32,000 nt of DNA, from positions 60,001-92,000 of the forward strand of contig JAPZAR010000007.1 in the NCBI GenBank assembly GCA_027460535.1, given 5' to 3'. The position numbers and the translations under genes are program-made. Below the pieces are notes generated by a model. That model saw only the letters and a program-made list of their open reading frames with translations. It had not been told where the DNA came from and did not search any database. Source of the DNA: Candidatus Methanoperedens sp. GTDB lineage: Archaea; Halobacteriota; Methanosarcinia; Methanosarcinales; Methanoperedenaceae. Positions 1 through 32,000 of the stretch are shown here, piece after piece (position 1 is the stretch's first letter; the number at the start of each line of letters is the position of its first letter).

Positions 1-201
1 GCGTATTCACTCGTAATAGGCTCAAATCTAGGCGCCAATTTTACAACCTTCGGGGCGCTTGCCGGGATACTCTGGCTTGAGAGCGCGCGTCGCTATGGCT
101 GGAGCACGAAAATGACTGATCTATTAAAGATAGGCCTTTTCGTGACCCCAATAGCGATACTTGGATCGAGCATAGTGCTGGCGATTGAATTAATGCTTTG
201 A
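1..201 (+). CDS. ArsB/NhaD-superfamily permease, C-terminal fragment (gene begins upstream of window)
   Basis: Frame 1 is open from base 1 to TGA at 199-201. The translation AYSLVIGSNLGANFTTFGALAGILWLESARRYGW...IVLAIELML is hydrophobic. It resembles the conserved C-terminal 'GSNLGAN.T..G.LA..LW' region of arsenical-pump/citrate-transporter-like permeases. It is absent from the ORF track because it has no in-window start. Confidence 0.55.
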   Translation, partial: AYSLVIGSNLGANFTTFGALAGILWLESARRYGWSTKMTDLLKIGLFVTPIAILGSSIVLAIELML

Positions 202-384
202 CCATAAACGATATATCGATTAATAAATAATCTAAGTCCAATTGTCAATAATTTGTGCGGCTGAACGGCCAGAGTCGCGCCTCGAAACCCTGCGGGTTCT
301 CGACTCCGCACACACGTATGGCTGCGCCATACGTGGATATATCTCCGGCTCGATTGGACAATGAACATTGAAAAAATACGATAT

Positions 385-498
385 GCGGCTGTGGTCCAGC
401 GGCTATGACAGGGGCTTCCCAACAGCCTTTTGCAGGCAAAAGCTTGATCAAAAGGAGGGAAATAGCCTCTAACCCGGGTTCGAATCCCGGCAGCCGCA
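385..498 (+). tRNA. tRNA-Gly (anticodon CCC) with an intron of about 42 nt at canonical position 37/38
   Basis: Manual cloverleaf. Perfect 7-bp acceptor GCGGCTG (385-391)/CAGCCGC (491-497) with discriminator A498. D arm 394-409 with a GG-containing loop. Anticodon stem GGGGC (411-415)/GCCTC (465-469). Loop TTCCCA..A gives anticodon CCC (418-420). T arm CCGGG-TTCGAAT-CCCGG (474-490). The insert at about 422-463 interrupts the anticodon loop. T417-C420 pair with G457-A460, next to the 3-nt bulge AAT (461-463), and C426-T431 pair with A450-G455. This is bulge-helix-bulge-like. CCA is not encoded. Confidence 0.85.
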
Positions 499-554
499 CT
501 TAATATTCGGGGATACATACACAACATACGTAATGTCACCTCAAAATGTCACCT

Positions 555-576
555 ATTCCGTAACGGGAATTTTTTA
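555..576 (+). terminator. Candidate tRNA transcript terminator (short hairpin plus oligo-T)
   Basis: ATTCC (555-559) pairs with GGAAT (566-570) across a 6-nt loop, followed by a run of six T (570-575). Archaeal RNA polymerase terminates at oligo-T tracts. The site lies 57 nt downstream of the tRNA 3' end. Confidence 0.35.
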
Positions 577-596
577 AGATAACCTTTGTGTTATAA

Positions 597-1030
597 AACC
601 CAAATTTGACAGTTCTAATTATTACTGAATGATTTTACAATTTTTATTATCAACGATAAAACGTGGTTTTGAATTTTTCACCATTTTTTCAAGCATAAAT
701 TTGACAGTTCTATTTCTGTTTGTTGAATGCGATTTCTTTGATTTTTCACTTGTTTTTAGATCAACAATTTGACAGTTCCTTTATCTTTGATAGAATTTGG
801 TTTTGATGATTTTTGACTTTTTTTATTGACCTGTTATTTGACAGGTGAGACAAGTATATCTAAACAGAAAATTACCAAAAAATACAACATGGAATTTGAC
901 AGTTGCTGTAGATTTTCGAAAAAAATAAACAAGAATGGTATATTTTTGTTATTTTCACTCAAATAATAAGGAAAATTTGTTGTTAAAAGAGAATATTCTC
1001 TTTTAAGAAGACTGCCATCTGTCAAACTTA
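597..1030 (+). repeat. Iteron-like array of degenerate 57-94-bp units sharing the core (A)ATTTGACAG(TTC)
   Basis: Direct copies at 603-615, 697-710, 766-778, 836-847 and 893-905. One inverted copy, CTGTCAAAC, at 1019-1027. A second shared submotif, GGTTTTGA(n)TTTTTCAC, occurs at about 665-682, 735-750 and 799-818. The region is very AT-rich and ORF-free apart from one implausible antisense ORF. Confidence 0.8.
983..1006. repeat. Perfect 24-bp palindrome TTAAAAGAGAAT|ATTCTCTTTTAA
   Basis: Read directly: the 12-nt half-sites are exact reverse complements. It lies between the last direct iteron and the inverted iteron, about 200 bp upstream of the 1209 start codon. Confidence 0.9.
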
Positions 1031-1208
1031 GGATAAAAGCATCATATATGGTGGATACTCTCGGCAAGCTCCTGTCTTGGCTCATATACAATAATTGGTA
1101 GATGGATTTTTTTATGAGAGTAGTATAAAATCCAAAAAATTACTTGATTATCAGAAATTATTAGATATAAAAACATTTATGCATTGTTAAATTAACGGAA
1201 TAGTAAAC

Positions 1209-2375
1209 ATGCCAAGGAAATTATCTGACTTTCGTTTAGCATCGCAAGAAGAAATAGAAAGTGTGGGTTATGGTGGCGCAGGAATATTTACAGGGGCCCC
1301 TGGTGGATTCCACAGAACAATTATTTATAAATTAATGAACGAAACTTTTGGTCCGCCAAATACTTATGCAGGAGACAAATCTACTTGGGAATGGATTATT
1401 TATACTAACGCTGGTCTTTTGACAATATATGATTATAAGGGAGATTGGTCAATCGGATATGCTAGTACAAATCTAAAGCTATCTATTGAATTATTAAATG
1501 AAGCATCTGCATTACAGGATGCTCTGCTAATAGAGGCAGATAAAATTCATTTTTCAAAAATGCAAATTCAGAAACTAAAGGTTGGAGGAGCTATCTTAAA
1601 TCCTTATTCTTTGTATCGTAATACAACAGAGGATTTGATAAGACAGACTAGCGAGATAATTAAAGAGATAGAGAGTTTACAAAAAGAAAGAGATATTAAT
1701 AAAACTCTTGACTCTTTTGCTAAATCTCAATTTGTGTCATCCTTAAATAGGTCAGCATTTATGACTACATTTTTGAGTTTAGAAGGCTTTATAAACCTTG
1801 TATATACACTGTTCCTAAAAAATAGATATCGGAATGATATATACGACAAACGGCTTAGAAATGAAATGCTTCCGATAAAAATTTTAGAAATGGATGTATA
1901 TTGCCATTCATTCAAAAGCTCTCCACTAGAAAAAAATGGTGAATTATTTGGTGCGATTCAACATTTTATAAATACAAGAAATCTAATATTACATGCAAAT
2001 ATATCTGATGCAATGGAAGAGCATATTATTAAACAGGATACAAATTTACTTGTCTTGAAGCGCAAAGAGGAAAAAGAGAAATATGGAATAGCATCAGACA
2101 TAATGAATCTCAATAACGTCAATGTTATTAGAGCAAATAAGTTAGTTCAAAAGTTTGTAGCGAAAGTACTTCAATCTCTTGCTGAAGATGTAAAAATTCC
2201 TTTTACTATGGTTCATTCCAATCTTTGGGTGGAATATCGCCATGAAGAACCAGACTCAATTTTTTTCCCTTTAAGTGAAGATGACTATGTCCCGTTAAAA
2301 GAAATCAGGTCAATTTTGAAGGAGTCCACAGAACTGGACGAAGATTATTATAATATTAGTGAGAAAAAATTTTAA
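1209..2375 (+). CDS. Orphan 388-aa protein with an unknown N-terminal domain and a C-terminal HEPN-like domain (putative RNase/abortive-infection-type effector)
   Basis: Long ORF in an AT-rich island with a TATA-like ATATAAAAA about 40 bp upstream. 'INTRNLILHAN' contains R257-x4-H262 (nt 1977-1994), the Rx4-6H signature of HEPN nucleases, in the common R-N-x-x-x-H form. It is preceded by the predicted helix 'AFMTTFLSLEGFINLVY' with a conserved acidic residue. I do not recognise residues 1-95 (GYGGAGIFTGAPGG...WEWIIYTNAGLLTIYDYKGDWSIGY). Confidence 0.45.
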   Translation: MPRKLSDFRLASQEEIESVGYGGAGIFTGAPGGFHRTIIYKLMNETFGPPNTYAGDKSTWEWIIYTNAGLLTIYDYKGDWSIGYASTNLKLSIELLNEASALQDALLIEADKIHFSKMQIQKLKVGGAILNPYSLYRNTTEDLIRQTSEIIKEIESLQKERDINKTLDSFAKSQFVSSLNRSAFMTTFLSLEGFINLVYTLFLKNRYRNDIYDKRLRNEMLPIKILEMDVYCHSFKSSPLEKNGELFGAIQHFINTRNLILHANISDAMEEHIIKQDTNLLVLKRKEEKEKYGIASDIMNLNNVNVIRANKLVQKFVAKVLQSLAEDVKIPFTMVHSNLWVEYRHEEPDSIFFPLSEDDYVPLKEIRSILKESTELDEDYYNISEKKF

Positions 2376-2506
2376 ACCTATGTTTGATAATATATTATAA
2401 TTATTCAAATATAATTATTATTTATAAACTATCCTTTCATTTAGTTTATACACACCCATAACCCCGTATTTTGAAATGCGTAAAACAAAAAATTATACGC
2501 AATTAA

Positions 2507-3136
2507 TCAATCATATGGAAAAAGCGTTCGTTCCCTTTTCAATTTTATTCCATGAATGAGAGCGACTTCATTTTTTTGTTCCTCTATACTTATGTAGTGT
2601 CCGTGTTTTAACATGTAATACCCAAAGATTGGCAAAATAATTGCTAATAAAATATAGTACACTGAGGGACTTATTTTTTCGGTAAGAAAACGAACAATAG
2701 CAACTATTGACATCACAAATCCTCCAAGTAAAGACGCAGACCCTATAGACATTTCTAATACAGAAAAGTAAGTCAATCTTTCAAGTGAATTTAATACTTT
2801 CTCATCGTAATTATCTATCAAATCTTGTAAGATAGTATATTGACTTTTATAATCATAGGGGGATTTATAGAGGGTATTTATAGAATCCTTCTCAATGGGA
2901 CAGATTACCTCAGTCGCAATGCGATGTAGTGCTACCCCAGCTATATAAAAAATCGCCAAGAAACCAATTAATTTTGAAGATAGTTGCGGAAGATCAATCT
3001 CTCCCCATAATGTATAGTTAAAAATACTGATAAATAGTCCACCAGCAATGAGATAAACAAGATCACGACCAAAGAAATGCGAGTAAAACCCTTCCATCAT
3101 TGAACCTTGGACGTCATTCATTGTTTCACCGTTCAA
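2507..3136 (-). CDS. Orphan integral membrane protein (about 4 TM segments, 209 aa)
   Basis: ORF with four hydrophobic stretches (LVYLIAGGLFISIF, LIGFLAIFYIAGVAL, IGSASLLGGFVMSIVAIV, VYYILLAIILPIFGYYML) and a soluble loop of about 50 aa. Convergent with the 1209-2375 gene. No recognisable family motif. Confidence 0.55.
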   Translation of the reverse strand: MNGETMNDVQGSMMEGFYSHFFGRDLVYLIAGGLFISIFNYTLWGEIDLPQLSSKLIGFLAIFYIAGVALHRIATEVICPIEKDSINTLYKSPYDYKSQYTILQDLIDNYDEKVLNSLERLTYFSVLEMSIGSASLLGGFVMSIVAIVRFLTEKISPSVYYILLAIILPIFGYYMLKHGHYISIEEQKNEVALIHGIKLKRERTLFPYD

Positions 3137-3669
3137 ATAACATAACTCTTATTTATTTCACAAACTTAAATATTATGTGTCTGGCTTTAACAGTCAGTAA
3201 GGGTTTAGCTTAAAAACTACCTGTCTATTACGAGAGGTTTAATCTATATTCAAACTTAATTGCAATCTACAGGAAAGGGACATAATTACGGCAAGCCCAG
3301 CAAAATGTGCAGAAGTCTTGATCATATTTGGCAATTTGCGACTTGAGTCTATTTTGATCAACCCATTAAAAAGTTATAGTAAGTAAAATAAAATTATATT
3401 GAAAAAATATTTTACTAAGTTGTAAATACCCATTTGGGAATCGATTAGAAAGCTGAGAGGCAAACCGATTGCAACAAATCGAAAATGGCATGCGATTATA
3501 AGAAAAGTGATACTTACTTCCCGAAGGTAAACAATCCATATCATCAATGAAAAATCTCCTTGGCAATCTTTTTCTCAACATTAATCATGCTGTTGTGCAA
3601 AACTATTGTTAATTCTAAGGTCGCAGATTACGTCCCTTGAAAAGCGGCGGTCTATAGGAGGACTAGGTT

Positions 3670-3993
3670 ATGAATTTGCTGAAATTGAGGTATGATGAAG
3701 CTCTATGCATAGTTACTGGCTTTCAAGTGCTTGATGTTGGATTTACTTATTATGCCCTTGAAATCTTAAAACTTCACGAAGCAAACAGATTAATGTATTA
3801 TTTATTTGATAATTTCGGATTTATGATAGCTTTGTTTTTCAAGATACTGTATATGTCAGCGATCATCTATTTCTGTCACAGATATTTTAGACTTGGAGAA
3901 AAATTTGGATATTTCGCTTTGATTATATTCTATAATTTAGTATTGTTTAATAATGTTCTTTCAATTTTTTCAAAATTGGCGGTGGTGAATTAA
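3670..3993 (+). CDS. Small membrane protein, DUF5658-like (107 aa)
   Basis: Strong Shine-Dalgarno-like GGAGG 8 nt upstream of the ATG. It has 3-4 hydrophobic helices. 'DVGFTYYAL...HEANRLM' resembles the D..T...L....E.NP pattern of the small archaeal/bacterial DUF5658 family. Confidence 0.5.
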   Translation: MNLLKLRYDEALCIVTGFQVLDVGFTYYALEILKLHEANRLMYYLFDNFGFMIALFFKILYMSAIIYFCHRYFRLGEKFGYFALIIFYNLVLFNNVLSIFSKLAVVN

Positions 3994-4275
3994 ATCCAAT
4001 GACATATCTTCAGAATGGCTTCCATTGCGATGGTGGGGGTATAATAATACGTACATAGGGTACCAGGTATGTGAAGATTGTGTACAGTATCATAGGGAAA
4101 AACCATCGCTCTTAAATGGTGAAATTAGCTTTTTGTCAAATGAATGGTCCTGGAGGGGAGAAGATTTTTTTAATACCGCCATATCCTGCCCACATTTTTT
4201 TAAGGTCTCGGAAAACCGAAGTTAGAAAATTATCCTGAAATAATTATTTATATTAGAAAAACGTGTGAAGATTCT

Positions 4276-4749
4276 ATGGGTACAAAAAAAGGTTTTTCGA
4301 GCGGTCAGATTTTAACAACAATGGGGGGAATTATCTCCATAATAAGCATATTTCTCCCGTGGTTCCATGCAACAAGTGCGACTTCAAGCCTATCGGTCAA
4401 TGGTCTCTTTTCTGCAAGTGGGAGCGGGATGTTGCTGCGGCTTGTAGGAGAGAATTCAAATTGGGGATTCCAGGGGCTCGGCGTCCTGGCTCTTGGGATA
4501 GTAAGTATCGCGGCTTCGCTCATTCTTCGCGACAAGATCCGAAGTTCAGCGATGATCGCATGCGGGATCCTGATAATTGGCGGCGGGGTTGTAAACCTGT
4601 GGAGCCTGCGTGATATCGGTCTATTCTCAGGTTCCATCTTTGGGGAAGTAATACAGGCCGGTGTTGGATATGGGCTCTATGCAGTTGTGATCGGAGGCAT
4701 AGTTACCGCCGCAGGCGGGCTCATAGAGTGGCGCGACCTGACTAAATAA
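4276..4749 (+). CDS. Glycine-rich integral membrane protein (157 aa)
   Basis: ORF with at least 4 hydrophobic Gly/Ile-rich segments. Base composition returns to the higher-GC background here. No family recognised. Confidence 0.6.
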   Translation: MGTKKGFSSGQILTTMGGIISIISIFLPWFHATSATSSLSVNGLFSASGSGMLLRLVGENSNWGFQGLGVLALGIVSIAASLILRDKIRSSAMIACGILIIGGGVVNLWSLRDIGLFSGSIFGEVIQAGVGYGLYAVVIGGIVTAAGGLIEWRDLTK

Positions 4750-4781
4750 ACTTATTAATCCCCTCTGCATAGTGGAGGATT

Positions 4782-5294
4782 ATGATTGTTTCCATGACTC
4801 TTGAACTCAAGGATATTCCCGGCCAGCTTGTTCTGGCGCTTTCACCGATATCGGAACTACACGGGAATATTATGAGTGTTGTGCATCAACACGAAGAGAA
4901 AACTCCCAGAGGAACGATCCCTGTCCAAATCACTTTTGAGATAGACCAGAAGGTTCTTCATTACCTCATCGAACGCCTTGAAAATAGCGGTGTCAAAGTG
5001 GCAAGAGTCGGGGAAGAGAGGCTTCGTTCATCTGTTTCAGTTGTTCTTATCGGGCATATTATCCATTCGGACATCGGAGATACCATTGATAAAATAGATT
5101 CAACGGGTTTTGCAGAGGTTGTTGATCTTTCGCTTTCTATGCCGGCAATAGAGAAGACTTCTTCAGCATACCTCGTGATCAATGCGGTAGGAGAAAAAGA
5201 ACTCAAGAAAGCGCTTGAGATCCTAAGAAGTGTTGCGAATAAAAAAGATCTGTTGATGATAGAACCGATCCAGCTTAACTCGGAGGCAGCATGA
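4782..5294 (+). CDS. ACT-domain regulatory protein associated with homoserine dehydrogenase
   Basis: 'MTLELKDIPGQLVLALSPISELHGNIMSV' is a typical ACT beta-alpha-beta start, and a second ACT-like half follows. There is a 4-nt ATGA overlap with the downstream hom gene. A stand-alone ACT gene upstream of hom is a known arrangement in methanogenic archaea. Confidence 0.7.
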   Translation: MIVSMTLELKDIPGQLVLALSPISELHGNIMSVVHQHEEKTPRGTIPVQITFEIDQKVLHYLIERLENSGVKVARVGEERLRSSVSVVLIGHIIHSDIGDTIDKIDSTGFAEVVDLSLSMPAIEKTSSAYLVINAVGEKELKKALEILRSVANKKDLLMIEPIQLNSEAA

Positions 5295-6289
5295 GGGAAG
5301 TGCGGCTTTCCATCATCGGGTTCGGCGCCGTAGGTCAGGGTGTAGCCAGATCCATCCAGAAAAAAAATGAGTATCTAAAGAAACAGGGGATTGACCTTCG
5401 CGTAATAGGGATAGCGGATTCAGCCGGATGTGAGATAGATCCGCGGGGAATAGACCTGGAAAGGGCTATTGAAAGAAAAAAACAGACCGGTACTGTCGCA
5501 ACCGGACGGGAAAGCACGCGTTCGCTCATCGCCGGGGTGGAACATGATATCGTAGTTGAAGCAACTCCTACCAATATCGAAAACGGCGAGCCCGGACTTG
5601 GAAATATGCTGGCAGCATTCCAATCGGGAAAGCATGTGGTCACATCCAATAAAGGCCCTCTAGCACTTCGGTTTTCGGAGTTGAAAGAAGCAGCAGAGGA
5701 TAATGGGATGATGTTCAGGTATGAAGCCACAGTGGGCGGAGCAGTCCCGATATTCAACCTGATTCATGAGGCTCTTGCTGGAAATTCGGTTATCGGGATA
5801 GAAGGCATACTCAACGGCACAACCAATTACATCCTTACGCGGATGGCAGAGGAGAGACTGCCTTATGAGCTTGTGCTGAAGGAAGCGCAGGAACTGGGCA
5901 TAGCTGAAGCCGACCCGACCTATGATGTGGAAGGTATAGACTCGGCATGCAAGCTTGTCATAATCGCGAACTCGGTCTTCGGAAAATGTGCCACACATCG
6001 GGATGTTGATGTCACAGGTATCACAAAGATCATACCTGAAGCCCTTGAGCTTGCGAACAAGAACAATTATGTCGTGAAACTTATCTGCGAGGCCGGGAAT
6101 GGAAACCTTACTGTCGCTCCGCGCCTTGTTCCAAAGCGCCATCCGCTCGCAGTGGGGGGTACTCTGAACGTTGCTTCTATATTGACAGACCTTGCGGGAA
6201 GAATCACAATCAGCGGGAAGGGCGCGGGTTCGGTAGAAACTGCAAGCTCTATCCTGAGTGATATATTGTATATAGTTAAGAATTCATGA
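5291..6289 (+). CDS. hom: Homoserine dehydrogenase
   Basis: N-terminal Rossmann motif 'IIGFGAVGQGV'. Central 'VVTSNKGPLA' and 'YEATVGGAVPI' motifs are typical of homoserine dehydrogenase. 332 aa. Translationally coupled on both sides (ATGA overlaps at 5291 and 6286). Confidence 0.9.
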   Translation: MREVRLSIIGFGAVGQGVARSIQKKNEYLKKQGIDLRVIGIADSAGCEIDPRGIDLERAIERKKQTGTVATGRESTRSLIAGVEHDIVVEATPTNIENGEPGLGNMLAAFQSGKHVVTSNKGPLALRFSELKEAAEDNGMMFRYEATVGGAVPIFNLIHEALAGNSVIGIEGILNGTTNYILTRMAEERLPYELVLKEAQELGIAEADPTYDVEGIDSACKLVIIANSVFGKCATHRDVDVTGITKIIPEALELANKNNYVVKLICEAGNGNLTVAPRLVPKRHPLAVGGTLNVASILTDLAGRITISGKGAGSVETASSILSDILYIVKNS

Positions 6290-7302
6290 AAGCGGTTCTT
6301 GCAAGGAAAGAGGAAGCAGAAGCCGTCAGGCAGAGACTTTTCTTAGAGGATGCGGTTGAAAAGGAAAGAAAACTCGTAAAAAATAATGGTCTTGTTGAGA
6401 TCCCGGTAAGGGGATCTTATGTAACCAAGGATCTCACACTGATAGAGCAGGAAAATCCGCAATTCTATCTTCCTAAAAAGACACTCGACGAAATTCTCGA
6501 TATACCAGAACATGAGAAAAAACTCTTGCCTTCTGGATGGCAGGTTCTTGGGGATATTATCATCGTATCTCTCAAAGAAGGGCTTGAGAACCGGAAGACA
6601 GAGATAGGCAGGGCATTACTCTCCATTTATCCAAGATGCAGAACGGTGCTTCTTGACAGGGGAATAGCCGGGCAAACAAGGAAACCTGAACGGGAAATAA
6701 TCCTGGGTGAAATCACCGAAACTTTACACAAGGAGAATGGCTGTATCTTTAAGCTCGATGCAATGAGGATCATGTATTCCCAGGGCAACCAGAATGAAAA
6801 AAGGCGGATGAGCAAATTAGGGCGGGGTGAAATCGTTCTGGATATGTTCGCTGGAATCGGATATTTCTCGATACCAATGGCAGTACATTCAGCGCCAAAA
6901 AAGATAATCGCGTTAGAAATTAATCCTGTAGCCTTCGATTACTTGAAAGAAAATGTCAAGCTCAATAAGGTCGAAGAAATAGTTGAACCTGTAATTGGAG
7001 ACTGCGCGGTCGTCTGTCCTATCGGGATAGCGGACAGGGTTATCATGGGATATCTGGAGGCAAATATGTATCTTGAGCACGGCATCCGCGCTCTCCTGCC
7101 AGGTGGTATTTTACATTACCATGAAGCTGTGCCTGAAGCTATCGAGCGCCGTTCGGTTGAAAGGGTAATAGAGGCGGCCGGGAAAATGCATCGGAAGGCG
7201 GAGATACTGGGTGTGCGGAGAATCAAGAAATACTCGCCTGGGGTATGGCATGTAGTGGTGGACGCGAAGCTGGATGCTCCAGACCTCTCCTTTCAGGCAT
7301 AG
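6286..7302 (+). CDS. Trm5/Taw2-family class I SAM-dependent tRNA methyltransferase (tRNA G37 modification)
   Basis: 338 aa with the SAM-binding motif 'VLDMFAGIGYFSIPMA' and 'ALEINP', characteristic of the Trm5/TYW2 (Met-10+) family. N-terminal extension as in archaeal Trm5. The Trm5 versus Taw22 subtype cannot be resolved by eye. Confidence 0.75.
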   Translation: MKAVLARKEEAEAVRQRLFLEDAVEKERKLVKNNGLVEIPVRGSYVTKDLTLIEQENPQFYLPKKTLDEILDIPEHEKKLLPSGWQVLGDIIIVSLKEGLENRKTEIGRALLSIYPRCRTVLLDRGIAGQTRKPEREIILGEITETLHKENGCIFKLDAMRIMYSQGNQNEKRRMSKLGRGEIVLDMFAGIGYFSIPMAVHSAPKKIIALEINPVAFDYLKENVKLNKVEEIVEPVIGDCAVVCPIGIADRVIMGYLEANMYLEHGIRALLPGGILHYHEAVPEAIERRSVERVIEAAGKMHRKAEILGVRRIKKYSPGVWHVVVDAKLDAPDLSFQA

Positions 7303-7764
7303 GCTATTGCACTCTCAATATTGTCCCAATGACATACGCATGGATCATGTCGATAAGGTATTCTTGATTTCAGTTGCACTCTGTTTGCTCTCCCTTTTCT
7401 TTTCCTGTTCTATACCCTGTAAAGCACGTTCGTGTACACCGCTGAAGTGACTTTTCCTCTCATACCACGTAGCTCGGAAGCACGATGGATAACACAGCAT
7501 CAGAATAAATCCATGTTGATCACCTCATTTCATAAATGGCACTTGGGATATGAGCACTCGATCCAAGCAGAGTGAAACTATTCATGAATCCAACAGATTC
7601 ATAGATAAATATGAAAAATTGCATTTGTTCATACGAAGTGATCATCTATCTTGGGTGCCCGCGCATTCCCCTCAAAATACTTAATTATAACAGATATGTA
7701 TAAATATCATTAATATGTATCTTATATATATCATAATACTAATCATTATGATGGAGGCGAATAA

Positions 7765-7968
7765 ATGACAGTATCTTCATGGTGGAAATCAAGACGTGAA
7801 ATACTGACCAGTATAGCAAAACCTAAAGCTACAAGAGCTAAAATCAAAAAAGGTAAAGCAAAAAAAGTAATCGAAAAGAAGAAAGCTGTAAAGACAAGAA
7901 AGGTAATTAAAATGAAGAAAGCAACGAAATCAACCAAGGCAACAAAGGCAAAAAAGAAGTCAAGATAA
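7765..7968 (+). CDS. Small, extremely lysine-rich basic protein (67 aa), possibly nucleic-acid binding
   Basis: GGAGG lies 7 nt upstream of the ATG and an AT-rich TATA-containing region lies upstream. 23 Lys and 5 Arg of 67 residues (my count), in AKK/KKK/TKATKAKKK repeats resembling histone H1 tails. A candidate terminator follows. Confidence 0.55.
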   Translation: MTVSSWWKSRREILTSIAKPKATRAKIKKGKAKKVIEKKKAVKTRKVIKMKKATKSTKATKAKKKSR

Positions 7969-8007
7969 GGTTTAATTAATTCACATTGCCTACACTTTTT
8001 AGAAATT

Positions 8008-8034
8008 ACAGCATTGCTGTTATTTTTTATTTTT
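8008..8034 (+). terminator. Candidate terminator (hairpin plus T-rich tract) after the lysine-rich gene
   Basis: ACAGC (8008-8012) pairs with GCTGT (8016-8020), followed by TATTTTTTATTTTT (8021-8034). Confidence 0.4.
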
Positions 8035-8330
8035 ACAAAAAGATGAAATCCTCTACGAGGATTATACCTGGAATGCATATTTAAATAATGAGAATTTTAC
8101 ACACTTTGTGCAATTTCGCCAATTATCTGTTCCCAGAAATTCATTACGACCCGTAAACACATGCAGGAACTTGAAAACCGTTTGAATATTTGATACATCA
8201 ATATTGTAGAAAGTGATAATTAAGCTGAATCTTTGGGATATTTTTTGCCTGATGAATTCCTCAAGAAACTCGCAACGATGGTTTAATGTGATTTTTATTA
8301 CAGATATCAATGATAAATCTCATCCTAATT

Positions 8331-9125
8331 TTAGGAGATTTTTAGAGCCTGATCAATCTTTAAACGCTCGAAAATATCAGAAAAAATCAATACAATACCA
8401 ATAACGCGATTCCTATCATCTTTGATTGTTGAACCGATAATATCAACAGGTATTTTCAATCCTTCTTTTGTTATCAATAGCGTATTATCAGCCAGACCGT
8501 AGAAAATATCTTCTCTGATTGCTTTCATTATAGGATTCTCTATCTTTTCGTCCGTTCCCTCGTTTATGACATTGAAGACGGTTGTCAGAGGTTTCCCCAA
8601 GGAATCTTCCCGTTTCCAACTAGTTAGTGCCTCTGCAAAAGGGTTCATAAATTTTATGATTCCTTTTTCATCCGTTGCGATCACAGCCTCGCCCAGATTT
8701 CTAAGGATTGCAGCAAGCCATTGCTCGCTCTCTTTTAATTCTCTTTCCATCTTATGCTTGTAGAGAGCTATTTCAATATTGATCTGCAATTCCCTTTCAT
8801 CGAATGGTTTAAGGATATAGCCAAATGGCTCTGTTATTTTTGCCCGTTCAAGTATTATTTTATCTGAATAAGCAGTGAGATACACAACCGGAATATTGAA
8901 AACGGAACGTATTTGCTTTGCAGCCGCTATCCCATCCATTTCTCCCCGGAGCATAATATCCATCAGCACTAAATCCGGAATATCCTCTTCCACCTTTTTT
9001 ATAGCCTCTTCCCCTGATGATACTATCCCAAGAACCATATACCCCATATCCTGCAGACTTTCTCTTATGTCCTCCGCAGTAATAATTTCATCTTCCACAA
9101 TCAATATTCTTTTTTCTGCCATCAT
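8331..9125 (-). CDS. Response regulator: CheY-like receiver plus PAS domain
   Basis: 'KRILIVEDEIITAEDI...DLVLMDIMLRGEMDG...LTAYSD...KPF' is a canonical receiver with phospho-acceptor Asp. The C-terminal half 'EQWLAAILRNLGEAVIATDEKGIIKFMNPFAEALTSW' is a PAS fold. ATGA overlap with the upstream kinase gene. Confidence 0.9.
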   Translation of the reverse strand: MMAEKRILIVEDEIITAEDIRESLQDMGYMVLGIVSSGEEAIKKVEEDIPDLVLMDIMLRGEMDGIAAAKQIRSVFNIPVVYLTAYSDKIILERAKITEPFGYILKPFDERELQINIEIALYKHKMERELKESEQWLAAILRNLGEAVIATDEKGIIKFMNPFAEALTSWKREDSLGKPLTTVFNVINEGTDEKIENPIMKAIREDIFYGLADNTLLITKEGLKIPVDIIGSTIKDDRNRVIGIVLIFSDIFERLKIDQALKIS

Positions 9126-12100
9126 TTCATTTCCTTAAATTTAATCTTAAATTTGGTCCCTTTGATTCGATTCAGGTTTATCTCGCCATGAAGCTGATTT
9201 TCTGCCAGCATTGTAACAAGGTGCAAACCCAGCGATTTTGTTCTTTTAAAATCCACATCTTCAGGAATACCTATGCCATTATCAGCTACTACCAGTTCAA
9301 TTGCCTTTTTATAAGGTGAACGGAGAGATATCTTAATTTCACCTTTCCTGCCTTCTGGAAATGCATATTTCAAAGAGTTGGTAACGAGTTCGTTGATAAT
9401 CAGCCCGCAAGGAATCGCGGAATCGATACCCAATGAAGTTTTCTTAACATCTATATTTAGTGCTATGTTTCCTTTATTGGCTCCATAGGACTGAAACAGA
9501 TCTTTTACCATATCCCCTACGTACTCCTTGAAATCAATTCGCGCCAGGTTTTTGGATTGATAAAGTTTCTCGTGGACAAGAGACATTGACTTGATCCTGC
9601 TCTGGCTTTCCTTAAACATCTCACGGTACTCTTCCTCCTTTATATATCTGGACTGAAGCCTCAGCAGGCTTGTGATAATCTGCATATTATTTTTCACCCG
9701 GTGGTAGACTTCCCTGAGGAGCACTTCTTTTTCTCTGAGGGATTTTTCTATTTGCTCTTCTGCTTTTTTGCGTTCTGTGATATCATGAGCAATTCCAGTC
9801 GTACCTATGACCTCACCCTCATCGTTATAAATCGGGGTTTTGATCGTCTCCACCCACGTCTTTTTGCCTTCAATATTTGTTAAAGGCTCTTCCAGCTGTT
9901 TTTGTTTTCCTGATTCCATGACGTCTCTATCATCATCCCTGTATTTTTCTGCCAAATCCTTCGGCCATAAATCAAGATCAGTTTTGCCGACCAACTCTTC
10001 AGGACTCACTCCGCACGAGGCCGCGAAAGCTTCATTCGCTGCTATATATCTGCTCTCCTTATCTTTCAACCAGGCCATATCAGGTATGTTATTGAGAATC
10101 GCTTTTTGCTGGCGATCCCTCTTCCGCAGTTCCTCCTCTGCCCTTTTTCGCTGGGTGATGTCCCTGCCAAAACTCACCGATCCTACAACATTTCCTTTTG
10201 AATAAATTGGAGCTGTATTTACTGAAAGAATTAGTATACTGCCATCTATCTTTTTAATAGATACCTCATACTGCTGAGGTTGACCACTCATTGTTTTGTG
10301 GAATACTTCAATAGCGTTGGGCAAATCATCTTCAATGATAAGTGGAATGAAAGACTTAGCTTTCCAATCCTCCAATCTATGCCCGCTCATCTCTTCAGAG
10401 CGTTTGTTAAAGAACTGGAAATTGCCTTCTGGATCCAGAATCCAGATCATATCGTTGGAATATTCTATTATATTACGGTATTGCTCCTCACGTTCTCGCA
10501 ACGCCTCTTCGATCAGCATGCGCTCTGTAATATCACGTATAATATCTCTTGAACCTATGATTTTATCTCCCTCTTTAATAGCGGATGAGCTTACTTCGAC
10601 GTCAATAAGTCGCCCATCTTTTGTGCGGGCTTTCCCGACAAACTTTTCATACGATCCTTCTTTAATTAATTTATTGAATTCAATTTCAGATATGGGGATT
10701 TGTTCCGCCGGGATAATGTCAAATACAGTCATATTCAGCATTTCATCCCTGGTGTAACCCAACATCTCCTCTGTCTTTTTATTGACATCCTTATACTTCA
10801 GATCAGAATCTATTATGCATATCACATCATTTGCATTCTCGAACAGATCCCTGTATTTTTCCTCTGAATGCTTCAGTCTGGCCTCGGACTGTTTCCATTC
10901 TGTGATGTCCTGGACTGTTCCAAACATTTTTATGGGTTTACCTGAATCATCAAAAAATACTTCACCCTTTGCGCGCACAATACGCTCTATGCCGTCGGAC
11001 CGTATTATGCGCATATCAATGTCGTAAGATTTTTTCATATTTAATGCATCATCAATGGATTTTTTGACAAATTCCCGGTCATCAGGATGAACCGTATCCA
11101 GGAATTTTTCGACTGATGGACTAAATTCCATCTGGGAGAATCCAAAAATTCGATAGTTTTCAGGAGACCAATATAATTCATTTGTTTGCAGGTTCCAATC
11201 CCAATTCCCTATACTCGCTACTCTCTGGGTCTCTGAAAGGCGGTCTTCGCTCCGCTTAAGTAATACTTCCACATGCCTGCGTTCAGTGATGTCCTCAAAA
11301 GTTGTACATACCTTGTTGGGTTTGTCTTCTCCAGGTATGAATTGCGGTATAGAATGAACATTGATCCACCTGGATTCTTCTTTTTCAGGATCAAAGACGC
11401 CCATGACCACGTTCTTGACTTCTTTTCCGGTCTTCAGGGCAATCATGGCATGGTGAGTTTCTCCCGTGAAATCCGAGCCGTCTTCATGGATCGCCTTCCA
11501 CCGAGGATCCATTGGTGTTCTGCCCTGCATCTGATTGAGCGTTAGACCTAACATCCTTTGAGCAGCGGGATTTGCAGAGGTTATCTCTCCATCAGCATTT
11601 TGGCAGACGACCCCCTGCACCATTGTATCAAAAAGTGTTCGATATTTTTCTTCCGATTCTTTAAGTTCTTCGCCCACTTTCTTGAACATCAGTGCATTCA
11701 CAAAAATTTTGCTTACCATTTTGAGCAATCGAATGTCATCTTCCAGCCAGGTTTTCTCTCTCCTTATCGAATCAAATCTTAGAAATCCAATTGAAGAGTT
11801 GCCATAGACCATAGGAACGATTATGAGGGATTTAATCCCTTGAATTTGAAAACTTTTTTTTTCAGCACGTGCCTTAGCCGGCAGTTCGATCAGACTCGGA
11901 ACATGAATTGTCTCAAATTTCTTTATCTTCTTAATAGACCATGGAAAATCATCTGTTAATAATCCCTTGAGGTTCTGCATTTGCCGTCCTATGCCTTTTG
12001 CACACCACTCATGAGTATTATCCATTTTTTTCCCGTTATCGTAAAATTGGAATACACAACTTCGATCAACCTCTGCAAAATTTCCTATTATTTTCAGGCT

Positions 12101-12349
12101 TCTGTTGATACCAATGTTTATTTTGTCAGAAGGCAGGTTCATAAAGCTTGTTGAAATACTGGTGATGAACTTCTCCATAGCTATCCGGTGTTGCAGGATC
12201 TTTTCAACTATCTTGAGCTCTTTTTCTGATTTTTCTAATTGCGCAACCCTTTGGCTAAGTTCAGCAAAATTATTTGCCTGGGTTTTTGACTCTTTTTTCA
12301 CCCAGTCGACCTGAGATGTCAGAAATTTCCTCTCGGATAATCTTTCCAT
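9122..12349 (-). CDS. Multi-domain sensor histidine kinase (coiled coil, GAF, multiple PAS/PAC, HisKA_2-type dimerisation domain, HATPase)
   Basis: 1075 aa. It has repeated PAS S-box signatures (e.g. 'YRTLFDTMVQGVV', 'YRDLFENANDVICI', 'YRNIIEYSNDMIWI', 'AILNNIPDMAWLKD'). H-box 'EVYHRVKNNMQIITSLLRLQ' (HisKA_2/HWE-like). ATPase N-box 'NELVTNSLKYAF' and G-box 'DNGIGIP'. Confidence 0.9.
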   Translation of the reverse strand: MERLSERKFLTSQVDWVKKESKTQANNFAELSQRVAQLEKSEKELKIVEKILQHRIAMEKFITSISTSFMNLPSDKINIGINRSLKIIGNFAEVDRSCVFQFYDNGKKMDNTHEWCAKGIGRQMQNLKGLLTDDFPWSIKKIKKFETIHVPSLIELPAKARAEKKSFQIQGIKSLIIVPMVYGNSSIGFLRFDSIRREKTWLEDDIRLLKMVSKIFVNALMFKKVGEELKESEEKYRTLFDTMVQGVVCQNADGEITSANPAAQRMLGLTLNQMQGRTPMDPRWKAIHEDGSDFTGETHHAMIALKTGKEVKNVVMGVFDPEKEESRWINVHSIPQFIPGEDKPNKVCTTFEDITERRHVEVLLKRSEDRLSETQRVASIGNWDWNLQTNELYWSPENYRIFGFSQMEFSPSVEKFLDTVHPDDREFVKKSIDDALNMKKSYDIDMRIIRSDGIERIVRAKGEVFFDDSGKPIKMFGTVQDITEWKQSEARLKHSEEKYRDLFENANDVICIIDSDLKYKDVNKKTEEMLGYTRDEMLNMTVFDIIPAEQIPISEIEFNKLIKEGSYEKFVGKARTKDGRLIDVEVSSSAIKEGDKIIGSRDIIRDITERMLIEEALREREEQYRNIIEYSNDMIWILDPEGNFQFFNKRSEEMSGHRLEDWKAKSFIPLIIEDDLPNAIEVFHKTMSGQPQQYEVSIKKIDGSILILSVNTAPIYSKGNVVGSVSFGRDITQRKRAEEELRKRDRQQKAILNNIPDMAWLKDKESRYIAANEAFAASCGVSPEELVGKTDLDLWPKDLAEKYRDDDRDVMESGKQKQLEEPLTNIEGKKTWVETIKTPIYNDEGEVIGTTGIAHDITERKKAEEQIEKSLREKEVLLREVYHRVKNNMQIITSLLRLQSRYIKEEEYREMFKESQSRIKSMSLVHEKLYQSKNLARIDFKEYVGDMVKDLFQSYGANKGNIALNIDVKKTSLGIDSAIPCGLIINELVTNSLKYAFPEGRKGEIKISLRSPYKKAIELVVADNGIGIPEDVDFKRTKSLGLHLVTMLAENQLHGEINLNRIKGTKFKIKFKEMK

Positions 12350-12722
12350 TTGTTTTCCCGAATCAATTTCAATATTTGTGACGAACCCTCAATGTTATTA
12401 TCATTAGTATCCAGATTCCATATAACTTAAATATATATGAACTTAATTCTTTAAACTAAGACCAGGTTCATTGAAACTTAAATGGTTCAATTATCTTGAC
12501 CTAGAAAGCGTAACTCTTATGGGTATTGGCTGGATATACAATACCCCCTCTAATTGAATATGGTTGTTTTGGATCGCCTGTAAAAGAATCAGAAATCTGT
12601 CGTCTGCAATCCCATATGTGACAGAATTAATGCAGTTCCGTCGGTTTGCTTGCTCTCTATTTTTTATAAAAGCGCAAATATCATAACACATCCTTATATC
12701 CTCGTGCGCCGTAGCGCATGAC

Positions 12723-13487
12723 ATGGCAAGCTACAAGGTGATGGTAAAAGATGTTATAAAGAAAGCCGATATCCTTCTTGAGGTCGTAGATGCCAGGTTT
12801 CCCGACGAGACGCGAAACAGCGAAGTGGAGCGGGACATAGCGCGTTCAAAGAAGCCTTTCATAATAGTCCTTAACAAATGCGATCTTGTATCAAAGGAAA
12901 CTATTGAGAAAACCAAAATCCGCCTGTCAAAAATTGCACCCACGGTCTTTGTGTCCAGCAAGGAAAGGTTCGGTACAACAATGTTAAGGCACAAAATACT
13001 TGAAATCGCAGGCATAAAAGGACGCAACATACTGGTGGGTTCACTTGGCTATCCCAACACGGGCAAATCATCGGTGATCAATGGGGTGGCGGGGAAACAC
13101 AAAGCCGGCACATCCCCGATATCCGGCCACACAAAAGGAGTTCAACTTGTTGATGCAGGTTCGCGAATCATGTTCATAGATACCCCCGGAGTGATACCTT
13201 TTGGCGAGAATGACCAGTATTTACAGGGCCTTCTTTCTATAAAAAGTGCATCACACCTGGAGGATCCCGTCGGCGTGGCCATGAAGATAATAGAGAAAAT
13301 GTGCGCTGAAAACAAAAGTGCTCTGGAATCGTTCTATCATGTCGCAATAGAAGGACAGAATTCTTATGATGTCCTTGAACTCATAGGCAAACAGAGTAAC
13401 TTCCTGAAGAAGAAAGGCGAAGTGGATGAAACAAGGGCAGCTATCAAGATAATCAATGACTGGCAAAGAGGGTTGCTTATGATCTAG
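12723..13487 (+). CDS. Circularly permuted GTPase of the YlqF/YawG (RbgA-like) family, ribosome-biogenesis type
   Basis: The G4 motif 'NKCDL' precedes G1 'GYPNTGKSS' and G3 'DTPG', the hallmark permuted order of this family. 254 aa. Confidence 0.8.
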   Translation: MASYKVMVKDVIKKADILLEVVDARFPDETRNSEVERDIARSKKPFIIVLNKCDLVSKETIEKTKIRLSKIAPTVFVSSKERFGTTMLRHKILEIAGIKGRNILVGSLGYPNTGKSSVINGVAGKHKAGTSPISGHTKGVQLVDAGSRIMFIDTPGVIPFGENDQYLQGLLSIKSASHLEDPVGVAMKIIEKMCAENKSALESFYHVAIEGQNSYDVLELIGKQSNFLKKKGEVDETRAAIKIINDWQRGLLMI

Positions 13488-13651
13488 GCAGAGAATTTCT
13501 GGCTATGAATTTCATATTATTCAAAAAATTGGCATCGGGGCATGAGTTATTATCCATTATTGATTGTTCTAATGCATATTAACAAGAACTTTTATTTCCC
13601 AAATAGATTTATGATTCTTCAAAAAGAGTTCAGTAAAGTGGAATATCAGCA

Positions 13652-14038
13652 ATGGATAAAACGAAACAGCTTCGGTATAATCCCAAACTCTTCGGTTTAT
13701 TAGGTTTAATCCTGATAGCAGTTCCAATGCTTTTCTTCTTTTTTGCCGGATTGCCTAACGCGGAAGTTAAGGAGACTCAATACGCTAACGGCAGCAAGAC
13801 TATTGTTACAGGAACAGTCTGGGAGGGAGCATTTAATCCAGTTTTCCTGTTCTTTGTTTTTTGTGCATCTATAGCTGCATTAGGATGTTATCGGAGCGTT
13901 CTTATGGCATGGATTGGAAGCCTTTTGGTTCTCACTTTATCGATACTCGGACTTTTTAGTGTCGGGCTATTTGCTTTTCCAGGGACTGTACTCCTTTTAT
14001 TAGGTGCTGTGTTAAAAACACTTAAAAAGAGCACATAG
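13652..14038 (+). CDS. Small integral membrane protein (128 aa, about 4 TM)
   Basis: The ORF is dominated by hydrophobic helices (LFGLLGLILIAVPMLFFFFAG, VFLFFVFCASIAALG, WIGSLLVLTLSILGLFSVGLFAFPGTVLLLLGAVL). No family recognised. Confidence 0.55.
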   Translation: MDKTKQLRYNPKLFGLLGLILIAVPMLFFFFAGLPNAEVKETQYANGSKTIVTGTVWEGAFNPVFLFFVFCASIAALGCYRSVLMAWIGSLLVLTLSILGLFSVGLFAFPGTVLLLLGAVLKTLKKST

Positions 14039-14630
14039 GGAAAAATTTACATATTTCATATATTTTTTGTAAAACTAGTGCCTTTGTTTTTAGTTGTTAC
14101 CATGAATCAAGACGTTCTTACGATGCAAATAATGCCCAATGTCTGCAGTCACCGATCGCCCTTCTAAGAACGGGGCATCCGGAGAATGTTCATGGATTTG
14201 GGATTTCAATATGTTTACTTGAACTCTGTTTTAATTCAAGCGCAAATATGCAAGTTCATGAAGATTGTAGGACTATAAAGGTTATGGTTCTAGCAACCTA
14301 TGAGAGCATGAGGCAGTGGGTAATGACCTTTTCCATTCTTCCATTTTTTGTTTTGTCTATTGCCAATAGGAAGGGGCACAATTTTCAACTTGAAATCAAC
14401 TCAGAAATTTCTGTTATTTTTTAACGATAGACCGCTTTGATAAAGAGAAACTGCCTCTACAATGTGTTTTTTCTGAAAACGTCTTCTTAGAAATCCATCA
14501 TCTGGAGAAAATTTTGAAGATATTTAAATATATCCCTTTAAATTGACAATATCTGGGAATATGAGGTTTTGCGGAAGTTTATTTTAGGATTTCAAGCCGT
14601 AATGTCAGGTTTGCCTGAGGCTCAGATGTG

Positions 14631-15368
14631 TTACTTTTTCGCTAATTCCTTAACAAGTTTGTAGGCATCATAAATATTCCATATCCAAACTAAGAGCAAT
14701 AATAAAAATAGAATGGCTGGCTCATCAGAATTCGGGTCTGTCACAACGCCATATACGAACACGTAAACCAAAAAAATATTCAATACAAAAATCACTATCC
14801 CTCTTCCCCCTCTGCCGCAATATATTTGACCAATACCCGGAATCAGGAAACTTAGAAAAGCGGCAAGAGTACCACTTTTTTTCTGCACTTCCTTTTGATA
14901 CTTGACCTCTTCATCCTCCTCGGCTTTGAGTCCAACCTCCTGCAAAAGCTCCTGCTCTGTTACATGATTCTTTAGACTCTCAGCTTCAGTTCTATATTGT
15001 TCACATAACTCCTTGTATCGAGCTTCAGTTATCTCGCCCTGCGCAAGCCTTTCATCCAATTTATCAAGAAGAGCATTGATTTTACCGAGCCTATCTTTAT
15101 GAAATTTAATATCATCTGAGTTTTCCAATTCTTCAGAATTGCTATTCGCCTCCTGAATCATTATATTATATTTCATCATCCCACCAAACTTTACATGATA
15201 TTTTTTCTTGCCCACGGAAACCATTTCTATATGATCCCTTCCAAATGGTCGTATTAAAAACTTGGATAGTAGCTCTTCACCGTCCAATTTTATTTTTGCA
15301 ATATTTGTCAATTGAGAATAATCGACTTCAAGTGTATGCATTCCTATTTTTTTTTCAACTTTTGGCAT
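14631..15368 (-). CDS. Envelope-cluster protein A: cytoplasmic N-domain, SHOCT-like helix, C-terminal TM2-like two-helix membrane anchor
   Basis: 'LAQGEITEARYKELCEQY' matches the SHOCT pattern (L..G.IT..EY). The C-terminus 'FLIPGIGQIYCGRGGRGIVIF...LLVWIWNIYDAYKL' matches the GxGQxYxG...W..DA pattern of TM2-like small membrane domains. No signal peptide. Confidence 0.65.
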   Translation of the reverse strand: MPKVEKKIGMHTLEVDYSQLTNIAKIKLDGEELLSKFLIRPFGRDHIEMVSVGKKKYHVKFGGMMKYNIMIQEANSNSEELENSDDIKFHKDRLGKINALLDKLDERLAQGEITEARYKELCEQYRTEAESLKNHVTEQELLQEVGLKAEEDEEVKYQKEVQKKSGTLAAFLSFLIPGIGQIYCGRGGRGIVIFVLNIFLVYVFVYGVVTDPNSDEPAILFLLLLLVWIWNIYDAYKLVKELAKK

Positions 15369-15411
15369 TTTTTAACTTGATATCTTCCCGGTAATTCCTT
15401 TTACCATCGGT

Positions 15412-16728
15412 TTAAAGCCCAACCTCTTTCATAAGCTCTTTTTCTGTTATCATATTCTTCAGTTTCTCAGCCTCGTTTCCGTATTGCTCAGATAATTCTG
15501 TGTACCTGGCTTCTGTTATTTCACCTTGAGCAAGCTTTTCATCCAGTTTTTCAAGAAGTGCATTGATTTTATTGAGCTTTTCCTTTTGCTTTTTTAATTC
15601 GTCAATAGTCCCTTGGGGTTTTTCGGGAATAGCAGGATGCGGGACTGGCATGGGTGCAGGAGTTGGTATGAAGGCAGATGTTGTGGATTTCTTGCAGTGT
15701 GGACATTGGGTTAATGTTTCTAATTTTTCTTTTCCACAATATTTACATAATTCAAGATTTGCTTTTGGTCTTGCTATAAGATATATTAACAGACCAACTA
15801 AAAATAAGAAGAATGCTGCAATTCCCCACAGGATTCCGCTTTTTCCCCGCTTATTGGCATCTCTGACGATCCAGATTATAATATATATCCAGATAATAAA
15901 TAATATTAAACTGAAACTGAACGCCATAATGATTGGATCAGTTGAACTTTCTTGTACTGGTGTGAATGCTGGTCTGCCCTTTGCCTCTACGATAATCTTA
16001 AGCACCGTGACGCCTGTAACAGGTTTACAGGTTTCTCCGGTTTGGTATCCACAGCCCCATGTCCAGATAAGATCATAATAACCAGGTTCTTGATTTATTG
16101 GAGCCCTTATCGTATAGTATTTTTGAGGGTTCTCTCCCGGGCCAATTTCACCGAAATCTATGCGTCTTGGTGTGACCCATGATGCTGCATTACCCGAAGC
16201 GTCAGCCCAGGCATACAACCCATGTTCATCACTCCTGGCTGAAAAAGATAAATAATCATTTAATTCATCTCCCTGCGCCACTGTAAGAGATTTATACTCA
16301 CTAGGGGATGTTGTTGGTGCGGACTCCACTTCTACAGTGATTTGAAGCACTGTATCACTTATGGACGTGCAGGTCGTTCCATCCGTATATTTGCAGCTAT
16401 ATTTCCAGATCAACTCGTAATAGCCGGGTTTTTGACTCCTGGGAACACTTATCGTATACTCCCGTTCAATTCTTTCTCCAGGATCGATTGGACCGAAATC
16501 TATGCGTCTTGGTGTGGCCCATGATGCTGCATTACCCGAAGCGTCAGCCGCGGCAAATAAGCGCTTATATGCCCCTGTAAAACTGGTAGTCTGGGTTAGT
16601 TCTTCTCCCGGTGTTAAAGTAAGAGATACGTAATTATGCTCAATAGCTGAAGCTGTGTTAGTTAGGAAAATAAAAAAAATAACCAGAATAACGTATTGTA
16701 TTCTACTCGTAATATTTTCCTTTTTCAT
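15412..16728 (-). CDS. Envelope-cluster protein B: signal peptide, 2 tandem Cys-pair beta-sandwich-like repeats, PLDc_N-like 2-TM hairpin, zinc ribbon, SHOCT
   Basis: N-terminal 'VILVIFFIFLTNTASA' signal. Two repeats of about 114 aa, each with 'DASGNAASW.TPRRIDFG' and a Cys pair. 'IIWIVRDANKRGKSGILWGIAAFFLFLVGLLIYLIARP' resembles the PLDc_N membrane hairpin. 'CKYCGKEKLETLTQCPHCKK' is a CxxC..CxxC ribbon. The C-terminal 'LAQGEITEARYTELSEQY' is SHOCT-like. Confidence 0.7.
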   Translation of the reverse strand: MKKENITSRIQYVILVIFFIFLTNTASAIEHNYVSLTLTPGEELTQTTSFTGAYKRLFAAADASGNAASWATPRRIDFGPIDPGERIEREYTISVPRSQKPGYYELIWKYSCKYTDGTTCTSISDTVLQITVEVESAPTTSPSEYKSLTVAQGDELNDYLSFSARSDEHGLYAWADASGNAASWVTPRRIDFGEIGPGENPQKYYTIRAPINQEPGYYDLIWTWGCGYQTGETCKPVTGVTVLKIIVEAKGRPAFTPVQESSTDPIIMAFSFSLILFIIWIYIIIWIVRDANKRGKSGILWGIAAFFLFLVGLLIYLIARPKANLELCKYCGKEKLETLTQCPHCKKSTTSAFIPTPAPMPVPHPAIPEKPQGTIDELKKQKEKLNKINALLEKLDEKLAQGEITEARYTELSEQYGNEAEKLKNMITEKELMKEVGL

Positions 16729-18235
16729 GGAGAAATGAACGAATTTTTTTCAGTTTCGCTGAATCGCTTTCAAGATTCATGACTTTGCTTTTCAATTCGG
16801 AAATCTTTTTCATATACTTGTTTTTCAAATCATTATAAGTCTGGTCTGAAATCTCTTTATTTACAAGCCTGCTTCCGAGATTGCCAAGGAGATTCTCGTC
16901 TTTCTTTATCGCTCCCTGCATCTGCAACGCATCGTTTTCAGGCTTTGCGATTTCAGCATCCAGCATTGAAATTGCGGTATTCAACCCAAAACTCAGGTAG
17001 TTCCTGGTATCGATATCGAGATTCTCAGGCGGCAAAAGACTATGCTGTTTTCTTTTTTCAGCTTCGAACGCTGATTCTTTTTCTATCTTTGGATTAATTT
17101 TTACCTGTTCTTCCTTATACCCTTCCTCAATATGTGGTGGCAGCGAATCATCAACCTCTGACGCACCAACCTCTACTGCTGTTGGGGTTTTAGCTTTCCC
17201 TGATATATTTTTAAATGTTTTATATACCTTATTAAAAATTACATATGCCATAAAAATCATCGCAAATATGGCTATAAGCCCCAAAATTATAGATGAACCA
17301 TCGGATGTTCCTCCATCGTTTGGGGTAATTGTTGATGTGATTTCCCCGGCAGACCTTACTGTTATGGGTTCCTTCAAAATTTCTTCTTTTTTTGTCTTTA
17401 TGTCGTCCCCAAAATAATATACAACCCATCCTTCCACAACAAAATCGCCTATTTCGTTAGGCTTTAATCTCACTTCAATATCTCTGGTTGCGCCGGGTTC
17501 AAGCTTGTATGTCGAAGTATATTGCCCTGCTGCACCCTGAGTGAATTCTGTTGAAGCAACAGACATGCCGGAAGGGGGTTTTATAATTACCTGAACATTC
17601 ATAACAGGTTTTGTAATAAGATTGACCACAGACAATCTTAACAGAACGTCCTCCCCGACTACCACATTTATTTTCTCCCTATGAAGCGAAACGCTTGCGG
17701 ATAGTTCTTTGACAGTTTCTATGGGTGTTGGAGTAGGAGCTGTACCGGTAGCGGGTTTTATGAGTGTAAACGAATTTGTAATTTTGTCCAGGTCATCTGA
17801 AAAAAATGGATAGTCACTTGTCAGTGAACCCCCTGTTATTACAAAATAATTATTGCCTGATAAAATGAGTACCTGCCTTTCCTTATATTCTTTCTGTTGA
17901 TACTCTTCATAAAACATCAATTCTTTACCGGTCACACCATTAATTGCTACATAATTTTCACTAAAGGGGTAAACACCCAAACTGTTGAGATATCTTATTC
18001 TATCACCTACTATTTCGTCAAAACTCATCCCCTCGGAAGGCACAACAACAACTTTTACCCACGCGCGCCCGGTCTGGCTGCTAAAAGTCTGGTCAGAACC
18101 GTCAGGTTCTTCGATATAATTCCAGCCTGTTGGGTATACTACCTTAAAATCTCCTCCGATATTTGTAAACGTATAAGCTGAAGCATTATTAATTAAAAGT
18201 ACAATAAGTAAAAAAAATAAAATTGTTTTTTTCAT
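16703..18235 (-). CDS. Envelope-cluster protein C: signal peptide, PsbP/Mog1-like domain, beta-sandwich surface domain, TM, cytoplasmic tail with SHOCT-like helix
   Basis: Signal 'ILFFLLIVLLINNASA'. 'FKVVYPTGWNYIEEPDG...' resembles PsbP/DUF1795-type folds. After a TPTPTP linker, 'NVVVGEDVLLRLSVVNLITKPVMNVQVIIKPPSGMSV...AAGQYTSTYKLEPGATRDIEVRL' follows the same pattern as the domain shared by proteins D and E. TM segment 'IILGLIAIFAMIFMAYVIF'. The tail 'LVNKEISDQTYNDLKNKY' is SHOCT-like. The start overlaps the stop of D (ATGA). Confidence 0.65.
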   Translation of the reverse strand: MKKTILFFLLIVLLINNASAYTFTNIGGDFKVVYPTGWNYIEEPDGSDQTFSSQTGRAWVKVVVVPSEGMSFDEIVGDRIRYLNSLGVYPFSENYVAINGVTGKELMFYEEYQQKEYKERQVLILSGNNYFVITGGSLTSDYPFFSDDLDKITNSFTLIKPATGTAPTPTPIETVKELSASVSLHREKINVVVGEDVLLRLSVVNLITKPVMNVQVIIKPPSGMSVASTEFTQGAAGQYTSTYKLEPGATRDIEVRLKPNEIGDFVVEGWVVYYFGDDIKTKKEEILKEPITVRSAGEITSTITPNDGGTSDGSSIILGLIAIFAMIFMAYVIFNKVYKTFKNISGKAKTPTAVEVGASEVDDSLPPHIEEGYKEEQVKINPKIEKESAFEAEKRKQHSLLPPENLDIDTRNYLSFGLNTAISMLDAEIAKPENDALQMQGAIKKDENLLGNLGSRLVNKEISDQTYNDLKNKYMKKISELKSKVMNLESDSAKLKKIRSFLHEKGKYYE

Positions 18236-19821
18236 TTACTTAATTTCCTTGAAAGCAGACCTGCAATCATGAATATACTGATTATGGCCAGTACAACACC
18301 GAATCCAGGTATTTGTATTTTTGGTGTGGATGTAACTGTTGTTGGGGGGAACCCTGGTTCCTCTGAAGGCTCTTTTACATTTATGGAGTATGTAAGACTT
18401 ATGGGCTGATAATTGTCTTTATTATCGCCCGGATAATACAAGCCGCTGAACTGAAGAGTATGTGAACCGATCCTTGCCGATTTATCTGCTTTTATTGTAA
18501 CTGTTATCGTCCTTGCATTACCCGGCGGAACATTGAATGTACCATATACAGTTCCCGCACCTGCTGCCTGGGAGAAACCTTGACCGGATACGTGGAAGCC
18601 ACTCGGTACACTTATACTAGCGTCCACATTCAACACTACGTCGTTTAAAGATGGATTATTCATAAATAATTCCACGATTCCATCCTGGTCGGCTTCTATC
18701 ACATCGGTTACAGGTCTCAGCGTAACAGACGGACCCACGCGGAATTTTGCCTGAACTGTTGGTTTAACCGTAGTAGCTTGAACTGTAGATGGGACTGTAG
18801 TGGATTCAACTGTTGGTTTAACCGTAGTAGCTTGAACGGTAGGTATAGTGGCTTGAATCGTGGGTTGGACGGTAGTAGGAGTATAAACCTCTAATGTACC
18901 TAAAACTGTACTTCCGCTACTTCCACCTGCAACATATAGCTCGCCATTGATTACTACAGCTGCAGTGGAAGACCGTGGCGCCGACATTTGAGCCTTACTT
19001 GTCCATGTGTCCGTAGCCTGGTCATAGACGTCCAGTACGGCTGTGGTTGCGCCAGAGCTATCCGCGCCACCTGCAACGTAAAATTTCCCTCCGATTACCC
19101 CCGAAGCCGCATAAGCGTGCACATTCGGTGATGGAGCAAGACTAGTCCAAATATCTGTTACCGGGTCATAAACATGCAAAAAGTTTCTAAAGCCGCTGTA
19201 GCCATTGCACGGTGTTATGACATAGAATTTCCCGTTAATTACCCCGCTAGCTCCGCAGGCACTGAGCGTTGGCATGTTTGCTTTACTGCTCCAACTGTTC
19301 GTTGATGGGTTATAGACAAAAAGGTTGTTATTGGGAAGTCCTGGGGAAACGGTCCATCCACCCGGGATATAAAGCTGTCCGTTGATCACTCCTGCACCAT
19401 CTCCCTGATACCGACCTCCAGGCATGGGAGCAAGTGTTGTCCACGTGTCCGTTGCCGGGTTATAAGCCTGTAGCGAGGGATCCTCGCGCGTTCCACTGGT
19501 GCCCCCTATGACGTAAAGGATTCCATTAATCACTTCGGCTGCCGACTCGGATAGAGCCGTGGGCATCGGAGCCTTTATTGTCCATGCGTCTGTTGCCGGG
19601 TCGTACACCTGCAAGATATTAACAGCGGTACCGGAAACATCACGCCCCCCCGCAACGTATAATTTACCATCGATAGCAGCTGCTGCAACACCACCTAAGG
19701 GAACAGGCATAGGGGCTTTGGTAGTCCAGGTGTCGCCCAGGGCAAGAGCCTGATTGCCAGCAACCAACAATAAAAGTATACCGTATAGTACAATCTTAAA
19801 TATTTTACATGTGCGCTTCAT
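18232..19821 (-). CDS. Envelope-cluster protein D: secreted six-bladed Kelch-repeat protein with PGF-pre-PGF-like domain and PGF-CTERM anchor signal
   Basis: Six repeats of the type 'DTWT.KAPMP......(I/V)NG.LYV.GG'. A Thr/Val/Gln-rich linker. A domain of about 125 aa starting 'FRVGPSVTLRPVTDVIE...'. The C-terminal 'IQIPGFGVVLAIISIFMIAGLLSRK' is PGF plus TM plus a basic tail, i.e. an archaeosortase-type PGF-CTERM signal. I place the start at ATG 19821 (MKRTCKIF...) rather than the TTG at 19842 in the ORF track. Confidence 0.8.
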   Translation of the reverse strand: MKRTCKIFKIVLYGILLLLVAGNQALALGDTWTTKAPMPVPLGGVAAAAIDGKLYVAGGRDVSGTAVNILQVYDPATDAWTIKAPMPTALSESAAEVINGILYVIGGTSGTREDPSLQAYNPATDTWTTLAPMPGGRYQGDGAGVINGQLYIPGGWTVSPGLPNNNLFVYNPSTNSWSSKANMPTLSACGASGVINGKFYVITPCNGYSGFRNFLHVYDPVTDIWTSLAPSPNVHAYAASGVIGGKFYVAGGADSSGATTAVLDVYDQATDTWTSKAQMSAPRSSTAAVVINGELYVAGGSSGSTVLGTLEVYTPTTVQPTIQATIPTVQATTVKPTVESTTVPSTVQATTVKPTVQAKFRVGPSVTLRPVTDVIEADQDGIVELFMNNPSLNDVVLNVDASISVPSGFHVSGQGFSQAAGAGTVYGTFNVPPGNARTITVTIKADKSARIGSHTLQFSGLYYPGDNKDNYQPISLTYSINVKEPSEEPGFPPTTVTSTPKIQIPGFGVVLAIISIFMIAGLLSRKLSK

Positions 19822-19916
19822 GATACTCTTCTTTCCGCCCAAATCGGATATCGGTAGATAAATCGTTCAGCTGGAAAAAATATATTTCAGCTGAACTTGA
19901 ATCGTTTTCGATCTAT

Positions 19917-20630
19917 CTATTTTTTCCTTGAAAGTATTCGTGCAATTGCAAATACACCAAAGATAGCCAGTACAGCACCAAATCCAGGTAATTGTACTTT
20001 GGGTGTCTCTGCCCCTGTTGGAACCGCTTTGGGATTTGTAGGTTCGGCACTCTCTGGATTCTTTGACGCTGCCTTGACGGTTACAGAGTATGTAAGACTC
20101 AAAGGCTGATAAGCGTCTTTATTGTCGCCAGGATAATACAACCCTGTAAACTGAATAGTATGCGAGCCTATCCTTGCTGATTTATCTGCTTTTATAACAA
20201 CTGCTATTGTCCTTGCCGTGCCAGGTGGAACACTGAACGTACCTGATACCACTCCTGCACCTGCCGCCTCTCCGAAACTTTGACCGTAAACATGTATACC
20301 GGCGGGTACACTGATGCGTGCATCAACGTTTAGCGTCACATCGTTCAAAGACGGGTTGTTCATAAACAATTCCACAATTCCATCCTGGTCTGTTTCTATC
20401 ACATCGGTTACAGGTCTTAGCGTAACGGACGGACCTACGCGGAATTTCCCTTGAGTTGTTGTGGCTGTGGGCGCAGCTGTAGTGACTACAACAGTCGGCA
20501 CAGCGGTTGTAGCTACCACCGTAGGCGCTGTTGTCGTTTGAGCAGGCGTTGTTTCATTTTGTGATAGCGCAGGAGTTGCCAAGATCACAAAAAGTAACAA
20601 ATTTACAAATAAAAGTTTTAAAGTTTTCAC
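19917..20630 (-). CDS. Envelope-cluster protein E: secreted PGF-pre-PGF-like domain protein with PGF-CTERM anchor signal
   Basis: GTG start preceded by GAGGTG. Signal peptide 'LLFVNLLLFVILATPALS'. Thr-rich linker. A 125-aa domain that is 104/125 identical (manual alignment) to that of protein D. The C-terminal 'VQLPGFGAVLAIFGVFAIARILSRKK' is a PGF-CTERM signal. Confidence 0.8.
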   Translation of the reverse strand: MKTLKLLFVNLLLFVILATPALSQNETTPAQTTTAPTVVATTAVPTVVVTTAAPTATTTQGKFRVGPSVTLRPVTDVIETDQDGIVELFMNNPSLNDVTLNVDARISVPAGIHVYGQSFGEAAGAGVVSGTFSVPPGTARTIAVVIKADKSARIGSHTIQFTGLYYPGDNKDAYQPLSLTYSVTVKAASKNPESAEPTNPKAVPTGAETPKVQLPGFGAVLAIFGVFAIARILSRKK

Positions 20631-20794
20631 AAAACACCTCTATGTATGATTATTATAATTATTATATATACCTTTTCACTCTTCAATATTGTCTAATTAT
20701 AGGAATATAAAATAAAATTCTCGATATTTTTCAACCATAAATAATTGAGATGTAGTAAGCATTATATATTGTCATGATTATTATCAGACTAATA

Positions 20795-21628
20795 ATGAAA
20801 AATAAAACCTTACTATTATTTGTGGTTTTACTTCTTGTAATAACAGCAGGGTGTGTGGGGTCTAATGAAACCCCAAGACCGAATAATTTAGGTGCGCCTT
20901 CAAAATCATTCGAATCGCCATTACAGGGAAAGGTAACAGGCGACACAGGAAATGCAGTTAATATCATCGACAGGAAGATTATCTCAACCGCAAGCGTTAC
21001 ACTGGAGGTAAAAAGCGTAGAAAAGGCTTCTAATGAAATAACGAAAATAGTAGAGGCAAGCCAGGGTTTTATATCAGATTCATCAACCTACGATTCGGGG
21101 GGGAGCAAAAACGGCCAGATGACTATAAGGGTTCCTCAGAAGAATTTTTACTCAACCATAGAACAAATAGAAGCATTGGGAACCGAAAAATCTAGGCAGA
21201 TTTCAGGCCAGGATGTAACAGAAGAGTGGATAGACGTGGGGGCCCGCCTAGATAACTTCAAAAAACAGGAATCAAGATTCCAGGAAATATTGAAAAATGC
21301 ATCCACGGTTAAGGATGTTCTTGAAGTCGAGCGTGAGCTTGAACGGGTGCGCGGGGAAATAGAAAGCCTTACCGGGAGGATGAACTATCTAAACCAGAGC
21401 GTTGAAATGTCCACTATTACAGTAAATGTTATGGAACCGGCGCCAATAGCAGGCGATGGATGGGGGATAACTGAAGCGCTCAGGGAGGCCGTAATTGGAT
21501 TTATCGGGAGTGTAAATGGGTTAATCGTGTTCACCGGGTACATTCTACCGATAGTGGTATTTATTGCATTGATGGTATTGCTGGCAAGGTGGGTTAAAAG
21601 GAAAGTCCTGCCGTGGCTGAAACAATAG
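20795..21628 (+). CDS. DUF4349-family lipoprotein-like membrane protein
   Basis: 'MKNKTLLLFVVLLLVITAGC' is a signal with a lipobox-like Cys. 'ASVTLEVKSVEKA...MTIRVPQKNF...DVTEEWIDVGARLDNFKKQESRFQEIL...LEVERELERVRGEIESL...STITVNV' and the C-terminal TM helices follow the DUF4349 layout. The start is chosen at the second Met; the ORF track starts at 20774. Confidence 0.7.
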   Translation: MKNKTLLLFVVLLLVITAGCVGSNETPRPNNLGAPSKSFESPLQGKVTGDTGNAVNIIDRKIISTASVTLEVKSVEKASNEITKIVEASQGFISDSSTYDSGGSKNGQMTIRVPQKNFYSTIEQIEALGTEKSRQISGQDVTEEWIDVGARLDNFKKQESRFQEILKNASTVKDVLEVERELERVRGEIESLTGRMNYLNQSVEMSTITVNVMEPAPIAGDGWGITEALREAVIGFIGSVNGLIVFTGYILPIVVFIALMVLLARWVKRKVLPWLKQ

Positions 21629-21667
21629 ATAAATAAAGTTTTCTATGCAATGCCGCGAAATTAGTCA

Positions 21668-22000
21668 TCAACCGAAGACTTGACAGAACATACTAACAAC
21701 TTTGCTGCAAGCACTACGCGAATGAGTAACCACACCTTTTATTTTCTTCGCTATATAGCTCAAAGAATACTTCGGAGGATATCTGAATAAGATATGGACA
21801 TGATCAGGATTGACTGCTATCTCGATGATCTCAATATCCAATTCTTTGCAGGTCTTGCAGATTATGCCCTGGGCGACCCTCACCTGTCAGTATCTTTCCC
21901 CGTATTTGGGGGCGAAAACCAAATGGTCACTCAGCAATGATACCGTATGCCTGTCATGGCGAAGCTCTTTCTTTTTACCATTCCATCCATAGCTGATACT
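21668..22000 (-). pseudogene. tnpA: Degraded IS200/IS605-family Y1 transposase (tnpA) remnant
   Basis: The minus-strand translation reads '...ELRHDRHTVSLLSDHLVFAPKYGERY*QVRVAQGIICKTCKELDIEIIEIAVNPDHVHILFRYPPKYSLSYIAKKIKG...'. 'HLVF.PKY' and 'PDHVHIL...P..S.S..........KG' are the conserved Y1_Tnp blocks. There is an in-frame TGA after KYGERY and no in-frame start. The C-terminal catalytic-Tyr region is replaced by unrelated sequence. I found no flanking IS hairpins or tnpB. Confidence 0.75.
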
Positions 22001-22057
22001 CTGAGACGTTATCTATGAGCCTGTTGGAAGAGCAGGGCGAAAATAATCAATACAGAT

Positions 22058-23383
22058 TCAGAGAGTCTTTCTGCCTTTTATCCTTTCAATTATCCGTCTT
22101 TTCTTCTCAATAGCCTGCGCCGCCGCCTTATCCACAGCCTTTTTCATCTCTTCAAAATCCCCCGGGGTTTTCTCCCCCACAAGCTTCTTGATAGGTGTGT
22201 AAGCGGACTCCCGGAACCTGGGGGTAAAATCGCGAACTTCCCCATTGATGATCAATTCCGCCCCTTCCCCATCTTCTATCCTTCCTACGATATCGATAGC
22301 CACACCTTTCCTGCGGACGCAATCCAGTATTTCCTGTGAATACTCAGTAGGGGCTATTATTAAAAGAGCGTCCAGCGAGACGCCAAGATAATCTATTTCA
22401 AGTTTATCGAGCATCGCAAGCACCTTACTGTTCACGAGCGCCCGCAGCTTTTCCTCCTCGAAAATAAGTTTGACCCCCGCAGTCCTTGAGATCTCCTTTG
22501 CATCCCCGCGCACCCCGCCATTGGTAACATCGGTCATTGCATGTATCTTTGCGATCACCCCGGCATCGAACAGCCCCTCGCACGCATCTATGAATTTTAG
22601 GTTGATGGTCTCATCCACGATGTTGTGCATCCCGTAATAAAGCGCAATCGTCGAAACAGTCCCGCCTCCCGCGCCTTCAGTCATAAGTATTACATCACCG
22701 GGTTCTGCCTGGATACGCGCGGTGAGACTCTCGGCAACGCCCACTGCGCCCACACCGCCAGTCATCCTCTCCCCTATGACCATATCCCCGCCAATGCGAA
22801 GCGTGCTTCCGGTTATCAGTGGTACACCCGTCAGTTCCGACACTGCGGTGATACCAGCTATATGGTCGAATATCTTTCCTACATCCCCGTCGTCAGCCAC
22901 ATGGATATCCGAAAGCATGGCAACTGGCCGCGCTCCCATCACGTACACATCCCGAAGCGCTGCGCGCGCCACATGGAAACCCGCAAGGAACGGGAAATCC
23001 GAGAGGCGTGAATGCATGCCGTCGATAGTGACCACAAGATATTTTCCTCCGGCACGCACCACTCCGGAATCGTCAAGATGGGACGAATCCACGACAGCAG
23101 AGGTTCTGCCGATCACTTGCGCGATTTTCTCATGTGTATAAAAATCACCCATGCCGCGTGATCCGACGCCGAATTCTCCCATCGTGATCCTTGAGTTTAT
23201 CGGTCTTAGCAATTCGCCTCTGGGATCCAGAGTGGCTTTAGCCTCCACGATGACAGCGTCTGCAATCTCCCGGGCGTGCTTTCGTGAGATATTTTTTATC
23301 TCAAGTATCCTCTCTGCCAGCTTTTCCCGAAGAGCCGGATCATTGCGCCGGAGTCCCCGCTTGGCATAGCCTTCAAGATCCAT
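22058..23383 (-). CDS. AIR synthase-related (PurM superfamily) protein, archaeal COG2144-like
   Basis: 'LDDSGVV...YLVVTIDGMHS' and 'MTDVTNGGVRGD' are PurM/HypE/SelD-type N- and C-domain motifs. The start is set at ATG 23383 (MDLEGYAKRG), preceded by GGAGAG. This gives 441 aa and an 11-nt overlap with hisH, instead of the 101-nt overlap of the ORF-track start. Confidence 0.7.
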   Translation of the reverse strand: MDLEGYAKRGLRRNDPALREKLAERILEIKNISRKHAREIADAVIVEAKATLDPRGELLRPINSRITMGEFGVGSRGMGDFYTHEKIAQVIGRTSAVVDSSHLDDSGVVRAGGKYLVVTIDGMHSRLSDFPFLAGFHVARAALRDVYVMGARPVAMLSDIHVADDGDVGKIFDHIAGITAVSELTGVPLITGSTLRIGGDMVIGERMTGGVGAVGVAESLTARIQAEPGDVILMTEGAGGGTVSTIALYYGMHNIVDETINLKFIDACEGLFDAGVIAKIHAMTDVTNGGVRGDAKEISRTAGVKLIFEEEKLRALVNSKVLAMLDKLEIDYLGVSLDALLIIAPTEYSQEILDCVRRKGVAIDIVGRIEDGEGAELIINGEVRDFTPRFRESAYTPIKKLVGEKTPGDFEEMKKAVDKAAAQAIEKKRRIIERIKGRKTL

Positions 23384-23984
23384 AACTCTCCACAAAGTTC
23401 CGAAGCATACGAAGCCCTGTTGCGCCGCTTTTTTCAGGATGGAACTGCGTTCCCACAACATTTCCCGCCTCATTGGTTATTATCGCAGGGAACTCTATCC
23501 CATAATCGCAAGCCGCAGCCTCATATTTTTCGTGGGCTTTTACATAGTATGAATGCACGAAATACACGAATGAGCCGTTCTCTACCTTTTCCAGAAGCGG
23601 TATATTCTTTTTTATGATGAGAGAGTTCCAGCCCATGTGGGGGACCTTCAATTCAGATGCCTGGAACCGTATCACTCTTCCCGGGATTATGTCGATACCC
23701 TTGTGCAATCCTCCCTCTTCGCTCTCAGATGCCAGCATTTGCATGCCAAGGCAAATCCCGAGGAGCGGCTTGCCCTCGTCCACTGCGTCTTTAACCACGC
23801 GTTGAAGTGTTGAAAAATGCATCATAGCATCGCGAAATGCCCCCACGCCGGGAAGTATCAGTGCATCGGCGTTATCGATTGCCGAGGGCTCATTTGAGAT
23901 CTCAACATCGGTACCTATGTACTGGAGGGCTTTTTCTATACTGCGAAGGTTCCCAAGACCGTAGTCAATTATGATGATTTTCAT
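23373..23984 (-). CDS. hisH: Imidazole glycerol phosphate synthase, glutamine amidotransferase subunit
   Basis: 'MKIIIIDYGLGNLRS', 'LPGVGAF', catalytic 'GICLGMQML' and 'FHPEKSG' are the canonical HisH class-I GATase motifs. 203 aa. Confidence 0.92.
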   Translation of the reverse strand: MKIIIIDYGLGNLRSIEKALQYIGTDVEISNEPSAIDNADALILPGVGAFRDAMMHFSTLQRVVKDAVDEGKPLLGICLGMQMLASESEEGGLHKGIDIIPGRVIRFQASELKVPHMGWNSLIIKKNIPLLEKVENGSFVYFVHSYYVKAHEKYEAAACDYGIEFPAIITNEAGNVVGTQFHPEKSGATGLRMLRNFVESYGS

Positions 23985-24001
23985 TTTGCATCAATTAGTT
24001 T

Positions 24002-25147
24002 TTAAATACTTAAATCCTCAAGGCGCCTGGCAGCTTCCATCAAAGTCTCGTCTTTCTTTGAGAACGTAAATCGCAGCTTGTGCTTTCCTGTTTCGCTCCT
24101 GTAGAAACTGCTCCCCGGGACAGCTGCCACGCCCACCTCGCTTACAAGGTATTTGGCAAAAGCCATATCATCCATTCCCGCGCATTCAGGTATATCTGCC
24201 AGTATGTAATACGCACCCTCAGGCAGCTTGCACTTGAATCCGGATTTTATTAGAGCTTTATAAAGGAGCATTCTCTTTCCATCATACATTCTGGCAAGCT
24301 CCTCATAATACGAATCCGGGAATTGCAGGGCGGTCACACATGCATGCTGAAGCGGAGCAGGCGCCCCCACAGTCAGGAAATCATGCACCTTCCTGATCGC
24401 TGAGGTCAGGGTTTTTTCTGCAAGCGCGTAACCTATACGCCAGCCAGTGACGCTGTACGTCTTCGAGAACCCGCTGATTGTAATCGTTCTGTCCTTCATC
24501 TTGTCCAGCGAGCCAATGCTGATATGCTTTCTGCCATCATACAGGATATATTCGTATATCTCATCAGTGACTGCGATGACATCATGCTCCTCGCAGAGAT
24601 CCGCGATCAATGACAATTCATCTTTCGAAAAAACTTTCCCGCATGGGTTGTTTGGGGTGTTCAGGATGAGAGCGCGTGTTTTTTTATTGAAAGCAGAAAC
24701 AAGTGCATCTTCGTCGATATTGTTGTCCCCGTCTAAAGGAACGAGATGCGGGACAGCGCCCGATACCGCAGCATCAGGACCATAATTTTCGTAAAACGGC
24801 TCGAATAACACGACCTCATCTCCCTCGTTTATCAAAGCCAGCATTGAAGCCATCATGGCTTCGGTCGATCCGCAAGTAACCGTGACTTCGCTTTCCGGAT
24901 CGACATCAATGTAATTATAATTAATCGCTTTTCTTGCTATCTCCTCTCTTAGATCTTTTGCGCCCCACGTGATCGAGTACTGGTTGTAGTCCTCCATTAT
25001 GGCCGAGGCTGCAGCGCGCTTCAGTTCCTGAGGCGCGGGGAAATCCGGGAAGCCCTGGGCAAGGTTGATTGCTCCGTGCTTTATTGAAAGTCGTGTCATA
25101 TCACGAATGACCGACTCTACAAAATGATCAACTCTTCTTGATAACAT
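24002..25147 (-). CDS. Pyridoxal-phosphate-dependent aminotransferase, class I/II (aspartate/kynurenine-type)
   Basis: 'NLAQGFPDFP', 'NTPNNPCGKV' and the PLP-lysine motif 'SGFSKTYSVTGWRIGY' are typical of fold-type I aminotransferases. 381 aa. Substrate not assignable by eye. Confidence 0.85.
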   Translation of the reverse strand: MLSRRVDHFVESVIRDMTRLSIKHGAINLAQGFPDFPAPQELKRAAASAIMEDYNQYSITWGAKDLREEIARKAINYNYIDVDPESEVTVTCGSTEAMMASMLALINEGDEVVLFEPFYENYGPDAAVSGAVPHLVPLDGDNNIDEDALVSAFNKKTRALILNTPNNPCGKVFSKDELSLIADLCEEHDVIAVTDEIYEYILYDGRKHISIGSLDKMKDRTITISGFSKTYSVTGWRIGYALAEKTLTSAIRKVHDFLTVGAPAPLQHACVTALQFPDSYYEELARMYDGKRMLLYKALIKSGFKCKLPEGAYYILADIPECAGMDDMAFAKYLVSEVGVAAVPGSSFYRSETGKHKLRFTFSKKDETLMEAARRLEDLSI

Positions 25148-25318
25148 GGACCGACATTTAGAAGACCAGGAGATATATCTATATTTCGTAATTTGCGATT
25201 TCTGAAATCATATCCCGGTAAATAATTAAAAATAATTACATATTGCAAACTTGAAATCAACTTTAAACCGTTAATCTTATATTTGACTTGTTCAATGGGA
25301 GAAGAAAAGGTGACCTAA

Positions 25319-25492
25319 ATGGTAGCAAAAGTAAAAACTGAAGATTGTACAGGCTGTGGAATATGCGTTGATGAGTGCCCCGCAACAGCAATAACATTGA
25401 AAAATGAAAAGGCAAAGGTAGACGAGGATGAGTGCACTGAATGCGGCACATGCGTTGATTCATGCCCTAACAGTGCGATCACCATGGAATAA
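25319..25492 (+). CDS. 2x[4Fe-4S] ferredoxin (57 aa), below the ORF-track length cut-off
   Basis: Manual translation: [57 protein letters not shown]. It has two complete CxxCxxCxxxCP clusters. Purine-rich GGAGAAGAAAAGGTG lies upstream. It ends 25 nt before the asd start. Confidence 0.8.
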
Positions 25493-25517
25493 ATCAAAAA
25501 TAGCAGAAAGAGCATAC

Positions 25518-26546
25518 ATGGCAAAGATAAGGGCAGGAGTACTGGGTGCTACAGGCAATGTTGGCCAGCGATTTATCGAGATGCTGAGCAAACATCCCTG
25601 GTTTGAACTTACATCACTGGCAGCCTCTGATAGAAGTGCAGGTAAGAGATACGGCGATGCTGCAAGCTGGCGGCTTGAAAGCAAGATCCCGCTGGATGCT
25701 GCAGATATGACCGTTGTACCTGTCGACCCCAGGAAAGTCGATGCAGATATCGTTTTTTCAGCGCTTCCTGCCGATCTTGCCAAAACAGTGGAACCCGATT
25801 TCGCAAAAGCCGGTTTTGCTGTTGCAAGCAATGCCAGTGCCATGCGCATGGTGGAGGATATTCCTCTCGTCATCCCTGAAGTGAACGAGGAGCATCTCGG
25901 GCTCATCGATGTCCAGCAGGACAGGCGAAAATGGGACGGCTACGTGGTCACAAACCCTAACTGCACAACTATTATGATGACAGTGACACTAAAGCCGCTC
26001 ATGAAATTCGGGATCGAGAAGATATACCTGGCATCAATGCAGGCGATATCAGGCGCGGGATATGATGGTGTGGCTTCAATGGCCATACTGGACAATGTGA
26101 TCCCGTATATCGAGAAGGAAGAGGAAAAAGTTGAGACCGAAACCAGAAAGCTCCTCGGGGAATTTAACGGCAGCGAAATCGTCGATGCACCGTTCAAAGT
26201 GAGCGCAAGCTGCAACAGGGTGATGGTTATGGACGGCCACACTGAGGCAGTGTGGGTTGAAATGACAGATGATCCCTCGCCTGAAGATGTTAAACAGGCA
26301 TTCCTTGATTTCGACCCGGGATTGTCGGATTTGCCGACAGAACCCACACCTGTGATAGAGGTCAAGGAAGAAAAAGACCGCCCTCAGCCGCGTATGGACA
26401 GGAATATCGGAGGCGGGATGACCGTTTCGGTCGGCCGCATCCGCCCCGGGATACGCTACATCTGCATGGGGCATAATACCATCAGAGGCGCTGCCGGCGC
26501 TAGCGTCCTGAATGCAGAACTTCTAAAAAAGAAAGGAAAACTTTAA
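25518..26546 (+). CDS. asd: Aspartate-semialdehyde dehydrogenase
   Basis: '[19 protein letters not shown]' is the NAD(P)-binding start. 'VTNPNCTTI' carries the active-site Cys. '[19 protein letters not shown]' is the conserved C-terminal block. The start is set at 25518. The ORF-track start at 25428 would overlap the ferredoxin gene and adds non-homologous residues. Confidence 0.9.
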
Positions 26547-26729
26547 CTATTCCCGGAGATCCGGCGGCAGCATGTTAGGAATGCCGTCGTCGATGGGATA
26601 ATACTCCTTGCATTTCCCGCAATAAAGCGTTCCTTTCACTATCTCTTTTTCATTCTCTTCCGAGACTTCAAGTACGAGGTCTCCTTTACACATGGGGCAG
26701 CACAGGATATCCATAAGGTCTCTTTTCAT
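26547..26729 (-). CDS. Trm112-family small zinc-ribbon protein
   Basis: The 60-aa sequence 'LMDILCCPMCKGDL...LYCGKCKEYYPIDDGIPNMLP' matches the Trm112/YbaR pattern (L..L.CP.C...L ... C..C...YPI.dGIP.ml). Confidence 0.8.
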   Translation of the reverse strand: MKRDLMDILCCPMCKGDLVLEVSEENEKEIVKGTLYCGKCKEYYPIDDGIPNMLPPDLRE

Positions 26730-26783
26730 TTTATTTGCACCTTTTTATTCCTTAAACGCCCCTTTTATTATCAAGTTATCGGT

Positions 26784-26794
26784 AATTATAAAAG
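26784..26794 (+). promoter_or_regulatory. TATA-box-like element for the RNase P RNA gene
   Basis: AATTATAAAAG is centred about 25-30 bp upstream of the inferred 5' end of the RNase P RNA, the standard archaeal TATA-to-start spacing. Confidence 0.45.
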
Positions 26795-26814
26795 ATAACA
26801 CGCCGTTTAATCGC

Positions 26815-27122
26815 GCGAGAGAGGAAGGGCGGCTACCGGCGGCAACGCTGAGGAAAGTCCCCTCACCATCTGGACCGCGGACACATGCAAGTGTGTAGGG
26901 TGAGAATCCTGGCTCTGGAACAGAAACGATACCGCTGCGCAGAAATGCGATGAGCTCGAAAGAGCGAGGTCATGCGTATTGCGGATGGAACGGCGAATCC
27001 CCGCGGGTGCAAGCCGAAATAGGACAGAAAGGGCAGTCCAGACCTGTCCGAGTACGGCGCATAGCTGAATGCTGCACGGCATTGCCCCTTGCGCTGAACA
27101 TAAAGGGGCTTACTCTCCTCAC
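26815..27122 (+). ncRNA. rnpB: RNase P RNA, archaeal type
   Basis: The universally conserved CR-I 'GAGGAAAGTCC' is at 26850-26860. CR-V-like 'ACATAAAGGGGCTTAC' is at 27098-27113, and its GGGGCTT pairs with AAGTCCCC to form P4. 'TAGGGTGAGAA' and 'ACAGAAA' are conserved-region-like elements. GAGAG at the 5' end can pair with CTCTC at the 3' end (P1). The ends are approximate to about 5 nt. Confidence 0.88.
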
Positions 27123-29947
27123 TCAAACTTATTCTGGGAACAGAAGATTTTTGCTCTTTCGAGATTTCTTGAAATTACCCGATAAGCCTCAGGAAATTCC
27201 TCTTTTGAATATATTTTCAGCGCCTCTTCATAAGCGTCGATTGATTTCTTGCAGTTCTCAGCTTTGTTCTCTACCTCGGCAAGAGTTCCATAGGCAGTAC
27301 CGAGATTGTTCTGCGTCATTGCATAGTCCATTGGGAAACGGTCAGGTGTTCTGACTTTGAGCGCCTCTTCATAAGCGTCGATTGATTTCTTGCAGTTCTC
27401 AACTTCGTTCTCTACCTCGGCAAGAGTTCCATAGGCAGTACCGAGATTATTCTGCGTCATTGCATAGTCCATTGGGAAACGGTCAAGTGTTCTGACTTTG
27501 AGCGCCTCTTCATAAGCAGCAATTGATTTCTTGCAGTTCTCAGCTTTGTTTTCAACCTCGGCAAGAGTTTGATAGGCAGCACCGAGATTGTTCTGGGTCA
27601 TCGCATACTGCATAGGGAAGCGGTCTGATGTATAGACTTTCAGCGCCTCTTCACAAGCAGCGATTGACTTCTTGCAGCTCTCGGCTTTGTTCTCAACCTC
27701 TGCAAATATTCGATAGGCAGTGCCGAGATTGTATTGAATCATGGAATACTGCATGGGGAAGCGGTCTAGTGTGTAGTCCTTCAGCGCCTCCTCATAAGCT
27801 GCAATTGATTTCTTGCAGTTCTCAGCCGTGTTCTCTACTTCAGCGAGTATTCGATAAGCATTGCCGAGATTGTTCTGGATAGCAGCATACTGCATGGGGA
27901 AGCGGTCTAGATTATAGACCTTCAAGGCTTCCTGACAAGCTGCAATTGCTTTCTTGCAGTTCTCAGCCGTTTTCTCTACTTCAGCAAGCGTTCGATAGGC
28001 ATTGCCGAGATTGTTCTGGGTCATTGCATAACCCATAGGGGAGAGGTCTAGTGTTGTAACTTTAAGAGCCTCTTCATAAGCTGCAATTGCCTTCTTGCAG
28101 TTTTCAGCTTTGTTCTCAACCTCTGCAAGTAGTTGATAAGCATTGCCGAGATTGTTCTGGGTAGTAGCGTACTGCATAGGGAAGCGGTCAAGTGTATAGA
28201 CTTTCAGCGCCTCTTCACAAGCAGCGATTGATTTCTTGCAGTTCTCAGCTTTGTTCTCAACCTCTGCAAATATTCGATAGGCATTGCCGAGATTGTTCTG
28301 GGTCATCACAAAATCCATAGGGTAATCCTTAAAAGTATAGACTTTCAGCGCTTCTTCAAACGCTGTTATTGCTTTCTTGCAGTTCTCAGCTTTGTTCTCA
28401 ACCTCTGCAAGAGTTTGAAAGGCATTGCCGAGATTGTTCTGGATACTAGCATAGTCCATAGAGAAGCGGTCTGGTGTATAGATTTTCAGCGTATCCTCAA
28501 AAATTACTATTGATTTCTTGCAGTTCTCAGCTTTATTCTCTACCTCGGCAAGAGTTCCATAGGCAGTACCGAGATTGTTCTGGGTAGTAGCATACTGCAT
28601 GGGGAAGCGGTCAAACGTTCTGACTTTAAGCGACTCTTCGAAAGCTGCTATTGATTTCTTGCAGTTCTCAGCTTTGTTCTCAACTTCAGCAAGTGTTCCA
28701 CAGGTAATGCCTAGATTGTTCTGGGTGGTAGCATACTGTATGGGGAAGAGGTCAAGTGTATAGACTTTGAGCGCTTCTTCATAAGCAGCTATTGACACCT
28801 TCATATAATATTTTTTATTAATGTCTACTATTCCAATACCATAAGCTCTATTTCCAAGACTGAACAAAGCCTCTGCATCACCCGAAAAGAAGCCAGCGAT
28901 TTTCGTGAAAAAGCTGATTCTGTCTGCTTCAATTCCATCAGGCTCTATTACAGAGTCAAGATATGCTTCTTCTGCCCAGATGACTTCATCGTTTATAATT
29001 TTTATAAAATTCTTTTTTTCAATATTCGAAAATAGAACATCTATTCGGTATTTCTCCAAGTTTATACCGAACAAAACCTTGCCAAGATGAAGAATTCGTT
29101 TTATAGAAAATTTCTCTTTTTCTTGATAAATCCCTGCTTTGTAAAGTGACCTTATGCTCTTTAGAACTGCTTTCTCTTCTGGACTGCTTTCTCCGAACCT
29201 TGCTATCATTATATCGAGAGGCATTACAAGCGAACCTATTTTACCATCAAATTCTAATGGTTTCCACTCGACCCCTATTTTCGCTGCAATTTCTTTTCCT
29301 TTTTCATCTGGAATTTCTTCCGGAAAGCTTATACTGTTCTCTTTCTTAAATAAAGAGTTGAGCCACTCCATCTTTTGCAATTTTTCAAACTCAATACCTG
29401 AACGGCATGAAGCGATTATAACAGCTTTATTTTTAAGAAACTCTTCAACCAGATACCTAAAATTTTGTTTTTCAATGAATTTATCAATATCATCCAGAAC
29501 AACTATGGTTTTTCTCCAGAAAGTAAGTTTGAGTGGTACTTCAAATTTTTCTAAATCAATATCCTGAATTCTTGGAATTATAACATTGGAAACAGGATTC
29601 ATGGTCTTAAGGGCTTCATAAATCGCTCTCGTTTTTCCAGAAAGCGGCGCACCGACAACCAAAACATGATCTCCGTTATCAATTACTTTTTTGAGCGACC
29701 GGTATTCATCTAATTCATAATATGCAAGCATGGGTCGCCTGAAAAGATCTTCTGGTTTAATGGAACTGGATTTTTTCCCATGAACTACATAGATATTATT
29801 CAAACGTTTGTATTCATTGATAGTAAAACTTACAAGATATGCATAGGCAGAAATTACAGCAATTAGAATCGCTACAGAAGCTTCCACATGGTTGCGAGAA
29901 AATTCTAAGATTGAATAGATAATATTACTTACCACATTTCGCTCCAT
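27119..29947 (-). CDS. Membrane-anchored P-loop NTPase (AAA+/STAND-like) with eleven 47-aa TPR-like repeats
   Basis: N-terminal TM 'ASVAILIAVISAYAYLVSFTI'. Walker A 'GAPLSGKT' (aa 99-106, nt about 29630-29653). Walker B 'IVVLDDID' (aa 148-155). A helical middle region of about 200 aa follows. Then 11 tandem units of consensus 'FPMQYAMTQNNLGNAY..LAEVENKAENCKKSIAAYEEALKVYTLDR', where NLGNAY/..Y.EAL are TPR signature positions. Confidence 0.8.
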   Translation of the reverse strand: MERNVVSNIIYSILEFSRNHVEASVAILIAVISAYAYLVSFTINEYKRLNNIYVVHGKKSSSIKPEDLFRRPMLAYYELDEYRSLKKVIDNGDHVLVVGAPLSGKTRAIYEALKTMNPVSNVIIPRIQDIDLEKFEVPLKLTFWRKTIVVLDDIDKFIEKQNFRYLVEEFLKNKAVIIASCRSGIEFEKLQKMEWLNSLFKKENSISFPEEIPDEKGKEIAAKIGVEWKPLEFDGKIGSLVMPLDIMIARFGESSPEEKAVLKSIRSLYKAGIYQEKEKFSIKRILHLGKVLFGINLEKYRIDVLFSNIEKKNFIKIINDEVIWAEEAYLDSVIEPDGIEADRISFFTKIAGFFSGDAEALFSLGNRAYGIGIVDINKKYYMKVSIAAYEEALKVYTLDLFPIQYATTQNNLGITCGTLAEVENKAENCKKSIAAFEESLKVRTFDRFPMQYATTQNNLGTAYGTLAEVENKAENCKKSIVIFEDTLKIYTPDRFSMDYASIQNNLGNAFQTLAEVENKAENCKKAITAFEEALKVYTFKDYPMDFVMTQNNLGNAYRIFAEVENKAENCKKSIAACEEALKVYTLDRFPMQYATTQNNLGNAYQLLAEVENKAENCKKAIAAYEEALKVTTLDLSPMGYAMTQNNLGNAYRTLAEVEKTAENCKKAIAACQEALKVYNLDRFPMQYAAIQNNLGNAYRILAEVENTAENCKKSIAAYEEALKDYTLDRFPMQYSMIQYNLGTAYRIFAEVENKAESCKKSIAACEEALKVYTSDRFPMQYAMTQNNLGAAYQTLAEVENKAENCKKSIAAYEEALKVRTLDRFPMDYAMTQNNLGTAYGTLAEVENEVENCKKSIDAYEEALKVRTPDRFPMDYAMTQNNLGTAYGTLAEVENKAENCKKSIDAYEEALKIYSKEEFPEAYRVISRNLERAKIFCSQNKFE
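27180..28800 (-). repeat. 141-bp tandem coding repeats (about 11.5 copies) inside the NTPase-TPR gene
   Basis: The marker GCGCCTCTTC recurs at 27220, 27361 and 27502 (period 141). Units 27220-27360 and 27361-27501 differ at 4 of 141 positions by manual alignment. More N-terminal units are more diverged. Confidence 0.9.
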
Positions 29948-30066
29948 TTACGTCGTGAAATTATAGCGGTTGTGTTATATAATCTTTATTAAGTGAAATA
30001 TTTGTTACAGTTTCCTTTCCACAGCACAAATCAATTAGCTGAAAAATCAATATTGATTTGACAGAA

Positions 30067-30248
30067 ATGCCAGACGAAGTATTAAAAACGGTTGCAGGGC
30101 TTGATCTGTATTATCTGGTTTTAGATATTCTGATGTTGGTAATAGTGTACCATATGAAGACGTTGATTACGAAGATGCCGAAGATGGAATTAATAAAGAT
30201 GAACAGATAGTAGAGTTATTTAAAGAACGACCACGTAAAGAAGATTAA
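30067..30248 (+). pseudogene. Decayed HEPN-domain toxin gene remnant (C-terminal part, frameshifted) upstream of MNT
   Basis: Two frames together read '...VAGLDLYYL' (frame from ATG 30067), then 'GFRYSDVGNSVPYEDVDYEDAEDGINKDEQIVELFKERPRKED*' (frame open only from 30105). This resembles the '..L..yY...RYP.......y..eeA......a..i...' C-terminus of HEPN partners of MNT. Its TAA (30246-30248) directly abuts the MNT ATG. The N-terminal half to two-thirds of a normal HEPN is absent. Confidence 0.5.
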
Positions 30249-30584
30249 ATGGCATTTGACAGAAAGGTATCCTATTTTTTGAATAAATATCTAGGTAAGA
30301 TAAAATCAATTTACGCACCGGACGAAATGTGGCTCTGGGGGTCAAGGGCATACGGCAGCCCTGGAGAGTACAGCGATATAGACCTTATCGTAGTGTCAAG
30401 AAAGTTTTCGGATATAAAGTTCATACGAAGAATGTACAAGTTCATAGAAACGATTGGATTGCTAGGTGATAAAAATGCGGAAGCGGTTGATGTTTTATGC
30501 TATACTCCTAATGAGTTTGCACGAAAGAGGGAACAAATCAGCATCGTTAATGAGGCAATTAGAAAGGGAATAAGGATTATCTGA
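30249..30584 (+). CDS. Minimal nucleotidyltransferase (MNT, NTP_transf_2 family), antitoxin-type
   Basis: 'LWGSRAYGSPGEYSDIDLIVV' is the G-S-x(9-11)-D-x-D polymerase-beta-type nucleotidyltransferase signature. 111 aa, the typical MNT size. Confidence 0.8.
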   Translation: MAFDRKVSYFLNKYLGKIKSIYAPDEMWLWGSRAYGSPGEYSDIDLIVVSRKFSDIKFIRRMYKFIETIGLLGDKNAEAVDVLCYTPNEFARKREQISIVNEAIRKGIRII

Positions 30585-30714
30585 AAAGATATAAAATCAA
30601 ATGAATCGTGGACGCAGTATTCAAAAGGACAAAGAATGTTTCGATTTTGAAAATAATATGAATGCGGTGCAATATGGGTTCATTTTAATACTCTCAGATC
30701 TTATCTAACATACC

Positions 30715-32000
30715 ATGCCCTCTATCATCGACCCTATCTACGGCCACGTGGGAATAAACAGACTTGAGCAGCTCATCATCAGCACGCCTGAGATGGCGCG
30801 TCTCCGCCGGATACAGCAGCTCGGTCTTGCTGACATTGCTTTCCCCGGGGCGAACCACACACGTTTTGAGCACAGTGTTGGAACACTTTTTATTGCGGAT
30901 AAAATGGCAAAGGCTCTGGGTCTTTCACAGGAGGAGGTAGCAAAAGTCAGGCTTGCAGCCCTGCTCCATGATATCGGGCACTGCGCATTCTCGCATGTGG
31001 TGGAAAGCGTACTTAAACGGAACCCTGCGTACCAGCCTGTGATCGATGGCAGGAGATTTCTGAAACATGAGATGTTCACAAGATACATAATATCTAATTC
31101 ATTTCATACAAAACCAGAAATTGCATCTTTGGTGGTGGATGCCAAATCATTTTTTGAAGAGATCGCAAAAATGGCGACTGGCGATGTCGATGGCCTCTCA
31201 AAACCATATCTTGCCCAGATCATCTCTGACGATCTCGATGCGGACAGGATCGATTTCCTGCTGCGGGATTCGTATCATACAGGGGTCTCCCTAGGACTTG
31301 TAGATGTGGACCAGATCGTAGGAAGCTTATCGCTGAGCAACGGAAGGATAGTTCTGGGAGGCTCACTAAGTTACGATGAGGATATGTCTCTGACTGCGGC
31401 AGAATCCATGCTTATCGCCAGGGCCCACCACTACTCTGCGATAATTCACAACCCGAAAACCCAGGGGGCGAGGGTCATGCTTCTCCAGGCTCTCGATAAA
31501 GCTCTTGCGCGCTACAAAGAAACGGGAAACGACGTAAAAGCAGTGGTACTGAAATTTTTTACCGCCTATACCGACACCGACCTGTTGAATTTCATAGAAG
31601 CTCACGGAGATGCCAGCGCAAAAAATCTGATAGACCATATCCGCCATGCAAATATTTGCAGCGCTGTTGTCCGTTTCACTCACAAGAATCTTAACCCCAG
31701 GACCCGTATGGCACTTTCCACGATCGCAAGGAATGGAGTTGCGAAGAAGATGTTTGAGGAGGAGCTTTCCAGGCGTTTTGCAAAGAAATACGGGGCATCC
31801 GTTCTTGTTGACCTTGATGTTGCAAGCGGGATCCCCAGAAGCACACGGATAAAAATAGGGGATTATGAGGGGTTCTTATATGATGAATCCGCGCTGGCCA
31901 ATGGTCTTGTAAGGGCCATCTCGCGTCAAATATCGTTATGTGTATTCTCAAGAACAGAGGACGACGCCAGGCTTTCTCAGGCCTCTCACGATTTCCTTCT
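30715..32000 (+). CDS. HD-domain phosphohydrolase, dNTP triphosphohydrolase-like (COG1078-type), 3' end beyond window
   Basis: Open frame from ATG 30715 to the window end, absent from the ORF track because there is no stop. 'TRFEHSVGT', 'LLHDIGHCAFSH' and 'DADRIDFLLRDSYHTG' are the H...HD...D metal-binding blocks of SAMHD1/EF1143-like HD phosphohydrolases. Confidence 0.8.
   Translation, partial: MPSIIDPIYGHVGINRLEQLIISTPEMARLRRIQQLGLADIAFPGANHTRFEHSVGTLFIADKMAKALGLSQEEVAKVRLAALLHDIGHCAFSHVVESVLKRNPAYQPVIDGRRFLKHEMFTRYIISNSFHTKPEIASLVVDAKSFFEEIAKMATGDVDGLSKPYLAQIISDDLDADRIDFLLRDSYHTGVSLGLVDVDQIVGSLSLSNGRIVLGGSLSYDEDMSLTAAESMLIARAHHYSAIIHNPKTQGARVMLLQALDKALARYKETGNDVKAVVLKFFTAYTDTDLLNFIEAHGDASAKNLIDHIRHANICSAVVRFTHKNLNPRTRMALSTIARNGVAKKMFEEELSRRFAKKYGASVLVDLDVASGIPRSTRIKIGDYEGFLYDESALANGLVRAISRQISLCVFSRTEDDARLSQASHDFL

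Follow-up and report, generated by a model that had tools for sequence, protein, structure and literature searches.

Surface proteins that carry a PGF-CTERM signal, reportedly described by Haft and colleagues in 2012, belong with archaeosortase A (ArtA), and the S-layer glycoprotein of Haloferax volcanii is one example. Tandem Ig-like domains of the ASH/PapD-like fold are non-enzymatic and typically bind other proteins or a matrix. SHOCT proteins (PF09851; Eberhardt et al. 2013, PMC3581485) contain a bi-helical module that co-occurs with zinc ribbons and TM2 (PMC3581485), and Ravi et al. 2024 (PMC11237479) predict that SHOCT-like domains lie inside the cell, where they would assemble complexes associated with the membrane. 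Archaeosortase A (IPR014522) is reported from ANME-2d genomes (PMC5244752), and cohesin-dockerin pairs, which serve modular surface display, are reportedly abundant in ANME genomes (PMC9012536).

The locus analyzed here brings several of these modules together in Candidatus Methanoperedens (ANME-2d), a methane-oxidising archaeon. Within the window, the whole 32,000-nt stretch that was analyzed, five minus-strand open reading frames designated E, D, C, B, and A encode proteins of 237, 529, 510, 438, and 245 aa. A sequence-only reading had already placed them here, and the public assembly contains identical gene calls. The features of the locus are as follows.

14517–20751, minus strand: block moving as a unit (promoter, E, D, C, B, A, and 3′ flank), from blastn of the window against locus L004
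20661–20677, minus strand: BRE/TATA-like element GAAAAGGTATATATAAT, ~30 nt upstream of the E Shine-Dalgarno, sequence read directly
19917–20630, minus strand: gene E, 237 aa; signal peptide aa 1–24, Thr/Pro/Ala-rich linker aa 25–60
20073–20450, minus strand: E-type Ig-like sandwich of E, 126 aa (aa 61–186)
19920–19988, minus strand: PGF-CTERM of E (aa 215–237; PF18204)
19866–19895, minus strand: inverted repeat TTCAGCTG-N14 (with T6)-CAGCTGAA, directly after the E stop codon
18232–19821, minus strand: gene D, 529 aa, with signal peptide
18883–19722, minus strand: six Kelch repeats of D (~aa 34–313), then a Thr/Val/Gln/Pro-rich linker (aa 314–358)
18373–18747, minus strand: E-type sandwich of D (aa 359–483)
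18235–18309, minus strand: PGF-CTERM of D (aa 505–529)
16703–18235, minus strand: gene C, 510 aa, with signal peptide
17771–18178, minus strand: PsbP-like head of C (aa 20–155)
17351–17698, minus strand: C-type Ig-like sandwich (aa 180–295)
17228–17296, minus strand: single TM helix of C (aa 314–336)
16706–17077, minus strand: conserved tail of C (aa 387–510), with a terminal long helical hairpin (aa 408–509; LGxRLVNKEIS-x3-Y turn)
15412–16728, minus strand: gene B, 438 aa, with signal peptide
16333–16635, minus strand: Ig-like repeat 1 of B (aa 32–132)
15985–16296, minus strand: Ig-like repeat 2 of B (aa 145–248)
15772–15936, minus strand: PLDc_N-like pair of hydrophobic helices in B (aa 265–319)
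15694–15747, minus strand: zinc ribbon of B, CKYC-x11-CPHC (aa 328–345), then a Pro-rich linker
15415–15606, minus strand: SHOCT-like helical hairpin of B (aa 375–438)
14631–15368, minus strand: gene A, 245 aa, no signal peptide
15117–15368, minus strand: lineage-variable N-terminal domain of A (aa 1–84)
14928–15116, minus strand: SHOCT-like hairpin of A (aa 85–147)
14661–14873, minus strand: three hydrophobic helices of A with a PGxGQxYCG motif, TM2/DUF6677-like (aa 166–236)

D and C overlap as ATGA, C and B overlap by 26 nt, and B and A are separated by 43 nt. The 74-nt E–D gap previously reported requires a TTG start at 19842; measured from the ATG at 19821, the gap is 95 nt. These overlaps suggested translational coupling and are real here, but they are lineage-specific, with C–B gaps of 6–115 nt in most relatives. 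Profile searches against Pfam, NCBIfam, and PADLOC yielded no enzyme, defence, or regulator matches for the cassette proteins, in agreement with the sequence-only reading that no product is enzyme-like; the sole PADLOC match is a 20-bit coiled-coil similarity between the B hairpin and LmuB. PspA/Snf7, PspC, Toastrack, LiaF-TM, and an associated regulator are absent among the cassette proteins, their conserved neighbours, and the window genes.

Gene order was compared in 16 related loci, 15 from a genome scan plus L020. The order E-C-B-A is kept across them while the flanks vary among at least five housekeeping contexts, including ThrRS, H+-PPase, and radical SAM genes. It holds even in L020, where C is only 44% identical (58–88% among the genome-scan relatives). 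Over the 15 genome-scan loci together with the contig of the window, B occurs in all 16, C in 15, A in 14, and E in 13; L016 is without A. Full-length C and B were found outside this arrangement in just one decayed locus in the databases searched, where the E-C-B-A cassette is confined to Methanoperedens-type archaea. Since all relatives fall in one family-level clade, the synteny could in part reflect plain inheritance. The proposed five-gene unit stands as a co-oriented, tightly spaced, conserved unit, but D is not a member and the core is E-C-B-A. The earlier reading had named scattered paralogue families as grounds for doubting the unit; the E and C-type sandwiches do belong to such families, but the orthologues at the conserved locus stand apart from these families.

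The closest D-less relative, L004, shares 91.7% DNA identity with the window over A-B-C (blastn), and both the A-B-C block and the block of E plus promoter are colinear between the two. A 0.9-kb DUF4349 gene (20744–21639) flanks the cassette on its other side in L004, and the window/L004 junctions at ~14517 and 20744–20751 are sharp. E begins at a GTG codon behind a Shine-Dalgarno sequence, GAGGTG (20635–20640). The consensus [AG]GAAA[AG]GTATAT[AG]TAA recurs ahead of E in 11 related loci with differing upstream genes and spans all the flanking contexts; this BRE/TATA-like element is a putative promoter, and E-C-B-A is probably transcribed from it as the single conserved promoter upstream of E. 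The inverted repeat after E folds at −22.2 kcal/mol (z = −4.2). Stem-loops of other sequence occupy the same site in L006, L007, L013, L017, and L020 (z −3.5 to −7.2) and are weak or absent in the L008–L016 group. The repeat may act as a terminator or attenuator between cistrons or as a hairpin that affects RNA stability.

The chain of shared modules described for the five proteins rests on similarities far beyond chance. E and D share 73% identity over 177 aa (E 2e-86), comprising a domain of 126 and 125 aa, respectively, and the PGF-CTERM. Like ArtA substrates, both combine a signal peptide, a Thr/Pro-rich linker, and a tail in which the PGF motif precedes a hydrophobic helix and a basic tail. 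By inspection, the Sec signal peptides have a basic n-region, a hydrophobic core, and cleavage-type sites (ALS-Q and ALA-L). The PGF-CTERM motifs LPGFGAVLAIFGVFAIARILSRKK and IPGFGVVLAIISIFMIAGLLSRKLSK are read directly in E and D; both tails score above the PF18204 cut-off of 18.8 bits (21.3 and 21.9) and just below that of TIGR04126 (18.8 and 24.0 against 24.5). No artA gene was found in the 32-kb window. Unlike known substrates, E is a 237-aa single-domain protein rather than an S-layer lattice protein, far under threshold against the NCBIfam S-layer models, and is encoded beside three genes for SHOCT-like membrane proteins, which is no described ArtA context.

The label "PGF-pre-PGF" had been attached to the shared domain and does not hold, as TIGR04213 matches none of E, D, or C even at E ≤ 1. 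Pfam has no family dedicated to the E-type domain; the domain is an unannotated Ig-like sandwich from a family of several hundred proteins (546 matches) and, at 85–90% identity among orthologues, the best-conserved part of the cassette. Different heads sit on the E-type pedestal and anchor, including Kelch in D, DUF2341 in L016, and Laminin_G_3 in P0279/P0287. This resembles cohesin-dockerin display by logic only, the cassette containing neither cohesin nor dockerin domains. By this analogy, the pedestal might hypothetically dock on a common partner, C.

C contains a divergent copy of the E/D domain, as proposed (30% identity over ~120 aa, E 1e-7; hhalign profile-profile probability 96.4%, E 1.3e-9). 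This C-type sandwich matches NPCBM_assoc and DUF11 weakly in Pfam and MG/Ig-like domains in Foldseek, and it recurs in more than 1000 representative clusters of many architectures. The full C architecture is restricted to 2–3 clusters at 50% identity, all Methanoperedens-type sequences. The head of C had been called PsbP/Mog1-like. Its fold is shared with PsbP, CyanoP, DcrB, and Mog1 (CyanoP 2xb3, E 1.3e-8, TM 0.73; several plant PsbP structures and DcrB 6e8a also match in Foldseek), but its sequence scores fall short in Pfam (PsbP 20.6 against 23.5; PsbP_2 20.7 against 27). The head is therefore a fold-level member and no demonstrated functional PsbP. It differs from PsbP proteins in its 10–16% identity, its non-photosynthetic host, and its fusion to an Ig-like sandwich, TM helix, and SHOCT-like tail, an architecture found only in Methanoperedens. 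NCBI names some C orthologues "PsbP-related protein".

C, B, and A were each said to carry a cytoplasmic SHOCT-like helix. All three do have helical hairpins, with two amphipathic helices, a short turn, and a conserved G-x-I-[ST] plus aromatic residue, but they miss the Pfam cut-off (PF09851, 27 bits: B 15.3, A 18.2, C no match; orthologues 14–17.6, aligning only model positions 3–18 of 28), and the cytoplasmic placement of B's hairpin does not follow. A and B share the turn sequence LDERLAQGEITEARYKEL and C has LGSRLVNKEISDQTYNDL; AlphaFold models the B and C hairpins at pLDDT ~90 (B, H373–401/H406–435; C, H408–458/H464–509). The 55-aa segment said to be common to A and B is well founded (70% identity over 63 aa, E 3e-24). 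Hairpin identity between A and B is 72% within a genome versus 67.6% between genomes, and the two have clade-specific substitutions in common. The C tail matches the B/A hairpin weakly when compared directly (hhalign E 3e-4 to 8.5e-4, probability 24–40%) and is linked to it through the intermediates P0071 and P0181 (E ~1e-5). SHOCT tails would, on the sequence-only reading, oligomerise in the cytoplasm; the one published experiment to address SHOCT self-association gave a negative result (PMC3581485).

The hairpins resemble SHOCT proteins in their bi-helical form, their L..L..G-x-I-[ST]-x-x-x-Y turn, and their linkage to zinc ribbons and TM2-type or two-TM anchors. They differ in their much longer helices (hairpins of ~60–100 aa), in occurring in three different proteins of one operon, and in being paired with extracellular Ig-like or PsbP-like ectodomains; unlike the SHOCT-like sub-membrane modules of Ravi et al. 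2024 (PMC11237479), the cassette has no PSP-type partners. The absence of a signal peptide in A, the single TM helix of P0181, and the K-rich segment that follows the TM helix of C are consistent with intracellular hairpins. A's anchor has three hydrophobic helices and is TM2-like but falls below threshold (DUF6677/TM2-like, 22.8 against 24.3 bits). Eleven of 14 A orthologues lack the N-terminal domain and have a CxxC-x12-CxxC zinc ribbon between hairpin and anchor; the ribbon is lost in the window and L004.

All 72 homologues of B are Methanoperedens-type. Its two Ig-like repeats, overlooked previously, are 52% identical to each other (E 8e-38). With the AlphaFold model (pLDDT 80), Foldseek relates them to Vibrio cholerae RbmA (E ~4e-9), ciliary ASH-type domains (E down to 5e-11), and PapD-like folds. 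The likeness is at fold level only (8–14% identity) and implies no functional link, and B differs from all of these in being membrane-anchored with a zinc ribbon and hairpin. The PLDc_N-like hairpin and zinc ribbon assigned to B are present, and AlphaFold also models the two hydrophobic helices as a hairpin, but the PLDc_N score is below threshold (PF13396, 17.9 against 23.3 bits). Because the ectodomain is secreted and the two hydrophobic helices are antiparallel, parity would place the zinc ribbon and SHOCT-like hairpin outside the cell, on the opposite side from the A and C hairpins. NCBI names the B orthologue P0150 "PLD nuclease N-terminal domain-containing protein".

We favour, with a probability of about 0.5, the reading that the E-C-B-A cassette encodes a membrane-spanning scaffold with a structural, tethering, or adhesive role. 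E would be a small secreted protein that holds an Ig-like pedestal on a predicted PGF-CTERM (archaeosortase A) lipid anchor, and C would be a type-I membrane protein with a membrane-proximal sandwich and a cytoplasmic hairpin tail. The four proteins would assemble through contacts on both faces of the membrane. On the extracellular side, an E-type sandwich may lie against a C-type one along the membrane surface. On the cytoplasmic side, the hairpins of the three membrane proteins C, B, and A may pack against one another or bind the inner leaflet, which would tie those proteins into one complex. P0313, in which E-type and C-type sandwiches alternate within one chain, fits an E–C partnership, and the hybrid paralogues P0181 and P0071, built from the cassette's own modules, also speak for the scaffold. 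Counting against it are the parity of B's helices, the negative SHOCT experiment, the sub-threshold SHOCT, PLDc_N, TM2, and PsbP scores, the promiscuity of the modules, the narrow clade of the relatives, the absence of A from L016, and the decayed locus and discordant topology of P0071. The PsbP-like head and tandem Ig repeats would present binding surfaces under or within the S-layer, which suggests a structural, tethering, or adhesive rather than a catalytic role.

The sequence-only reading had instead envisaged a five-gene apparatus with the Kelch propeller of D as its key ligand-binding or adhesive head. The six-bladed propeller itself is sound (Kelch_1 E 3.3e-56, six matched stretches), D sits between E and C and overlaps C as ATGA, and it has the same pedestal and anchor as E. 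The Kelch part, however, is missing from all 16 related loci, none of which has D between E and C, so that Kelch modules on membrane partners fit one lineage only, and its absence from L004 indicates that the core cassette functions without it. In a metagenome scan, Kelch repeats and an E-like domain never occurred together in a homologue, and the nearest Kelch matches elsewhere reach no more than 42% identity, in unrelated architectures. The E-type domain of D is equidistant from every E orthologue (~72–74% identity), which marks it as a paralogue rather than a recent copy of the neighbouring E. D is a recent lineage-specific fusion of a Kelch propeller with a paralogous E-type domain and PGF-CTERM, which could dock where E does in this lineage. 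As a general model the five-gene Kelch apparatus is largely refuted, and we consider it highly improbable. Assignment of D as a NanM/YjhT mutarotase was rejected on NCBIfam scores (PRK14131, 61.6 against 416; TIGR03547, 54.6 against 256); its Pfam NANM match is a short stretch overlapping generic Kelch models.

It is possible, though rather doubtful, that the genes encode independent surface or membrane proteins, each one more outcome of Methanoperedens extensively reshuffling a few envelope modules, that are merely adjacent through common descent in a narrow clade, and perhaps shared regulation, and form no complex. E-type and C-type sandwiches, B-type Ig repeats, and hairpins do occur in many other architectures and loci (P0072–78, P0103, P0108, P0175, P0181, P0182, and P0312). 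P0181 combines PsbP, a B-type Ig domain, one TM helix, and a B/A hairpin; P0071 fuses C and B modules, in a decayed locus and with a topology inconsistent with C; and L016 encodes a DUF2341 plus E-like protein. Because the E family and the C-type sandwich are promiscuous, shared domains alone leave the partnership unproven. D was inserted with the rest undisturbed, and L016 does without A. Against mere adjacency, the cassette stays intact through at least five changes of flank and moved as a block relative to DUF4349, its promoter travels along, full-length C and B occur elsewhere only in the decayed locus, the E domain is unusually constrained compared with C, and the hairpins of A and B vary together from clade to clade. 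An envelope sensor functionally analogous to PSP/Lia-type sub-membrane signalling modules, in which the C and B ectodomains would detect the state of the surface or S-layer and the hairpins and ribbons would relay it to a cytoplasmic partner encoded elsewhere, is improbable. In its favour, gene neighbourhoods predicted to signal membrane stress repeatedly contain SHOCT-like domains and zinc ribbons (PMC11237479), and C is laid out like a sensor, with an extracellular PsbP-like head, one TM helix, and a conserved cytoplasmic tail. No cytoplasmic elements are better conserved than this tail and the hairpins of A and B. However, PspA, PspC, Toastrack, LiaF, kinase, HTH, and other output domains are all missing from the cassette and its conserved neighbours, a PAS kinase and a response regulator encoded nearby in the window do not recur beside the cassette in relatives, and the zinc ribbons are short knuckles close to the membrane that adjoin no DNA-binding domain.

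Overall, the earlier interpretation survives as a conserved, non-enzymatic envelope unit built from shared modules, and gives way on the Kelch propeller and the number of genes. Its view that the system is undescribed also stands, as we found no account of the gene unit in the literature. What is new is the combination of known modules in a four-gene, non-enzymatic envelope cassette of Methanoperedens-type archaea.

The five minus-strand genes that the sequence-only reading had grouped into an envelope cluster are all borne out by ORF calls on the window, and the same five are called in the public assembly with identical DNA:

19917-20630, minus strand: gene E, 237 aa, GTG start
18232-19821, minus strand: gene D, the Kelch gene, 529 aa
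16703-18235, minus strand: gene C, 510 aa
15412-16728, minus strand: gene B, 438 aa
14631-15368, minus strand: gene A, 245 aa

Protein C is 100% identical to O8C66_03370, a Candidatus Methanoperedens sp. MAG protein. The ATGA overlap of D and C, the 26-nt overlap of C and B, and the 43-nt gap between B and A are present as first described; the E-D gap, given there as 74 nt, measures 95 nt from the ATG assigned to D and becomes 74 nt only if an upstream TTG is taken as the start. The remaining window is ordinary chromosome, encoding homoserine dehydrogenase, a Trm5/Tyw2 methyltransferase, aspartate-semialdehyde dehydrogenase, an aminotransferase, HisH, an AIR-synthase-like protein, and a PAS histidine kinase with a response regulator, and a match to the archaeal RNase P RNA family RF00373 (210 bits) on the plus strand at 26817-27124 confirms this chromosomal, housekeeping context. 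Rfam places a 114-nt, presumably intron-containing tRNA at 385-498 (plus strand, 46 bits); ARAGORN detects none anywhere in the window. GC content is 43-49% over D and E (18001-20000) versus 36-42% over A-C; the abundance of Gly, Ala, Pro and Thr in the Kelch and linker regions may account for this, or D may have come from elsewhere.

Comparison with relatives redraws the boundaries of the cluster. Scanning species-level genomes with a C profile yielded 15 loci, all in Methanoperedens-type MAGs. Across these loci and the window's own contig, tblastn and ORF clustering detect E in 13, C in 15, B in 16 and A in 14, and the order E-C-B-A on a single strand is kept in every locus with enough flank, with junctions ranging from overlaps to gaps of about 115 nt. 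A further locus, L020, keeps this order too; its C is only 44% identical, and the PsbP head is duplicated there. The flanks vary, with at least five distinct contexts that include ThrRS, H+-pyrophosphatase and radical SAM genes. All 72 detectable B homologs are Methanoperedens-type, and an exhaustive profile search finds the full C architecture in just two to three clusters at 50% identity. The Kelch part of D, in contrast to the other four genes, is absent from 16 of 16 related loci, including the closest D-less relative, L004, whose A-B-C DNA is 91.7% identical to that of the window. The proposed five-gene system should thus be re-scoped as a core of four genes to which the Kelch gene is accessory. 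Locus L016 lacks A and instead has a 108-aa ORF of no detectable family after B (11001-11431). Four loci carry an extra gene 3′ of A (L008 8916-9650, L011 11629-12360, L012 6035-6769 and L020 5277-5933) that starts with a B/A-type helical hairpin (58-70% identical) and ends in a differing, unannotated membrane part.

Gene D itself has the six Kelch repeats first described, and a reading of it as a NanM-like enzyme fails, with scores far under the family cut-offs. In a metagenome scan no protein combined Kelch and E-like parts; matches cover one half only, and those to the Kelch half reach at most 42% identity in unrelated architectures. Together with synteny, this excludes D from the conserved system. 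An origin of D by recent tandem duplication of E is also rejected: the E-type domain of D is 72-74% identical to each E orthologue, the adjacent one included, while identity among the E orthologues themselves is 85-90%. This equidistance and the lack of Kelch in relatives indicate a lineage-specific fusion on a paralogous pedestal that was inserted between E and C; D belongs neither to the core nor among fresh duplicates of E. An analogue with another head lies 5 kb upstream of the L016 cassette, where a 670-aa protein (L016 581-2593) joins DUF2341 (E-value 6e-30) to an E-type sandwich and PGF-CTERM.

The module-sharing chain proposed among the five proteins is real, with changes to several of its labels. 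E and D align at 73% identity over 177 aa (E-value 2e-86), spanning the 125/126-aa domain, the linker and PGF-CTERM, and PF18204 exceeds its cut-off in both; the suggested PGF-pre-PGF identity of the domain does not stand, as an NCBIfam search gave no TIGR04213 match. The divergent copy in C is recovered by blastp (30% identity, E-value 1e-7) and hhalign (probability 96.4%, E-value 1.3e-9). B and A share a 63-aa segment (70% identity, E-value 3e-24), although its SHOCT label falls below the Pfam cut-off, as do the PLDc_N, PsbP and DUF6677/TM2 labels; of these, the PsbP fold is supported by Foldseek. The kinship of the C tail to the B/A segment is weak in direct comparison (hhalign E-value 3e-4 to 8.5e-4) and is bridged by two natural intermediates connecting the families at E-values of about 1e-5. 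The hairpin motif reads LDERLAQGEITEARYKEL in A and B versus LGSRLVNKEISDQTYNDL in C, a clear likeness, and both regions form long helical hairpins in AlphaFold models with pLDDT of about 90. Two features had been overlooked: the N-terminal part of B consists of two Ig-like repeats (52% mutual identity), and in A orthologues a zinc ribbon usually separates the hairpin from the anchor, a feature lost in the window's lineage.

The predicted structures are in keeping with a cassette that, as first claimed, has no enzyme-like product: no enzyme, regulator or defence protein matches, and PADLOC is negative for a defence system. In the AlphaFold model of C (mean pLDDT 69, domains 75-90), the head adopts the PsbP fold by Foldseek (CyanoP 2xb3, E-value 1.3e-8, TM 0.73; also plant PsbP and DcrB) and is followed by an Ig/MG-like sandwich, one TM helix and the hairpin tail. 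In the B model (mean pLDDT 80), a pair of Ig-like sandwiches, similar to ASH/PapD-like domains and to the tandem domains in RbmA, a biofilm scaffold, precedes an antiparallel hydrophobic helix pair, a small zinc knuckle (CKYC-x11-CPHC) and the hairpin. PDB sequence searches with E and A gave no significant match.

Upstream of E, a BRE/TATA-like element, GAAAAGGTATATATAAT (20661-20677), is conserved in all of the flanking contexts; a scan for sigma-70 promoters and intrinsic terminators was uninformative for an archaeon. A stem-loop follows the E stop codon at 19866-19895 (minus strand, z = -4.2). Stem-loops at the same position occur in L006, L007, L013, L017 and L020 (z -3.5 to -7.2) and are weak or absent in the L008-L016 group. 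The sequence varies by clade and the position is retained; the element could be an intercistronic terminator or attenuator giving a high ratio of E to C/B/A. Neighboring genes do not extend the cassette. The DUF4349 gene, considered as a sixth member, adjoins it in just two cases, the window and L004, and not on the same side (upstream of E at 20744-21639 and downstream of A at 8510-9414, respectively; DNA 93% identical), which reflects a swapped order of gene and cassette with sharp junctions at about 14517 and 20744-20751. The PAS kinase, response regulator, GTPase and 128-aa membrane protein were rejected as partners, none being conserved beside the cassette. Next to the DUF4349 gene lies a 71-aa IS200-type Y1 transposase fragment (PF01797, E-value 3e-13; 21668-21883, minus strand), possibly a trace of the rearrangement that reshuffled the neighborhood. 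The roughly 590 nt downstream of A, up to the 128-aa membrane-protein gene (14039-14630), hold no ORF of at least 60 aa; part of this interval (14410-14553) is kept in L004, there beyond the DUF4349 gene.

The same modules recur in a wider pool. The E family has 546 detectable members, mostly 230-260-aa PGF-CTERM proteins; some bear other heads, for example Laminin_G_3 or, in L016, DUF2341. Representative clusters with the C-type sandwich number more than 1000; the domain usually lies C-terminally, directly before an anchor, and looks like a general membrane-proximal pedestal. Homologs from database searches include several telling hybrids:

P0313: E-type, C-type, E-type and C-type sandwiches in a single anchored chain
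P0181: PsbP head, one B-type Ig repeat, one TM helix and a B/A-type hairpin
P0175/P0178: three B-type Ig repeats and one TM helix
P0312: tail-less C protein
P0071: fused C and B modules

As a C+B fusion, P0071 might serve as a Rosetta stone; we down-weighted it, since A-like fragments lie on both sides, its topology is inconsistent and the locus looks rearranged. In the "zinc ribbon" proteins P0072-P0078 (about 450 aa), a signal peptide precedes two C-type sandwiches that are separated by a single TM helix, and a helical region and a zinc ribbon make up the C-terminal part. This type of Ig-like sandwich thus seems to lie on both sides of the membrane, and module sidedness cannot be assumed.

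The cassette is conserved, self-contained and co-oriented, has its own predicted promoter and contains no catalytic or regulatory domain; its products are a secreted protein of the lipid-anchor type and three membrane proteins with common ectodomain and tail modules. We give a probability of about one half to E, C, B and A forming one complex or scaffold that spans the membrane. Outside the cell, the membrane-proximal E-type sandwich of E, and here also of D, would pair with the homologous sandwich of C, a pairing in line with the alternation of both types in P0313 and with the very tight constraint on the E domain. The PsbP-like head and Ig repeats would provide binding surfaces under or inside the S-layer. 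On the inner side of the membrane, the three hairpins (C, B and A) would bind each other or the inner leaflet; such assembly at the membrane was predicted for SHOCT-like domains by Ravi et al. (PMC11237479), although the single published test of SHOCT self-association was negative (PMC3581485). Substitutions specific to a clade are found in both the A and the B hairpin (72% identity within a genome versus 67.6% between genomes), which fits either co-evolution or gene conversion.

Against a complex stand the promiscuity of the modules and the fact that all relatives belong to one clade, and topology is the sharpest problem for the scaffold reading. In C a K-rich segment follows the only TM helix, A lacks a signal peptide and P0181 has a single TM helix, layouts that place the hairpin in the cytoplasm in all three. 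B has a signal peptide, ectodomains, the antiparallel hydrophobic helix pair (15772-15936) and the zinc ribbon (15694-15747), with mean K+R of 3.1 and 3.2 flanking the second helix versus 0.5 before the first; helix parity would put its zinc ribbon and hairpin outside, unless the second helix is re-entrant. The A and B hairpins are 70% identical, yet A's is expected in the cytoplasm and, by parity, B's would lie outside. A fuller version of the scaffold reading, which we consider unlikely as a whole, is an as yet undescribed archaeal trans-membrane docking platform in which lipid-anchored PGF-CTERM proteins with the E-type pedestal and exchangeable heads, for example Kelch, DUF2341 or LamG, would plug into the homologous sandwich of C, the PsbP-like receptor, itself locked to two zinc-ribbon membrane proteins by a three-way bundle of SHOCT-like hairpins. 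Any specific role in tethering, adhesion or sensing is far less probable than the scaffold.

Methanoperedens (ANME-2d) carries out nitrate- and metal-dependent methane oxidation, and its cell surface is important for extracellular electron transfer and aggregation; we know of no genetic system for it. E and D resemble ArtA/PGF-CTERM substrates, the C head shares the PsbP fold, and the tandem repeats of B are like Ig-like scaffolds. Bihelical SHOCT-like modules together with zinc ribbons and anchors of the TM2 type are pairings already listed in PMC3581485. The defining partners of PSP/Lia systems are missing from the cassette. Literature searches on Methanoperedens with PGF-CTERM or Kelch, and on PLDc_N/SHOCT/TM2 combinations, turned up no account of the cluster, and on that search the view that no described system has this makeup holds for the four-gene combination. 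The parts are of known kinds; their conserved combination, which we rate as new, was found in one archaeal family only. The docking hypothesis is testable, and the finding is mechanistically unsurprising. The cassette offers an unusually clean natural test of the role of the SHOCT-like hairpin, carried here by three different membrane proteins of one putative operon, and of how PGF-CTERM-anchored proteins are arranged at the archaeal membrane. Strongly conserved, clade-specific and non-enzymatic, it is a candidate lineage-defining surface structure; a docking platform, if true, would assign a concrete structural role to SHOCT-like domains and give Methanoperedens a modular surface-display system of its own.

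Follow-up and report, generated by a model that had tools for sequence, protein, structure and literature searches.

A putative membrane-anchored STAND (NLR-like) NTPase with a regular TPR solenoid in Candidatus Methanoperedens

The 32,000-nucleotide stretch of a Candidatus Methanoperedens sp. genome analyzed in this study (contig JAPZAR010000007.1, positions 60,001 to 92,000; hereafter the window) contains a gene that joins a P-loop NTPase to a long array of TPR-like repeats. The initial annotation read its product as a candidate STAND/NLR-like sensor, which raises the question of how far that reading holds. The gene lies on the minus strand:

27119..29947, minus strand: complete CDS of 942 aa plus stop, with an ATG start (open reading frame list)

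The encoded domains follow the order hydrophobic N-terminal helix, Walker A/B P-loop NTPase, helical/winged-helix arm and TPR solenoid. Confident AlphaFold models, including that of the full-length protein (AlphaFold2, AF2; pLDDT 92.9, pTM 0.82), support the layout claimed initially (N-terminal TM helix, compact NTPase, helical arm and solenoid). The GC3 of the NTPase half was 0.29, compared with 0.52-0.57 in the flanking genes. The NTPase and the adjoining arm comprise the following features:

29324..29722, minus strand: P-loop NTPase core, nSTAND3-like, residues 76-208 (Pfam, and structural similarity to STAND and Orc/Cdc6 proteins)
29630..29653, minus strand: Walker A motif GAPLSGKT, residues 99-106 (read from the sequence)
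29483..29506, minus strand: Walker B motif IVVLDDID, residues 148-155 (read from the sequence; D152 and D153 nearly invariant)
29396..29422, minus strand: strand with VIIASCRSG, residues 176-184 (AF2 strand 176-182)
28892..29323, minus strand: a helical and a winged-helix domain, residues 209-352 (AF2 helices 214-311, beta-hairpin 315-317/322-325)
29231-29251, minus strand: invariant FDGxIGS motif within this arm, residues 233-239

The three NTPase motifs quoted previously were thus all located. Across the family, G99, P101, L102, G104, K105 and R107 at Walker A were invariant or nearly so, A179, C181 and G184 of the VIIASCRSG strand were nearly invariant, and F233, D234 and G238 of FDGxIGS were invariant. 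By its likeness to the NB-ARC 'TTR' and NACHT 'TSR' motifs, we take the VIIASCRSG strand to sit where STAND/AAA+ proteins carry the sensor-1 arginine. Residues 76-208 matched nSTAND3 in Pfam (E 0.017) at 15.3 bits, short of the 27.2-bit gathering threshold; nSTAND3 was the top Pfam NTPase match in 8 of 10 diverse family members, one of which exceeded the threshold (33.2 vs 27.2 bits).

The AF2 model of residues 46-352, covering the NTPase and winged helix (pLDDT 88.0, pTM 0.78), was compared by Foldseek, and the best matches included SSO1545 (2fna), Orc1/Cdc6, SAMD9, EfAvs5, Avs4, AVAST5 and Apaf-1. For Orc1/Cdc6, SSO1545 and Avs proteins, the aligned region included the arm at residues 209-352. 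EfAvs5 (9jap) gave the highest query TM-score (0.62), Avs4 (8dgf) scored 0.49-0.52, and SSO1545 had the best E-value (2.1e-7, TMq 0.51). A Pyrococcus STAND-TPR protein (6mfv), also an archaeal NTPase-TPR, was recovered with the full-length model. For SSO1545 and 6mfv, a sequence-level relationship to the Methanoperedens protein was not detectable, and neither entry description refers to a TM helix or to a regular array of 47-aa units.

Avs5 (AVAST type 5, SIR2-STAND; nSTAND3, PF20720) has the same tripartite order of an N-terminal effector position, a STAND NTPase with winged helix and a C-terminal alpha-helical repeat sensor. Its NTPase is annotated as nSTAND3, and TPR, Sel1 or PPR sensors also occur in Avs5 homologues (10.1101/2025.07.08.663546). 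PPR was likewise found in distant relatives in this study, and nSTAND3 is the top Pfam NTPase family across the present family. In contrast to Avs5, the Methanoperedens protein carries a single TM helix in place of SIR2, falls below the nSTAND3 threshold, is missed by PADLOC, and has a regular, near-identical 47-aa array rather than an irregular repeat domain; identity in the structural alignments is only 13-14%. As architecture, the STAND/NLR-like reading is supported by these modeled folds, the predicted membrane-anchored switch being organized like NLR immune receptors in plants and animals. The family is new, and this kind of architecture is already known.

The C-terminal part of the protein consists of three elements:

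28745..28891, minus strand: divergent lead-in TPR, residues 353-401, with 'LGNRAY' (AF2 helices 358-372, 378-392)
27194..28744, minus strand: eleven canonical 47-aa TPR-like units, residues 402-918 (the solenoid, proposed to bind the ligand)
27122..27193, minus strand: C-terminal capping helix, residues 919-942 (AF2 helix 919-938)

Tandem Repeats Finder reported a sole DNA array at 27215-28795 (period 141 nt, 11.2 copies, 81% matches, 0% indels, score 1721), and the TPR region matched TPR_12 (E 1.2e-45) and TPR_10 (E 6.2e-22) in Pfam, bearing out the eleven 47-aa TPR-like repeats described initially. Each of the eleven units contains Q(N/Y)NLG. In the AF2 model, a unit comprises a helix A of 19 aa, a turn of 4, a helix B of 15-16 and a loop of 9. 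The kinesin-light-chain-type TPR_12/TPR_10 repeats share the helix-turn-helix design and the long loop between units, which has a conserved proline at its end, but they are about 42 residues long rather than 47 and differ from the Methanoperedens units in the conserved A-B hairpin signature 'AEVExKAENCKK' of the latter. The solenoid fold resembles the OGT, SPY, CTPR and LGN superhelices, and the cap 'FPExYxxxxxNLExxxxF' is conserved also in orthologues with few repeats.

The DNA units were 70-95% identical to one another, with a between-repeat dS of 0.69 and a dN/dS of 0.11 on 37 scaffold positions. The units have therefore long been kept under purifying selection, and their likeness reflects largely this selection on an old array. 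Strong purifying selection acts on the scaffold. A small number of helix-A positions vary freely, with variability concentrated on positions 2/9/12/13. On helix-A positions 2, 5, 9, 12 and 13, picked in advance of the test, pN/pS was 0.99, and their pN was matched by only 1% of random 5-codon sets; those four positions of concentrated variability, numbered 30, 37, 40 and 41 within the unit, were the most variable within proteins in independent homologues too. The pN/pS of about 1 on these concave-face positions is a modest signal, which shows relaxed or diversifying selection but falls short of proof of positive selection.

The mean identity of the units to their own consensus (Psim 0.83) exceeds the 0.7 cut-off published for high internal conservation (HIC) of the repeats in NLR sensors (PMC13449251). 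NLRs with HIC repeats include fungal NWD/HNWD and NB-ARC-TPR genes and have been reported in all domains of life (PMC13449251). They share with the present protein an ATPase followed by near-identical superstructure-forming units, a handful of hypervariable positions and a repeat number differing among orthologues. Fungal HIC repeats are typically 80-100% identical via ongoing recombination, in contrast to the more diverged Methanoperedens units; archaeal HIC-ATPase proteins mostly carry WD40 (PMC13449251) rather than TPR, and the effector position of the Methanoperedens protein is occupied by a TM helix.

Orthologues at the same locus contained 11, 3, 1 and 0 canonical repeats, differences that could partly reflect collapsed repeats in metagenome assemblies. 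One orthologue was frameshifted downstream of the P-loop and another had an in-frame P-loop deletion, indicating that the gene is dispensable. Such copies, together with the atypical codon usage of the N-terminal half, would fit an inert, decaying relic whose repeats expanded by slippage and duplication and have no current function. This explanation is highly improbable for the Methanoperedens gene, since its reading frame of 2.8 kb is unbroken and contains all NTPase motifs, the low dN/dS of its scaffold was maintained at the between-repeat dS given above, and the AF2 confidence is very high.

The N-terminal region contains three features ahead of the NTPase core:

29891..29938, minus strand: N-terminal helix, residues 4-19 (AF2; predicted outside or at the membrane surface)
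29819..29887, minus strand: one predicted transmembrane helix, residues 21-43 (putative effector that would also anchor the protein in the membrane)
29744..29791, minus strand: conserved linker motif YVVHGKKSSSIKPEDL, residues 53-68 (first beta-strand entering the NTPase; AF2 strand 53-59)

The Kyte-Doolittle 19-residue mean of residues 21-43 reached 2.28, and AF2 modeled one continuous helix spanning residues 21-52; the TM helix is predicted to be constitutively inserted in the membrane, with its orientation predicted from the K/R-rich segment that comes after it. The linker motif (family consensus 'WKKSSxLxPxxxLGxR') is kept in effector-fused family members too. The family comprises 1,379 unannotated cluster representatives. 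A TM helix was found in 74 of the 107 representatives that are complete at the N-terminus, and 60 of the 87 having a long C-terminus showed the 47-aa period; across the family, 381 of the measured unit spacings were strictly 47. The TM anchor and the 47-aa period, regarded as unusual by the initial annotation, are hence the family norm and not peculiar to this gene.

Long N-terminal extensions were present in 12 of the 107 N-complete representatives, and a Pfam effector domain was recognized in 6 of 10 extended members scanned. SLFN_AlbA_2 replaces the TM helix in extended members (E 2.3e-18 and 5.7e-12), and Peptidase_C14 (caspase, E 1.5e-7), Trypsin_2 (E 5.9e-15) and Metallophos (calcineurin-like phosphoesterase, E 1.7e-13) each occupy the same slot in a family member. 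An extended member also gave a weak HNH_2 match (E 0.0026, below the gathering threshold), and a distant relative carried TIR_2 (E 4.3e-13). Only one of the 74 TM-bearing representatives combined a TM helix with a long extension. This mutual exclusion of the TM helix and enzymatic effectors at one position argues that the helix substitutes for an effector. The share of representatives with recognized effectors counts against defence, as it is at or below the 10% cut-off for a 'low-confidence defence clade' (PMC13581612).

Taken together, we consider it on balance probable that the gene product is a STAND (NLR-like) NTPase anchored in the membrane by a single pass, from a large unannotated nSTAND3-related family, and we infer for it a sensor-triggered membrane effector mechanism. 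In the resting state, the TPR arm would keep the NTPase monomeric and closed at the cytoplasmic membrane face. A protein ligand, most plausibly viral or from another mobile element, would dock on the concave face of the solenoid and free the NTPase for NTP exchange or binding and oligomerisation. Oligomerisation may then gather the N-terminal TM helices so that the membrane is perturbed or permeabilised, leading to cell arrest or death ahead of the spread of the invader. Since the TM helices would act on the membrane in this mechanism, the TM helix would fill the place of the nucleases, proteases and NADases in other family members.

The proposed logic is the same as in plant CC-NLR resistosomes (ZAR1-type), in which NOD oligomerisation clusters N-terminal helices at the membrane; there, the amphipathic helix is released on activation, whereas the Methanoperedens helix is predicted to be inserted constitutively. 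Avs and other prokaryotic STANDs with transmembrane N-termini follow the same logic of sensor-triggered clustering. [quoted passage not shown] The NTPase clades of these TM-bearing STANDs and of ZAR1-type proteins differ from that of the Methanoperedens protein, for which pore or channel formation is a proposal.

A single constitutively inserted helix could also be a tether and not an effector, holding an immune or conflict sensor where viral proteins or DNA first appear, with the output elsewhere (ligand sequestration, NTP depletion or an unlinked effector). In keeping with this, the segment is continuous with the first NTPase strand and is not a multi-helix pore-forming domain, and a short motif shared with a separate upstream protein appears to let a distant relative signal to it. 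We regard a tether alone as improbable, given the mutual exclusion described above and the failure to see a conserved partner gene beside TM-bearing members.

The genomic surroundings bear on the proposed immune role of this putative membrane-anchored STAND protein. Three neighbours were identified:

26817-27124, plus strand: gene for the archaeal RNase P RNA (Rfam RF00373, 209.7 bits, E 2e-61)
30058..30584, plus strand: frameshifted HEPN remnant just upstream of, and followed by, an MNT nucleotidyltransferase
30715..32000, plus strand: HD + HD_assoc_2 phosphohydrolase, running off the window (Pfam HD E 5e-15, HD_assoc_2 E 5.7e-10)

Pfam matches confirmed the MNT/HEPN relic and HD phosphohydrolase named previously as neighbours: the nucleotidyltransferase (30249-30584) matched NTP_transf_2 (E 7.5e-10), and the C-terminal HEPN remnant, once its frame was repaired, aligned to positions 66-116 of the 117 in the HEPN model (E 3e-4). 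The divergently oriented HD gene is present also at the orthologous loci L002 and L018, from which the MNT/HEPN pair is absent. Lying between the NTPase-TPR gene and the HD gene, the MNT/HEPN relic is thus an insertion specific to this lineage rather than a conserved partner. The slot order of HD gene, NTPase-TPR gene and RNase P RNA is conserved in three Methanoperedens genomes.

PADLOC gave no meaningful defence match for the protein, a search for relatives on viral contigs found none, and the neighbourhoods in nine species-representative genomes showed no defence enrichment, containing mostly housekeeping genes (including DnaK/DnaJ/GrpE, SecY and PurL). No conserved partner gene or operon was found across the family loci examined. 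One family locus had an HNH + GmrSD + UvrD context, one lay in an integrase/VapE island, and one bacterial homologue was inside a PAS / response-regulator / histidine-kinase cluster. The initial annotation had stated that housekeeping synteny with no defence or mobile link would refute its sensor reading; synteny is conserved within the genus, whereas these first two loci of the wider family stand in defence or mobile contexts. The sensor reading proposed at the outset accordingly holds in its architecture, through the fold matches, nSTAND3 and effector swapping, while its Avs-type antiviral part found no support in PADLOC, viral contigs, neighbourhoods or the conserved locus. An antiviral function of the Methanoperedens protein is plausible but unproven. 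The protein probably senses a foreign protein, and we infer its immune role, ligand and membrane effect.

These surroundings would also suit a STAND protein that serves outside immunity as a membrane-tethered signalling switch or scaffold. Its TPR arm would bind an endogenous protein or peptide (e.g., a membrane-complex subunit or stress signal), and its NTP-dependent oligomerisation would organise or regulate a cellular process at the membrane without cell death. The chromosomal position kept beside housekeeping genes, the housekeeping neighbourhoods, the two-component context of one homologue, and the lack of a PADLOC match or viral-contig relative are all consistent with it. In a 2026 STAND census, 391 of 589 clades were judged to lack a defence association and lay scattered among the defence clades (PMC13581612), which also favours such a role. 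We nevertheless judge it an unlikely, though by no means negligible, alternative. No conserved partner gene or operon accompanies the family; Schlafen, caspase, trypsin, phosphoesterase and TIR domains in one N-terminal slot are hard to square with a single housekeeping role; the gene is dispensable, as its degraded orthologues indicate; and HIC repeats with variable helix-A positions and shifting repeat number form the pattern described for NLR sensors (PMC13449251).

Additionally, the RNase P RNA gene is convergent with the CDS and overlaps its last 6 nt, an overlap not mentioned in the initial annotation. It is not part of the system, and its adjacency is repeated at L002 and L018.

The ORF at 27119-29947 on the minus strand was real and intact, and codes for a protein of 942 aa with the following features.

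Features of the protein encoded at 27119-29947 (-), by residue
99-106: Walker A, GAPLSGKT
148-155: Walker B of the hhhhDD/DE type, IVVLDDID
176-184: VIIASCRSG
353-401: divergent lead-in TPR
402-918: eleven canonical 47-residue units
919-942: capping helix

Each of the three motifs read from the sequence in the initial annotation was found, and Walker A and Walker B were almost invariant throughout the family, a large unannotated set of homologues of the NTPase arm. Tandem Repeats Finder identified a sole array at 27215-28795 (period 141 nt, 11.2 copies, 81% matches, no indels). Residues 21-43 were strongly hydrophobic (Kyte-Doolittle 19-residue mean of up to 2.28) and were followed by K46, R47, K57, and K58, so that a predicted helix of roughly 20 residues would have its positive charges on the cytoplasmic face. 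By the positive-inside rule, this arrangement fits a predicted single-pass N-out/C-in anchor, with the remainder of the protein cytoplasmic. Additionally, a partial protein from a Candidatus Methanoperedens MAG (MCZ7370391.1) was 100% identical to the window protein.

The criteria that Leipe et al. reportedly set out for the STAND superfamily in 2004 were applied to the window protein. It contained a P-loop NTPase bearing both the Walker A motif and a Walker B of the hhhhDD/DE type; predicted helical and winged-helix domains lay directly C-terminal to the NTPase core in the model; and superstructure-forming repeats followed on the same polypeptide (TPR_12, E 1.2e-45; AlphaFold2 solenoid at 353-942). 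Residues 46-352, modeled with AlphaFold2 from the family alignment (pLDDT 88.0, pTM 0.78), comprised helices at 185-311 and then a beta-hairpin at 315-325 (pLDDT about 90), and the NTPase followed by a helical arm described in the initial annotation was modeled as the STAND layout of NTPase core, helical domain, and winged helix with a beta-hairpin. Fold comparison of this model yielded the matches below.

Foldseek matches of the NTPase arm model
Archaeal ATPase SSO1545 (2fna): E 2.1e-7, TMq 0.51
EfAvs5 SIR2-STAND (9jap): TMq 0.62, the top value
Avs4 (8dgf): TMq 0.49-0.52
Orc1/Cdc6, SAMD9, AVAST5, and Apaf-1: matched too
Generic AAA+ (RFC, ClpB): matched too

The helical/winged-helix arm was covered by fold alignments of 300-400 columns to SSO1545, Orc1/Cdc6, Avs4, Avs5, and SAMD9. 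A non-STAND AAA+ protein is still compatible with the fold taken alone, because RFC and ClpB matched as well. Against nSTAND3 (PF20720), the window protein scored 13.5-15.3 bits (E 0.017-0.058), under the gathering threshold of 27.2. When ten diverse members of the family were scanned against Pfam, nSTAND3 ranked first among NTPase families in eight; one member passed the threshold (33.2 bits, E 5.1e-8) and another was borderline at 26.5 bits. The Avs5 study (10.1101/2025.07.08.663546) assigned the NTPase of that antiviral protein to nSTAND3, which is consistent with the fold ranking of the NTPase arm. Searches of PDB sequences with the arm, as a single sequence and two family profiles, found no related NTPase and no STAND match, and the classification therefore draws on the fold, on the motifs, and on a transitive link to nSTAND3 through other family members; the matches returned were TPR proteins and spurious weak four-fold matches to de novo TIM barrels. 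These results indicate that the window protein is a STAND NTPase of an nSTAND3-related family outside PF20720 as now defined, called related rather than a member because its scores lie below 27.2 bits and only one of the ten scanned members passes.

Direct Pfam, NCBIfam, and PADLOC scans identified nothing beyond TPR families and the sub-threshold nSTAND3. Partial TPR matches to NCBIfam FlcA, AfsR, and HaaT were far under their cut-offs and were rejected, as were Pfam matches on the repeats to BST2, KBP_C, and others, which were low-complexity helical with no individually significant stretch or sub-threshold. The PADLOC scan of the window protein gave spurious or marginal matches and no recognition as Avs; we rejected JetC coiled-coil as reflecting the composition of the helical repeats, and both mad8 (E 0.014) and CARF as marginal.

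The full-length AlphaFold2 model (pLDDT 92.9, pTM 0.82) contained a confidently predicted TPR superhelix over residues 353-942, in line with the repeat solenoid first suspected from the sequence, each unit consisting of a helix A of 19 residues, a turn of 4, a helix B of 15-16, and a loop of 9. Its fold matched the TPR superhelices of OGT, SPY, consensus CTPR, and LGN, as well as the archaeal STAND-TPR protein 6mfv. The 11 units had a mean identity of 0.83 to their own consensus, a value computed in the spirit of the T-REKS repeat similarity coefficient (Psim) and without T-REKS itself. Together with the ATPase, it exceeds the Psim cut-off of 0.70 for high internal conservation (HIC) in NLR sensors (PMC13449251). 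The units are old rather than recent copies, because their pairwise DNA identity was 70-87%, except for one pair at 95%, with a between-repeat dS of 0.69 and an overall dN/dS of 0.23.

The 37 scaffold positions of the unit had a dN/dS of 0.11. Helix-A positions 2, 5, 9, 12, and 13, which we take to be the canonical ligand-contact set of the TPR literature, were fixed beforehand and showed a pN/pS of 0.99; the pN of this preset was attained by 200 of 20,000 random five-codon sets, and its ratio by 501 of 20,000. The most variable positions in the window protein were 30, 37, 40, and 41 of the unit (helix-A 2, 9, 12, and 13), and independent homologues, with the query excluded, had their highest within-protein entropy at the same positions (40, 37, 30, and 41). 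Judging from TPR structures, these four positions presumably lie on the concave face, and the repeats would thereby carry the few hypervariable positions on a binding surface that are a further mark of HIC. These results show that the scaffold is conserved and that its surface varies freely; a pN/pS of 0.99 does not establish a ratio above one, that is, positive selection.

A word-indexed search recovered only 19 relatives of the window protein. With an exhaustive profile search, the family grew to 1,379 cluster representatives at E<=1e-3, of which 758 lay at <=1e-10 and 281 of them at <=1e-30. Traits were counted in the 142 new proteins within the best 150 of these 1,379 representatives, and 107 of the 142 were N-terminally complete. 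A TM-like helix preceded the NTPase in 74 of the 107, 12 had a long N-terminal extension without a TM helix, and 21 had neither. The C-terminus was at least 140 aa long in 87 of the 142, among which 60 had a best period of 47 (lag identity >= 0.2). An HMM of the window unit matched 561 units in 116 family proteins, spaced by exactly 47 residues in 381 cases. The TM anchor and the 47-aa period, initially regarded as unusual, are instead defining traits of the family, because they are frequent among the best-150 representatives. Relatives from the word-indexed search and from the genome loci described below belonged to Methanoperedens, Ca. Ethanoperedens, Chloroflexota, Cyanobacteria, Bacteroidota (Saprospiraceae), and Ignavibacteriales. 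In an Ignavibacteria MAG (JAIOIK010000025.1, L013:3772-8121), two family paralogues stood in tandem, one of 707 aa and the other of at least 621 aa, an arrangement suggestive of local duplication. In a Saprospiraceae MAG (JAEUUV010000290.1, L014:5333-8169), a distant relative, nSTAND3-like and with a PPR sensor, has within its first 30 residues an N-terminal stretch ('HITVPGNHNIVVQGISGSHVTLNFT') that matches, over an ungapped motif of 25 residues (10/25 identical, 40%; E 1e-4), the C-terminal end ('SVTVSGDGNNVVQDVAQSTVQINVS') of a 128-aa protein encoded upstream, a pair that we take to resemble NLR-associated amyloid signaling motif pairs (HET-S/NWD2, bacterial BASS).

Where other members have the TM helix, a Pfam scan of those with a long N-terminal extension identified these domains.

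N-terminal domains of long-extension family members
Schlafen/AlbA_2: E 2.3e-18 and 5.7e-12
Caspase (Peptidase_C14): E 1.5e-7
Trypsin_2: E 5.9e-15
Calcineurin-like phosphoesterase (Metallophos): E 1.7e-13
HNH_2: E 0.0026, weak, under the gathering threshold

The long-extension members kept the conserved 'WKKSSxLxP...G.R' linker. Among more distant relatives with PPR sensors (23-31% identity), one had a TIR domain at its N-terminus (E 4.3e-13), and a tyrosine integrase adjoined one. These results show that the N-terminal module is interchangeable in the family, and a varying N-terminal module on a constant NTPase-sensor chassis has been described as the signature of defense STANDs (PMC13581612).

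With this architecture, the window protein has intact catalytic motifs and a conserved scaffold with a variable surface. As a whole mechanism, we lean slightly toward a ligand-triggered, oligomerizing, membrane-perturbing STAND sensor. A ligand would be bound on the concave face of the solenoid, binding would relieve autoinhibition, and NTP-dependent oligomerization would then cluster the N-terminal TM helices, so that the membrane would be perturbed and the infected cell arrested or killed. An immune sensor whose helix is a tether only would accord with the predicted single-pass anchor; other family members carry the domains listed here in place of that helix, and we consider this alternative improbable. 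Precedent exists for every element: STANDs can carry a TPR sensor, Avs-like proteins can have TM modules at the N-terminus, and HIC repeats occur in NLRs across the domains of life. The new element is the family, which is large, under Pfam and PADLOC thresholds, and built of a strict 47-aa near-consensus TPR with a single-helix anchor.

The PADLOC-style neighborhood survey envisaged in the initial annotation gave a divided answer. Defense or mobile neighbors occurred at 2 of about 17 family loci, and no defense enrichment was found at the nine genome loci retrieved from a five-sequence alignment, a small, pattern-based sample of low recall. The same five-sequence pattern, again with low recall, found no relative on viral contigs. 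A truncated family copy adjoins HNH, GmrSD, and UvrD, and in a cyanobacterium a copy was found at the margin of an integrase/VapE island. Family contexts were heterogeneous and mostly housekeeping, the neighbors in the nine species-representative genomes including DnaK/DnaJ/GrpE/HrcA, SecY with ribosomal proteins, PurL, and PFK. On a bacterial metagenome contig (k141_118854, L001:7566-12047), the homologue P0011 lies within signaling genes: it starts at 8001, one base past the end of an upstream PAS-domain gene at 8000, and an OmpR-type response regulator begins 5 bases past its own end, followed by a histidine kinase of the HAMP-PAS type and by a phosphate ABC transporter. Among 48 neighbor proteins scanned with PADLOC, each listed family was matched by one protein; we infer that the DpdF, PsyrT, Cas3, and BrxH matches came from a single RecQ/DEAD-type helicase and the ZorB matches from an OmpA/MotB-type protein, and they are therefore not a defense context.

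Recognized effector domains occurred in a minority of family representatives, TM helices not being counted among annotated effector domains in the scoring of PMC13581612. The defense-clade criteria published there ask for either context enrichment or a share of annotated effectors of 10% or more, and by them the family could at most be called borderline. The main rival explanation, a non-immune membrane-tethered signaling STAND, is consistent with the mostly housekeeping contexts and with the P0011 locus, the sole operon-like signaling context among the loci examined. The interchangeable N-terminal modules and the HIC repeats are shared with defense STANDs and NLR sensors, and we regard this rival as possible, if rather unlikely.

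The ORF at 27119-29947 has the following neighbors, among them the MNT/HEPN relic and the HD phosphohydrolase named in the initial annotation, both of which were present upstream and divergent.

Neighbors of the ORF at 27119-29947 (-)
26817-27124, + strand: archaeal RNase P RNA (Rfam, 209.7 bits), convergent with the ORF
30058-30584, + strand: HEPN remnant (frameshifted C-terminal fragment) and MNT nucleotidyltransferase (intact, 111 aa), upstream and divergent
Upstream, divergent from the ORF: HD + HD_assoc_2 phosphohydrolase

The RNase P RNA and the ORF overlap by 6 nt (27119-27124), the stop codon and last sense codon, on opposite strands. The order of HD gene, orthologue, and RNase P RNA was kept in two other Methanoperedens-type contigs (L002 and L018), including the convergent adjacency to the RNase P RNA, and the gene is therefore vertically inherited there. 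A functional link to the RNase P RNA or the HD protein was rejected on the convergent and divergent orientations and the absence of the adjacency outside Methanoperedens; vertical inheritance better explains the conserved adjacency. The MNT start codon abuts the HEPN stop, and the two genes, probably a decaying toxin-antitoxin pair, form an insertion that separates the HD gene from the STAND gene in the window genome only. We rejected MNT/HEPN as a functional partner, since it is absent from both orthologous loci and the HEPN is a frameshifted fragment.

The Methanoperedens-type copies of the STAND gene differed in their state.

Repeat units and integrity of the copies
Window copy: 11 canonical units, intact
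P0003: 3 units
P0002, P0004, and P0006: 1 unit each
L018:7797-8924: pseudogene, 0 canonical units
P0005: P-loop deleted in frame

The unit counts (11, 3, 1, 1, 1, and 0) come from different species or strains and from short-read metagenome assemblies, in which repeats can collapse. In the L018 orthologue, the TM region is absent, the frame breaks just after the Walker A 'GKT' and then continues in another frame, and the lead-in TPR and cap are the only sensor parts left. GC3 was 0.29 in the NTPase half of the window gene vs 0.52-0.57 in the flanking genes. An inert relic would fit the L018 pseudogene; the intact window ORF with all its NTPase motifs and the constrained scaffold speak for a working protein, and we consider this the least likely explanation, with very little probability. 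P0005 (358 aa, four contigs) lacks the whole P-loop segment from 'HVLVVGAPLSGKTRAIYEALK' onward and still has the TM helix, Walker B, and helical arm; it may represent either a variant with a dead NTPase or a copy in decay.

A more specific form of the membrane-perturbing sensor is speculative and, in our view, doubtful: an archaeal NLR acting as a 'resistosome with a built-in anchor'. A membrane-resident monomer would capture a virus, plasmid, or Borg protein of Methanoperedens with its TPR solenoid, an NTP-driven oligomer would bundle the N-terminal helices into an ion-conducting pore, and the units would be modular cassettes whose gain, loss, and point variation at the four helix-A positions re-tune specificity. 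Such cassettes would be a prokaryotic equivalent of the mechanism by which fungal HIC-NLRs diversify, here in a lineage without a genetic system and with a rich load of extrachromosomal elements.

If the window protein, as the archaeal (Methanoperedens) representative of the family, is a sensor of this kind, an archaeal membrane-anchored branch would be added to the NLR-like immune receptors, and a family of more than 1,000 protein clusters missed by current Pfam and PADLOC models would be defined. Because the 47-aa repeat is close to consensus and varies at four surface positions, specificity would be readable from sequence and easily engineered, and a single TM helix as STAND oligomer output would be a minimal test case for membrane damage by NLR-type assemblies. 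In Methanoperedens, which hosts Borgs and further large extrachromosomal elements, the protein would also be a candidate for sensing them. Should the inference fail, the family would still be a widespread membrane-tethered NTPase switch deserving a family model. Its use lies in family definition and in how a minimal TM effector works, and we expect no surprise to the specialist.

The remainder of the window was ordinary chromosome, with genes for homoserine dehydrogenase, Trm5/TYW2, a PAS histidine kinase and response regulator, and a GTPase, and with Trm112, aspartate-semialdehyde dehydrogenase, and an aminotransferase past the RNase P RNA. ARAGORN in bacterial mode found no tRNA in the entire window. 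Rfam matched a tRNA over 114 nt at 385-498 (+) with 46.4 bits, and the two results together would fit an archaeal tRNA that contains an intron. Additionally, four ORFs of 388, 209, 438, and 510 aa at 1209-3136 and 15412-18235, with no Pfam match at E<=1e-5, had a GC3 of 0.24-0.34, under that of the housekeeping genes of the window, and may be further accessory genes.
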